Source: Moniliella sp. 'wahieum'
Taxonomy: Eukaryota
Length of the DNA: 64,000 nt
Direction: 5' to 3'
Assembly (NCBI GenBank): GCA_003971905.1
Contig: RSEE01000062.1
Coordinates: 186,001 to 250,000 of the forward strand
This document shows positions 1 to 64,000 of the stretch, piece after piece. The notes under the pieces were generated by a model. It saw only the letters and a list, made by a program, of their open reading frames with translations, had not been told where the DNA came from and did not search any database. How positions within the stretch are numbered: the stretch's first letter is position 1; each line of letters starts with the position of its first letter. Both the position numbers and the translations under genes were made by a program.

Positions 1-951
1 CGTTGCCCCCAGAGACCATAGAAGCCAAGAATGATGCCACAGGGTAACACGCGCGTCCCAGGGAACCGGCATGGTGCGGACAGCAAACCGGAGGCTGGGT
101 CGTGGCGGGTCGACACGTTCGTCCACCCGACCACCCCCGACTTGCCTGCCTCGACGGGCGACAGCGACCAGTAACTAATAAAGCGGTCCGTCGTGGTGCG
201 TTGGTACATGATCGATGATCGATGATCATCGATCGGGCAGCCAGGATCGAGATTACTAACGCCGCGCAATCGGTTGTACGCGCTGAACCTTCAGTTGAAG
301 CGTGAAATATTGAACTTCAACTCTGTTTCGATTTTCATTCTGCTGCAAGTGGGACCGGATCTCCTCAGCCAATTCCCCTGCTTCCCTCAACGGCGTTGGC
401 GCTACCAAGCAACACACGCCGCATCAACGGGTCGGTTTAGGCCTTGGGAGCAGGGGTTCTTTGTCCCAGCCATAAGAGCTTAAGCTCTTTCAATGATATG
501 GTTAGCGACATAGAGATTTACTACTTGACATTTGCAACGTGCACAACTTGAGAAGCTTGTAGCTCAAAGGGATTCAATCAACTGGGGTTATATTTCTTGG
601 GAGATCGAATGATTGGCCATTCGATTAGCCCAGCATCATGAATCATGATGCGATTGGGATCATGGAAACGAACTCCGTTCCGAAAGGAACCTCCCTTTAT
701 TTCGTCCACCCTGAAAGGACCATGAGGGTTGGCAGCCAGCAGAACAAGAAGAAGATGTATGTTTTGTGAAACAGAAACAGAAAACAGGGGCTGAGGGTGG
801 GTGGAGGGAAGAGTAAGAAAGAGAAGAGTGCCAGCGAGCACCCCATGGTCGTTAAGCTAGCTAGCTCATTGCTCCGGGTAGTAAAGCAAAAAAGAACCAC
901 GTATACCCCAGGCATCATATGTGATGCATCACAGGTATTCCGCCTCGGCAG

Positions 952-2111
952 TCAGCTCGCTGAGTTTGGTATCGGTCCGCATGTGCCCGTACTCGCTCTC
1001 TGGCGGAGCATACGAGTCGGGAGGGAGACGGGTCGAGCGGATGGAGCAGGAGAAGTGGACAAGTACTGCGACAGTTGCTTGGCCTGAGCTTCGTTCTCGA
1101 ACGCTTCAGGGGCGTAGTGGATCGGGATACCAGCACCCGGCGGGGCCGAAAAGACCTTTTTAGTTACCTTGAGCATTTTTTGTCCTAGCCCTTTAGGTCC
1201 GTCGGATCGACTGCCAATCGTCGACGCATAGTCCGGTGGCAACCCGCGCTCACGAAGGTTCTTCCGATCGTCACGACGTTGTTGTTGCAGGTACAAAGGC
1301 ACATGCGATAAACGCGGACCTTGGCTCGCCGCCTCACCAAAGTACCACACGAACCGTGACACGTCCTTCGACCACACCCCATCTTCCCGTCGCATCGTCA
1401 CGCTCACCATCACTGACGAGCACACAACATCTGGCGCCTCCGCGTTGGCCAGGTCCACCACAACGGGTACAGTCACCTTGGCCAACATCTGCTCCGGCAC
1501 GTACTTGTACCGCGTGTCAGCGGTAAACGTCTCGGCAGGCACACCCGTACGCTGGTTCATGTGCGCAGGGTTGATGATCACTTGCATGTCATTGTCCATC
1601 ACGATATGCGCACACTCGCGCCGCAGCTCCAGCTGCTCCCAAGGATCGACAAGGTACCCAAACCACAAACCACGCCACATCGCAACAGACCACAGACGCG
1701 CAACGGTCAGCATTCCTCCGTCCGTAGCACACACCAATAAAGCAAAAGAAAATAAAAAGGGGAAAAAAAGAAAAACCCTGCAAAACAACCAATGTACAGA
1801 CACCCCCCGTCGCCACCTCGGTCGCGCGCCGGGGGAAAGTCTATACTATACCCACAACACCAACCCCAACCCCAAGGGGAAGCAGCGACCAAGTGGCAAA
1901 CGTACCTCGAACGCGACACGGTCGCCCGTAGAGTTCTTGAGCATGCGGCAGCGGCAGGGACTGTTGGTGGTGGACCACGCTGTCGCTTCCCCTCCCTGGG
2001 GAGAAAGTTGTACGGCGGCGCATAGAGCTCGTCGGGCTGCTTGAGCGCGTGCACTACATGGCTCTTGGGCACGGGCAGCTTGGAGGTGAGCTTGTCCAGG
2101 GCAGCGCTCAT
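952..2111 (-). CDS. Hypothetical protein, two exons, unknown family
   Basis: ATG at 2111 (MSAALDKLTSKLPVPKSH...), GTACGT donor at 1905, GCTGAC branch-like site near 1706-1711, then a long open exon (YLVDPWEQLELRRECAHIVMDNDMQVIINP...) ending at 952. One apparent frameshift in exon 1; the acceptor AG is not visible. Confidence 0.55.
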
Positions 2112-3620
2112 AGCGGGCGAGGTAGGGTGGTGGTAGTAGTGGTGGTAGTGGTGGTAGTGGTGGTGGTGGTAGGGAACGAAGGGGACGAGACGGAATGGAG
2201 GGTGAGCTATTAGAGAGAGACAAGTCAACGAAGAGCGGCTAGGAGCGCAACGAGAGGACTGGGTGGGGTGGTGGGAGAAGTGATATGTGATGACCGATGA
2301 TAGACGTCGATGATCGATGATGCGATGATGGTCCAGGTTCGGTGGCAGAGACAAGGGGCACTAGCTGAAGAAAACCGCGTGTTTGCCTGTTCGGTTGGAC
2401 GAGGGTCTGGCAAGCTACGTGGGCAGGGCGCGGTCTGTCCACATGGCTGAAACGGTGGGGAAGATGAGCCTCACCGCTGAGTTCGGGTGAGCCACGCGCG
2501 GGACGACTCGCCTGGCTGCTATCGACTATCGGGATGGTCGATGGTCGTTGGCCGATGGTCGGTGGGCGAGCTGGAGCGCTGGAGGGCGATCGATGCTCGA
2601 CTATCGTTTATCTCCCTCCGAGCCGCCATGGTCATTTGCCGCCATCCATGCGGTCGGTGTGGAAGCGTAGACCAGCACCCGCCAGCCCGCACGACGCACA
2701 GGGGCAGTGTGCGGGCGCAGGCACATGGCACAGGATGCTTGATGCATGATGCATGATGCGCATCCTGGCACATGCGCACATGTGGCAGGTAACTAGTAAC
2801 AGGAGCGAGGCGCGAGCATGCGAGCCACCCGGAAAAGTCGTGCGCGTGACGCGTCGTGAAGCTACGCTTCCACTGGAGGCTCAAGAGCTAGCACACGCTC
2901 GCACCTGCCAGCGAGTACGTACTAGTACCTAGGAAGGCCCAAGCAGCATGGCAGCAACCGTCCAACGCCCAACGATACAATGGCCGGGCGGTGGCGATTC
3001 GCACAGGCCACCAGCCAGGCGGCAGACCATGCGAGAGCAACACGGAGCAACGCCCCCGTTTGGGGGTTGCCCATTGCACTCCATTCTGCCGCCCCCAAGC
3101 TCCCCACTGCCCACTAGTCATTGCCCTTCGCCCACTGCCCTCACTCGCCCGTTTGCCCGCATTCAAGTTTCTGTCCCACTGCCCGCATCGCGTCTGTGCC
3201 TCGCATGCAGCACACGCAGCTGACCCGGAACATCACATCACACAACCACGTATCACACACCCGTACTATCACATCCACATGTCACATGTCACATCACATC
3301 CCCCACGCCCTGTTTTCCCGCCTGCTCCGCCTCTCTTAGATCCTCCCTCCCCGTCTCATGTATCATGGCGAAACTCTCTGCTCTGCATTCCTTCCATCCT
3401 ACATCTCCTCCTTTCGCCCCTCCCCACCGCCTCACCAGCCCTCCCCCCTGCCTAATCCACTCCCTACATCGCCACTTGGGCACGTACAGTACTTAAACCA
3501 GCTTGCTGCACATTGCTTCCCGTGCACGCGCACCGTCTGGATAAGGATAGAATTATGGATGGCATCCCGATCCGATCGTCTGTCCGCGGGTATAGGCCAC
3601 CTGGGGCGGCCGGACGGACA

Positions 3621-3687
3621 GATGGATGATGGATGGATGGATGGATGATGGATGGATGGATGGATGGATGGATGGATGGATGGATGG
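3621..3687. repeat. (GGAT)n microsatellite
   Basis: Visible GATG/GGAT run. Confidence 0.95.
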
Positions 3688-3807
3688 GTAACAACGACGC
3701 AGCAGGCTCATCGTCCTTTGACGCTTCCCACACTTGACGTCTCACACTTCAACGCTTTGACGCTTCCGCCCCTCCGCCCTTGGGCACTTTCACTGGACGC
3801 GGTACGG

Positions 3808-6596
3808 GTTCACCCTGTACCATGGCTCCCCTCCGCCTCCGCCTCTTGCTCCGCCTGTGCACCTCGTTGCTCAGCGCGACTAGAGCGCGCCTCTGGCCCA
3901 GCAGCAACGCCAGGACGCAACATCGCCTCCACCGCGTCCCATTCGGAACGCGTAGGACTCGGCGCATCCTGCCACCACTGCTCGTCCATTTCCGTTGTCG
4001 ATGCAGGAGCGGGTGCGGGTGCGGTGGCAGTGGCGGGTGCGGGTGGGGCCGGGGTGAAAGAGGAGGTAGAAGGTGGCCATGTGCCCAAAACCTGGTCTAG
4101 GGGGACAAAGGCGTCGTTGAACCCCCTTCCTTGCTCGGAGATCCCCGTACCCTGCGCACCACCGTCTCTGTCATCGTCATCGGGCTCTCCGTTGCCGGTG
4201 CGGGTTCGGGCTCGGACTCGGGATTGGGATTGGGATTGGGATCGGGATCGGTGGCACCGGTGTGCTCAGGATCGTTCACGGGACAGGCGCAACGCCCAAC
4301 AACTGTTCTTTCCACCCTTGATCTTTGCTCTTGCTCCTTCGGTGCTGCTCCCACTGCGTACGCGTACTGGAGCTAGGCAGCGACATCGAGTCCGGGGGAA
4401 AGTAGACTCACCACGTCCTCCTACCATGTTCCTGTGCGCAGCTAGCATCCCGTTACGCCACTGACATCCCTCTTGAAACTCGCAGTACCCACACCGTCGT
4501 GCCAAGTCGGGGGGCACCACGCACGTACCGTTCCCCCCGCCACAGCTGTACCATGCTCGTTAAAAATGAGGCTAGACCCGGAGCGTCGTACGGAAACCGT
4601 ACTTGGCCCAGTAGCGTCGCGTCTTCCAAGTCCGACGGAGAAGATGGGGTAAAGGTAGTGCTGCAACCTGGTGAGGGCGCACGAGGCAACGTCCCACAAC
4701 CAAGCGCAGGGGCAAGTGGTGTATCCGTAGCAGAAGCACAAGCAGAAGAAGAAGCAGAAGCAGAAGGTCCGGTAGAGGTAGAGGTAGAGGTAGAGGTACC
4801 ATCTGCTGTTTCGTCCTTGGCACGCGCTTCTTTGATCGCTTGGTTGAGCGTGGTGAGTACGTCTCCAAATAGTCCTTCTCCCACCTCGTCCTCATCCTCG
4901 TCGCCTTCGGCTTCGTGCTCTTGCATTGGGTGCATCTTCAAGGGCAGGCTGGAACGGTCGACCGTCGGGGCGATCCGATCCGATCGACATCGCGGTCCGA
5001 CCCAGTCTCGGAGGCAGACGCGTTGGTTTCGCTCAGGGGAGACCGTTTGCGCGACCGGTAGAGCAGGGCCAACGTCGGATCGATGGCGGTCCATGCGAAA
5101 TCAGTTCCGCAAGGGGAAACGTCCGAAGTAAGTAGTAGTAGAACTTGCAAGCGGATGACTTTGCGGAGGAACGGGCTACCTCCCTCGTTGCCCCGGGATC
5201 CCATCCGGCTCGAGCATGGGCTAACCATAATCGTACCTCGATCAACATGGCTTCGTAAACATCTTGCAACCGCAGTGGCCCATCCTGTTCGTCGGCATCA
5301 GCGTCGGTGCTGGCGTCAGAGGGCGACGACGTAGACTCGCGCGATGCTTCGTTCGAACGAGTACTTTCCTCGATCCCGCGTGCACGGGGTGGGGACACGG
5401 ACTGAGGGCTCGGTTTATGTCGTGGCACGGGAGGAGGTGAAGGACGCACTTGCACTTGCACTTGCATTTGCCATCGCTCCAACACCTTTTGGGCCCATGC
5501 TTGACTTTGCTGCGCTACCAAAACAGGATGCAACGCGCTACACCAGCTCGAACTCAGTACCCCTCCCTGTCCTCCGGGTCCTACCCCCGAAGCAGCCAGA
5601 AGCGCAGCCAACGTCAAAGGCTCAGCGTTGGGATCAAACCCGCCTTCCCGGCTCGGGCTCGGGCTCGGGCTCGGGATCGGGCTCGGGCGTTGCAGGCTCC
5701 GTGATTCCACCCCAGACGGCAGCCGTACTGGAGTCCCCTCCTTGGTCTGGCCGCGTTTGCGTTTGCGTTTGCGTTGGCGTTTGTGCTCGCGTCCCCGCCG
5801 GATCCCAAGCCAGCGCAGCAAGACACAGTCCGTCCCAGAGACGCTTGTAGATCATACACTGCATCCGTGCGCCCCGCTGGTCCACCTCGGGCGGCAAGCG
5901 GGAGGACCTGCGGGTCTTGCTGTCCCGGATCTGGTACGTCCAACCTATCCGGGAGACGGGGCAGAAGTCGGCGCAGTCGGTGCATTCGGCGCATTCGACC
6001 CAGGGGACAAAGCAACGGGACAGAGAAGGGCTGGGTGATCGACCACGTTCCTGCGGTAGCGCAGCAATCTCATCAATCACTCCCCGTACTACAATCCCAT
6101 CCACACACCCGAGCACCGGCACTTCACGTGCAATCCCGGGCGACCGACGTAATCGCGCGCACGCCGATGCGATCTGCACACACCGCGCGCGTACTTGTCC
6201 ACCTCGCGCACCGCCAACGGCAACAAAGCCGTCGTCGTCGCGGCCACCTGGGCTTGGGGCGCCGTATGCTCCAGTACAGCGTGCACCGCCGAGCCGGATC
6301 GCAGGATCCGCTCCCGTCGTGCCAATGCCGTCTGCGAAATGCGCAGCGTCTGCCCAAGTCCCAAATCAGCACACGCGGACGCTGGTGCGCGGGTAAACTG
6401 GCATGCGTCAGCAGCCCGTAGTGGTACTGGTACTCGCACCACGTGGGCCCGACCAGCTGCGAGACGGAGGCGCGTCGGCGGCGCAGGCGGGGGGGGCATG
6501 CGGCAGAAGCAGGCGGGCGCACGGACGAACGACAAAAGAGCGACAGCAGGGGGCGCGCAAGCGATCACAAAAGGAGCGTGGCTTGACGGCCGTCAT
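3808..6596 (-). CDS. EXO5: Exonuclease V (Exo5/Dem1 family, PD-(D/E)XK nuclease with 4Fe-4S cysteines)
   Basis: Family motifs in order across frameshifted ORFs: SVSQLVGPTWCEYQYHYGL, GSAVHAVLE, REVPVLGCVDGIVVRGVIDEI, IRDSKTRRSSRLP...QCMIYKRLWDGL, FPYD...QLWRGER, RRCGYCEFQEGCQWR. Start and C-terminal end (beyond ~4440) are uncertain. Confidence 0.85.
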
Positions 6597-7432
6597 TAAA
6601 CGGCCCCAGAGATTATTCGGGTACCGGGTATGGACGAGGGCGAGGCGCAGGCGGAACGGACGCTGCGGTTCCGCTGCTGGAGCGCGTGATCAGCTGGTGA
6701 GTGCTATTTGCAATCATTAACCAAGCGCAGCGCGCACTGGGGTACTCATACTGGCCCGCAGGCCGGGGGTATGAATCTGAGGGACGCAGTCTCAGGCCTG
6801 CGGAAAAACTTGCTCCCCCCGGACGCATCGTGATGCATGAGATCATCGGGCAGCGTGTGCGGACTAAACACTAAACGTTAAACCTTACACGTTAAACGTT
6901 AAAGTTTAAAACGGCAGGACAGGGGATGCGACCGGTGACGCGTGATCGCTGACCCCCAGACTTGGCTTCGAGCGGCGTGCTGGCTGGTGCCGACGGCTGG
7001 CTGGCTGGCGCTGTGCCCTGGACCCATGGGCCTTGTGTGCGTACCTAGCGCCTGGCCAGTCAGACTCAGTACGTAAGATGCCCCCGAGCACGATTAATAA
7101 GGCCGCGTCCCGCACCGCACCCCGCCGCACCCCGCCGCACCCCACGCCTGATTAATCAGTCAGCCGCCCAGCCAGCCATCAGCCCAGTCCGATATACGCC
7201 GCGGCAGCCGCCCTCCGTGGGCCTTGCCTTGCCCTCCGCTCTGGGTATTCCCCGTCTCATCGTCTCCGTCACCAGCCTAGTCACTAGTCACTTGTCCTCC
7301 CTCAACCCACCCCCACCGCACTCAGCACCGGCAGCCCAGCACTCAGCCTTCGCCGCGCCCCTCTTGCCAACCCTCCCTCGTCCGCCCCACCACCCCCACC
7401 CGCGTCTTCTTTTCTCTTCCTCCGCCCACCAC

Positions 7433-9126
7433 ATGGACCACGGCACTGGCGGCATCAAGATCTTTGCGGGCTCCTCCCATCCCGAGCTGGCCCGCCAGAT
7501 TGCGAAACGGTGTGTTCCCTCGTTCCCCGCCCCCCCCCCCCCCTGCTACCGGTCGACTGCGCCTGAGCGCTCAGCGCCGCTTTTTCGGCTCTGATCGACC
7601 GTGGTCTCCCCGCTCTGCGACCACTGACCACGGTACAACGCACACCATACTGAGTAAAAAGGTAGCAAGTGAGTACGGTGTACTGACTGCTTTGTGTTTT
7701 TTTTCTGCGTTCATCTTGCTTGCGCTTTGGGGTGTGTGCTTGTGCTTGCGCTTGTGCTTGTGCTTGTGCCTGCGTCTGCGCTTGGGCCGCTAGACTTGGA
7801 CTCCCCTTGGGCAAGGCGATTGTCGCCCGGAACGAAGTGGGGGAGAGCGTGGTGCGAATCGGAGAAAGTGTGCGGGGAGCACGATGTGTACATTATCAAT
7901 ACCTCTTGTTGCACGCCGACAGTCAAGCCAACCGGGTGCGGCAACATGTTCTTGTCGCCCAACACGTCGTTGATGGAAACGCTGATCATGATCCATGCGT
8001 GCAAGGGTGCGTCGGCCAAACGTGTCACAGCTGTCATCCCGCACTTTTACTATGCCCGCCAGGATAAGAAGGACAAGTCCCGCGCGCCCATCACGGCCAA
8101 ACTCGTGGCCAACATGCTGGAAAAAGCCGGATGCGACCACGTGATCACCATGGACCTCCATGCGTCTCAAATCCAAGGCTTCTTTGACGTGCCCGTCGAC
8201 AACCTCTATGCCGAACCCGCCACGTTGCAGTACATTGGCGAAACGCTCGACATGGACGAGATTGTGATTGTTTCCCCCGATGCGGGCGGGGCCAAACGCG
8301 CAACCTCCATCGCAGATCGCTTGAATGTCGACTTTGCCTTGTTCCACAAGGAACGAAAACGCGCAAACGAGGTGTCCCGCATGGTGCTCGTCGGCGATGT
8401 GCGCGGAAAAGTCGCCGTCTTGGTGGATGATATGGCAGATACCTGCGGCACACTCGATCAGGCCGCTCGCAAGTTGACTGAGAATGCGCGAAACGCGTAC
8501 TGGCCCTCGTCACCCATGGGATCTTGTCCGAGCCAGCACTCGAACGCATCCGTCACTCCACCCTCGAAAAACTCGTCGTGACCAACACGCTGCCCCAGAC
8601 ACGCAACATGGCCCAGTGCCCCAAGTTGGAACAGATTGATATTTCTCACGTTTTGGCAGAAACCATTCGCCGCGCTCACCATGGCGAATCAATCAGCGTA
8701 CTCTTCACCCAAGTCCCTTACGATACACTCCAGCCCTACCGCTCCCACGCAAGGGACGGTGACGAGGCGGCCAAAGACGGGCCTAAGTTTGCCATGCCAC
8801 TGCTACTGCCACTGCCACCGCCACCGCCACGGCTCCGGTCACAGCACCAGACAAGACACCTACCTTGGCGCACCCGGCAGCCGTGGTTGTGCCCTGCAGT
8901 CCAGCCCCAGCTACGCTCCCGGCCCGCGAAGCCCCCGTCAGCCCTCCCACACGATCGCAAGCCACCACGCCCAGTCCGCTGCGCCAGGTGGCTGGTGCCC
9001 ACAGCTAGGCGCGGTGGCAGAGACGGCGTGCGGGTACTGATTCAACGGCGTAGGACGGGTGGGGTGGCTCGGGCTGTCGTGCCGCCGCTGGATCGTGCCA
9101 CATCTCCCATGCTGTCCTGGGTCTGA
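7433..9126 (+). CDS. PRS: Ribose-phosphate pyrophosphokinase (PRPP synthetase)
   Basis: [20 protein letters not shown], intron 7510-7793 (GTGTGT...TAG), [76 protein letters not shown]. Two apparent frameshifts; the end after ~8720 is uncertain. Confidence 0.95.
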
Positions 9127-9694
9127 TTCCTATTCAATCCTATATCCTATCCAATCCATTCAAGCCAATCCTATGCAATCCAATCCTATCCTATCCAGTG
9201 GAATCCAATCCACAGTTGAATCCAGGTGACCGGTGAATGGGCCACCACGGAATCGGGAGCAGCCCCAGATGGCGTGACACTTGCAATTGAAACATCCGGG
9301 GGGCTGTTGAACAATGGACGCTGGTGGAGGGGCTGCGCGTTACGTAGGCCAGCTGGCCGGAGAATTGGACGTTGAAACGTTCAGTGGGCGCAGGCTGGCC
9401 CGCCTGCTGGTCTGTGCGCGAACGCTAGGGTTTGGGGGGCGGGGGCAGGGGGCGAGTGGCGGGCGGTGGCTAGGGTTGGGCGGTGGTGTTGGACGGGGGC
9501 GTGTTGGGTGGCGGGCGGCGGGGACGTGGATGGGGATGTATTTGAAGTGCAAGGGACGCGCAGGAATGCGCAATCCAGCGTCGCGTCGCGCTGCCTTCAA
9601 ACCACCCCCGTCCGCAGCCACCCGCATCCACCCGCATCCACACCATCTCCACTGCCCTCCACCACTGCCCCCCCCGCCCCCCCACGCCTCCCCC

Positions 9695-12600
9695 ATGCCC
9701 CCCAGGGTCAGCATCGCCCCGCGCCGCACGTACGCCGGGCGCAAGCGCAAGCACCCCGGCACCTCGGCCTCGCCCCGCCTCCCGACGACACCTCGTCCCG
9801 CGCCCTCCGCACCAACTTCCAGAGCCTCTCGCTCCGCGACCACCCTCCCACTCCCGCCCCCGCCCCCGCCACTCCCACCGCCCATCGCAATCCCAGCCCC
9901 AGTCCCATCCCGATGCCGACGCCGACGCCGACGCCTCCTTCGACGATCTTTCCGACACCCCCCGCTGTCTCCCGCTCACCGCCGCCGACGCCCGACTGCT
10001 CTACTCGGGCCCCGCCAACGTGCTCCGCCAGCAGCGCAAGCCCCTCCTCCTCCGCCTCTGCCACGCCCTCCAGCCCTCCGCTGCCCACCCGTCCCGGACT
10101 AAGAACGATCTCATCCGCTCCCTCCTCCTCCTTCGCCGTCGCCACCCTCCTCCGCTGACGTGCCTCGCCGCCGCCCCGACCGCGCGGTCGCCAACGCGCC
10201 AGCTTGCAGCCGCCCAAGGCCGTCTCGGTTGCCTCCACTTCCAGTGGCGCCGCAGGCTGGGCCGACTCGGACGACGAGCCTGATCCCGCACCCCACCCCC
10301 CTCCCCCGCACCTTTGCCCCCGTCGCCACGCCAGACCACCCGAACACCAAGCGTCGCACCGCCGACGCAACCCCAGTCGGGCCTCCTCCTGCCTTCCTCA
10401 CCTTTGCTGCCCCTTCGCCCATCCGGACACGTGCGCGTGCCCAGCGGGACCCCCTCCGAGCACGGCCGTCGCTCCTTCCCCCGCGCGCACGGCGTGGTAC
10501 ACGATCCAACGAAGCAGCTGACGACGACCGCGATCCTCTACCTCTTCGCGCCCGCACTACCACTGCTAAAATGCTGCCCCGCGCACGAGCCGATTCCCCC
10601 AGCCCACGCAAGATGCGTCGTCTCCGGAACGGAAAAGTCTGTGCCGTTGCGCGGGGGGCACAGAGCAGCAGCCGTCCTTGGCTTCGGAGTTGAGCTCGGA
10701 CGAGGAACGCAACAAGAGCAGGAACAGGAACAGGAACACGAACACGAACACGAACAGGTCCCGCTCCGAAGATCTTCTCGTTCAACACGGCGCGGCCACC
10801 AGCTCTCCAGCTCTGGGTCGCTGAGTGCCTCCCAAACTGTGCCTCCTAGTCCTGGACCAAGTGTCAGATCCCAGTCCAGTAGTCGCGCCCGCAGCCGCAC
10901 CCGCAGCCGCACCCGCAGCCGCCGACACCACCCCAGTTCCAGCCCTGTCCCAGCCTCGTCCGAGACCGAGGCCGAGGCCGATCCCGACGCCCCTCCGTCC
11001 TCAATGGAGAGCAGCCGTCCAGTTCGCCGCCGTGGACGCAGAGCGGCCCCAGCTCACGAGCGCCACGAGCGCGACTCGACCGAAGAGCAGGACGCTGGTT
11101 CGGACACTTGGGCCGACGTACCTATGGACCTGGATCCCGTCGAGGAACACGACTCCCACACACCGATAGGTACACGCAGATTACGCAATGGCAAGGTACG
11201 CGTCGAGTATGTTGCTGTTGCTTCGGTCTCTGGGGAGGAAGGTGCAGCTGCCGATGCGGGTGGCGAAAGAAACCAGGACGATGGCCAGGGCCAAGTCCAG
11301 GCCAAGACCACAACCACGACCACGACCAGGATCAAGAAGATCAAGAGGAGGAGGAGGAGGAGGAACAAGGCGACACCACCATCCGCCCTGCTTTGGCTGG
11401 CTCCACTCGCTCTGCCTCCCGCTCAGAGTCAAGAGAGGTGTCACGGGACAACAGGCATCCCTCCAAACCCTCCCCCAGCGCCGAGAAATCATGCGGAACA
11501 CCCTACTTCGAACTCGCTCAAACCGCCTGCTCAAGGCCGATTTGTTGTCCCTCTGCATCGATCGTGGCTTGGACGTCACGTCCGAACAAAAAAAGGTGGA
11601 TTTGGTCGCTGCACTGGTCAAATGGGTACGTATCCGCTAGGTTTTCGTTTTGCCTTCGGGACCGGAACCAAACTAACCATTTATATCCTTCAGTCCGAAA
11701 CCAACCCTGCCCCGGCCACCGCTCGACCCGGCGAGGCAGAAGGGACAGGCCCAGTTACCGCCGTGCTCCTCCGGCAGAAGTCAAGGAGACGGAGGAGGAG
11801 GCGACACTGTTGGATCTCGAGGCGCTCAAGTTGGTGGACAAGCATATTGACCCGCGCCTCTTGCACAAAGGGAGCAAGATTGGCAGTGGCGGGTTCAAGG
11901 ACGTGTATCGCGGCACGTATCAGCTCGGCACGGCCAAGCGCGCACGTAAGATGGCCGTGGCCATTGCCGAGTTGCGTGGCCAACTAACCGAAATGGACAT
12001 TAAGAGCTCGAGGTCCTGCGCGACCTTAACCACCAAAACATTGTTCGCTTCATTGTGTCTCGGTCGACCCGTCCCAATACCGATGTCCCCTGCACCATCG
12101 TCTCAGAACTATGCACACACGGAGACTTGTACGAGTACATTCGTAATGTGCCCGCCCCTTCGGATGTTGAAATGGTACGTACCCCTTCGGTCTTCCTTTC
12201 TGTCTCCCTCTCCCTCTCCCTCTCCCTCCCCTTCTCCCTCGTACAAAATCAACAGTATAGTCCCGCACTTACCGCCCCGCACAACTGCTGACTCGGCCCC
12301 ACCCTGCCTCTTGTCTCTGCCTCTGCCTCATCCTCTTACCTATTCCGCATTATGCTCATGACGGCCGAAGGCTTAAACTACCTCCACACGCAAACCTGCC
12401 ATCCATCCATCGCGACATCAAGTCGAAAGTCTTGATCACCGCCCAGGGAGCCAAGATCAACGATTTTGGCCTGGCGCTGCGCGGTGTCCGGCACGACAAA
12501 CGGCGCATGGTACGCTCCGTGGTCGGGACGGTGAATTGGCAAGCGATGGAGCTTGTGCACCCCAGCCCTTGTACAACGAAAAAGTCGATGTCTGGAGCAC

Positions 12601-12887
12601 AGGCATGACGTTTTGGGAAATCCTCCAGTGGCCCCAGCGACAAACGCTACCCTTTCCAAAACCTCAACGAACACCAAATTTATCGCGACGTGCGCGAACG
12701 AGGCTTGCGCCCTCCAACGGCTAACCTCCGCCGTCGGTTTGGCGGTGACGTGGTCGACTTGATCGAGTCCATGTGGGTCGCAACCCCCCGCGAACGCCCG
12801 TCCATGGCTCAAGTATGCGATCGTCTGCGTGAACTGATCGCCCAGCGGACTGAGACCCAGCCTGAGGGTCTGAGATCGGAGTCCTGA
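9695..12887 (+). CDS. Ser/Thr protein kinase (TKL-like C-lobe, WNK-like N-lobe) with long disordered N-terminus and two SAP/HeH-like motifs
   Basis: IGSGGFKDVYRG, VAIAEL, HQNIVRF, ELCTHGDLYEYIR, HRDIKS, INDFGLA, VGTVNWQA, KVDVWSTGMTFWEIL, ERPSMAQV. Introns 11626-11693 (GTACGT, ACTAAC, CAG) and from 12175 (GTACGT). Several frameshifts. Confidence 0.9.
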
Positions 12888-13832
12888 GATGTCAGATCAA
12901 AGCGAACTTCCAAGAAGAATTCGCTCTGTTGGTGGCCGCGTCCCAGCCCTCCTCCGTCTTATCCACCACCACCACCTGTCCTCACCGCGCTACCACATCC
13001 ACTCCCCCGCCCTTGTTTGCCTTTGCCATTGCCTTTTTGCTCTTTCCCCTCCCCTCCCCTGTCCTTCCTCTTGCATACTTTCCCTCTAACTCGTTCTGGC
13101 CTCGTCATTGCTCTTCCCCCCGCCACCTCACACCTACGTCACATGCCCCAGTCCTTCGTCTTTCTCGCATCTGCCGCTCATATGCTCGTACCTTCGCTCT
13201 CTTCCACCCATCCAACTATAACGGAAGGAGGGAGGGATTTATACGTAGTACTCCTTCCCGCCCGTGTCCCCACCTGATGTCCCATGTCCCAGTCCCATGC
13301 TTCTCTCCACCTGATCTCTCTGCTGCAGTTGAACGGCGATGGTGGATAAGATCGATAACCGATAACCATCAAACCACCAAGCCACTATCCCGACCCCATC
13401 CCGTCTACTACTCCTATTCCTAGTCCTAGTCCTATCGATCGATCCTACCCCCCTTCCTATCTCCAGCCCTCTAAACCTAAACCAACCTAAACCTAAACCA
13501 CAAACTCAATCCAAAATGTTCTACATCATCAAAAGCCCCAAATCCAAAGTTAAAGAAAGGATTATCTCAAGCTTGAGCTTCGAGCGTCAGGGCTCCTCCA
13601 ATTCAGCTGCTTCAATTTCCTGGGACAATCTAACAAGAACACCACCAAGAATATCATATGAGGTGAGGACTGGAAGTCAAAGATAAATGCCACTATAGCG
13701 AAACGAGATGAATTGCATCCATTCGAAACCACAGAGGAAGGATGGAACATGGTCGGGTGGGTCATGATGGTGTACAATACGATATCGATGAGTGGCACAG
13801 ACATGGAATAGTGAACAAAGGATACACAATAG

Positions 13833-15333
13833 TTATTGGGGTTTCCTTCGACGGAAGTACGCCACCACTCCTTGAGACACGAGTAGCCTTCTCATCAAAC
13901 GACTCGTTGGAGTCGCATGCGCATTGGCCAGACTGGTGGTACTTGGGATTAGCCGGGCAATGCGTGTAAGGGTCGTGAAAGTACCCGATTTGATCAAACT
14001 GATAAATGCGGCTGCGGTCAAGAATAAGATGGCGGCAATGGAATGAACAGGGCATCTCCCACCGCTCGTAAAAGAAACCCCCAGCTTGGTCCAGATGATC
14101 AAAATACCTTTGATACGCTTCGCTTCGCCAGAATCGAAGATCAGCAATCTCAAATTGGACCAAAAGTGGCACAGGTTGTATCCCGGCTCAAGCAGTCGCT
14201 CCGCTCGTCGGTCATAAAGTGCAGCCCATTGTCTTAGCCAGATACTGGGATACTTTTTCAAAAACTTCTTCGTCTCATCCACAACGTGGCGATCGTCTCG
14301 GGGAACTCGTGCAGAGCTATTGTGAACCCAACGTTTTGTTGTTCATCTGCATGAACAAAAGGGTCAAAGTCAATGTCGCAGTAGAGGTGGATGCTGGCTC
14401 GACCCGCCAATAGTAATCGAGATCAAGGGTAAGGGGGGTGTTTGAAAAAGAAACCAGACTGGAAGCGACACAGTGTCGGTACGACTCCGAGGAGCATAGA
14501 TAATGTCTTTCATCTGTTCCCGCGTCTCAGCCGCTTTGGTCTGGTTGATCCACGCAGGATAGCCCCAGTTTCGGGACCAACTTTGCCAAAGCGGATCTCG
14601 AGGGGTCATGGAGCGAACACCTTCTGAATTCGTCTGCGTGTAAAGTGTGAGTTGAGTCTTCTGAGGGAGGGCAGTCGCTTGTGAAAACAAAATCGAAGAT
14701 AAACTGACCGTAAAGTCCTCGTCATTGAGGAAGATCCAAGGATATCCGAACTTGCGATTGAACTTTTCCTCCACATCTCGCATGGAGCTCATCATGTCAC
14801 CCAGCTCCTTGTTACGAACCAGAACAATAAAGCCGGCCTTGGCGCGGACGGCTTTGGTTGGCTACTGCAGGAATAAAAGCGGGGGGGAAGAGGTTGCCAT
14901 CACTGCCCTTTTCGGCCCATTGGGTGAGTTCGTGGATATGTGGCAGGCGGCTGGCTAGCTGAGACAGAGTAGAGCCAGTCGCCTGGGCTCACCTCACCGC
15001 CTTGTACCTGTACCGTGGCGGTAGGAGGGTGAGAGACAGAAGGACGCCCATTATCCGGTGCTGAAGGACGCTGGAACTGCTGGCCGGCCCAGGCGGTGGC
15101 TTGGCCACCTGCATTCTTGGCTGCCTCGACCCATTGCTGCGTTTGCTTAGTGCCAGTGCTGGTGAATCCGAGCCAGGATACGAGGCTGATTACACAAATT
15201 GCCGAGAGGGCGAGAGCAATCAGGCGCGAGGACGGCGGAGGAGCGCCTGGAGCCCCGTTCGTGGGCGAACAGCATAATAGGTACCGTTGGAGGAGGCGTC
15301 GTCCCCCCCTAATAGCTGGTACCGTGGAGGCAT
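13833..15333 (-). CDS. Alpha-1,2-mannosyltransferase, glycosyltransferase family 15 (Kre2/Mnt1/Ktr)
   Basis: N-terminal type II TM segment, AGFIVLVRNKEL, EEKFNRKFGYPWIFLNDEDFT, GYNLCHFWSN, FEIADLRFWRSEAY..YFDHLDQAGGFFYERW, HSIAA, IGYFHDPYTHCP, C-terminal CxC...SCL. Heavily frameshifted; both ends approximate. Confidence 0.9.
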
Positions 15334-15631
15334 TGGTTGGACTTCTGATGATGGCGGTAGAGAGGAAGGCAGCAGCCTGAGAAGACGAAAAGGGGTCGTG
15401 TCGGTTATGACACTGTGCGCGTGGATTGGATTCCCAGGCAGCTCACTTCCGTAGTTGTCCCCCGGCCGCTTACTTCCCCCGCCATCGGCCATATACTTTT
15501 TTTTCGTCCAGAGGTCCGATCGGAATGCACCCTTGTAAGGGTCATAGTGTCACAGCGTGCGAATGATTAATGAAGATGCCTGAAGCTTGAAGACTAATGA
15601 AAAAATAGCCGTCTTAATTGGATGAGATCGA

Positions 15632-15672
15632 TGAGATGTGAGATGTGAGATGTGAGATGTGAGATGTGAGAT
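15632..15672. repeat. (GAGATGT)n heptamer microsatellite
   Basis: Visible tandem run. Confidence 0.9.
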
Positions 15673-16528
15673 CTGAGAGATCTGAGAGCGGTTGAATGTT
15701 GAACACGTTGAACGTGTACGTTGAACGTTGACGCCCCGGATGAACGTGAGGTTTTGATGGTACGGAGTAAACCACGTCAGACATGTTCCAGGCGATACGC
15801 GCTCCGTACCTAGTAGGTTTTAGCCACCCAGTGGCCACTCGGTAGCCTCATTGTGGCTCACATGAATGAAAGGGCGGCCGTGGGTCAGCGAGTGAAGGGT
15901 CACTGTGACGAAGTGACAGCCATATATCACAGTGACATGTGACATGTGATGATAGGTGTGAGTCTCTCCCTGTCTCTCCCTCGAGTACAGTGCCTATGAC
16001 ACACTGGCGTGTTGCGTAGCTATGGAACGAAAAGGCGAGACCGAATTCAGGCCTCTCCGTGACTGCTGGCCGAGACTGGAGCCCGCCCGGCACTCCGTCT
16101 CCATCCACGTCTCGAGTCTTAGATCTTAGAGAGGGCCCGCAACGCACCCTGGCCGCGGAATTGCCAGGGCCTTTCTCTGGGTCGCGACATGGCAGAGGAC
16201 TGGTGACGAGAGGCTGCGGGCTACTTCGCACTCGGAAATGAACGGCCCCAACGAAACACATGCTCCCTGATCTTTTCCCCTTTCGAACAGCTCTATATTA
16301 CCATCCCTTCGCCTCTCCTCTCTGTTCTGCACCCATATTTGGCTGCTATACTTATATGTGTTTCGACTCACTCATCGCTCACAGGCGGGACACGCCGTGA
16401 ACCGAGCATATGAGGCCGAGGCCTGACCGGCCTGAGAGCATCCATCACGGATACCATATCCTGTCCCGTTGCTAAATCAACCGCGTTCCTTATCGCGACG
16501 ACTGCTGGCTGATGTTAGTAAGGGCCGC

Positions 16529-16584
16529 AGAGTCCCCTTTTCCGGCGAGAGCCCCCTTTCCGGCGAGAGCCCCCTTTTCCGGCG
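16529..16584. repeat. 18-19 bp tandem repeat, about 3 copies (GAGCCCCCTTTTCCGGCGA)
   Basis: Direct inspection. Confidence 0.85.
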
Positions 16585-17572
16585 TCAGCCCTTCCTGCGG
16601 GCGACGACGAAGATCACCCCCCCCCCCCCCCCACCCCATGTTCCTTGCCCCGGGGCGGCTTGTTATAGTATACCGATTCCGATTTTATCTTCGGTCTGGC
16701 CTACAATAACCCTGTACTCATCTGATCACTGCCATAAAGTCCACCACTGCAGTGTCCTTGGCTGGCGAAATTTCTCTTTCATTTGCTGATATTAACATTG
16801 GCGCATCGGCCCTCTCCCCGGCTGTAGTACCCGGCTACGCCATGACCGCTACTGTTAAGGCTGCTCCCCCCGGATCCCACTTCTCCTAACGCGACGCGCC
16901 GCTGTCGAGAGTCCCTCTGGCCGTTCATTTCGCCATCAGGCAATCGCGGATGAACGGAAAAAGATACTAGAAGGTTTAGGTACCTGCACATTGTCCCTTG
17001 GCCTGAAAGCGTTCGCCCATACCGGTAAGACTATAGTGCTCTCCCTCGGCGTGTACTTCCCTATGGAACCGTAAAGCATAAAGCACGCGCCTGGCATGGC
17101 TCGCGCACATCAGCCTAAGGACACCTTTGACCTGACTTCCTCTTCATCATCAGTTGTTCCGCACTAACAGTCCGTAGGGCCCCGCGTGTACAAAAGTCGG
17201 TTTCTTCCTTGGCCCGTTCGATAACGTCAGGGAGCCTATCTCTCGGCGCCATTGCATGAAGATTTATCTGAACCCACCCCGAGGCTGGGAGGTGCCGCCG
17301 GGCCATTGTCATCGCGCCGAGCGGCCGTTTGGCGCCTCGAATAGTCCCCGGATACGCCTAGTACCGCTAGTACCACTTGTCGAAACCTTACTGTGGGCCA
17401 CGGCTTCCGGCAATCCTTTAAGGAGTCCTCTGCTGTTTCGCGCCCCCCCCCTCCCCAAACGCTCCGCAGACACTATCACAGCCTTAGCTTTTTTTGTGGA
17501 TGACCCCCTCTAGCTGGTTTCTTCTCCATCGTGCTTTACCAAACCTTTTTCTCGCAGAGAGCCCAGGTACAA

Positions 17573-17760
17573 GGCATGATACTGAGCTGTAGTGACCCTC
17601 TATCTACCTTTCTTGGCGCCTTCTACGTTGATGCACCCATCAACAGAGGGTACACATTGAGCCAGTGCACCTTCATACTTACACTCGATTCTGCCCAAGC
17701 CCGATGAGCCCGAGTTCAACCAGCACCCATCCTACTGATCCAAGACCTCCGATTGGTACC
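17573..17760 (+). pseudogene. Possible decayed Copia RT fragment
   Basis: Translates to SDPLSTFLG...YTLSQ then PKPDEPEFNQHPSY*SK, colinear with GPLHYHLG...LYLSQ...ADPEPP...AYQGK of the intact element. Weak similarity. Confidence 0.3.
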
Positions 17761-18305
17761 CCCAAATAAGCCGACGAGACCCTGCCTAACCCAGCAACGG
17801 AGCGCAACCGTTATTGCGTGCTATCGTTGGGTCCCTTCCACTGTTGGATTGTATTACCTGCCCTGTTGAACTGTGCTAACACAGTGTTCGCCTTATCTTT
17901 CGGTTCGCTGCTGCACTATCCAAAGCAGCAGCACGGGCCGCGTTACTTCCTCCGCCACCTCAGGAGAATATTGGCAACCTTTATGGGTCCACCCGAGCAA
18001 TGTAAGTTGTGTGATATATGCGAGAAGGCACAATATCGAACCACCTGTCTTGTTGACCGAAATGGATGAAGGTCATCCTTCTCCTCCCGTATTAAGCGAT
18101 GTTGGTTGTGCCCTTTTTTCTCGAGACAGTGACGGTGGGGCAACAATGCAGTGTTCGGTTTCAGTATTCTGGCCTCATTCCCACAATGGTACTTTGCTGT
18201 GACAGGATCTGGGTTACTTCTGGATCAGCTGGAATCGTACACTTAGTACTTTGTTGTGCATCTGAGGTCCCATTGTTATAGCTCTGTAGACCAAATGCCT
18301 CATGT

Positions 18306-18458
18306 TGTCGGATGAGATCTGCCCAGTGGTCTGCTACCGCTGAGGAGGGAGATGGTGGACTGAGGAATGAATTACTGGGGGCAGAAGCCTCGGGAAGATC
18401 TACTCCGGAATAAACCGGAGGCGGAATGGGCTGGCCGCAGATGGCGTCTCACTCAACA
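18306..18458 (-). mobile_element. Solo LTR (153 bp)
   Basis: Plus strand TGTCGG...TCAACA, i.e. TGTTGA...CCGACA on minus, the same termini as the intact Copia LTR. Perfect 5-bp TSD CATGT (18301-18305 and 18459-18463). Confidence 0.8.
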
Positions 18459-18899
18459 CATGTCACCTGGCATCGCTCGAATTTCCACTCTCAAACTTAA
18501 GGACGAGTTACCGTGAGTGAACTAACCTCCTAGGAAAAGCTCTGAAAGCCGTCGTATCCACGAAACACCTCATTGGAATCCCTTACCGGTTTTCACCGCT
18601 ACTGTGAGAGATTCATACAGGCGACGCTTCAAGGTTCTGATTCATCGCTTTGTCTTTGCTCATTTGATCCCGGAAGATCTAAGGGCATCCAAATCGCAAC
18701 CCAAAAGTCTACCACATATCATCTTCATTTCATGGAAAAAGGTCGGTCGTATGAGATTGGCCATGTTCTACCAGCGCTTGAGATATTGTCCATCTCATTC
18801 AAATTACAGGTGTCGTTCGCTATCAACGTCCACAAATGGTCACCTCTTATTCATGTTACTCAATAAGATTTTCATCAATTCTACCGGCACTAACTATTC

Positions 18900-21350
18900 G
18901 ATTGGTGGAACTGATATATCTTCTCGGTTTGGCTGGAAACCAGATGATCCTTTATTCCCACTCAATGCATACACACTCGGTGTCTTTCAGATTGAAGTAG
19001 CGTGTGCCGAATATACGATGCATTGCAGTTAAATCAAGTCTTCTAGACAATTCAGAAAACATAACTATCGGTCCCCCTGAGGCGGAGGAAGGCGTGTGTT
19101 CCATGTCGGATTTAATATCCCAAAGTCTATGAGTGTTGTCATCATGTGGTCTACCGAAAGAGCTTGGTTGGAGTATTACTGAGTAGCATTTGCGTTACAC
19201 GTTACCGGTCCGCTGCTCAGCATGAGGAAAGTATTGCTGCCTGAAAGTGTTGAATCTGGTCATTTATGGCCAAGGTCACTTCCAAGTGACATCATGGTGT
19301 GATGCGCGTGTGATGTTTTCTGACGTGGCGTTTCCGACTCCATGATGACTTGGATTTGCCACGCCTTAGAAATTTGATCTCCATCGACCACCATTCCCTT
19401 TGCTGCGCTTTGAGCTCTCCTGGGCGTTAATGAGTTACAATCTGAACCTTTCCTTCTGAGTAACTTCTTTCTCATCCATTTTATCTCTGTGCCTACTTTA
19501 CTACTCTCCACCCTCCGCTTCCGAGCCTACAACTCAAGCCCACCCGAACCACCCATACTTACCTTCGTCCCTCCCCAATGTCCGCCCCCTGGTATAACCA
19601 CCTCTTCCCACCTCCTTCGAACGATGAAGAGGCCAGAATGTCAATAGAGCCTCGGCCATCCTCAACAATCTCCAAGATCATATCGCACTTTATCCTCTCA
19701 ACAGAGCGTGCGCAGCCCCCAACATCCCCAACTCCAAATCGGCTCTGACATCCTGTCAACAGGACGTCGATCGCCTGGGCCGTTCCCACCTTGACAAGGA
19801 TCCCACTGCCTATGCCCGTGCCCTTGAAAAAGGGCCATGATTTAACCTCGATCGTGGTACGCAGCTCAGCGAGGAACAGCTCGTACGCTTGTGCGTCAGC
19901 ACATGCAATCAAAAGTCATCGGTGTGCAGGCAATCAAAACTAGACCAGGTTTGAACGGCGGAAAAAGAGAAATGGTTCAGAGCGTAGGCGCCGGAAGCCC
20001 AGACGGCCCACATAGGTACTGCCGCAGCCACTTGTTAAAGTTGGCGCGCTCTGGTCCATATAGACTCTTCTTTAGCTTCCAGCACGTGCCGGGTCCATCG
20101 GAAAAGAAGGGAGGAGAATGGACGTATACGTCTTCGTCGAGGTCGGCATAGAGATAAGCCGCGTCTAAATGTTCTTTGCTAACCCTTTGTTGTGTCAATC
20201 GGGCGAACCCATGCCCGTCGCGCATCCCGTCTGCTAAAAACATTTTCGATTTCTATGTGTGCGCTCTGATCGTGTGCACATGTTAACCAAGCACTTGGCA
20301 TGTTGAAGAGGCTTTGTGTTTTCACTTAGTAGGCGTACATCGTTAAATGTCTCAATTCCATTCTATGGACCTCCATACCGTCCGTATATCGCACTCTTCG
20401 CTTTCGCGAGGGGTCCACGAAGACGCGCGCCTTGCAATTTGTGGATAATGGAGACAGCAATAAGTTTCATTCATGTCTGCTTGTCATCGGCCCTACCTTG
20501 GCCCAGTTCTCCCGATGAGTATTAGAATGATGGTCATACTGGACGAAAGCTTCTGCTTATAAATCGTCGAGCAAATTGGCCAAAGAAAGAAAAGTCGACT
20601 CGTGACTGCGGGGTCCAATCGGTCCTGGGAGCGATGTCAACCAACAAAACTCGCTTTCAAATTTTACAAACCCTCAGCCCGACCCGGCTCCCCCAATGGC
20701 AACAAGACCTGACATCGGTTCTAGGTTTCGATAATTGCGTTCTCGTTGATGTCGGAAGCAATCATCGTCTGTGGACAAAGCGGTAAAAAACAATCATGGG
20801 CCGAAGACGGGGAGCGAGGCCGGATGAGTATATGTGCTCACTTACCCAAGATGCACTTCCAAGTGCCGAGGAGGCCTTGGCCTCGGCTACGCCGAGTACA
20901 TAGGTCCCCTGTTTTCATGTGGATTAACCGACCCAATTTTCAATGTGATTGCCTCATCAGTAGAGGTAAACCGGAAGGGCGCGAGGATCCATGCATTTGT
21001 GCGGGGGTCCGAATGGTCATCAATCATACGTATTCTTGTGGGCGATGGCAATCGCACCCCTTGTGACAGTCGCACCCCTTGCCTGTTCATATCTTGTGCT
21101 CTTACCCAAATGTTTGGGCGGATTGGGGACGAAGCGTAGGGAGTCTGTTTATTTTCTTACAATGGCGCTATGCTCCCATTCATCACGGAAAGGAAAAGTA
21201 AGAACACTGCTGCTGCGGTGCCACTGGTCGCATGTCACCAGTGTAACACGCAGTTCAGCACACAACATATACGCAGATGTTGGTCCGAAAATCGGGAGCA
21301 TGACTGCCGCCTTGGGAGGCCACCTTCGGCGTCTGTCACTCAAGAACAAG
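18900..21350 (-). pseudogene. Degenerate Ty1/Copia pol relic (pre-integrase, integrase, RT, RNase H)
   Basis: Minus-strand fragments in Copia order: AAVMLP..AELRVT..RDEW (~21300-21170), MIDDHS (~21020), LDAAYLYADLDEDVYVHSPPFF...WKLKKSLYG (~20170-20050), HTDDF (~19925), SDLG..FLMLSSGPVT and TLIDFG (~19280-19110). Many stops and shifts; ends approximate. Confidence 0.75.
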
Positions 21351-21616
21351 GTAAAAAGGGTTTAGTATTGGCCAAGTTGTTATTTGGTCAGCTGAGAAGG
21401 CTGTTCGAAGGTGATTCCTTCAATCTCTAAAAAAAAAGGAGACGGAAGTTGTTCGTCAGTCCAGTCCGGGTACGAAAGGTGAAGGGGGTAGGGGGTGGAG
21501 TGTTGCTGATTGTTTATATGAAAGACGCCGAAGGGGAGAGTGGGGTTGGGTATGGGTAAGGTGCGAGGAGATGAGAATATGGAGAGTGCGGGGTCATCAC
21601 CGTTGCTCACTGGAAT

Positions 21617-21776
21617 TGTTGACATCCGTCCTAGGACCGCGCGGACCCTGAGTCACGTGAGTCAGCTTTCATTCCTTCCGAGCTCGCACCAGTCTTCTGG
21701 ACGAGTCAGTCGCAGAAGCTTCTTAGTCCAATACGACGTTCAGTGCTCACATTCTGTGGTAGTAGCGAGGCCGACA
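21617..21776 (+). repeat. 5' LTR
   Basis: Matches 26516-26675 base for base on my reading. Confidence 0.95.
21649..21664. promoter_or_regulatory. Tandem TGAGTCA (Gcn4/AP-1 type) sites overlapping a CACGTG E-box in the LTR
   Basis: TGAGTCACGTGAGTCA; the copy in the 3' LTR is at 26548-26563. Function is inferred. Confidence 0.45.
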
Positions 21777-21787
21777 GAGTTACATCC
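21777..21787 (+). promoter_or_regulatory. Putative primer-binding site complementary to the tRNA-Tyr(GUA) anticodon arm
   Basis: GAGTTACATCC directly follows the LTR. The reverse complement of spliced tRNA-Tyr nt 30-40 (GATTGTAACTC) is GAGTTACAATC. Confidence 0.6.
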
Positions 21788-21830
21788 TTATCTGCTCATC
21801 CCTGAGCTGGCCAAAACTACACCCACAACC

Positions 21831-23078
21831 ATGGGCGCCAACGCTAACACCGATCTCTCGGTCAGCGACACCACAATGGTGAACAAGCGCGATTACTGGA
21901 CACCAACCGGTCGCGATCCGCCACCGATTGGCACCGACAACGAGGAACTCATGATGCTTTGCGCCGAAGCGCACCTGTGGTTCAAGAAGACGAACGACAT
22001 CGATGTCGTTAAAGAGAAGATCAACAGAGCTATACACGACAGAGCCGAGTGGCTTGGATGGAAGGACGAACCTACGTCTATCACGACAAACTGGGTTCGA
22101 CGGGCTACGAATTTTGTGGTGCAAAACATCCACCAAATGGAAACTCAACCCAACGCAACTTTGGGGGCACCTACAGGCGCAGCCTCGCGACCCGAGTACG
22201 ACCTTTACAGATCACTACGCGAGTCTCCCACCAAGAATATCAAGTGGCCTGATCTGAACAAAGACCCGTCCGCCTACAGCGCTTGGGAAGACGAATTTCT
22301 CTTCGCGATAACAGATGCCCACCCCCACGCAAGCGACGTCGTCCAGAATGGTCGCAGCTCCCGCTACTTCACCGAGGACCTCGACAGACGCTTGCACAAC
22401 CTTCTTAGGGAAGCCATGCCGTCAACCCTCTTCCGGACGATCCGCACCCACCACGAAATATCATGCACCCAGGACACGCTGAACATGCTGCGTCAGCGGT
22501 ATGGATATACGCCTACCGCAAACAGAGGGCCTCTACTCATTCGCTACTTTTCGGCCGACCAAGGAAACCGATCGGGTCGAGACTACCTCGACTACATGGA
22601 AGAGATCAGTGCAAGCCTGACGCGAGCGGGCATCCCACTTACGGAAGAGCAGGAACGCACTGGGATCCTACTCGGCTTACGCGACATGAGCATTCGCCAG
22701 CGTGAAGAGCGCTCGAGTCTAGACAAGTTACGGCAGGCCGTGATGGACATACCAGCCGCCACGTATCCCGGTGGAGAAAGGAAGAGAAACGGAGGCAAGC
22801 CGGTCAACGGAGGAACGCCTTGGACTCGACCCGACAGCGGGGGACGACCCACCAGCGGGGGAAAAAACTCCAGCGGGGGCAAAGCCGGCGACGACAACCT
22901 CGCGGACACAAAGACCAAGGGGCAAGACCGCACCAACCAACCCTGGCGCAGCGCGACGTCTAATAAACCTGTTGTCCCTCCGCGCAACCCAGGCCGAGCC
23001 AACGCTCACGTCGCTCAGAGAGCGAGCTCTCCCGAGTCTGAAGTGATTGACGTTGATGCGGGCACAGCTGACTACTAG
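21831..23078 (+). CDS. gag: Copia Gag (no CCHC zinc knuckle visible)
   Basis: ATG 54 nt after the LTR, Gag-like YSAWEDEF and YLDYMEEISASLTRAGIPL segments, basic Gly-rich C-terminus, ends at an in-frame TAG. Confidence 0.85.
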   Translation: MGANANTDLSVSDTTMVNKRDYWTPTGRDPPPIGTDNEELMMLCAEAHLWFKKTNDIDVVKEKINRAIHDRAEWLGWKDEPTSITTNWVRRATNFVVQNIHQMETQPNATLGAPTGAASRPEYDLYRSLRESPTKNIKWPDLNKDPSAYSAWEDEFLFAITDAHPHASDVVQNGRSSRYFTEDLDRRLHNLLREAMPSTLFRTIRTHHEISCTQDTLNMLRQRYGYTPTANRGPLLIRYFSADQGNRSGRDYLDYMEEISASLTRAGIPLTEEQERTGILLGLRDMSIRQREERSSLDKLRQAVMDIPAATYPGGERKRNGGKPVNGGTPWTRPDSGGRPTSGGKNSSGGKAGDDNLADTKTKGQDRTNQPWRSATSNKPVVPPRNPGRANAHVAQRASSPESEVIDVDAGTADY

Positions 23079-26000
23079 GAACTCGGGGGCGAAATGCGAA
23101 TCATCCGGGCATTATATGACAGTGGGGCATTCCCATCCATTTGGAAAGACAAATCCGTCTTCACATCCATGACCCCTTGCGACGACGAGATAGAGGTTGC
23201 TAACGGGACACATGTAAAGGCGGAAGGACGAGGCACGGCCACAATCCGTATCCGATGCTTAGGAGGACACCAAATGGAGATAAAACTCCCCAACAGCCTA
23301 TACATGCCCCGTTTCAGCCGAAATCTCGTCAGTGTAGCACACCTGTCGAACACCGGAATCGCATCATACTTCGCCCCACACCAGAAGGGTATCTGGCTTG
23401 GTAACCCAGGATCCACCCTACGAAAAGTAACCGGCAGTGACTATCAATTCACGATCTTACACAACCCGCGAACGCCACCCACACCCCTGCGGGCCATGGC
23501 GACCAAACCGATCAAACCGGCCGACCCACCCTCAACCCCAAACTCCCTCGCAGCATCCCTGGCCCTGGACCACGTCTCTAAAGCCCACAAACGCTGGAAC
23601 CACGCAGCCATCGACCTCCTCCCCTGGCTTACACGATCGGAAACCGCAGGCCTCCGCGTCACAGCCAAGCATATCTCCCTCTGTCGTTCAGAGTGGGATT
23701 GCCCAACATGCGCGGTGGCACTAGCGACAGCATCGCCCCATCCGAGCCGGGACCGCCTCCGATCCAAAAGACCTTTCGAGGTCCTCCACGTCGACGTAGT
23801 AGACCTCCCCCGGGTAACCGGCATGGGGCACGGATACGCCCTCGTCGCCGTTGATGACTTCACGCGGTACGTCTTCACCACAGCGATCCCGACAAAGGGC
23901 GCTGCAACGAAGGAACTGCGGAACCTCATATTGCGGGAGCAACGCTACGGCCCGGACAGACTGCTGCGGACTTTGCGCACGGACAACGCCCCCGAATTGA
24001 CAAGCGCACTGCAACCTTTTCTGGACGAGCAAGGCATCACGTCAGAACGGACAATCCCGGGGCAGAGTGCTAGCAACGGTGTGGCTGAGCGTGCCATCCG
24101 AACCATAACGACTCGTGCAAGGCAGTTGCTCTTGGGTACAGGTCTTCCGACGTCGGACTGGTGGGAACACAGCCTCCACGCTGCGTGCTTCACCCAAAAC
24201 CAAATGCCACTCAAAACATCCGGGGAAGACAACAAATCGCGATTTGAGCGATACAAAGGCCACGCATACTCGTTACCGATGCAACCCTTTGGCCGCGTTG
24301 CATACCTCCATCTGCCCGAGTCACGCCGCGAGCACAAGCTCAGCGCGCGGGCAGAGGAAGGTATGCTGGTAGGATACCACCATCAGCGCGGATCAAAGGG
24401 ATGGCTCTTCGCCACATACCAACCATCCCTGGGTACCTTCACCTACCGCTGGTCGAAACCGTACAAATGGGGCAACGCCATCTACCCCCATCTCCACCCC
24501 GACCACTTCCCACCCGACATCTCCAAATCACCTCAAATTAAAATCGACAGTGAAAAAGACGCTAACCCTACTCCGCCAGCCGCGGCAGCACCCATGCCCC
24601 GAACCGCCGCCACACCCCAGACACCCGCTCCCACCACCACCCCCCCTCCGCGCCGCTACCCCCTCCGCCAGCGCACCACCCGCACCTCCCTCGACCTGCA
24701 CACACTCCCAATCGCTGACGACCCCACCGACACGACCTACCATGCTCGTGCTGCAGCCGCCACGCCCCCACGCCCGCACCAGAGATCGGCATCGCCCGCC
24801 CCCTACCTGACACATCCGCCCCCCCGTTTGCCGACACAGTTCAACCTCCCGAATACGCCGCCATGACTGCTCTCAGCGCACCCATCCACCCGGACACGGT
24901 TCAGCTCACCAAGGATGGCGTACCCCTCGCTCCCAAGACGCTCAAGGGTCTCGAGACTCACCCCTCCTTTGCCATGGTCAAGCAGGCTATGGCCGACGAG
25001 GTGGCCACACTCGCGCGATACGGCACCTACGAGGCTACGTACCCACCACCGGGTGCACAAATCCTCATAGGACTATGGCGCATCACCACAAAGACGGACG
25101 CCGAGGGCCGGTTCCTGCGCCACCGCGCGCGCTTTGTCGCGGGCGGACACCAACAATCGGCCGAGACTTGGGGCCAGACGTTCGCACCATCGGTGCGCAC
25201 ACCTGCCATCCTGACCCTCGTCGTGCTGGCCGAGAAGTATAAGTTTGGCCTCTTCTCGGCGGACGTCAATGCAGCGTACCTGAACGCCCCCCTCGAAGAA
25301 GCAGTCTACATCCGCCCACCCCCCTACTTCCCCGAAGCGGGTGGTCGCGTGTGGCGTCTCAAGAAGAGTCTATACGGGCTACATCAGAGCGGAGCAAACT
25401 GGGCACGATACATCCGGAACCTGCTGCGTGACAAGCTCGGCTTCACGCAAAGCTTGACCGAGCCCTGCTTGTTCGTGCGCGCTGCACCACCGGGTGAGCA
25501 GATCCTCCTGGCGGTCCACACCGACGATCTGCTCCTCGCATGCAAGTCACACCAAAAGTACGAGGAGTTTATGGCCGAGATAAACACACACATTGATGTT
25601 CGTGGTAACGGTCCCCTTCACTACCACCTGGGATGCCAATACGATCGGATCGGTGGGGAGCTGTACCTGAGCCAACCAAAGTTCATCGAGGAAGTGGTGG
25701 CAAAGCACCACATCAAAGCCCCGTGGATCCGGACTCTCCCACATCCCGTACGGATGATACCGCCCCGTGCCGACCCTGAACCCCCATCCCTCCCAGCCTT
25801 GCGCAAGGCATATCAGGGGAAGATCGGATCGGGACTGTGGGCTGCACGAATGGGCCGGCCTGACTCCCTCTTCGCTATCACGGCCCTCAGCAGAGCCGCT
25901 GCCGACCCATCGCAGCAGCATCATCAAGCAGTCGATGACTTCCTTCGCTACCTGTACCATACTCGAGGAAAGGGCCTGAGGTTGACCCCAACATCAGATG

Positions 26001-26521
26001 CACCGGCCATTGCGCTGTATACAGATTCCGACTTGGCGGGAGATCCCATCCAGGCACGCTCCACATCTGGATGCCTACTGATGGTGTACGGTGTGCCGGT
26101 GTCGTGGCGATCCATTCTTCAGCCGAAGAGCGTTACCAGTACCGCCGCCGCCGAATATACGGCAGGATATGATGGACTGGTTGACGCCAACTATGTCAAG
26201 AACATCATGATCGAGCTTGGGGCCATCGGCGAGGGTACACCCATTCATTGGTATTGCGACAATAAGTCTGTCGTCGATCTCGCCCACAAATTTGGCAGCA
26301 CCGGCAAGCTCCGAGAGCTGAAGATCCGGTACCACAATGTACGGCAACACGTGGACTCGGGCGAGGCCATACTTGTACACATCCCCGGCGAAAGGAACCC
26401 AGCGGACGTCCTCACCAAGCCTCTCGGCCGTCCCGCCCTGACAAGCCATCTTGCTCAACTCCGCGTCGAGGAGATGGATCCAGTCCACATGACTGGGCCC
26501 TCCGGTCAGCGGGGGTGTTGA
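23079..26521 (+). CDS. pol: Copia Pol (protease, integrase, reverse transcriptase, RNase H)
   Basis: PR LYDSGA; HKRWNH...CPTC; IN LHVDVV, VDDFTRY, RTDNAPE, NGVAERAIR; RT RARFVAGG, ADVNAAYLNA, LKKSLYGLHQSG, VHTDDLL; RH YTDSD, AEY, CDN, PADVLTKPL. One frame change in the C-rich IN-RT linker (~24760-24860). Confidence 0.95.
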
Positions 26522-26675
26522 CATCCGTCCTAGGACCGCGCGGACCCTGAGTCACGTGAGTCAGCTTTCATTCCTTCCGAGCTCGCACCAGTCTTCTGGA
26601 CGAGTCAGTCGCAGAAGCTTCTTAGTCCAATACGACGTTCAGTGCTCACATTCTGTGGTAGTAGCGAGGCCGACA
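26516..26675 (+). repeat. 3' LTR
   Basis: Copy of 21617-21776; the pol stop TGA lies in its first 6 nt. Confidence 0.95.
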
Positions 26676-27276
26676 GAATTGCGAAGGGTTGTAACTTCCG
26701 GATGGTTCTCAAGTCTCAAGGGTGAGATGTAATCGCACTGGTGGTGATGGTCTGTCAACCAGCAACACCTAATACCGATAAGGAACATCAAGCAGCTAGT
26801 CGTGACCAGGGGATGCTAGCCTGTACCTTGCCCCCCCCCCCCCCCCCCCCCCCCCCCTCAATTGCTCTCCTCATCTCCTACTTCAGTGCTCCACCACTCC
26901 GCCTTGTTGTCACGGTTACTCTTTGCACCACCGCTCCCCTTTTAAGGTATGGGAGGGACGCGTCGACGCGACTCTGTATATGCCCGATCGTTGGCGTAGC
27001 CAGCCCCACCTCCCCGTCACGTGCAGGTCGGGGAGCAGTAGGGTTGTTGGCACTTTTCTTTGCCTGCTGCCATATGGAAAGTAGTAGATAGATATACCCC
27101 GGTGTCACGTGCTCGCAGGGATCCAGCGCACGCGTCTAGCCCGTCTCGCTCGCCGTGCTGCTCAGAGTCGCTGCCGTGCACACCACCCGCACGCCAACAA
27201 GAGTAGCTGTTACGACTTTCCCACATCCATCTCCAGTCAGATGCCCAATAAACAGGGATCGAGAGGTAGGTCGGTC

Positions 27277-27810
27277 GGAGGTACGTAGTCGGATCATGTG
27301 AGACATTTCTACCAAGTAGCCCCGCCATCAATCGCTTCTTCTTATCATTCGCATTGCTGCGGTCGTCAGGACCCCACCTTGTCTGGCGGCCGCATTCTCT
27401 GCGGCCAAAAGGGCCAGTGTTGGCGATCCCACGAGGGGGATACGGTCTACTCTTCGGTTTGTCTTGAGGAAAGAAAAAAGGAGACGGCAGGAACAAACGG
27501 TAAGGTCGGTCGGTCGGTCGGTCGGTCGTGGTGGTTAGTGGGTTGGTATAGGAGGTACGTAGTCGAATCACGTCACGTTTCGAACACGTCATAGAGGACC
27601 ATCGTTTTTCTTCGTTATTCATCGTTCGCGTCTCTCTGCGGGCTGGCGTACAAAGGCCCAGTGGCGATCCCTCGGGTCTACGCTTTGGATTGTCTTGAGG
27701 AAAGAAAAAAAGGAGACGGCAGATTCAAACAAAGTTAAGGTCGGTCGGTAGGTAGGTCGGGATAGGTATGGGTAGAAGAGGAATCATGTGACGTTTGTCT
27801 GACCATCGTT
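27277..27810. repeat. Diverged tandem duplication (two units plus a partial third)
   Basis: GGAGGTACGTAGTCG at 27277 and 27551; TTGTCTTGAGGAAAGAAAAAAGGAGACGGCAG at ~27459 and ~27690; each unit ends in (GGTC)n. Confidence 0.85.
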
Positions 27811-29198
27811 CCTTGGTTACTCGGTCGGCTTGCTGCCGTCGTCCGGCGGACGGGCCGGCGGGACAAGCAGCCGACCTCGTCCTTGAGCATTGCCAGAACT
27901 TTCCGTTGGCGATACTCGGGCGACTGGCCCAAATCTCTCTGTATGCAGTACAACCAGTAGCAGTACAACTGGCCCTTGTAGCGAATGTCACTCGTCATCC
28001 TTTCCCAGAACCTGACCTTCTTCTGGGCCTCAATCTCGCCGTCCTGAGGGCCGTCCTGAAGGCAGTACGGTTCATTCAGTTGCCGATTCTTCTCGCTTTT
28101 AAGAAAGGTCGAGGTTGGGTTGCGCAGCCACGCTAACACCAATGCCTTCATCTCTGGGTCGCTTTGGAACATCGCTTCCTGCTCCAACAATTGGGTACAC
28201 ACGGGTCGGATGCGCATCAGCAGCTCATCCAGCTCCGCCAAGGCAGTGCGACACGAAGCCCCGGGCTCCATATGGCTGTACCACGTTCTGGACACCACAC
28301 AGGGCATAGGGTGTGTAGAGAGAGAGAGAGAGAGGGAGGGAGGGAGGCCGGTTTCTTCGGTCAGTGGTGCTCTGTGGGATTCTTCTCCCAACACAAGTGT
28401 GAGGGGGAAAAAAAAGACAAGAGAGAAGAGAAACGGGGTGCTCATACGCACTGGTACATTTGGTTTAGTTCGCGGATCCGCTCCAGTTGGGTCTGGGTGG
28501 TGCTCGTCTTGGCCACTGCCGCGTCGCGCAGCATCTTGAACTCGTCCTCCAACGTCTGATTCCGCTTAGGGCCCCGACGAGGCTCAACGTCGTCGTCGTC
28601 GTCGTCACCTTGCACCGGAGGGACCGGCGGCCACTGCTTGTACACCAGCTCTCTCGTCGCCGCCACCTCTTGGATCGCCGCAATGCTGGTGAGGGAGGCA
28701 AAGTTGAAGGAAGCGCGATGGCGATTGGACTGCCGTAGGAGCGCAGCGAGCTCGGCACGCAGCTTGTCGCGCTCTTGGGTCATGTGCGCATTGCGCGCAG
28801 CCAGGTCGGTGCAGTATGCGCCTCATTCTGGCCCAGCTCCTGGATGGTGTTGGCCCAGCGGGTGCGAGCGTGTGGGCAGGGACTCTACTAGGCAAGGTGG
28901 CGGCGGCGTAGACCGAGTCGGTGAGAAGGGCGTTGGACGACGAAGAGAAGAGGTCGGCTAAGGAGAAGGCAGGCACGCCGCGGAGCAGGTCTTGGTACAC
29001 GCGCAGCGGGCTGTCGTCGGGCAGGACGAGGTGGACCAGGTCGGTGGTGACGAGCCAGGCGAGCAGCTGCTCGTGCACGCCAGAGGTGGGTGGCGGTGAG
29101 CAGCGGCGAGTCGTGCGGGTGGAGCTTGGCGATGGCGAGGAGCATGTCGGTCGGCAGCAGCTTCCACACGCCTGATGTTGATGGGCCGAGGAGCGCAT
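27735..29198 (-). CDS. Hypothetical multi-exon protein with coiled-coil segment
   Basis: Successive coding-like frames (WKLLPTDMLLAIAKL; QERDKLRAELAALLRQ; ALAELDELLMRIRP...YCYWLYCIQRDL), GTATG donor near 28446, TATA-like run near 29250. No recognised family. Confidence 0.5.
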
Positions 29199-30477
29199 GA
29201 TCACAACCGTGCCGTGCCAGTCGGCTCTTGGCCCTATGGCGGGACGGGTGTATATATATGTGTGGTGGGCGTTGCGGGGCGCAGTCCGGGCAGCCCTGTT
29301 TGGTGGAGGATGTGGAGGTGGCAGTGTGTGGGCGGGAATATCTCGCGCTGCTCTGCTGTGTGAGACGAATAAGAATCCCTTGTTGGTAGTACTCTGCCGT
29401 GCTGCTAGAACAGACTACTTGGTGGTGGTGTGTGTGCAAACGGTTTGTGCTCTGCTCTGTTTGGTGTGTGAAAACTATCGCTGTAGCAGAAGATGGAGAG
29501 GGGGGACAGGACGAGGAAAGAGAGCGCGGTATATATGCCCCAGAGAAGAAGAGAACATGCGAGCTTTAATCCCACGAACAAGAAGGGGAGCTTATCATAG
29601 TTTTAAAGGGGGAAAACAGGGTCTGGAACAAGCCAGGGGCCAGTCAACGGGGTGGCCAAACGGTGATCAATAAGTGGGTCTAATCTGATCCCCCGACAAG
29701 CTTTCCCGGATGAGATTGCCTTTTTTCTCACTCTGCTGTTGTGCCGCTTGTTCCCGTCTCTGTCTGCCTGGATGGGGTCACGCTTCAAGGCCAGACTAAA
29801 CGTTGGTGTGGGTGGGAATGGCTTGTGCAACACTATCAATGGACTCCAGCGTCTCGGCGCAATTACCCCGAACACATCCATCGAATGGCCGGTGTGGTGG
29901 ACTTTTGCTTCTGCAAGCAGCGCTTTGCTTGTAGTTGGCGATCGGTTGCAATCCGCTCTCGTGGCGCTTCTTGAATCGCTGCGAACGCGGATGGTTGGGT
30001 CAATGTCCAAGTCGAGAGCACCCTCGGGGGTCAGACCAACAAACGGACCCAGCCAAGCTCAAAATAATCGGCATAGTAAGGGAGAAGAAAGATAGAACTC
30101 TCAAACAAAAGAGAACTGGCATATGGAGGTTGGAAGACCACAAAGTCGGTTCGCCCATCAACGTACAAGCAGGTCAAACCAACCTAGGATCAAACCAACT
30201 GATGTACTTAGCTGTCCCGGATGAGATTGCCGTTTTTCTCACACTGCTGTGTCGCTTGCCGGGCGGCAATGTGTTGTGCTTCGACTTGTGCACAGCACTG
30301 GGAGTCATCGGATTGACGATTGGGACGGAGATGGGATTCCCATTCTTTTCACTCGCGGTCGTGCTTGCGGTCGGCATCGCTATTTAACCCCTCAGCTGTT
30401 CGCTCCCTCGCTCTCTGTTCCTCCCCACCACCACCACCCTCGTATTCCTGCCTCGCATCCTCTCGGCCCCCACCACC

Positions 30478-32620
30478 ATGCCCTCTCGTCTGTGTACCCC
30501 CGCCGATGACACGTCCTCGTCGTCGGCGCGTGCCCCCGACGCCCCCAACAACGACACCTTCCACTCCGCCCCCGACGCACCCTCCACCGACATCTCCCAC
30601 ATCACCGCCGCCACCACATTGTCAGTCGTCTCCTCTGCCCACCCGCCCTCCACTCCGTCGCCGGCCCCAACCGGCATGGCTACCCCGACGGCGCCCGCAG
30701 CCGGCAGCAATGCCTCGGTCAGCTTTAGCACCGCCAACGACACCATCAGCGGCGCCCCGTCCGCAGCCCTCCACCGCGCCCTCGGGCCGTCCGGCGTCGC
30801 CCGCCAGCCCGGCCCGGAAGAGGTCGACCGGACTACCATCATCCATGCCCCCTTGGCCAGCTCGTTTGACAAGAGCAAAAACTCCTTTACTGTCCCTGTT
30901 GTTCGCCGTGCTACGACTACCACGGGCAATGCCTCGGCCAGCAACAGTACCGTCCACGACACAACCAACGACAGCACTGCCACGGTCACCGTCGACGACG
31001 ACAGCACTGCGACGGTCACCCTCGACAACGACAGCACTACGACGGTCCCCGTCGACAACGACATGCTCGATCCTCTCCAAGCCTTCGAGGAAGCGAAGCA
31101 CCACCTCGGCGTCGTCCAGAACTTCTGGGAATACGAGCTGCAAACCTGCCACCCCAGGTGAACGCTTTGGTGCAAGAAGGCGAGTTGCTCACCCTGGAAA
31201 TCAAACGACTGGTACGTGCGCAGATAATATCCCCTCCCCTTGCTCATCTCCATATCCAACCGGTGTTCCCCACACGCTTGGTCTGACTCCTTTTTGTCCA
31301 CCCTATACTCTCTGACGTTGTTCGGGAACCCAGCATCGTCAGATCGACCAAGCGCGACAAGAGCAAACTGGCAGCCGCACCCAAGCCGAACGGATCATGT
31401 CCTACTTGACCGAAAACACGTTCGGTCCTCGCCGAGGGCGTACGCGCGTCGATCGAGCAAGCTGGGGTAGAGCAGAGCGCCGACTCGATCATGCCCGTCC
31501 TGCCGCCGTCGGCAATGCTACTCCTGAAACAGGCGTATCGTGGGAAAGTGAAGTTGAGCTGACCAAGGCGTTCGTCACCGACCTCCAACCCGCGGGGGAC
31601 ATTGGCCAGAAAACCGTCACGGCAGTGCTTGCCTCGCTCGAGTCAGTAGGACTCCCATGACCACACAATCCGAATCCACATCGAAAAAAACCCACTAACC
31701 CACCCCACCCCCCCCCCCCCCCCCCCCCCCCGATGCGTCTGTACTGTAGAGCCTGGCGTGAGCGCCAACGCGACAATGGCGGTAAGGAACTGCTCCTCCA
31801 GTGGCAAAAGTTACAACGCGACTGGGACAGCTTTACCTCCCGTTTCTTGTACTTCCAACGGCTTCCGAGCACATGAACGATTTCATCGAATTCTCATACA
31901 TGGTGGACAAGCAGAAGCTAAAGAGCGACGAGGAGCTTGGGCCGCGGATCGAAAAGCTCTTTGCTCAGCTGCCCATCCTTTTCACCATTGTGGATGCCAT
32001 GGAAATTACCGTGCCTGATATCGATCCCTTTTCGAAGCATCGACCCCCGGTTGCACGAGCTCGACTTTGCCGACCTGGACAGCGTGCTGGCATTGTTGAT
32101 GTGAGAACTCCCCTCTCGTCCCCGTCAGTTTCGACCGTTTTTTTTTGCCCCCACTCATGATGATGGTGCTCTGTTGGTTCGACCACAGGGGGGGGGGGGG
32201 GCTGCTCACTTCCACTACGGAGAGGGTGTATGTTGTGCTCTGCGTTCGTTTGGTTTTGGACCTCTACTACTGGTATGAGCATGCGGGCTCAATTCCTTTT
32301 TGTTCTTTCTCCTAGTTTTTCCTCTCCGCGCCTCACGACGGTATTTTCCACCTGTTGATGACCTCGATGAACTTCACACGGTAGCGCAGCTTTGGGTCGG
32401 GTTGTCTCCACTGGACCCGATCTGTTTCAACTCCCCGATCTCGACGATCGTATCGAGACCCAAGCACAAACGGGCTGTGTTGGGCTGCGCACGCATATAT
32501 ATGTACACGTCTCCTGATGAATTTCTCGTTTGGTTGACCTGGCCCGAGGGGGTCGCCACCGCGGGATGTAGAAACAAGGCCCAGGTAGGATGCTCAGTTA
32601 AGGATCGACATGAATGGTGA
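30478..32620 (+). CDS. Hypothetical multi-exon protein with Ser/Thr-rich N-terminus and 3x10-aa repeat
   Basis: ATG 30478 after a TATTTAA motif, 30-bp repeat at 30970-31059 (DSTATVTVDD), GTACGT donor at 31212 with CTGAC...CAG, further coding-like exons to ~32620. No recognised family. Confidence 0.5.
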
Positions 32621-32831
32621 TGAGAGAGATCGAGTGCGGAAGCGACGGTCGTCCCACTCGCTTGGCCTGCTTTGGTATTCATCAGCAGTGGGATGGGGGA
32701 AACAACACCAATGCAGCCAGAGTACCTAGTGTGGATTGAGGAGCCTCAGGCCTCCATGCCGTCCCTAGGCTCGGGATCCTCAGAGGCCCCACACCATCAG
32801 CTCAGCAACCTGAGCAGGCGCGTGTTGCTGT

Positions 32832-33649
32832 TCAAGAGTGATGCATGTGCGTTCTCTCAGCGGCCCGCGCGGTGCGGCGTTGCGGAGAAGAGGTAGGTTC
32901 CTCGTCATCCAACGAGGCAAAGAGAGCCCGCACTTGACCACTCGAACCGCCGACGTCTTGTCGCGCCCGACGAGAGGGCCGGAAAACCTGGCCTGACGCA
33001 TCCAGCACTTGCGTCTCAGCACCCCGGTTTGTCGGAGGTTGGACCGCCCGGGCGGTTGTGGAGGGAGCCGCGGTGGAGGGCAGCGACGGTAGCGGCAGGC
33101 GCGATCGCAGGCGCAGGCGTTGCACATGCGCAGGTGCAGGTTCTTCCGAATCCAATGGAGCAAAGAGAGCTCGCACCTGGCCACTGGGCCCGCCAACGTC
33201 CTGACGCACCCTGCGAGAAGGTCGGAACACTTGACCCGAGGGATCGAGTACCTCATGTTGGGTGCTCCGGCGGTCGGTGCGGGAGGGAGCGGCGACGGTG
33301 GTAGGGACCTTGTTGGACTCTCCGCTGAGACTATTGGAAAAGGAACCAACCGTGGCGTAATTAGGGAGCCAGTTGAGCTCGGTAAAGTTGGGTCCGACCT
33401 CGACTCCCTTGGTTTTGAGAAATCGATCAGCCCGGCTTTGGAAAAGACAATCGAGTGGGTTTGTGCCAAGATACCTACCGAACCAGGCTGCTCAGCACCC
33501 CGCTTTCATCATGAAGCAGTCATAGTGGGAGGAGAGCAACAGCAGACGGTGCGCGGCACGGTGGACGTACCCATCTCATACGCCCAGTCCTTGGGGTTGG
33601 ACCCGGGAGCGGTGCCCTTGTTGGGAGTGAACTCGGTCGAGATAGACAT
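32832..33649 (-). CDS. Hypothetical protein with an internal ~36-aa duplication
   Basis: ATG 33649 (MSISTEFTPNK...), GTACGT donor near 33570, duplicated VLDxSGQVFRPSRRxRQDVGGxSGQVRALFAxLDxEEP whose nucleotide differences are largely silent in this frame. Confidence 0.5.
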
Positions 33650-33702
33650 GGCGGAGCGGAGGTGGTGGTGGCGTGCAGAAGGAAGTGGGGTGGAGGCGGA
33701 TC

Positions 33703-33931
33703 TGTTGAGCCATCGGGTGTTGGCTCGTGCTTTGGCCAATGTCCCTTCAGTTCCTCATCATGCCTGGGAGCTCTGTTTTCTTCCTGTTTTTCCTTGTTCA
33801 GCAGCTTGTAGCCCCTGGTGGCGACTCGCTGCTTGATGTTCCTCTGTAGGCGTTGCTGGTTGGCTTAGACCACCACCACACCAGTGCGATTGCATCACCC
33901 TCGAGGACCATCAGGACTCCAGGTCTCATCA
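33703..33931. mobile_element. Solo LTR, family B (229 bp)
   Basis: TGTTGAG...CTCATCA termini, perfect TSD GGATC on both sides, homologous to 50799-51026. Confidence 0.9.
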
Positions 33932-34574
33932 GGATCTCTTTTTTGGGCGCGACAAGCAGAGGGTGGTGGGGGAGGCGGAACAGGGGGAGCGGAGCGAATC
34001 AAGTGACCAAGCCAGAGTTTCCCGGCAACGGGCTTAATAGAGCGTCTACTAGTCCACTGGGCGCTTGGAGAACCGGCCCCACAGCGCACACTGGCGCCAT
34101 GCCAGGCCATGTCTCGGGGGGGCATGAGGAGGCACGGGAGAGAGTAGCAAACGCGGTTAAGTAGCGGAGGCGACTAGGTAGGCAAAAGGGGGTGGGGTGA
34201 ATAGCATTGTACCCACGCATGGGGTCATCCTACTTGTACACAGTAGTGAAGAGAAGAAGGTAGCTCAAACAAAAGTACCAGGCAGCTTGGACCACTAAGT
34301 CTTACTGTGGTAAATGATACTATACGGGTTTGTTGGGGCATACTACATGCTCCTTACTGTCTGGACATGATCCTCCTTTTCGATAGAAGGAAATGCCTCA
34401 TTGGAGTCCCTCTGCGGAAATCTTTGGGAGTACTGAAGGGGAAATCAAGAGCTGCTGCTCTAACCAGACTTCATCTATTGACGGAAAAGTCGATAAGCAG
34501 AAAAATGAGGGCAAGCCAACCCTTCGGAGAGAGAATACACTCAGGGGAGGGCCATCCTCAGGTTCTAACACGAA

Positions 34575-34670
34575 GGCGAGATAGCGAAAGTGGTCTAACG
34601 CGCTGTGTTAAGGACGCTTAATCCTAAACCGCAGTCATCCGGGGCGTGGGTTCGAATCCCACTCTCGTCA
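34575..34670 (+). tRNA. tRNA-Leu(AAG) with intron
   Basis: GGCGAGA/TCTCGTC acceptor stem, D-loop GTGGTCTA, CTGTG-TTAAGG..CGCAG anticodon arm interrupted by ~16 nt, long variable arm, GGTTCGAATCC, T6 terminator. Confidence 0.9.
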
Positions 34671-34804
34671 CTTTTTTACACTGAACCCCCCGCCATTCAC
34701 TCCCAGAAAACACATAACGCCAACTACTGAATGAATGCAACCATGTATCAGGTCATGTGGTGGTCTAAGCAAATTCACTACACATGACCTGTGAGTGGCT
34801 AAGG

Positions 34805-35072
34805 TGTTGACCGGAGGTCCGAGGGCCAATCACCTCTAGCCACATCAGTGACCTGGTCATCAACGCGCTGAACGCGCATTCGATCGGATTCGCTCGGGCC
34901 TCAGATGGTCTAGCGTCCGAGCACAGTTTCTTCTTCTCTTCTCCTTCTTCTTCTCCTTCTTCTCCTTTGATTCCTGTCCTGGGCCTAGTCCCGCATCCTG
35001 TCTTCGAACCATCACCTTCAGCCTCTGTTGTCCATCAGACTTGCTGGGAGACGTACTACTAATAGGCCAATA
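34805..35072. mobile_element. Probable older solo LTR (268 bp)
   Basis: TGTTGACC...GGCCAATA imperfect inverted termini flanked by direct repeat TAAGG (34800-34804, 35073-35077). Confidence 0.5.
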
Positions 35073-35764
35073 TAAGGAGACGGGGAACCATCTTGGTTCC
35101 ATGAACTGGATGAGCGACTGTGGGGGGCCATTCACATACTACACTGATGAAGTAGCTAGCGACTATAGTCCGTCAACGACACTTTTGGAGCCGCATCCGC
35201 CAAGCGAGAAGCAAGGAGGTGAGCATCAAGCCGCGGGCGCAAGGGTTTTCAAGCAGGCTCGTAGTAGGCAAAATGTGCTTGCCAGGTTTTGATGGAGAGG
35301 GCCTGTGAATCGCGAGAAGGACAACATGCGACGACTCCAGTGAAGAGAGATGAAAACACGAGGCTCTACTTATACTATCTATATCTGTGATGATCCACTC
35401 ACCTCTGTGGTGGGCTGCCCATGCATCCTTCTGATTCTCAGTCGGCCTTGGCAGAAGCAAGGAAAAGAGTAGGCAAACGATCATGATCAACGTACGGGAC
35501 AAGATGCACAAACCAAAGAGAACAAAGAGGAACACAAACAGTAAAGTCACATCGTGGAAACGGCGGGCGGGGAGAGAGAGGGTAGGGGGGAGTGTGGTAG
35601 GGGAGTGGCAGGGGGTGGCAGGCAACAACTGGTGGGGGAAAAAAGCAAGCCAAATTCGTGCAGAGGGATCGATCCGTCAAGGGAAGCAAAGGAACGAAGC
35701 AGAGGCAGAGGGGGGGGGGCAGACAGCCCCATAGACCCCTCTCATGTCCCATGCCCCATACCTC

Positions 35765-38700
35765 TTAGGTCCCCGTCATGTGCGCCACATCCTTACGCCA
35801 GACCGAGATGTGCTCGTCGGCCTGGGCCTTGCACTGGTCCAGTGCGCGCTGCAACGAGCGCACCACCTCATCATCGGCGCCCGTCTCGTTCTGCAAGCTA
35901 GTGTACAGTGCCTGCAACTGCGCATAGCGCATCTGACTCTCGTCCAAGCTGGCGCGCAAGTCGCGCACCTGCGCCAACAGATCGACGGACACTTGCTGGC
36001 TCTCCTTTGGGCTTGGGTGGATTGTTGGTAGGCCTTCTCTAGCGCTTGGAATCGCGCCGTCAGCAGCGTCACGTCTTCCCCCGTCTCGCCCTCGGAACCA
36101 GCACCGACTTGGCGCTGAAGCTACGATAGAGGAGATGGGCGTTCGTCAGTACCTCGTGGCGGTTGCGGGAGGGGGGCCAGGGGGGGAAGGGGGAGGACGT
36201 ACCAGTTCCTTATCATTCTTCAGCTGCGCGTGCTCTGCTGCAACGTGGCCAGGACCTGTCGGTGGGCATCCAATTCGGCCGTGACATTGTCCAAGTCCAG
36301 TTGGTATTTACGGCGAGACTCATGGAGGGCCTGCTGGGCCGCTCGAGCTGCTTGAGCATGTGCTGGCGTTCCGTTTCAAAGGCCTGCTTGTCTCCGTCGG
36401 CCGGGGCGGCATGAGCTTTGGAGCTGGCGGATCTGTGCGCGCAACGAATCGGCCTCGGTTTGGGCGAGATGAGCACGAGCTTTGCCTGAGCCAGCTCGTG
36501 CTCGGCCTGCTGAGTGCGAACTTGGGTCCGCGCTCGGCCCTGGTCGCCCTTGACACGGTCCACTCGAGCGCTTGCAAGCGGGCATAGTACTGGTCCGCTT
36601 TGGCTTTGTACAGGTGCGCCGTCTCGCGTGCCTCGGCCAGGGCATGGCTTCCGCTAGACGAGTCGATTTGGAGCTCCTGCAACGCCGTGCGCAACGAGGC
36701 AGTTTCCATCCTGCCCTGGTTGTGGGCCAAGCGCTCGGCATCGAGTGCGGCGCGCGCCTCGGCCAACTGGTCTCCAGCGCATCTCTCGACCGTACCACCT
36801 GAGCCAAGTCCTGCTTGACTTGGATCAACTCGGGCTGACTCGACTCGTCTTGCGCGCGGCCGAACTGACATTGTCCGCCGAGTAGCGGCCGAGGCAACGC
36901 GGCTCTCAGCCAAGGCCTGCGCTTGGGCAGAGTAAATGTTGCCCCGCGTGCCCCCCAAACATGAGCGTTTTGCGCTTCACGTCCCCAGCTGCGCCAAGCG
37001 GGCCCTTCTTTTCGGCGAGGAGAAGTCGCGCGGGGTCTGCAGGGGCGAGGGGGGGAGAGAACGGGCGTGTTGCGCTTTTGGCTGCGGAGCAAATCTGCTT
37101 TGGCCTCCATGTCGCTCTTCGAGCTCGTCGTGGCCAATGCGGAGCTCATCGAGGATCTTTTTGGTCAAGTCAGGATTGCCATGCCCATGAGCAACAACTC
37201 CTCCAGGTTGGCAAACGTGGTACCCCGAGCGGCCTGGGAGCTGCGCAGTTGCTTTTCCAACGCCGCGATTCGCGATTCGTACTCGTGCTTGGTCCGAGCC
37301 AAGATTTCTTCGGCATGCAGCTCTTTCCTCCGGCTTGTCGACAAGGCTTCGTCTCTCTGCCGGCGTGCGTCGCGGGAAGACTGTTGGAGCTGGGCAAGCT
37401 CGGTAGAATGCTTGTTGCCCTGGTCCGCATGAAGTGGGCGGGTACGATTCAGCTGGGTAAGTTGGTGGGTCAAATCTTCGTTTTCGCCAATCAGCCTCGT
37501 CTTGGTCTTTTCAAGGGTGCGAGTGTAGTTGAGGAGTTCATGCAACTTGGCTTGCGTCTCAGCGAGCTGACGGTCAGTATACTTTTTGGCTTCTTCCAAT
37601 ACATGGACATGCTCGACAATTGTCTTGTTGGTCATGCTCTGCGCCCGACGCAACTCCACCTGTGTTTCTGCTAGGGCCGAATGAAGTTGAGCCAATTCGG
37701 CCGCCTGGGCCTGTGCGTCCCTCTCCAGCTCAACAACTTGGTTTTGAAGCGCGGTTGCTTTGGCCGTGACCGACCTGTGCAGGTCTCGTTCCGCCTCGAG
37801 GTCCAATGCGAGAGCAGCATGCTTGTCCTTCCACTCTTGCCGGAACGTTGCAACGGCACAAGCTGTTCGTCCTCCAGGGCACGGTGTTTCGCCTCGGCCT
37901 TGGCCAACGCAGCTTTAAGCTGGTCGTGCCGATTGTTGACAGTGTCCAACTCGCGTGAGACCGACTCATGATGGGACCGTGCCTGAGCCAAGTCGGCCTG
38001 GGCAACGGACTTGGCTTGCTCTGCCGCGGCCAAACTCTCGCCCAGGAGAGCAAGTTGAGCCGTGTGGTGGTCGACTTGCTGTTGAGCAGCCTCGAGTGCC
38101 TGTTGGGAAGAAGCGTGCTCCGCTTGCCAGCGCGCCACCTCGGACGTGAGCAGGGTAACCTTCTTGGTGAGTTCCGTCTGGGCCTGGCGTGCGCGTGTTG
38201 GTCCCGAGCCAGCTGGGCCCGCAGCTCCGACAGTTCCTCCGCCTGCGCAGTTTGGAGTGCGTGTAGTTTCTCGTCGCCCTCTGAAGTCTTTTCCATCAAC
38301 AAGTTGGTCGTTCGATCCAGGTCCGCCTGCAGGCGTTCGGTCGACTGCACCAGCTCGGCCTGTCGTGCCTGTGCAGCCTCCAACTCGGCTACCGTAGCGT
38401 CCAGGTGGGCCTTGTGTTCGGTCGAGGCAAGCTTGTGAGCATCCCGCTCGCGTTGCGAGACAAGCAGCTCCTTTTTAGCTGCGCTCAACTCTGCTGCGGT
38501 CGCGCGGTGTGCCGCCTCGACTTGTTGGTGCGCTTGCTTGAGGCTGTCCATCTCGAGTGCAAGGGCTTGATGGTGAGTGTCGCGTTGGGCCGACTCAGAT
38601 TGGAGGCGTTTGCGCGCGCTAACGGCCTCGCTCAAACGATGTTCGATATCTTCCACTTGCTCCTTCCAGCGTGCTTCGGCCCGCTTGCGATCCTCCTCAC

Positions 38701-41700
38701 TTTGAGCCACCTTGCGTGCCAAAGCTGCCTTCTCCTTCTCGACGAGCTGGAGGGCGGTGCGCAAGCGCTCAGCATCGGCCTGGTGGGAAGCCAAATCGCG
38801 GGTATGTTGTTCCCCACGGGTGGTCCACTGCGTTTGTTCGTCCTGCAACTGAGCCAGCGAGGCGGCAAGAGCCTGGTGCTCTTCTTGCAACCGAACCAAG
38901 GTTTCTTCGGCATCTTGTTTGGCGTCCTGGGCCGCGTCGAGGTGTTGCTCCAAGGCATCCATGTCGGCGTGAAGCCCAGCGATTTCCTCTCTCAACTGAG
39001 CCTCGTGTTCCTGGCTGCGGCCAAGAGCTGGTCCTTATCGGTGGCCAAGGCGCGTTCCTGTGCGAGCTCCGCCTCTGCCTTTGCGACTTGAGACTCAAGG
39101 TGATGTTTGAGTTGGGCCAAGCGGGTACGTTCCTGTTCTTCGCGTTCGGCCCGCTCTGAAGCCAACTGCAACGCCAGTTCCTTTTGCCGCAACTCCTCGT
39201 CCTGCCGCGTCGCAGCGAGGAGAGGACGAACTTTGGTGTAGAGTTGCCACCAGGGCCATTGACGAAGTTCAACGTACTCGCGTGCGTTGCGCTGGATCAA
39301 CCGAATGGCCGCCGCTCGGTTCAACACTTTTTTCATTGCCCGCCGTGCGGTATACATGCGACAAGCGGCGCCAAAGCGGGTAAAGAGGTGGTACAACAGT
39401 TTGTCCCTCCGCTCTTCCAGCTCGGCAAGTACGCCAGCCTTGAAAAAGACCTTGGACGTGCCAATCTTGAAGCAAGACCGATGCAGCTCAAGTGCATCGA
39501 CCATGCGTTGAACGGCCTTGCGACCGTCCATGTAACCACGCGGGATGATGCCCTGTGTCAGGACCTCGTACCGGTTCCGAAACTCGCTAAAGAACAAACG
39601 GTTGGGGTAGCCAAGCCGAGCGATCCGAATGCCCTCGAGCACACCATTGCAACGCAGCTGTTCCAGCACAAGGGGTACGTCCATCTTGCCCGGTTTTTTG
39701 TCCGTGTTGGGGACAATGCATCTAACAAAGTGAGGTTGGGTGCTGGCCAACTGAGCCATGAGCGAGGCAAGTTGTTCCTTGTGCCGCTGGGCGACGGTGC
39801 GGAAGGCGCCTCGCTTCTTTCGCTTGCCACTCGGCGCCAAGTGATCCAAGTCGCCAGCATACTCGGCAAAAAGCGAGGCAATATACCGGTCGGTCGACTG
39901 AAGAGGACACGCGTCAAGTTATCGTTGAGGGGGTCCTTGTTCTTGTCGAGCCATTGTTCGGTGCGGTACTCGACTGCACCGGCATAGTGTTTGACGGTGA
40001 ATCCCTGTCCGAACCGGGCTGGGGAGTACTTGCTAGCTGCAGTGGCGGGCGAAATGTCATTGGTGGAAGTAGATGACATTTTGGATGCCTCGCCGTTGGG
40101 ACCCCAGACGCCATTGAGTTTCTCGGTAAATGTCAAATCGGTTGCCTTGGGCATGATACACTCCTCGTCGAGAGTGGAAAGGATACCGACAGGCGAGGTA
40201 CTTTCAATCAGCAAGATGGTCGGCTGAAGGTCCAAGCCAAAGTTGACAAAATCCCACTCGATCCCTTCCCGAGCATACTCCTCCTGTTCGAGGATGAACA
40301 TGTGGTGATTAAAGAACTGCTGGAGCTTTTCGTTGGTATAGTTGATGCACAGCTGTTCGAACGAGTTGTGCTCAAAAATCTCAAACCCGGCAATGTCGAG
40401 CACACCAATAAAGGAGCTCTTGGAGGTGGGACGGTCGAGAGCTCTGTTGATCCGGTCTACGATCGAGGCGAACGTCTTTTCATAGATGGTCTTACACAGC
40501 GCACCCATCTCATCCAGCACTTGTTTCCTGGTCCGGCTGTTGGTCACCCATTCCCGGCCCGCCCGAGCACGGGGACGGGTCAAGGCATTGGTAAAGTCCG
40601 CCTCGGGCAAGCCAAGGACGTGGCAAACCTTCTCGACCTGGTCAGGGTTTTGGATTCTGGCCTGCTCCCCAACCGAAGCGACGTCCAAGTTGCCCACATG
40701 CAGGATGGCTGCTACCACACGGAACAGGTTGACGCGTTCCTCGGGGGAAAAGCCCACAACATTAAGGGCGTTCATCAGGACGCGGAACTCGGATGCATCA
40801 TCGACGCCTTCAACGTCCTTGCGCGTGTCCTTGAGGTATGCATAGTCATCTGGCGAGCTGGACAAGGAGTTTTTCTGAAAAAAAAGGGGAAAGCAACACG
40901 TCAGAACGCGGCACCCAAATAGAGACACGCCCAAGCGCATTCGCGAGGAGGGGGAGGGGGGGGGGGGGGGGATACATACGCTTGAGTTCGTGCGCATCGC
41001 TGCGGAGGAGTTGATAAAAATGTGAAAGGAACGTTCGCGGGTGGACCGAGTGGTAACGCGGGACTTTTCCAACAGATACCAATCGATGTTGGCGCCCGCA
41101 ATAGCACCCAACGAGGTGAACTCGATGCGGACAAACTTGCCAAAGCGGGAAGAGTTGTTGTTGCGGATGGTCTGGGCATTGCCAAAGGACTCGAGGATGG
41201 GGTTGGCTTGAAGGATCTGACGCTCAAGAAGGCCAAGGCGTTTGGAGGCCAAGCCATCAATGCCTTGCAGATGGTCCTCGACGTACCGACTGGACGTGGT
41301 GCGGGTGCGAGGCGGGGAGCCGTCGGGCTCGGGAGGAGACATGGCTGCCACCGTGTCAGCAGCAATGGCAGCGAGGTACTGGATCACTTTTTTCGTGTTC
41401 TCCGTCTTGCCCGCGCCGCTTTCGCCCGTGATGAGCAGCGACTGGTTCTCGCGCTGGTCGAGCATGTTGCGCATCGCGCCATCGGCGACAGCATAGATAT
41501 GGGGTGCATTGTCTTCGCGCCGCTTGCCCTTGTAGGCAGCGACGTATGCGTCCGTGTAGATGGGAAGAGGGTGGTAGGGGTTGACGGCAACCAGGAAGAG
41601 GCCCGAGAATGTCTGCGGAGGGAAAGAGAAAATGTGTCAGGGTCAGGGCGTCGCACGGGGCCCAGGCCCAGGCGGGCACAAGCTTAGAAGAGAGAGAGGA

Positions 41701-42124
41701 GAGGAGAGGAGAGGAGAGGGGTTAGGTGGCAGGCATACATAGATGAGTCCGCTGAGGTAGCGCTGGCGCAAGTTGTGTACGACGCTTGCTTCGTTGAGGT
41801 AGGTGAGGTGGGCAATGTCGTCGACCTTGTCAAACTTGGGGGGGTTCATGGGCGCCAGGTCGTCGACAGGGACGGAGCGGGTGGTGCCGTCGGCGGTGAA
41901 GCGGACGACGGAGTGGGTGTCGGGGGCGCCGGGGGCTGGATCGTCGACGGTGGCCGGGAGGTAGCCCGCGGTGGGGTCGGGCACCCAGACATAGGTCTTG
42001 GCCGCAAACTCGCGGCGGCGGCAGCCTCCTCGAGCGAGGCGGCGGGGCCAGCGAGGCGGGGGGCGGTGGCGGCGGCGGCGGCGGCGGCGGCGTGTGCGCG
42101 TGCCTTGGGGTGGGCCGTCGCCAT
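35765..42124 (-). CDS. MYO1: Myosin type II heavy chain
   Basis: N-terminal SH3-like VWVPDP, NPPKFDKVDDIAHLTYLNEASV, intron 41738-41613, GESGAGKT, NNNSSRFGKF, LDIAGFE, EQLRCNGVLEGIRI, IQ motif, WPWWQLYTKVRPLL, long coiled-coil tail. Multiple frameshifts. Confidence 0.96.
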
Positions 42125-42728
42125 GGTGGGGGGGGGCGGGGCGGTCGGAGGTGGTGGCGGGCACGGATGGATGCGGGTGGGCCGGGCGGTGGCGCTGGCT
42201 GTGTATTTTGTTGCATCTACCCCCCACGCGCCGCCCGCTGACGTCAGCCGCTGCCCCGCCCGCATGGTTGCATTGTGCTTACGCACTACGGGGCGTTCGC
42301 GTGGCGCGTGGCGGTCACGTGCTCGCCTGGCTGGCTGATTCACAGGTTGTTTTCCCATTGTGGGTGTTGCGGGCTGCGCGACGCGTCACGCGTGGCAGGC
42401 TGGCTGTGCGCAACCGACTGGCGTGCAAGTTGGCCCATCCGTCATCCAATCCCAGCCCTGAGCGCCTGAGCAGGCAAGAAAGGCTACAGACAGACACGCT
42501 CCACCATCCAACTACCTCCCGCCATCCACCTGCCGCCCCTGTCTGGTGCGTGTCGCGTCTCGCTTGGCCTCTCCGCCAGCCCCTGCCGCTCACTGGCGAA
42601 CCAGTAGGGGCGGGATGGATGCATGACCGTGGGCGACCACCCCCTCCCCCCCCCCCCGCTCCTGCATCAACTGACCCTCCTCTGTTGCACCCCTCGGTCC
42701 ATTCCTGTGTCCCCCTCCCCAGCCTACC

Positions 42729-43279
42729 ATGACCGGCCCCAGTGGTTCCAAGAGCAAGCCCAAGAACTCGAGCAGTACCCAGAAAGTGAGGCGCACCAAG
42801 AAGGAGAAGGAGATGGGCAAGCCGAAGCGTGCCCTGACGGCCTATGTGCTCTTTTCCCAGGAGATACGCAACCAAGTCAAGGAGGACAACCCAGATGCGG
42901 GTTTTGGTGCGTAGTGTCGAACTGGGTCCGTCCGTGTTGTGTTGGGCCAGGGCATGCTGACTTTCGGTGGGCTGTGTTTCGTGTGATGACGGGTTGGGGG
43001 TTGTTGTTGTGGTTTCGACTTGTTTGGTTGGTTTGGTTTTGCTTGCGGGGTATGTCGGGTGTGCATGGGATTTTGGGGCGCTGTGCTTGATTGGACGGTT
43101 GTTGGGGCGCGGGGGTAGGCGACATAGGTCGGATCCTGGGCCAAATGTGGAAGGACATGGACGATGAGGCCAAGAAGCCGTTCAGGGACATGGCCGATAA
43201 GGACAAGCTGCGGGCGGAGCGCGAGAGAGCCGAGTGGAAGGCGGCGCAGGATGCGGCCCAAGAAGACGAGGAAGAGTAA
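42729..43279 (+). CDS. NHP6: HMG-box non-histone chromosomal protein
   Basis: PKRALTAYVLFSQEIRNQVKEDNPDAGF, intron 42907-43118, GDIGRILGQMWKDM...KKPF..MADKDKLRAERE. Confidence 0.9.
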
Positions 43280-44602
43280 CAACACCCGGGACATGGGCCC
43301 TGCCGCCACCGCCACCAGTTTGCCAGTGGGGCGGTGGATGCTAAACGTCGACGGATGAAAGGGGCTAGGCACTGGCGCATAATAATCTTTGTGTTGATGT
43401 TGGGACGGCTGCTATTAGACTACGTTGGGACGGTGTGGGCACATGCGAGGGTCGGGTGGGGAAGCAGGGCGTTCGACCTGGTCAAGGCAGCAGGGAGGGA
43501 GATGAGCGAGCCGCGCCGGCGTGACCGACGAGGCAGAGTAAGCAACGCTTCGGCTAATCGGCGCTAAGCTTAGCGCTAAGCCCCGGTAAGCCAAGGTGAG
43601 CCGCAGCTGAGCGTCACGTGGTGGGCCACCCCACTCGATCACGTGATCGATCCGTCCCGCGAACCACCCTTCTTTGCACCCTCCGATATGGAAAGTAGAG
43701 ATCACTTGTCCCTGTGACATGTGACCGGTGAACAATGGTGGTGTGGTCATGTGATCATGGGATACGTGGCATGGGGCCCGCGTCCCTTCCACGTGGCACG
43801 TGACAAGACGGGGTGGTGCCTTGGCGGCAGCTGCGGCGGAGGCACTGGGCTGCAGGCTGCAGTGGGTGACCGGTGAAGCTGGCTGCACGGGGTGCGACTG
43901 CAGGCGGCGCAGACGCAGCAGGGGGGCAGAGCAAGGCAGGGCAGGGCAGGGCGAGGCCATCCGGTGGGACCCAGTGCGCGCCCAGTACCAGTGCGCGTGT
44001 CGGGCGATGCACGATGGCGCCCAGCACGCGCCGGGAGCCCCGAAACTGGCGCTGCGCCGTATGGCTTGCCTATGCAGCGGCACCACGGGGGCTGTGCGGT
44101 GTGTGCTGCGTGGCCGGGTCGCACAGCGCCAGTGCGGACCCGGCGGTGCGGATGGCGCGGCACTGGCGCAGGCCGTGGCGATGCGTGATGTCCCAGCGCC
44201 GGGCAGTGCAGGGTGCGCAGGGGTGGATGCGACGGGTGACGCGCCATGCGCCCTGCGTCTGCCTGCGCTGCGTGGCCCTGGGACGCGCGGCGGGGCCGGC
44301 GCGGGGCGAGTGTGGCTGGCGTTCTGGGCGTCGGGCAGCGGCCCGCGTCCGGCGTCAGCCGTCAGCCGTCGGCGCATCACGCGTCAGCCCTCAGCCGCGC
44401 CTTCGCCACGCCCGCCCTCTCCCTTAGCTCGCTGCCGCTCCCGACGACGCTGCTGCTGCTGCCCTCGCCGTTGCCCTCGCCGCTCCTCCCGCTGCCTGCG
44501 CTCCTGCTGCCTGGCCCTGCCCCCGCCGCCCCCCGACCCCCCGACGCCCCCCCACAACACCATCCCCCCCACGCTCGCTGCCGCTGTGCTCCCTCGCCCA
44601 CC

Positions 44603-45298
44603 ATGTCTGGCAAGATGATGATCTACAAGCTCGTCGTCCTCGGCGACGGCGGTGTGGGCAAGACGGCCCTCACGATCCAGGTGTGTACATGCTGGCTCTG
44701 CGCTGCTCCCCTCTGCCGCCTGCCTCCGCCCCCCCTACGCTGATGTATGGCCTACTCCTGCTAACCCTCACGCCCTGCCCAGCTCTGTCTCAACCACTTT
44801 GTCGAGACGTACGACCCTACCATCGAAGACTCGTACCGCAAGCAGACCGTCATTGACGACCAGCCCTGCATGCTCGAGGTGCTGGACACTGCCGGCCAAG
44901 AAGAGTACACGGCGCTTCGCGACCAATGGGTGCGCGAGGGCGAGGGGTTCCTGTTGGTATACTCGATTGTCAGTCGGCCCACCTTTGACCGCATTGAGCG
45001 GTTCAAGAACCAAATCACGCGTGTCAAGGACGAGCCCAATGTGCCCACGATGCTGGTGGGCAACAAGTGCGACAAGGCGGACGAACGGGAAGTGTCATTT
45101 GAGGAGGGTCAGGCGCTGGCGATGCGTCTCAACTGCCAGTTTGTCGAGACGTCGGCCAAGACGTGCGTCAATGTCGAGAAGGCCTACCTCAATGTGGTCC
45201 GCATGATCCGGGAACAGCGCGGTGAGATTGTCAACAAGCAGTCCAAATCGAAAAAGAAGGCTGGCAAGGACAAGAAGCGCAAGTGCTATGTACTCTGA
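44603..45298 (+). CDS. RAS2: Ras GTPase, fungal Ras2 type
   Basis: YKLVVLGDGGVGKTALTIQ, intron 44681-44782, LCLNHFVETYDPTIEDSYRKQ, DTAGQEEY, NKCD, ETSAK, polybasic tail and CaaX (CYVL). Confidence 0.97.
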
Positions 45299-48200
45299 TT
45301 CCTTGGGTGGTCCAGCGCACACCCTCCGTACATCCATCTACTACTCCCCCCCTCTTGCCTCTTGCCATGGCCATTCTATTTCTTTCTCTCCTCAGGCCTC
45401 CTCTCCTTGCGTCTTGACCCTTTCTCCTTTCCCTCCTCCCCCCGCCCCCGCCCCCTTCAGCCTCAACGTTAAAGCTCTGTCACCCACTCATCCTGCACCC
45501 CATCCATCCGCGTCCTCTCGTCCTGCACTCCCGTGCCATCCTCCTGCCCGTCTGTCTCGCTTCTATCCCCCCCCCCCCTTGTTCTCCTACATGAGCTTTC
45601 ACCCGAGTCGAATCGCGCGCTGCCTCGACCCACCTTGTTCCGGCTTGCTTGTGACCCTTTGCCGCCACAATGTGGTGCCATGGGCAGGGTTGGTATTGAT
45701 GTTGATATTGGTCTTGGTCTTGGGCGGCGATCTGGATGAGGGTTTTGCTTTCCCCACGTTCATTTGAGTGTTGGGTTGGGATCGAGGTACGCACTATCTC
45801 AATCTTCTTTTCCCTTTCCTCTTCCGTTTCTTCTTGTTCTCCTGCTCTTCCTCCCCCCCTTTTTTTTCTCCTTTCCCTCCTTTTCCTCCTGTCTGTCTCC
45901 TCGTATCTGTCCTCTTCCTACTCCTCCTCTTTTTCTTCCTTTTCCTCCTCTTCCCTCCATTTCGTGCACGGTGCACGTCCGACAAGTTCCCATGCCTGCT
46001 TCTCTCTTGCTCTCTTCTCCCCACCCCGGTCCGTCCCTTCTTTACCCAGCCTAGCCCCTGGAGGGAAGGAGCGGTCTCCCTCCCTACCCTCTCCTTCACC
46101 TCTGGACTTGGGCGGTGCGATAGGCGGCGTGCTGGGCGTTTGGGAGCGGAGCCGGGAGCGGAGAGCAGCGGCAAGAGCGGTGGCGAAAGCGCAAACTGCT
46201 TGCCGGATCTCTCAGCGACCCTGCTCTGCTCTGCTCTGCTTTGCTTTGCTCTACTCTGCTTTGCTGTTTTGCTTTGCGTTTGCTTGGGACTTGGTTGGAC
46301 GCGGATTATTAAGATCACAATCCATGATCAGTTACCAGGTACCGGGGTGTTGTGTTTTGTGTGTGGATCTCCCGTCTCAGCCTCTTCGATCTCGACTGTC
46401 GTCGGGACTGGGTCGGGTCGATTGGGGTGGGCGAGAGCGGTAGTGGGTAGCGCACCAGCGAAGAATGGAGGATTGGATTATGGGTTTAGACAGGACAGCA
46501 CATCAAGGACACACGTAGACGCGCGTCGGGCTACGTGGGTAGCGGTAGCCAGCGGTAGCGAATTTTTGTAAGGGAGGGAAACCTGGGTCTACGAAAGACG
46601 GGGCAGAGATGAAGCGTGAGGAGCGAAAACGTTGGACGGTGGGCAGTGGACGGTGGACGTTTGGAAGACACGGGTTGGACCTTATAAACGGTTTGTTTGC
46701 GCTCAACGTCACCAACCGTGAGCTAAACCTTGACTACTGTGGACCTCGAGGGATGAACTTCGACTTCGATTACCACAGGCGAGCACCACTGCAAGCAAGC
46801 CGCTTGGCCGCGAACGTATATAGCTTCACAAGCGCAAGCACTCCGACCGACATGCTTCCCTCCGCTCCCACATTCCATCCTTCCATACTGCATGCAGGCA
46901 GATGCCTCCGTGTCCACCTGCCCTCTCGACAACCATGATGTTGTTGCCTGGTACGCTGGGCCGGAACAGTTGGCCTGAAGGTAGGGAAACGGTCTAAGCG
47001 GGGGCCATGACAAGTCATTGGGGGAACCGGGGTTGGAGACTGGGAAAGGAAGTGCCCGTCCAAGCCCGAGACAAAAGGACGAAAGGACGGGGGTCGTAGT
47101 GGGTTTTTGGTTTAGAATCACACACCACATTATATGCTGTCCCTCGGCCCACACGTCCCCCCCCCGCCCTCCGCCGTCCTTTTCGCCTCTTTTCCCGCGG
47201 CTGACACGCGGGGTGTACCAACGCAAATCCCGGTACAGATGAAACAAGATGAATGCGGTGCGGGAGGTGTGGATTGCCCCCCCTCTCTCGAGACACACAC
47301 ACTCTCTCTTTATCTCAGTTTCTCCTCCTGGAACCATCACCGACGGATGGCGCTTGCCTTTCCACTTGGCCCACACACAGAGCACCAACGATTGTCACCT
47401 GAATTCAATTAACGATAACAAACTGCACCGATGGCTCTCGCACCTTGGCTCGCACCTTGGCTCACACGCCACCACAAATAATAGGCAGCGCGTATCCGCT
47501 TGCACCACACGCCTGCGTAGCGCCCCACCCAGCTGATGGATTATATGGTACGCCGGCCTAGGACAGTTGTTTGCGAAGTCTCTCTTATTTTGTGTAGCCA
47601 ACAGGACGCCGATCGGGGTGCGCTTCGTGCAGGACCACAAAATAAAGGTCCGAGGGCATTATGGGGGGGCCTTCCATCTCGTGTATTAGTGCCGACTGAT
47701 CAAGTCATTTGACCCAAGTCATTTTGGCTCAAGCTCTTGATCAATGGCATCATGGGCGTGGGTGGAGAACTCTGGCCGCACGCTTACTTAGTACACAAGG
47801 GCCTCTCTTGGTTGTACTATAGTAGCAACACAAAAGCGAAAGAGAGGGAGATTGTCGGAGGTCGGACCGTGACATGATGATAGTAACAGTATGAAGGGCG
47901 GCGAGAGGCAACCAGAGGCTAACCGAGAATAGGCGACAATGGCGAACAAACAGAGCAAGCGCAGCCGTCTCACACCGTTGTGCAAATGGGAACAACGAAC
48001 GGATCCGTGGTCCAGAGGACTCATCAATAAGCTCAACGAAGAGCCCCATCTCTCTCAAAAAAGGGGCCCGACTGGACTGTGCGCATTCAAAGCTGTTGCC
48101 GAGACGCCCCTTGGCTGACTTTAGCCTTCTCTCTTTCATTTGGGTGCCGTGCATGGGACAGTTTAAGTGCGGGGATCAGCGCCAGGAGCGCGGACGGTTG

Positions 48201-48654
48201 TCATTCCCATCATCGGGGCGAAGGCGAGATGGACACGAAGTATACAATGCAACACTTACATTTTACTACTATACCCTGCTTTCCACACACCCCTCAGCAG
48301 TCGTCATCAGTTGGGCGCACCCCTGTACGCTGCGGCAATTTGACCTGCCCAAGCCAAGCCCCAACGGCTGCGCAGCCGACTGATGTGGCGGAACGGGCGG
48401 GGGAGGTGTCGGTGGCAGTGGAATTGGATCGATTGCCCGCTCATCTCAAGAGAGGCGCGGGGTCAGGGCCAGAAAGCTGGAAGTGGTGACGCAAGGAGGA
48501 GGTGGACATTGGGAGAACTACCACCAGAGGGAGAGAGAAAGGAAGGGGGGGTTGTTGACTGAGTAGTAAGGACGCGTGCTAATGCCGGGGGTGGCACACT
48601 GGGTTTCCTTGCCTCCCTTCTTGCTAGTAACCCCCCCAAAAAGCAAAAAGGATG

Positions 48655-48746
48655 TCTCCCCTCTGGGAGTCGAACCCAGGACATTCAGAGCGGAGTAACT
48701 CCACGTGACCGATTACAATCTGACGCTTCAACTGAGCTAAGGAGAG
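48655..48746 (-). tRNA. tRNA-Tyr(GTA) with 22-nt intron
   Basis: CTCTCCT/AGGGGAG-A acceptor, TCAGA-TTGTAA[intron]C-TCTGA anticodon arm, CTGGGTTCGACTCCCAG T arm, downstream T-runs. The D-loop is short and lacks GG in this read. Confidence 0.85.
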
Positions 48747-49199
48747 GGTTAGTTCAGCAGGTGTTCGAAGTAAGTAAGACAGCCCGAAGCCACAGATAAG
48801 ACAATAGCGTGTATGTGGAGGGGTCTTATGGTAAGCCCATTTCACCCTCTCAGAGGGCCTCTGAGTACTTGAATGCCAATTCCGACTGGGGCGCCAAAGC
48901 TCGTCTCCTGTTACGAAGCCATCACGGCCAGGACATGGCTGCGGGGTTGGTATGGGATAAAACCAAGTTCCCGGAAAAAATGGTTTAAAAGCACGGCCAT
49001 AAGCTGTACTTCGTTTGGCCAGTATCCAAATCTCGCCATAATAGAAGTACTTAGCTTAACCTCGTGTTTGCGCCAAGGGTATATATCCAAGCAATTCGCA
49101 CTTGTTTAATCCTAAGTTCGATCAAATGCATTTTTTGGGTGGGTTAGGGTGTCCATTCTGGCCTGCAGCCACATCAACTTTCGCCATCGCGGCCTTAAA

Positions 49200-50012
49200 C
49201 GTTGCCCTTCAAACTTGATGCCCCTTCTGCACCCAGGACCACACATCCACCATCTCTCCTGTGGCCACCTTCTCCTCCAAAGCAATGGGTTAGGTTAGGG
49301 GGTAGCAAGGTCATGACCAGTGTAAGCATAAAAACGCGTACCGCCAAATCGAAAATGCGACGACGCATGGTCGACCAAGTCGGCTTCAGGAACACGGTCA
49401 ACAGAACTTGGACAAACTTTTGTCACACGACCGATATGGGCCAGGAGTTGTCCCGGGTCAAAAGTGAACTCTTCCAGACCTCGCGGGGAACAAGCCGCTT
49501 GCGGACAGAAAACCAAGCCTAAATCCTTAATTGTTGCCGATGCTGCTCTCGGGATGCAGACAAACCCATACCGCGAGCCATTTGTACCATTTCTGTCAGT
49601 GGCGAGCCGTTCATGGAAAGAGAAAGTGTCAGCATAGTTCAAAGTAATCCTGGGGTGTGCGGCGAAAGCTGATGGTCCTGACCTTTTTGTGCTCCAATAA
49701 GCGTTCGAAATACTGGCGTGGGTTGGACATGGTAAAGCCCTTGGCCAACGACTCCTGCTTCGCATTGATTGAAAAAAGAGAACCCGAAGAGTCTTGATCT
49801 CGCATAGGCTTTCCTCGCTGAGTGATCAATGTTGCCCTTGTAACGAGGGGATCGATGAAATATGGATCCAATCTGGCGAAAGGGCCAGATTAGGGGGGGA
49901 GAATGCCAGCAAATTCGTCCTGATTAACGGAGCTCTTTTCGTCAGCGTCCATTGTGCGGGGGAACAAGGTGTCAGCGTCAAGATCCAGCGCAACTTCTTC
50001 TTCGTTGTTCAT
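49200..50012 (-). CDS. Possible hypothetical protein or decayed gene
   Basis: Chain of overlapping coding-like frames starting MNNEEEVALDLDADTLFP; no recognised motif. Confidence 0.25.
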
Positions 50013-50798
50013 CGTCTTCGTCTGCTGGTTCAATTGACCCCGTATAATCATTTCACGAACCAACACGGGAACCAGGGAGAAGGGACTACAACGTAACTCT
50101 CGGTTCGTACTCCTCTTTTCCCTCTCCTCCGTCGGAGTCGATGTCGGAATCGTTGTTGACCCCACTGGTGCCACCAGGTGGTTCTTCAGGGGACGGTTCG
50201 TCACCGTCGAAAGCAGTCTCCACCACGGGCTCCGGCTCAGGGTTGATACGTCGTGTGTCTCCCTCGGGCAGCGAGCGGCGTTGCTGGTTACTGGGGCGTC
50301 CTGACGGTGCGGGAGGGAGGCATTGTAGAGTGGCAGTACTGGCTCAAAGAAAGATGATGGGGGGAAAAGGTGGTGGGCGGGGGCATGCAGTTCGCCTAAA
50401 AGGGATACAGCTGTGTGGTCGCTTCCCACCAGGGGTCGGATTCCCAGGGGTCGATCGAGCTGAGATTTGCGGAGCGTGAATTGATTTTACCACCTCAAAT
50501 TGAGGCCTGGGGCCGCTGTTTCAGCGATCATCCTGCATCCCCCAAAACAGAAGCATGGTGCTGGAGAGCATGCTGTGCTGCCCTGCGACACGTGAGGCGG
50601 CTGAAGCCCATGCGGGGCAGGGTCGCTCGCACGAAGCATGTTAAAGTACGTTAACGTTAACTGGTCACCGGTCACTGGTAGCCGTACGGTAACCTCAGCC
50701 TTCGGCTCCGGGGGCGCTCAGCGAGCGCACAGCCCTGCAAAATAAGACCCGCATACTGCCTGGCATGGGGAGAAATAGGTAAACGGGCAGACAGTTCA

Positions 50799-51026
50799 TG
50801 TTGAGCCATCGGGTGGCTCGTGCTTTGGCTAATGTCCCTTCAGCTCCTCTTCAAGCCTGGGAGTTCTGTTGTTTTTCTCCTGTTTTTCCTTGTTCCGCAG
50901 CTTAGCCCCTGGTGGCGACTCGCTGCTTGCTGTTCCTTTGTAGGTGTTGCTGGTTGGCTTAGACCACCACCACCACCAGTGCGATTGCATCACCCTCAAA
51001 GACCATCCACACTCCAGGTCTCATCA
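50799..51026. mobile_element. Solo LTR, family B (228 bp)
   Basis: TGTTGAG...CTCATCA termini, perfect TSD GTTCA on both sides, homologous to 33703-33931. Confidence 0.9.
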
Positions 51027-51880
51027 GTTCAAGCCCACTTCCGGACAGAGACACCTGTTCACCTAGCTGAACTCTCCTACAGCGACACCATCACCATCTC
51101 CCAAGAAACAAAATCTGCCAGCCGCATGCGATATCACCAGAACCTTCCCTCAATGGCAAGAAAACAAGAGGGTGCAATTCCTTCGCCCCCCAGGTGCGCC
51201 GAATCTGATCGCTCAATGCTTGGCTGATATCAGGGCCAAAAGAACGCCTGGTACGCTCCCTCCGCAAAACATTTGGCGATTCAATGGTTGCTCGAGGCTA
51301 ACCGCGCATGCATTGCCTGACAGGATATGTTACCTTCAAAAGCCATCGGCATCAACCAAATCTTGGTTTGAATCGGTACTATCGGCATGTTGCGCATCTC
51401 AAGCATGTCCTGGTGGAGTACGCATTGAAGACCCCTCCAAAGGGCCACAGCAACCTCAATTTGGGCCTGGGACAAGCGAGCACAGAGCAGCGCGAAGCCG
51501 ACACACTGGCCCAAGTCATAGCTCAACGCCGCCAGGCTGCTGTGGGTGCTGCTCCTTCAGCATACCGCCAAGAGGCGCGAGACGGCGTAGGCCCATTACG
51601 CGGACCACTCGCCCGTCCCACGCATCTGTTTTGGAGAAGATGAAGAGTCTGAATAGGAATGCCGCATCAACTGTGAAGCAGGTGTATGAGCCACCAGTGA
51701 CGAAGACAAGACTCTCTCTGTTGGGTATATAGTCGAGCACTGGAACGCCAGTGGCGTTGATATATTAGTAGCCAGCATGCAACCTATAGTAATAGTGGAG
51801 ATGTCTGCCTTGTTCGCCTTCGACCTTTTTGGTTTGTGCTTTCGCAGCGGAGACTGTGATCCTACAGCTGCTCCTATCGC

Positions 51881-51952
51881 GGCTCGATAGCGTAGTGGTA
51901 ACGCGTCCCTGACCTATCGGCGATGTCATGGGTTCGATTCCCATTCGAGCCT
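51881..51952 (+). tRNA. tRNA-like gene with disrupted anticodon arm (CCT/Arg by position; possible pseudogene)
   Basis: Perfect GGCTCGA/TCGAGCC acceptor, GCGT/ACGC D stem, ATGGG-TTCGATT-CCCAT T arm, TTTT downstream. Anticodon arm TCCCT-GACCTAT-CGGCG pairs poorly. Confidence 0.7.
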
Positions 51953-53119
51953 CTCTTTTCCTCACTATTTCCCCGGGCTCTGCCTTCTCACTCTGGATAT
52001 TCCAAGTGGAGGTACTATACCGGCAAATAGATGAATGCTACGGCGCCGATTCTGGGAAACACTAAAGGAAGTTTATATATGCCCCATAGGAAAACAACGT
52101 GCTTTAAACCCGAGGAGCCAGAACATGGAAATTGCTTATACAACTAAAGTCCGCAGCCGTGGATATGATTATTGACAAGAATACACTCTCTCGAGACGCC
52201 TGGTAATTGTGGCTGATGAAGGAGCAAAAACGTGCAGTGGGGAGTATAGAGAAAATGGAGGCTGCAAGTGGAGTAGACGAATGAGGGAGTAAGCGAGTGA
52301 AGGAGAGGGCGTAGTGGATGGTAATACATGTTCGGCTATACTTGGGACTGATTTGTTTGGACCATCACAGCCACCTATTACCACGTTTTTTCAATTATTT
52401 ATACTCAAGCTGTTCTCATCATTTCGTCTCGTCTCTCTCTCTTTCCTCGACATCGAGAAGAAGCACAGAAGGGCATCGAGGACCAAATATACCATCATCG
52501 CTGTCTCTCCTTACAAGCCCTATTCTGCTTCTCTGGATTGAGTTGCATTCATATTCCATTGCAATGATCCCCACGGATCGCAATGATCCCCTTCTCCAAC
52601 AGCCCTTGCGACCTCCACTGTGGGTGTTCGATGGTGACCAACATCCGTCCTCTTGGCTTGATTCACACTCTGTTTGACGGAACCATGCGCAACCTCTCTT
52701 GGGTAGCACAGTTACAAAATTCAGGTTATCCATCAGATTAGCACACGTGCAGCAACATAACTCATGACTACTAGTACTAGTAGTAGTAGGTGGGACAGAA
52801 AATGGACCCCATTCCTTTGCTATCTCTGATGTCGGTATGCTCCATTCTTCCCCAGCGTAGCTTGAAATGGCGAAAGAGTCAAATCCAATGACAGTGTCCG
52901 ATGCAAGACAGACGGGGGGGGGTGAATGGTTAACCAGAGAGGGGCAAGGCGGGACACGACAGAACGGGAGCATCGAGCGTGTTCAAGACGGAGATATGTC
53001 GGGGGAAGGATTGCAGAGAATGGAGCCAGGACGTTCAACTAGGAAAGCGGAACGGCATAAGAGGAGGATTGAACCATTGCAAGAGAGGAAGAAGGAAAAA
53101 TACGGCCGACACCGTAAAA

Positions 53120-53165
53120 TCGTGCGTCGTGCGTCGTGCGTCGTGCGTCGTGCGTCGTGCGTCGT
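53120..53165. repeat. (TCGTGCG)n heptamer microsatellite
   Basis: About 6 tandem copies. Confidence 0.95.
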
Positions 53166-54525
53166 TAGTCGTTAGTTGTGAGTTGTGCGGCAAAAAGACA
53201 AGAAAGACGTGCGCCTCCTGACTGGGCAAAACGAGGTGGGGGACACAGCAAAAACCGGAGCGTGTGGGGACCAGGAAGCGGGAAGCGGGGTACGGGGGGT
53301 GCGGGGTGCGGGAAAAGCGTGCGGGGAGGTGGGGACGGTAAAAGCGGGAATAATCGATGTGGGCTGCGGGAGTAATAGCGGAAGAGGACAAAAAAGCCAT
53401 CACTCTGTTCAGCCCCTGAGGGCGAAAGTCAAACAGCGGCGTGAGAAAAAGGGGCAGGCTGAGGATTCCAGATGGCAGGCAGCACTGGTTCAATGCGGGC
53501 GGGAGTTGCAAAGTGCAGGCAAACAAGGCAGACACCCAGCCAACGATGGCGTGTGCACAGCAGCCATAGTCATCCTACATGGCCAAAGCCAAGTGCTCGT
53601 GGTGCCGGAGGGCGTACCAGTGGGAATGGGTTTCCTCCAGCTCGTCCTTTTCCAGTGGGGTGTCCGGCTGGAGAGGAGGAGGAGGAGGACGAATAGGCCT
53701 CGGCCATGCCGAGCAACGCCGACACGCACCAGGTCGTCAGGCGCGCTTGGACGGGGGCGAGGTTCTCGGTGGGTGCAGCAGCACCAGCTGCGGTGGAGGC
53801 GGCGGCGATGGAGGCGGTAGACAGGGGCATGGCGTCGGAGAGAGGAGGAGGAGGGCGGGGTGAAGCGGCGAGGCAGATGGGGCTGGCGTTGGTGCGAGCA
53901 TTGGGGAGGGGGAGTGCTATATATACCGAAGGCAGAGCCACCTGCTGGGGGACCAAATTGAGTCTCATTAACTTTTAACTCGTCCCACTCTTCGCTGGGA
54001 CGGGTGACTGTCTCTGCGCTGTCCGCCTGCCTGCCCGTCGGCAGCGAATCGGTTCAAAAGCCACGGGCAGCGGGTCGGCTGATTGATGATTGGCCTGAGG
54101 AGGGAGGCGTCTGTGCTGCGGCTGTGCTGCCTGGCCACGACGGCCTCCGACGGGTGGTGTGCACTCGGCCCATCTCGCCTCCGGTCCCACCCGGCGATCG
54201 TGCCTCGGCCCAGCTGCCCCTCCAGCTTCCAGTGGGCTACCCGGCGCGTCCCGGCCGTCGCCGCTGTTCGGACGGCGACGGCCGAGCGGTACGCACGGGG
54301 CAGCACACGTGACCTTAAACGTGAAATGGCATGCACAGCGAAAGCGGTCGAGGGCAGTTGAAAGTTGAAGCTGCATGCCATGGGTGATGTGCTGGTGGTG
54401 ATGGGTGGGTGGGCGCGCGGCTGGGACAACCCACAGGAAAACAAATTTTTGGGCCATCTTCTTCGGCCGCCTACACACCTCTCTCGGCATCCGCCTCAGA
54501 CCCTCCCCCCCCACCCACACCCGCG

Positions 54526-57500
54526 ATGGCGTCTGCTGCCGCCCTGCTCGCCCTCTTCAGCGGCTCCGTCGCCTCCGACCCCAACCAGCGCATCCAGGCC
54601 GAGCTCGACTTGCGCGCCCTCGACGCCCAGCCCGCCGTCCTGCCCGCCGTCTGGCGCCTTGTCGCGGCCGAGGACGCTCCCCTGCCTGCGCGCCAGGCCG
54701 CCGCCATCTGGACCAAGAACCGCATCCGTCGCGCCTGGCCCGCCCGCGCCGCCTCTACCTCCGCCCTGTCCGAAGCCGACAAGGCCGAGATGCGCAGCCT
54801 GCTTCTCCCCGCCTTGGCCGTGCTCCCGCCTCTACTGCGCGTCCATGCCACCACCATCCTCCTCACCATCGTTTCCGCCGACTTCCCGCAGCACTGGCCC
54901 CAGCTCCTGCCCTGGATCGGCTCTTCCCTCACCAGCACCGACGAGGCCCAGGTTGCGGCCGGTGCGCGTGCCCTGCTGGTGGTGGTGCAGTCGCTGCGCT
55001 GGCGCGATGAGCACAACATGCTCGACCCGCTCGTCGCCCAGGCCTTTCCCCAGCTCGCAGCGTTGGCCCACACCTTGTTGTCCCACCCGGCCGTCGGGAG
55101 CGACGAGGTGGGTGCGCTGCTGCATGTGATCAACAAGACGTATGCCCGATCGCTTTCGACGCAGCTTGTGCCTTCGCTCCAGACGGCTGACGCCCTGTCG
55201 CTCTGGATCGACACGGTACTTCTTCCCACCGTTGCTGCCGACGTGCCCTCTGCCACTGCGCCTGCCGAGGACCAAGACGAACGGGACGAGCGCGCCCGGC
55301 AGCCGTGGTGGAAAGCGAAAAAGTGGGCGTATGTAGCGCTGAACAAACTGTTCTTGTCCTATGGCAATCCGGCTCACTTGCCTTCCGACAAGAAGCAGTA
55401 CCAACCGTTTGCCACCCAGTTCCTCACCCACTGTGCCCCGCGCATCTTGGAGGCCTACCTAGGCCAAACTGAACGTGCTGTGGCAGGGGCCTTCTTGAGC
55501 CGCTACGCCCACTTTGCCATCTTCAAGTTCCTCCTGGCCAGCATCAAGACCAAGGCGCTCTGGGCGCTTCTTAAGCCCATGTCCAAGTTCTTATCGAACG
55601 ATTTGCTTTCCCTACCCTGTGCTATACCGACGAGGACCAAGCCACGTTCGAGCACGAGCCTACCGAGTTTATCCGTGCCCAGATGGACCCGATCGAAGTA
55701 TTTGGCAACCCAGTCAGTGTCGCAGTCGAGTTGGTCGAGGCGGTGGCCGGCCGTCGGAAAGCCAGCAGCTTCCTCCCGCTCGTTCAATTTGTCCAGCACG
55801 TTCTCTCCACCTCTACTTCTTCGCGGGAAAAAGAAGGTGCTCTGCGGATGGTATCGGCCATGCGGACCACCATGATCCATGATCCCACCACGGGACCCGA
55901 GGTAGACCAGTTCGTCACGTCCTACGTCCTGCCGCATCTAGCTGGCGAAGCGTTATTGCAGTTCCGCGCGTGCGAAGTGATCAAGAGCTTGGACCAGGCT
56001 GGCTTGGTATGGACGGTACCGACGCTTCAATCAGCGTTTGAAGGAGTGCTGGCGTGTCTGCTGGAAGAGCGTCCGTTGCCCGTACGAGTGCAAGCGGGAG
56101 CGACGGTGGGCCAGTTGGTGCGGCACGAGCCTGTGCATGCGGCGTGTGCGCCGCACGCGGCGCGGCTCATGCATACACTGCTGCTTCTTAGTGACGAGAC
56201 GGGGTTGGATGTACTGCTGCGCACGCAGGAGAAGTTGGTCCGTACGTTCTCTGTCCAACTGCGGCCGGCGGCGGTGCAGTTGGCAAGCCAGCTGTGCGAG
56301 AGTCTCGTTCGTCTTGTGGGCCAAGTGGCCGAGGCGGCGCACGTGGCCGAACAGACGGGGGACTTGGCTGCGGTACCGGCCGGGGCGCACGATGCGATGT
56401 ATGCGGCAATCGCGCATCTCAGTACGCTTTATCAGTTGGTCTCAGCCGCCGAGGGGGACAAGGACTTGATGGCCCAGCTTGAGGCGACCGTCTTGCCGGC
56501 CATCTTGGTGATTCTGGAAAAGGAGCAGACGGAAATGCTAGATGACCTATTTGATCTGTTGGATCTGCTCACGTTCCACCAGCAGCGCATTTCGCCCTCG
56601 CTATGGAAGGTGTACGAGCTGATGACGCAGGCGCTGCTGACGTGGGCAGGAGACTACGTGGGGGAGATGGTGGGCACGCTGGACAACTTCATTTCGTACG
56701 GGAAGGAGGTCCTGGTGGCCACGCCTGCGTACAAGCAGGCGTTGCTGCAGGTGTACGCCCACCAGTGGCAGCGTGACGCGGACGACGATGAGCTGGCCGC
56801 TGCATTCAAATTGGCCGATGTAGCCTTGCTCAACATGCCCGGGGAATGGGACGAGGCCTTGGCCACATTCCTCCAGCCCGCGGCCACAGCTGTGTTGCAA
56901 CCCACGACGGGACGCTCCAAGCGCCGTTGGGCCGACACAGCGCTGCTCGACACGTTCATCTACAATGCCACCTTGGCCCTGTCCTGTTGGGGAAACGACG
57001 GGGGCAGTGTTGGATGCGCTGTTGCCGCGTGTGAGCCGAGCCAAGCGACCGCACGAGATGCTAGTTGGCGCCTTGGCCTTCTTGGCACTCCTTTCGAGCG
57101 GGGAAAGTGGGGCGGCGGTGCAAGAGCGCGCACCAGCGTTGTTGGGAGCGACGGTCCATTTGCTTTCGCAGTACCCGCAGGCGCTTGCCCGGGCCAAGGC
57201 ACTGACCACTTGGCTTGACGAGGAAGAGGAGGATACCCAGTCCCTTCCCGAAGAGGCTGAGAGCGACGTGGCGGACGATGAGGATGTACAGGACGAGTCC
57301 AATGCGCTGTACGACGTGCTGGTCGCCGCGGCAGAGAAGCGGCAAGCGAAGGAAGCGCGTCGCGCGGCCGCCGAGGCGGGCGCAGTGGTGCCAGAGGGGG
57401 CGGCAGGTGGCTTTGACGACGATGGCGAGGACGAGGACGAGGATGAGGATTTGGACGACGACGATGCTGTGTTCGAGTCGCCGTTGAGCAAGCACCGGGT

Positions 57501-57653
57501 CTACGACTTGTTCCGCGCGTGGCTCGGGGCGCTGCCGGGGAACGGCGAGGCGCTGCTGGCCCAGCTCACCACCGAGCAGCCGCCCTGGCCACCGTGACCG
57601 AGACGAGCGACGATGCGGTGGCCGCGCTGGCGTCCCGCTCGGCCGAGCCGTAG
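54526..57653 (+). CDS. Importin-7/8-like karyopherin (Nmd5/Sxm1 family)
   Basis: IBN_N (RIQAELDL...RQAAAIWTKNRIRRAW), DFPQHWPQL, PWWKAKKWAYVALNKLFLSYGNP, REKEGALRM, LPVRVQA, LDNFISYG, acidic C-terminal tract. Frameshifts; end approximate. Confidence 0.9.
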
Positions 57654-57869
57654 ACGATGTAGAAGCACTCGCTTGCCACCCCAAAAGCTCACCCATACCC
57701 ATCCATCCATCCTCGCTTGCGGGCCCCAAAAAAGCCAGGCAGTCCAGTCCACATGATGTGCGTGATCCTCCATAGTGCATAGCGCGCCAAATTAATATAG
57801 TTGGTTGTGCAATTTTTTGCCGCCACACCACCACCTCCATCACACGCGCACTGCCCCCCCCCCCCTCCA

Positions 57870-59747
57870 ATGGCGGACGTGCTCGCGTTTGAGTCAGACT
57901 GGCCCGACGGCAGCAACGCGTTCGCGCTCCTGTCCGATGCCGCGAGTGAGCTGGATGCGCGCGGGCTGCTCCACGCCGCCCGCGTGGGCGCAGGAGATGG
58001 CCATCTGCGCATTGAACGCCGCTCCAGCGTCGGCTCCGGCTTCAGCTCGGCTTCGGCCTCGGCTTCGGCGGCAGCTCCCCTTGCCTCGCCCCCGTGCCCG
58101 TGCCCGACGCTGACGGCGACACCGATACCAGTCTTTCCACTCCCCACACCCCCTGTGCTCCCACTGCCTCCACCCTGCCCGGCCCGCCCGGCCCTCCGCC
58201 CGCCCGAGGGTGCACTTTGACGCGTCGGCCTCGGCGCGCACTCCCCCCGCCCTTGTCGGCCTCCTCTGGCGTGTCTGGGTCGGATAGCGATCCTGCTACG
58301 CAGGCGATATTCCGCGCTGCGCGGCTGAGTTTTGGCTTGGCGCAGCTGGAGCGGTGCGCGAGATGTTGGAGCGTGTGCGTGGGGATGCGCGCGCGGATTT
58401 TCTACGTCTGTACAGCCGCTTCCTTTTGGCCGAGCGCGCGCGGCTCGATAGCCAACGTATCCTGCCTCATCTGCCTGGCCAGGCACCCGGTCCGGACAGC
58501 TTCTGCCGTTGCTCGCGGAGCTGGTCAAGCCTACCGATGGGTACCTGCTTACCTCAAGGGCACACTCTTCGCTCGGCTGAACAAGTCGGCCGAAGCGGCC
58601 GATTGCCTCGTTCGTTCCCTCCGTCTCGTGCCGTACAACTGGTCTGCCTGGCGCGAGCTCAGTACCTGTCTCACGCCTTCTACCTTTGACTTGGCCGACA
58701 TTGCGGACTGGTTACCTCCCTCGTTTATGACGACGTTTTTTGTCGAGATGCACTTGCGCACGCATGCTCGGGACGAGGAGGCGACTGCCGCACGGCAAGA
58801 TGTGCTCTCCACCGCCTTCCCGGCTCGACTTACCTCTTGACCGCCCGTGCCCTCTCGGCGCACACGGCCATGCACCATGCCGAGGCGTGCGCGCTATTTG
58901 CCGAGGTACATACGCACGATCCGTACGCCACAGCCGGCCTGGCCGAATACAGCAACTCGCTTCACCTTCTGCGCGACCGCACGACGCTGGCCCAGCTGGC
59001 GGATCGATTGGCGCCGCTAGCCGCGAGCGATGCTGGGGTATGTGTGTTGCTGGGCAACTACCACAATGCACGTGGGGACCGAGCGCGGGCGATTGCCGCG
59101 TTCCAACGTGCGCTGCGGCTGGACATGGGGTGCGTAATGGCCTGGGTCTTGCTCGGACACGAGTACGTCGAACTGAAGAATGCGCCGGCAGAGAGCGAGA
59201 TGTACCGTCGAGCGCTGGCGTTGGACCCGGACGATTTCCGTTCGTGGCACGGGCTGGGGCAGGTGTACGAGTTGAGTGAGGCATGGGGGGTATGCGGTGT
59301 ACTACTATGCGCGAGCAGCGGCGGTGCGTCCGTACGATCCTCGGATCTGGCTCGCGCTGGGCGCGTGTTACGAGAAGTTAGGGCAGCCCGCGCAGGCTAT
59401 CGAGGCGTACGAACGACAATTGGCCTGCCGCCCCGACCGGGCAGCGACGATTGCCGCGGTGGAACGGATTGTTGCGCTGCTCGAACGCGAGGGACAGGCA
59501 CTGCATTGGCACCTTCGTCTCGTTGCGCTTGTTGATGCTCACCTCCTCCACCCGCCGACGACGAAGAGGGGGAAACGCTTCCCGGTGGCTTGGCTCGCTA
59601 CGCACGCAGTTACCTCGCTGCAGCCGACACGAGTTGCAGCCCGCGTCCGACAGTGAGGGTGGGGCAACCTCGCCCTGGCTCGGGGAGTACCTGCAAAAAG
59701 TCGTCTTGGCCGGCACGCAGGTGTCGGATGAGGCAGAGGAGTGTTGA
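57870..59747 (+). CDS. CDC23: Anaphase-promoting complex subunit 8 (TPR protein)
   Basis: ELDARGLLHAARW, FLRLYSRFL, PYNWSAWREL, LLGNYH..RGDRARAIAAFQRALRLD, AWVLLGHEYVELKN, YRRAL..DPDDFRSWHGLGQVYE, RPYDPRIWLALGACYEKL. Confidence 0.9.
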
Positions 59748-59994
59748 AGCAGGTGCGAATGGGCTGATGGAGAGAGTGTCCACGTTGAACGTTGATGAAT
59801 GATCGATCCAAAGGGTCGCTCCCAGCGTCCCGAGCCAAACACATACTTCTCTTCTCTCACATATCTATCTAGCGCAGGGTGGCGGTGGGGGTGGCGGTGG
59901 GAGGATTACGAAGCAGATGCGATTGCGGGGCACAGGGCCATAGACATCCACACCCGAACAGGCGTATGGGGGTGTACATTTGTACAATTCGGTC

Positions 59995-62670
59995 TTAGGC
60001 AAGCAAGTCAGCGGGAAACCCAGCAAAGTCGACTTGGTGTTGCTTGTTCTCGGCCCGGGCAAGGAGATCCGAAGGCGAGCTTGATGCTCCCTCCGGCCGG
60101 GGCGAGGACGCGCATCAGTTGGGTCGCCTCGGCTCCAGGAGCAAGCGAAGTAGCCGATAACGGCTGCATCTGCAGTTTCTGCGAGCGCGGCACCGCAGCT
60201 TGGAACGCCAACTGCTCCAACGCTTCGGACTGATTGGTAAACCGAGCAGCATCACCACTGCCTTCTTGCTCGCGTCCACACGCGGACTCAGGGTGATGGT
60301 CAGACCATCGGCAGTGAACGCAGTGTACTCGGTAGGCTCAGCTGCCGCCACAGCTGGCGTCGGGGTAGGAGCAGGCACGGCAGGCACGGCCGTGGGCATG
60401 GGCGTGGGGAGGAGGTGCCGCCCAAGCCGAGGAGGTCGAGCGCATCCATTGTCGCGGGCGCTGGAGGAGCAGTCGAAGCCATGGCAGGGGCGGGCGTGGC
60501 AGCCGGAGCAGCAGCAGCGGGGCCGGAACCAAAGAGGGAGAGAAGGTCGTCTTTGGTGCTGCTGCTGGTCTGCGGGGCCGGTGCAGGCGCCGACGGCCCC
60601 GAACCAAAGATATCCAACAGCAGGTCTTGGGTCGACTGCTGTAGCAGCCGCCGGGGCGAGCTGCCGGCAACTGGGGCAGGGAAGGCAGTGTCTTCCCCCA
60701 GCAAATCGAGAGGTTACTTTCTCCGTTGCTTGGGGCAGGAGCAGCAGAAGAAGCAGAAGCGGCAGGCGCTGGGGCCAACTCGGTAAGTGGGTCCCGACGT
60801 GGCTCCGGCAGCGGCATGCTTTCCAGCACGGCAGTCGTCACATCGTGCTTGGGGAGGTGGAGAAGGGCAGAGAGCTCGACGGCACGCTGTTGCACATCGA
60901 GCTCGACGGTGGCACGGTAAGTGGCCAACAGCGCCTCAATCCGAGCCACTTCATCGGTGCTTCCATCCGGGAGGCGCACACTGAGTTTGGCCAGGGCAAC
61001 CAGCACAAACTGTCGAACTTTTTCTGTGGCGTAGGGCGAGCCGAGGAGGGTAGCCAGCAGATCCACCGCCATCGCTCCCGTCACGGCCTGGGTCAGGTCG
61101 GCGTCGTCCTTGTCCTGGGCTTCCGCGCTGGTAAGTGGGGCAAGGAGAAGGTCACCGTATTCGCCCACAGCCCAGACAGCCGCAATGGTCAGCGCCTCTT
61201 GGCTCAGGTCGCGGTGTAACGCAGCAAACAGTTTCTTCACGGCGTATGCCTGCAGTTCGGTGTGCTCAGCAATGAGGCGCAACATTCCGCTCAGACGTCT
61301 TCCCGCACATAAGCGCCAGCAAGGACAAGCATGCGAAGGGCTGTGTCGAGATGCCAGCGTGCACTAGGTGCAAAGCGCACACTAGCAATCCAAAGCTGAA
61401 GCGTTAGCGTAGTCTTGAACTCATTGTCGGCCACCTCGAGGAAAGAGAGAAGCTCGCGCGCCAACACACGCACATTGGCGGCAGTGATGAGGGCATAGGT
61501 GAGCTCGAGGGCGCGGCGGCGGATGGAAATGTCACCGTCACGGAGACAGTCGAGGACGATGGCACGGTGGCGCTGAACAGCGTTGGTGTCGATAGAGACT
61601 TGTTGAGGGTGTTGAGGGCAACGTAGCGGATATTGTTGTCGCGGTTGCTGAGGAACTTACCCAGGATGTTGATGGCCATGACGCGCAAACCATTTTCTGC
61701 ATCAATGTCGAGCACAGTGCGTACGGTCTCGTAGAGGAATGGCGTTTCCGACGTTCTTTGAGGCCTCGGTGTTGGTGGCAACCTGAGCAAGGATGTCGTT
61801 GATGCGCTCAGAAGTGACGCGGTCGCCGTGGCCAAGCACGCGAAGGAGACGCAGAATCTGGACCTGCAAGAAAGGATCGGTGATGCCGTTGACGTCATGC
61901 TCCGGCGAATAGCCCGTGGTACGAGGTTCTTGAGCGTGCGCACGAGATGGGGCACACAGGCGCGGAGACTTTCCATGCTGGCATTCGTCTCGTCGCCGGC
62001 AATGAGGGCGAGGGCAGCGTGGCGGCAGAGCATCACGCCGTGGTTCTTGTCGCTGAGGAGGGTGCGTGTGCGGGGCAGGAAATGGTCAATAAGGTCGGGC
62101 ACCTTACGCACCACACGGAGCGCACAGAGCAGCCTTGCGGCGCAGGTAGGCGTTGCTCGAGCCGAGCAGCGTCTCGATCTCGTGGCTGAGGTCGCGCGAC
62201 ATTTCTTCGGACGCAATGTCGCCGAAGGTGCAGAGGGCAAGGCCAACGATGTACATGTTGCTGTGGTTGAGGTCATTCTTGAGGCCGTTGGTGAGCAGCG
62301 TCAGCACCTCGGTGCTCTCGTCGAGCAGGAGCATGATGCCGAGGTAGCCGAGGCGCTTGTCGGCAAAGCGCGGGGAGGCGACGAGCTTCAGACACTCGAT
62401 CTGGCCAAAGTGGGCGGGGTAGCCGAGCATGTAGATGTAGAGGAGCTTGGCGATGTTGTTGTGGCGGGCAAACGAGTCCTCGTCGCGGAAGGCGGCGCGG
62501 ATGGCGGCGCTTTCCTTCTGGATGAGGCTGCGCTCGTCGGCGAGCGTCTTGCAGGCGCGGATGGCCTTGATGAGCGCCTTGAGGTTGTAGAGGCCGGCGC
62601 TGGCGAGCAGGCCGCCGAGGCGGGGGTCGAGCGCAGCGACCTGCTGCTGCCGCGCAAAGAAGGTCGACAT
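59995..62670 (-). CDS. APL4: AP-1 adaptor complex gamma subunit
   Basis: [93 protein letters not shown]-type hinge, ear domain [17 protein letters not shown]. Confidence 0.96.
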
Positions 62671-62920
62671 GCGGAGCGGTGGGGGCGACGGAGGCGATGG
62701 GGATGGTGGGGACGACGGCGGCGATGGCGACGGCGTGGAGGCCACGACGGCGCGGGTGGAGCAGCCCAGCCGCCGCCGCACCGCTGAGCTCACCGGTCGC
62801 CCGCCCGGCGCGCTTCCGCCCGGCGCCCATTCCGCCCGCGCGCTTCCGCCTGCTTCCGCCCCTTCCGCCCGGCCCGTCGAGGGTTACGTCGAGCGCCGAG
62901 CGCATCCATCCGTCGCCGCC

Positions 62921-64000
62921 ATGCCCAGCGACGCGCCCACCATGCCCTCCGACGCGCCCGGCGACGACAAGTACGGCTACCGCCCCGCCCGCGGGTGGCC
63001 GCGGCGTGGCGGCCGCGGCGGCCGCTCGGCTGGTCGCGCGACGACCCCGCCGCCCGCGACGCCGCCTGGCTCGCGCGCTTCCGCCGCATCGTCCTCAACC
63101 TCGGCGAGCCCGCCGACTTTCATGCGGCGAGCGAGATGTACGCCATCGCCGCCGAGCTCGTCGATGGCACTGCCGCTGCCTCCTCCAAGGCCACGCCCAC
63201 CATCACCAAGGCCTTCCTCGCCGCCGTCACCGAGCAGCCCCACAAGCATCCGCTCCTCCTCGCCCTCCTCTGCGTGCTTGCCTACACCCCCCCCGCGCCG
63301 CGCCGCCCGCTCGAGAGAGGGCCTGGGTGTGCCCCCGCCGGACCTTGCCCCCGACCAGACCGCTGTGGATTTGAAGGAGGCCATTATCGATGCCATGCTT
63401 CGCGCCTTCCGCTCGTTCTTGGACCAACGCTTCTGGCGCTCGGTCCGTCTCCAGGTTCGCTTCTTTGCCCTTATGGCCGGCGTCGGCCTTTTGGACCGTG
63501 CCTCGCTTCTTTCTTTGCTGGCCGCGTTTGCTGCCGTGCTCGGTGAACCGGCGGTTACCGCTGCACGCGGTGATTGGGCCGCCGAAGTCATTATCGAGGC
63601 GTTACTCTTTGCCGGGCCTTACCTCGCTTTCTCGCGCCCTTCTGGCTTACCCGACGACGCCAACGCCGACGAAACTGAGTCGCACCCCGCCCATGGCAGT
63701 GGCGCTGCAGACTTGGATCCCCTTGTCGACGCCGTGACTGCATATGATCAGGCGCGGCGTGTGTCGCAGGAACTGGTTGTGCCTTTTTCCGAGGACGCGG
63801 ACGTGCCCCATCTAGTGACCGAATCGTTTGGGTCCAAAGTGCATGCGCTCACCACGATGCGCACCCTCCGCTTCCCCCATCTTCCGTTCCTCCCGCATCT
63901 CGCCGCCTCGTTCCGCCCGATACGGCATCTCGGTTGCAACAAGCCGCCACCTCGGCCATTGCCGCTCAGGTACCGAGACGCTTATCCCGCCCGAATCGGA
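62921..64000 (+). CDS. CBP80: Nuclear cap-binding complex large subunit (MIF4G), 5' part, runs off the window
   Basis: Basic N-terminus, RRIVLNLGE, AAVTEQPHKHP, FRSFLDQRFWRSVRLQVRFFA, consistent with fungal Cbp80/Sto1. Confidence 0.75.
   Translation, partial: MPSDAPTMPSDAPGDDKYGYRPARGWPRRGGRGGRSAGRATTPPPATPPGSRASAASSSTSASPPTFMRRARCTPSPPSSSMALPLPPPRPRPPSPRPSSPPSPSSPTSIRSSSPSSACLPTPPPRRAARSREGLGVPPPDLAPDQTAVDLKEAIIDAMLRAFRSFLDQRFWRSVRLQVRFFALMAGVGLLDRASLLSLLAAFAAVLGEPAVTAARGDWAAEVIIEALLFAGPYLAFSRPSGLPDDANADETESHPAHGSGAADLDPLVDAVTAYDQARRVSQELVVPFSEDADVPHLVTESFGSKVHALTTMRTLRFPHLPFLPHLAASFRPIRHLGCNKPPPRPLPLRYRDAYPARIG

Follow-up and report, generated by a model that had tools for sequence, protein, structure and literature searches.

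The Ty1/copia LTR retrotransposon at 21617-26675 (5,059 bp, one copy in the 64-kb stretch of DNA analyzed here, hereafter the window) probably carries, from position 21777 directly after its 5' LTR, a primer-binding site for half of tRNA-Tyr. By sequence comparison this site of a hemivirus-type element appears to have been switched from the half tRNA-iMet site found in its relatives. More tentatively, the element may represent a hemivirus-like Copia lineage (Ustilaginomycotina) in which spliced tRNA-Tyr(GUA) has taken over, through its 5' half, from half tRNA-iMet as the primer, maybe with a two-part contact to the anticodon arm and the D-arm. This extended reading is possible, and we hold it with less assurance than the primer site itself.

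The element had the features of Ty1/copia. It is flanked by a GAAT target-site duplication whose left (21613-21616) and right (26676-26679) copies abut the outer ends of the LTRs; counting in the opening T of the LTR would make it a 5-bp duplication, GAATT. The 5' LTR (21617-21776, plus strand; 160 nt, TGTTGACATCC...GGCCGACA) and the 3' LTR (26516-26675, plus strand) form a TG..CA pair (TGTTG..GACA) and are identical at 160/160 positions, and thus little time has passed for the element. The genes, all on the plus strand, follow the Ty1/copia order of gag, protease, integrase, and reverse transcriptase (RT), with the integrase 5' of an RT of the RVT_2 type. The gag ORF (21831-23078, 415 aa) had no match to any Pfam family and ends at an in-frame TAG (23076-23078). 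Pol part 1 (23079-24866) stays in the gag frame and contains the protease (Pol_BBD, DSG motif) and integrase (rve), with both Pfam matches within 23094-24866. Pol part 2 (24719-26521) is in the -1 frame and contains the RT (RVT_2, E 2e-37, within 24863-26521) and the C-terminal part. A G-rich polypurine tract, AGCGGGGG (26508-26515, plus strand), abuts the 3' LTR.

Two interruptions separate this copy from an intact polyprotein. The TAG after gag is followed by a G and sits just 5' of the protease DSG motif; it is either a nonsense mutation or a stop codon that is read through. The -1 frame change lies somewhere in 24719-24866, where there is a C-rich tract with a C7 run at 24819-24825. The four related elements with translated polyproteins had single uninterrupted ORFs of 1,474-2,297 aa. 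Given the TAG after gag, the pol frame change, and a primer site one base short of a perfect 11-mer, the copy at 21617-26675 has probably lost its autonomy.

A class II myosin head encoded in the window is 63-69% identical to the Ustilaginomycotina proteins among its matches, for example those of Acaromyces, Thecaphora, Violaceomyces, and Tilletia, which places this DNA in a basidiomycete of that group. The window also contained a second LTR family (TGTTGAGCC...GGTCTCATCA, ~229 nt), with copies at 33703-33931, 50799-51026, and 26715-26812 (minus strand). Two of these are solo LTRs with perfect 5-bp duplications (GGATC and GTTCA) that sit 640-860 nt upstream of a tRNA-Leu gene and of an odd tRNA gene (51881), and the partial third copy starts ~40 nt past the 3' flank of the young Copia element. 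A GTTACAA beside that 3' flank (26695, minus strand) was rejected as a further primer-like site since it is at chance level, with five such 7-mers against 7.8 expected.

The sequence directly 3' of the 5' LTR was GAGTTACATCCTTATC, as had been claimed in the preliminary description of this DNA. Its first eight bases, GAGTTACA (21777-21784), are the exact complement of spliced tRNA-Tyr(GUA) from nt 40 to nt 33, and with the following TC (21785-21786) they make up the putative primer-binding site (21777-21786, plus strand). When the leader (21765-21830) was compared with the three tRNAs of the window, the longest exact complement was CAGAGTTACA (21775-21784), pairing with tRNA-Tyr nt 33-42, and neither of the other two tRNAs gave a better match. 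This 10-nt complement consists of the eight bases past the LTR plus the CA of the LTR itself. The TC pairs with tRNA-Tyr nt 31-30 only if one tRNA base bulges. A perfect Tyr 11-mer would read GAGTTACAATC; the element has GAGTTACA-TC, or 10/11 with one A absent, and the bases 3' of this shortened site did not match tRNA-Tyr. The layout given earlier, eight bases after the LTR, two more in its CA, and a TC beyond a missing A, was therefore reproduced in full. The missing A might be a read error, as was suggested earlier; it belongs to a 2-nt run, generally a rare place for such errors.

Other kinds of primer site were a poor fit to this position. No TGG-type site for a tRNA 3' CCA end adjoined the 5' LTR, and in a by-eye comparison 6/11 positions differed from the half-iMet motif GGTTATGRGCC, which agrees with the earlier statement that the site is of neither type. 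The unspliced tRNA-Tyr gene gave no complement at the site, so the match needs the spliced form and, as previously noted, spans the exon junction; the element would accordingly use a mature, spliced tRNA. Self-priming of the Tf1 type and hairpin sites as in GalEa elements both occur in fungal LTR elements (PMC5445492), and either could in principle stand in for a tRNA here. There was no complement of at least 6 nt between 21777-21800 and the LTR, which leaves without support the self-priming that had been named as a possible refutation. The conserved GalEa hairpin motif described in the same source is palindromic over 9 bp, the final A of the LTR being one of them, and in the window element that A joined to GAGTTACAT is not palindromic, unlike CTGATCAGT or CTAATTAGT. 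We regard priming by either route as highly improbable.

The proposed primer is the product of a tRNA-Tyr(GTA) gene at 48655-48746 (minus strand), with a 22-nt intron at 48691-48712 and TTTTT 6 nt downstream. The gene forms a cloverleaf, and a local search with the Rfam tRNA model gave it 43.7 bits (gathering score 29). Eukaryotic nuclear tRNA introns sit at 37/38, and cutting the 22 nt out at that position gave the arm TCAGA TTGTAAC TCTGA with the anticodon GTA, exactly the arm that had been predicted. The gene also has C1-G72 and A73, which are Tyr identity marks. Alongside these traits of a eukaryotic tRNA-Tyr gene (cloverleaf, GTA anticodon, and 37/38 intron), its D-loop is short and without the usual GG, so 48655-48746 may not be the main Tyr gene. 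The minimum free energy fold of the pre-tRNA did not contain the D and anticodon arms of a cloverleaf (z -0.55) and so says nothing for or against the gene.

Automated searches handled this gene poorly. ARAGORN without -i and a whole-window Rfam scan at the gathering score both missed it, and ARAGORN with -i called Gly(TCC), which cuts the block after nt 33 and implies a non-canonical intron. We rejected Gly(TCC) on two grounds: an intron at the canonical 37/38 position yields GTA, and a second site in the window (at 19432, described below) complements exactly that spliced form. The tRNA-Tyr intron (48691-48712, minus strand) contains GGAGTTACTCC, in the same sense as the GAGTTACATCC of the element. 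The shared sense arises since the intron is complementary both to the anticodon and to the start of the 3' exon, and the likeness means that searches with the unspliced gene could mislead. Introns were present in 2/3 tRNA genes of the window, the other being a 15-nt intron in the tRNA-Leu(AAG) gene at 34575-34671. The remaining tRNA-like gene, at 51881-51953, scored 52 bits on Rfam and was called Gly(ACC) by ARAGORN; its anticodon stem has two mismatched pairs, and it is possibly a pseudogene or the head of a tRNA-derived repeat.

We scanned bacterial and archaeal genome contigs for relatives using an alignment of the window RT and nine homologs. The 17 related Copia loci that it yielded lie on contaminant contigs; identity was 25-32% across most of the RT and 39% in one short segment. 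Eight of the 17 loci include a 5' end, and the remaining nine begin inside the coding region. In 8/8 loci with a 5' end, the end of the LTR (ACA in seven, TCA in L006) was followed at once by GGTYATGRGC, a half-tRNA-iMet site. The relatives' sites read GGTTATGGGCC, GGTTATGAGCC, or GGTCATGGGC. They are antisense to the anticodon stem-loop of iMet, and a published probe against iMet-CAU, TCTGGGTTATGGGCCCA, contains GGTTATGGGCCC. Two Gs, not three, come after the LTR end in these loci, so the first base pairs with C40. Priming from the 3'-OH of nt 40 is what has been described for hemiviruses (PMC1181622), and the register of Drosophila copia and Ty5 that had been invoked for the window element was thus present in every relative with a readable 5' end. 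Like the window element, the eight relatives had LTRs that start with TGTTG or TGTTA and end with ACA or TCA, and a G-rich polypurine tract (..GGGAG or ..GGGGGCG) precedes the LTR start.

Read in the register of the relatives, the window site gives C40 U39 C38 A37 A36 U35 G34 U33. These bases obey the rules for an anticodon loop (U33, purine at 37), carry the anticodon GUA, and are identical to those of the window Tyr gene. Relative to the iMet sites, the anticodon complement has changed from ATG to TAC and the register is unchanged. The relatives pair over 10-12 nt with the iMet arm, from nt 40 to ~30 (counted by eye), versus eight contiguous nt in the window element.

In a tree the window RT grouped, weakly, with the half-iMet loci and not with the plant clade, on a branch of 2.73 for which the tool warns of long-branch joining. 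Because of this long branch, the shared-lineage argument is only moderate. The best match in a protein search with the RT part was 31% identical, and accordingly no family members were found there. Five relatives were whole elements collapsed into circular-looking contigs. These (L001, L004, L006, L007, and L011) are complete eukaryotic Copia elements in the form of apparent circles with exact 121-141-nt terminal overlaps, and their contigs are filed under bacterial MAGs assigned to Mycobacterium, Actinomycetes, Bryobacteraceae, and Rhodobacteraceae. In those genome bins the five contigs are contamination.

The uniform half-iMet sites of the relatives raise the question of whether 21777-21786 is simply a decayed or rearranged half-iMet remnant in a defective copy, priming nothing. 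The in-frame TAG after gag and the frame change in pol fit such a dead site, as does the half-iMet motif in 8/8 readable relatives. Against it, the LTRs are identical at 160/160 positions, yet by eye 6/11 nt differ from GGTTATGAGCC, and decay would not be expected to yield an exact, in-register complement to the loop of a different tRNA. We therefore give a dead site little weight and consider it very unlikely.

A second, orphan site lies 2.3 kb upstream of the element. GAGTTACAATCTGA (19432-19445, plus strand) complements nt 27-40 of spliced tRNA-Tyr at all 14 positions, and its two ends coincide with nt 40 and with the foot of the stem. It was the sole exact 14-mer complement in the window, with ~5e-4 expected by chance (arithmetic). 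The site independently confirms the 37/38 splice form with C38 and, whichever element it came from, that there was an RNA with the spliced A37-C38 junction, complemented up to nt 40. It is probably the primer site of another, fragmentary element. The bases that precede it, ..GCGTTAAT, are not the LTR-like ..ACA. BLAST of 19050-19620 against the window at word size 7 found no other copy of its flanks, and local alignment of the flanks to the LTR and leader of the young element was no better than that of shuffles.

An alternative for this second site is that 19422-19494 is a box C/D snoRNA-like gene or pseudogene whose guide happens to complement tRNA-Tyr. Rfam snoZ221/snoR21b matched there with 22.2 bits (E 0.017 in a 301-nt search), as did U30 with 19.1 bits. 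The 22.2 bits are far under the gathering score (44), and in an 8-kb search the same match had E 0.46, with clearly spurious matches at 20.4 and 20.0 bits. The C box (UAAUGAG) and D box (CUGU) depart from RUGAUGA and CUGA, and the D' guide lacks 15 nt. With a score at noise level in the 8-kb search and imperfect boxes, we judged the snoRNA reading to be quite unlikely and set it aside.

The surroundings of the second site held other transposon remains. The stretch 19737-20652 is minus-strand debris of a related Copia, with a GC content of ~0.48-0.51 compared with 0.59 for the window. It includes an LTR at 20528-20641 (minus strand) with 68% identity to that of the young element and, within 19980-20252 (minus strand), an RVT_2 fragment that shares 40-46% of its residues with the young RT. 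A short match to the C-terminal part of pol at 19737-19778 was weak (E 8.2). On the plus strand, 17228-17806 resembled an RT (tblastn E 0.35) but was rejected, as the frame at 17178-17513 was without Pfam support.

How much of the tRNA-Tyr match could be chance depends on what is held fixed. The duplex between site and tRNA is weak (-10.6 kcal/mol), a value that 10% of random window 14-mers equal against the tRNA half, and random 8-mers of the window have a complement in one of its three tRNAs with a frequency of 0.0044, of which ~0.001 is the Tyr gene itself. The 8-mer alone is weak evidence, and the register taken from the relatives strengthens the case: an 8-nt match to one of three tRNAs in a fixed register is expected at 3/4^8, or ~5e-5 (arithmetic). 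A chance match, a coincidence picked out in hindsight, would mean that the true primer is another tRNA half, another tRNA-Tyr variant, or a non-tRNA RNA. The shortness and AU-richness of the match would suit that reading, and the comparison set was the three tRNA genes of the window. Reasoning from the rules for anticodon loops, UGUAACUC would fit the loops of just two tRNAs, Tyr (nt 33-40) and Thr-UGU (nt 34-41), and a tRNA-Thr(UGU) with a 3' stem starting CUC would match equally well, one base off register. The register that gives the ~5e-5 was set independently by eight relatives, however, and the read-out satisfies the U33 and purine-37 rules. The second site also supplies a 14-nt exact complement to the same spliced arm, up to the same nt 40, in the same transposon-rich stretch. 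We find a chance match unlikely overall, and an unseen other primer is the main open rival to half tRNA-Tyr.

The proposal in the preliminary description that half of a mature tRNA-Tyr serves as primer was hence upheld in part. The register and the 14-nt second site speak for it, and the eight contiguous nt of pairing and the single, defective copy count against it. A possible additional contact is CTGAGCT (21802-21808, plus strand), complementary to AGCTCAG in the tRNA-Tyr D-arm. Shuffled sequences were as good in 174/2000 and 359/2000 cases, which is not significant, and a CTGAG that is also present 24 nt past the start of the 19432 site is not significant alone. A second contact between the leader and the D-arm is thus only suggestive.

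If half tRNA-Tyr is the primer, replication would start as follows. The element RNA would pair over 8 nt (10 with a bulge) just after U5 with the anticodon loop and the 3' side of the anticodon stem of tRNA-Tyr, nt 33-40. The tRNA would be cut after nt 40, and the reverse transcriptase would extend the resulting 3'-OH through U5 and R to make minus-strand strong-stop DNA. The sequence shows the anatomy, the complementarity, and the shared register; that the RNAs anneal in particles, that the cut falls at nt 40, and that priming takes place are inferred.

The choice of primer defines lineages of LTR retroelements and is used in their taxonomy, with the ICTV separating Hemivirus from Pseudovirus by the use of a short tRNA segment as primer (PMC8515867). 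A Tyr half would add a case in which the relatives keep iMet, which would make the switch datable and the RT determinants of primer choice comparable. If true, the element would be the first demonstrated case of a retroelement primed by tRNA-Tyr. Its primer would exist only after splicing, and transposition would then depend on the tRNA splicing pathway; the match to the spliced form offers a direct way to place the step of tRNA biogenesis that supplies the primer. Standard annotation of primer-binding sites looks for tRNA 3' ends and would label this element 'no PBS'. Here, ARAGORN missed or mis-called the tRNA gene with its intron, and the Rfam scan missed it.

Half-tRNA primers other than iMet have precedents. 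Plant Bianca elements have a 1/2 tRNA-Ile site (PMC6317226), fungal FunCo1 has an internal tRNA-Lys site, ATTAAGAGTCT (PMC5445492), and gamma and whio of Candida albicans have internal tRNA-Arg(UCU) sites (PMC4139406). In bivalve TRIMs, the sequence just behind the 5' repeat resembles the central part of tRNA-Tyr, a likeness that the authors did not treat as a primer site (PMC6934838). In the article texts searched, no half-tRNA-Tyr primer was described. The earlier remark that no described example was known therefore stands for a half-tRNA-Tyr primer, though the novelty is less than it implied, given the published Ile, Lys, and Arg halves and the bivalve likeness to Tyr.

Among known systems, the closest is hemivirus Copia (Drosophila copia, Ty5, Osser, and 1731). 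As in these, the window site directly abuts the LTR, complements an anticodon stem-loop, and has its first base opposite about nt 40, in an element with Copia gene order; the nt-40 priming register is the one reported for hemiviruses (PMC1181622). The window element differs in that its site complements TAC (Tyr) instead of ATG (iMet), in its shorter pairing of 8 nt, or 10 with a bulge, and in that its proposed primer must first be spliced. Its primer complement is not initiator tRNA-Met, which to our knowledge primes all ICTV-listed hemivirus members. Bianca, FunCo1, and gamma/whio are alike in having switched primer within half-tRNA priming, in all cases deduced from sequence only. They use other tRNAs, and their sites are found in many copies or families, versus a single copy and one orphan site here. 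The bivalve TRIMs share tRNA-Tyr, the internal region, and the position directly after the 5' repeat (PMC6934838). They are non-autonomous animal elements, compared here by tRNA, region, and position. Bipartite or extended primer contacts are known from Ty1 and Ty3, with D-arm contacts described for Ty3 (PMC5371799), and the possible contact between the leader at 21802-21808 and the tRNA-Tyr D-arm would resemble these. Ty1 and Ty3 differ in using the tRNA 3' end, and the D-arm complement of the window element was not significant alone. Set among these systems, the half-tRNA-Tyr primer is read as a variant of a known priming trick and not as a new mechanism.

Follow-up and report, generated by a model that had tools for sequence, protein, structure and literature searches.

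How Pol is produced from a coding sequence interrupted by a stop codon is the question raised by a 5.06 kb Ty1/copia LTR retrotransposon found at positions 21617-26680 of the window (the whole 64-kb stretch of DNA analysed here; the parts of the element given below lie on its + strand). The gag ORF (21831..23075, 415 aa), an in-frame TAG at 23076..23078 and the PR-IN reading frame (23079..24866, 595 codons) share frame 0, the two stop-to-stop ORFs being 21522..23078 and 23079..24866, and the junction reads GAC TAC TAG GAA CTC GGG GGC GAA ATG CGA (23070-23099). The first-pass annotation had described gag and pol in one frame with a single UAG between them, and both the exact string and the ORFs were found as it described. 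The junction translates as ...GTADY, stop, ELGGEMRIIRALYDSGA, and, counting from the stop, the Asp of the catalytic DSG (23118-23126) is codon 14, which agrees with the earlier count of 13 codons between the TAG and this motif. The TAG is the sole in-frame stop in the 1559 sense codons of gag and pol, of which 400 are one substitution away from a stop codon. None of the four opposite-strand or other-frame ORFs tested over the TAG site belongs to a Pfam family.

The remainder of the element has the organization of the Ty1/copia superfamily, with the domain order PR-IN-RT-RNase H, an RVT_2-type reverse transcriptase and no env. In the PR-IN ORF, Pfam recognized Pol_BBD, the copia protease barrel, at residues 13-93 (E 7.2e-12), rve at residues 230-329 (E 4.9e-10) and SH3_retrovirus, while RVT_2 (E 2.6e-37) was found in the ORF 24719..26521, which is in another frame than PR-IN. 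The RT-RNase H part of pol (24779..26521, its ORF open from 24719) follows a -1 change of frame in a C-rich tract (24758..24779), carries near the pol C-terminus a motif, ADVLTK, that resembles the ADxxTK named in PMC5445492, and closes with a TGA just inside the 3′ LTR. A putative polypurine tract, AGCGGGGG (26508..26515), was assigned from its position abutting the 3′ LTR and from its composition. The LTRs were placed at 21617..21775 (TGTTG...GACA) and 26516..26674, within repeat blocks 21617-21781 and 26516-26680, their end at ...GACA following from the TG..CA rule. The direct repeat is 165 nt long and its sole mismatch, at position 162, probably falls past the LTR end, so that the first 161 nt are identical, as expected from the earlier description of identical LTRs. 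Target-site duplications of copia-type elements are usually 5 bp; here the LTRs are flanked by a perfect 4-bp repeat only (GAAT), the 5-bp flanks GGAAT and GAATT being mismatched. The element is a recent insertion of a Ty1/copia-type retrotransposon in a basidiomycete host (Ustilaginomycotina-like).

The gag product is predicted to be helical to about residue 305 and then Gly/Arg/Lys-rich and disordered. It lacks a CCHC knuckle, has no Pfam family at E<=0.01 and showed no sequence similarity to other gag families in the protein search; by its Atlas features it comes closest to the TYA (0.90) and Retrotran_gag_2 (0.88) clusters, which gives no more than a lead, and its structure model (mean pLDDT 40.2) was of low confidence and too poor for a fold search. 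In two protein searches the only match to gag was a 410 aa protein, P0002 (28% identity, E 9e-25): it alone covers gag among the 89 hits at E<=1e-3 of an exhaustive representative protein search, and a word search with a gag profile returned it again as the single match in 6944 candidates. In a scan of bacterial and archaeal genomes, 26 stretches matched, and the one that passed tblastn (34 residues, 44%, in an Acidobacteriota MAG) was judged spurious.

When P0002 was aligned with the window gag, we observed that the last 28 residues align without gaps and that both proteins end at the same aligned codon, ..SVDLALSDK in P0002 and ..DVDAGTADY in the window, each one residue past a shared Asp. 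A second protein, P0091, which like P0002 comes from a 5089-bp contig (probably the same one), holds IN-RT-RH open over 1004 aa, is 55% and 69% identical to the window pol, the higher value being that of the RT-RNase H part, and has the same C-terminus, SGQRGC. The sequence of this pol protein opens with the IN domain, and none of the protein sets contains its PR region. Conservation is thus that of one relative out of one, known as protein only, in which the end of gag is compared and not the stop codon or the pol frame. A gag end common to a relative with only 28% identity, together with an IN-RT-RH part 55-69% identical, indicates that the TAG was inherited and is not a fresh nonsense mutation, and the open pol of P0091, taken with the gag end of P0002, suggests that pol is constrained in a lineage that keeps the stop. 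At the level of protein sequence, the reading of the TAG as an inherited gag terminus is therefore supported. The first-pass annotation had considered a random nonsense mutation unlikely, and we likewise rejected it as the main explanation, given the shared gag end, the open pol and the single stop in 1559 codons.

The position of the stop relative to the protease bears on how Pol could be made. The protease (retropepsin) domain was delimited at 23079..23440 from Pol_BBD, the predicted model and the fold matches. In the predicted model, pLDDT exceeds 80 from residue 44; the confidently modelled core begins 7 residues ahead of the catalytic Asp, and one more predicted strand, VIDVDA, lies on the upstream side of the stop. 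The best fold matches of the downstream domain are complete retropepsins, namely XMRV protease (E 4.4e-4) and HIV-1 protease (112 columns, against 99 residues), the latter with Asp25 as its catalytic residue. With just 13 codons from the TAG to the Asp, the fold probably requires residues encoded upstream of the TAG, and in the model it seems to straddle the stop. If the stop does lie inside the protease-coding region, Pol must come as a fusion.

We therefore consider, with a probability of about one half, that the TAG is a genuine, inherited gag terminator that is bypassed by occasional readthrough into a Gag-Pol fusion. Under this scheme most ribosomes would stop at the TAG and yield Gag, while a small fraction would decode the UAG with a near-cognate tRNA, the usual insertions being Gln, Tyr or Lys. 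Continuation in the same frame would give a Gag-PR-IN-RT-RH fusion and a high Gag:Pol ratio, and the final codons of gag would, as in gammaretroviruses, supply the N-terminal strand or strands of the retropepsin fold. From this arrangement we infer both translational readthrough as the means of bypass and its frequency.

The sequence around the stop matches none of the known leaky contexts (CARYYA, UGA-CUA(G), or a spacer with a 3′ pseudoknot or hairpin). The UAG is followed by G and the 3′ hexamer is GAACTC, which bears out the earlier remark that CARYYA is absent; the 8-nt spacer after the TAG contains five purines. Folding of the downstream sequence, proposed at first pass as a check for a pseudoknot or hairpin, gave nothing in excess of shuffled sequences: two folds had z-scores of 0.80 and 0.42 (158 and 126 of 200 shuffles as stable or more), the best H-type pseudoknot (-9.8 kcal/mol) was equalled by 91/200 shuffles and the best hairpin (-4.8 kcal/mol) by 68/200, and Rfam gave no match at E<=1. 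A stem across the stop had also been suggested, pairing CTCCCGAGT (23029..23037) with ACTCGGGGG (23081..23089), the second arm of which includes a G5 homopolymer at 23085-23089. This 9-mer pairing is indeed present in the 201-nt MFE fold, but it does not rise above chance, since an upstream/downstream duplex of equal or greater stability occurred in 429 of 500 shuffles and at 86 of 150 sliding positions in the element. Any signal that stimulates readthrough here would belong to no known type. For yeast, readthrough without such aid is put at about 1e-4 to 1e-3 (PMC13517186). Of the readthrough proposal made in the first-pass annotation, the part concerning the origin of the stop holds, in that it is not a random hit, while a known stimulatory context or structure is lacking.

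Pol could also be made without decoding of the stop, from a minor spliced RNA from which the TAG is removed, from a separate transcript, or by initiation or reinitiation at the first in-frame ATG past the stop (23094..23096), with Gag translated from the full-length RNA. We regard this as rather unlikely. A CTGAC located 7 nt upstream of the TAG resembles a fungal branch point with a YAG acceptor, and splicing serves to balance Gag and Pol in Drosophila copia and was one explanation considered for Tca2, at whose junction a weak internal promoter is described (PMC2194720). However, none of the 21 stop-removing GT...AG pairs has an in-frame GTRNGT donor, the best being GTGATT with a 36-nt intron, so that the spliced pol mRNA which would have argued against readthrough finds no usable intron here; the similarity to P0002, which reaches the last gag codon, indicates that this stretch is coding and counts against an intron as well. 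As to the ATG, it lies 15 nt past the stop with a G at -3, but its product would have only 8 residues before the catalytic Asp, against about 24 or more in the matched retropepsins, and the reinitiation motif UGGGA is absent from the 120 nt upstream. A protease fold that probably spans the stop favours a Gag-Pol fusion over the separate initiation at this ATG that had been put forward as an alternative. Free Pol would, in addition, need a route into the particle, a point raised in PMC2194720.

A second alternative is that the stop is never bypassed and only Gag is made, by a copy, or perhaps a whole lineage, that is dead or non-autonomous and either borrows Pol or is decaying. In the window copy the reading frame is indeed broken between IN and RT, and the 64-kb window holds no second copy (blastn returned only the element itself and its LTR pair). 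Because the P0091 pol begins only at IN, the PR region of the relative may be interrupted too, which we counted in favour of this reading. Against a dead copy stand the LTRs, identical over 161 nt, the position of the lone stop in 1559 codons exactly where the gag of a 28%-identical relative ends, and the pol that is open and conserved in both elements; the pol frame break, for its part, is consistent with the general indel errors of the assembly. On balance, we find a dead copy very unlikely.

Those indel errors give rise to a third alternative. As claimed at first pass, errors in the window are indels: the PRPP-synthetase gene has two intron-less frame changes (at 7875/7877 and at 8488), the myosin II gene has one near 39861-39897, and the pol of the element breaks in the C-rich tract at about 24758-24779, which holds a C5 run and over which P0091 is continuous. 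One of the errors in these housekeeping genes sits at a G4 run. Since the assembly has proven indel errors, the length of the G5 run that begins 7 nt past the TAG may be wrong, and the in-frame relation of gag and pol depends on it. Pol might then lie in the +1 frame and be reached by a +1 shift close to the gag terminus, in the manner of Ty1/Ty3 or of antizyme. Protease homology starts only about 6 codons past the stop, no stop interrupts the +1 frame from 23047 on, a conserved gag stop would be expected under this model too, and Ty1 and Ty3 are described as employing +1 frameshifting (PMC2194720). Yet only one detectable frame break occurs over the 20 homopolymers of at least 5 in the 4.7 kb of element coding sequence. 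The Ty1 and Ty3 heptamers CTTAGGC and GCGAGTT are both absent from 22900-23150, and CTTAGGC is absent from the whole element. Moreover, 24 of the 89 protein hits are distant copia proteins that match through the junction in one ORF and are collinear on both sides of the TAG, which fits a fusion at the stop and not upstream of it. An artefact of this kind therefore seems to us highly improbable. A -1 frameshift was also rejected, there being no slippery heptamer in 22900-23150 and the -1 frame being closed by a TGA at 23069 and by five more stops upstream. Finally, that the host reads TAG as sense through a variant code, or carries an amber suppressor tRNA, found no support and has a negligible likelihood, given a single TAG in 1559 in-frame codons of the element, where the two alternative frames contain 8 and 2 (the ground on which we rejected a variant code as the main explanation), none in host ORFs of 692, 495 and 547 codons, a window whose two tRNA genes are Leu(AAG) and Gly(ACC), and, to our knowledge, no stop reassignment in the Ustilaginomycotina, where the host groups.

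The junction proposed here, an inherited stop bypassed by readthrough, has a counterpart in MuLV, which likewise has a UAG followed by G inside the protease-coding region. We take the N-terminus of the MuLV protease to lie 4 codons before its UAG, and it is the protease of the MuLV-related XMRV that gave the best fold match to the downstream domain of the window element. However, MuLV depends on a purine-rich spacer together with an H-type pseudoknot, neither of which is detectable in the window element, and it is a retrovirus with the order PR-RT-IN and an env, whereas the element has PR-IN-RT and no env. The UAG of MoMLV is reported to be read as Gln at about 5% (PMC2194720, PMC13517186).

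In-frame gag stops are a known strategy, described for Tca2, for Tj1/Tosmo/Tcry1 and for MuLV (PMC2194720, PMC10085805), and a survey of gag-pol recoding, Gao et al. 2003, is cited in PMC5009743 and PMC10085805. Tca2 (pCal) of Candida albicans is likewise a fungal Ty1/copia element whose gag and pol share a frame across a single stop, and, according to PMC2194720, its bypass is likewise unexplained by the local junction sequence, a 300-nt junction giving 0.3% readthrough, which is background only. It differs in its UGA, in the purine-rich spacer of 8 nt that follows and in a potential pseudoknot, where the window element has a UAG, five purines in eight and no pseudoknot above shuffles, as well as in its host, that of the window element being a basidiomycete. 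The fission yeast elements Tj1, Tosmo1-3 and Tcry1 are also fungal LTR elements whose in-frame gag stop is conserved across diverged elements, and Tj1 transposition requires this stop; they belong to Ty3/gypsy, however, and their TGA lies in a strictly conserved GAA-TGA-CT that matches known leaky contexts (PMC10085805), unlike the GAC-TAC-TAG-GA of the window element, which is without a known leaky feature. Other fungal elements, Ty1/Ty2/Ty4 (of which Ty1 is copia-type) and Ty3, also rely on recoding at the gag terminus to obtain Gag-Pol (PMC2194720), but there pol overlaps gag in the +1 frame and a defined heptamer is present, whereas here pol is in frame 0 as assembled and has no such heptamer. 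Drosophila copia and the plant Ty1/copia elements, of the same superfamily and with the same need for more Gag than Pol, have a single ORF and make extra Gag by spliced or subgenomic RNA (PMC2194720, PMC5580714), in contrast to the window element, which has a stop and no fitting intron.

The layout is thus known but uncommon, and by it the window element joins Tca2, Tj1 and MuLV in kind, readthrough being its candidate mechanism. Searches of the literature turned up neither this element nor any basidiomycete copia element described as having an in-frame UAG, which is not proof of absence. We would tentatively go further and suggest, as a possibility that we hold with considerable doubt, a basidiomycete copia lineage that has placed a UAG inside the protease region in a context predicted to be an efficient terminator, and that bypasses it through an undescribed signal or host factor, independently of the gammaretroviruses. 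Few copia-type elements have an in-frame gag stop, and Tca2, the sole studied case, lacks a mechanism. The window element would be the second such lineage among fungal copia elements, its conserved stop being a UAG and no signal being recognisable. As an independent system, it would allow stop bypass to be studied where neither a MuLV- nor a TMV-type element is present, and it would show whether retroelements have repeatedly resorted to a stop within the protease. For annotators, one such stop should not turn copies of these elements into pseudogenes.

A single TAG at 23076-78 is the only in-frame stop among the 1559 sense codons of gag and pol in this LTR retrotransposon, which covers 5064 bp on the + strand (21617-26680). 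Its gag frame (21522..23078, +; gag proper runs from ATG 21831 for 415 codons) and its protease-integrase (PR-IN) frame (23079..24866, +; 595 codons) are in the same phase, as the first-pass annotation had stated when it proposed stop-codon readthrough, while the reverse transcriptase-RNase H (RT-RH) frame (24719..26521, +; 600 codons) lies in a different one. The boundary string quoted there was found at 23070-23099, the Asp of the protease DSG motif is the 14th codon past the stop, leaving the 13 codons that had been counted, and the hexamer 3′ of the TAG is GAACTC, so that CARYYA is indeed missing. The direct repeats (21617-21781 and 26516-26680, 165 nt each), which had been taken as identical, are so over their first 161 nt and differ by a single mismatch at position 162; the LTRs themselves read TGTTG...GACA.

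Pfam searches identified Pol_BBD (the copia protease barrel, 7.2e-12), rve (integrase core, 4.9e-10) and a retroviral SH3-like domain in the PR-IN frame and RVT_2 (2.6e-37) in the RT-RH frame; no Pfam family matched gag. The domain order PR-IN-RT makes this a Ty1/copia-type element. Its gag (21831-23075) has no CCHC zinc knuckle and ends in a Gly/Arg/Lys-rich third (about residues 306-415) with predicted disorder, resembling the nucleic-acid chaperone region of Ty1 type. Pol terminates at a TGA within the opening bases of the 3′ LTR (TGTTGA, 26516-26521), just behind a G-rich polypurine stretch. No primer-binding site was identified 3′ of the 5′ LTR, the flanks carry a perfect 4-bp repeat GAAT (21613-21616 and 26675-26678) to which the 5-bp duplication usual in copia elements does not fit, and no further copy was found within the 64-kb window.

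The end of gag is conserved in a diverged relative. When a query of gag and the initial 120 residues of PR, joined by X in place of the stop, was searched exhaustively with HMMER against 1.84 billion representatives (E<=1e-3), 89 matches were obtained and gag was matched by P0002 alone, a 410 aa protein that was also the sole match (1 of 6944 scored candidates) in a profile search of a 5.8-billion-protein set. P0002 is 28% identical to the element gag (E 9e-25), the final 28 residues align without gaps, and each protein stops one residue past the same Asp. The PR-IN query likewise had one close relative, P0091 (1004 aa, IN-RT-RH in a single open frame), with 55% identity in the IN part and 69% in the RT-RH part, the next-best match being 30% identical. 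It has the same C-terminus, and since its last six residues are those of the element pol, the overlap of pol stop and 3′ LTR would be conserved as well. Both proteins come from a 5089-bp contig and are thus probably parts of one element, in which a stop codon, not the contig end, presumably terminates gag and pol would be in frame 0. P0091 starts at the IN domain and the PR region of this relative was in no protein set searched, so its copy may be interrupted there. A recent nonsense mutation, already doubted in the first-pass annotation, would not explain why gag stops at one and the same codon, with pol open, in two elements this diverged (28% in gag, 55-69% in pol), and the TAG appears to be more than chance. 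Among the 89 matches, 24 are distant copia proteins whose single ORF aligns straight across the junction, which argues that the stop arose secondarily in this small lineage.

Residues on either side of the TAG are collinear with these continuous copia polyproteins, and the stop seems to fall inside the protease itself. In retropepsins, two to three strands precede the catalytic Asp (Asp25 in HIV-1). The 13 residues after the stop (8 after ATG 23094) are too few to supply them, suggesting a protease encoded on both sides of the stop, the arrangement of murine leukaemia virus (MuLV). In an AlphaFold model of 36 gag residues, X and 120 PR residues (47-sequence alignment, mean pLDDT 78), the confident core begins just 7 residues ahead of the catalytic Asp, and an extra strand, VIDVDA, is placed upstream of the stop with low confidence. 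The best fold matches of the model are complete retropepsins (XMRV protease, E 4.4e-4), and it aligns with HIV-1 protease over 112 columns for 99 residues. If the protease straddles the stop, Pol would need to be synthesised fused to the end of Gag.

The same-frame arrangement depends on the G5 run at 23085-89, which follows the TAG and precedes the first PR residue backed by homology. Indel errors occur in the assembly about every 1-2 kb, in homopolymers and elsewhere, given the intron-less frame changes in PRPP synthetase (7448-8760, +; two, at 7875/7877 and 8488, one of them at a G4 run), in myosin II (36300-42300, -; near 39861-39897) and in the element pol (C-rich tract 24758-24779, across which P0091 has no break), which bears out the earlier remark that errors elsewhere are indels. 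Were the run miscounted, pol would fall into the +1 frame (open from 23047 onward) or the -1 frame (closed at the junction). Collinearity with the single-ORF copia relatives speaks against a miscount, whose risk may be put at about 5% given one detectable frame break among the 20 homopolymers of at least 5 nt in the element. Longer tracts in the window (C27 at 26831, 150 nt past the 3′ LTR; C24 at 31708; C16 at 16617; G16 at 40956, within the myosin region; C14 at 7530; G14 at 32188) may be real or assembly artefacts. A tRNA-Gly predicted by ARAGORN (51881-51953, +) has the anticodon ACC at position 32, an unusual feature that may reflect an indel error, and a 97-nt tRNA-Leu(AAG) predicted by the same program (34575-34671, +) probably contains an intron. 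Two overlapping + frames without a Pfam family, 10284-11987 (567 codons) and 10883-12361 (492 codons), in a stretch of 64% GC, could be one indel-split gene or GC-driven open frames. At 48-56% GC vs about 60% elsewhere, the 10 kb preceding the element (12000-22000) may consist of older DNA that is rich in repeats or degraded.

A variant code reading TAG as sense is very unlikely, as TAG occurs once in frame vs 8 and 2 times in the other two frames of the element and is absent from long host ORFs. Genes on the flanks are eukaryotic (myosin II, importin-beta, adaptin, PRPP synthetase), and the PRPP synthetase exon is nearest to Ustilaginomycotina proteins (Tilletiaria anomala 81%; Sporisorium, Ustilago and Moesziomyces about 75%), which points to a smut-like basidiomycete host.

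Neither Ty1/Ty3 heptamers nor -1 slippery sites were found near the junction, and the UGGGA reinitiation motif is absent from the 120 nt upstream of the stop. From the stop to the DSG codons the TAG supplies the sole AG, and the 21 candidate donors include no good in-frame GTRNGT, the best giving a 36-nt intron. Within GCTGACTACTAG (23067-23078), the gag stop itself resembles a YAG acceptor, with a fungal branch-point-like CTGAC 7 nt ahead of it. Low-level UAG readthrough ranks first, with about an even chance of being the mechanism, by exclusion of these routes and from the parallel with Tca2, Tj1 and MuLV.

No stimulatory structure for such readthrough emerged downstream, where the first-pass annotation had advised looking for a pseudoknot or hairpin. 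Local folds were not more stable than dinucleotide shuffles (z 0.80 and 0.42), the best H-type pseudoknot starting 3-12 nt past the stop (-9.8 kcal/mol) was equalled by 91 of 200 shuffles and the best hairpin (-4.8) by 68 of 200. The complementary 9-mers proposed to pair around the stop (23029-37 and 23081-89) exist and do pair in the MFE fold of 23000-23200, but not above chance: 429 of 500 shuffles and 86 of 150 other element positions yielded an upstream/downstream duplex of equal or greater stability. Moreover, this stem encloses the TAG instead of lying 3′ of it, so that a ribosome reaching the TAG would by then have melted it. Rfam gave nothing at E<=1, and any signal here is not of the MuLV or TMV type. 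For Tca2, a comparable junction is reported to have yielded just background readthrough in yeast (PMC2194720).

The observation of the first-pass annotation is thus confirmed and its readthrough interpretation partly supported. An in-frame gag stop is an established strategy, and the element joins those described with one: MuLV, which uses UAG (PMC2194720), the copia element Tca2, with UGA (PMC2194720), and the gypsy elements Tj1, Tosmo and Tcry1, with TGA in a common conserved leaky context (PMC10085805). It shares with MuLV the UAG and, if the modelled straddling holds, a stop within the protease region; it is copia-type like Tca2 but differs in its stop codon, and differs from the gypsy elements in type, in stop codon and in having no recognisable signal. 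A literature search, to which the Gao et al. 2003 survey did not belong, found no description of the element. It stands out by a junction free of any recognisable stimulatory signal, a stop apparently inside the protease region and the use of UAG in a basidiomycete copia element.
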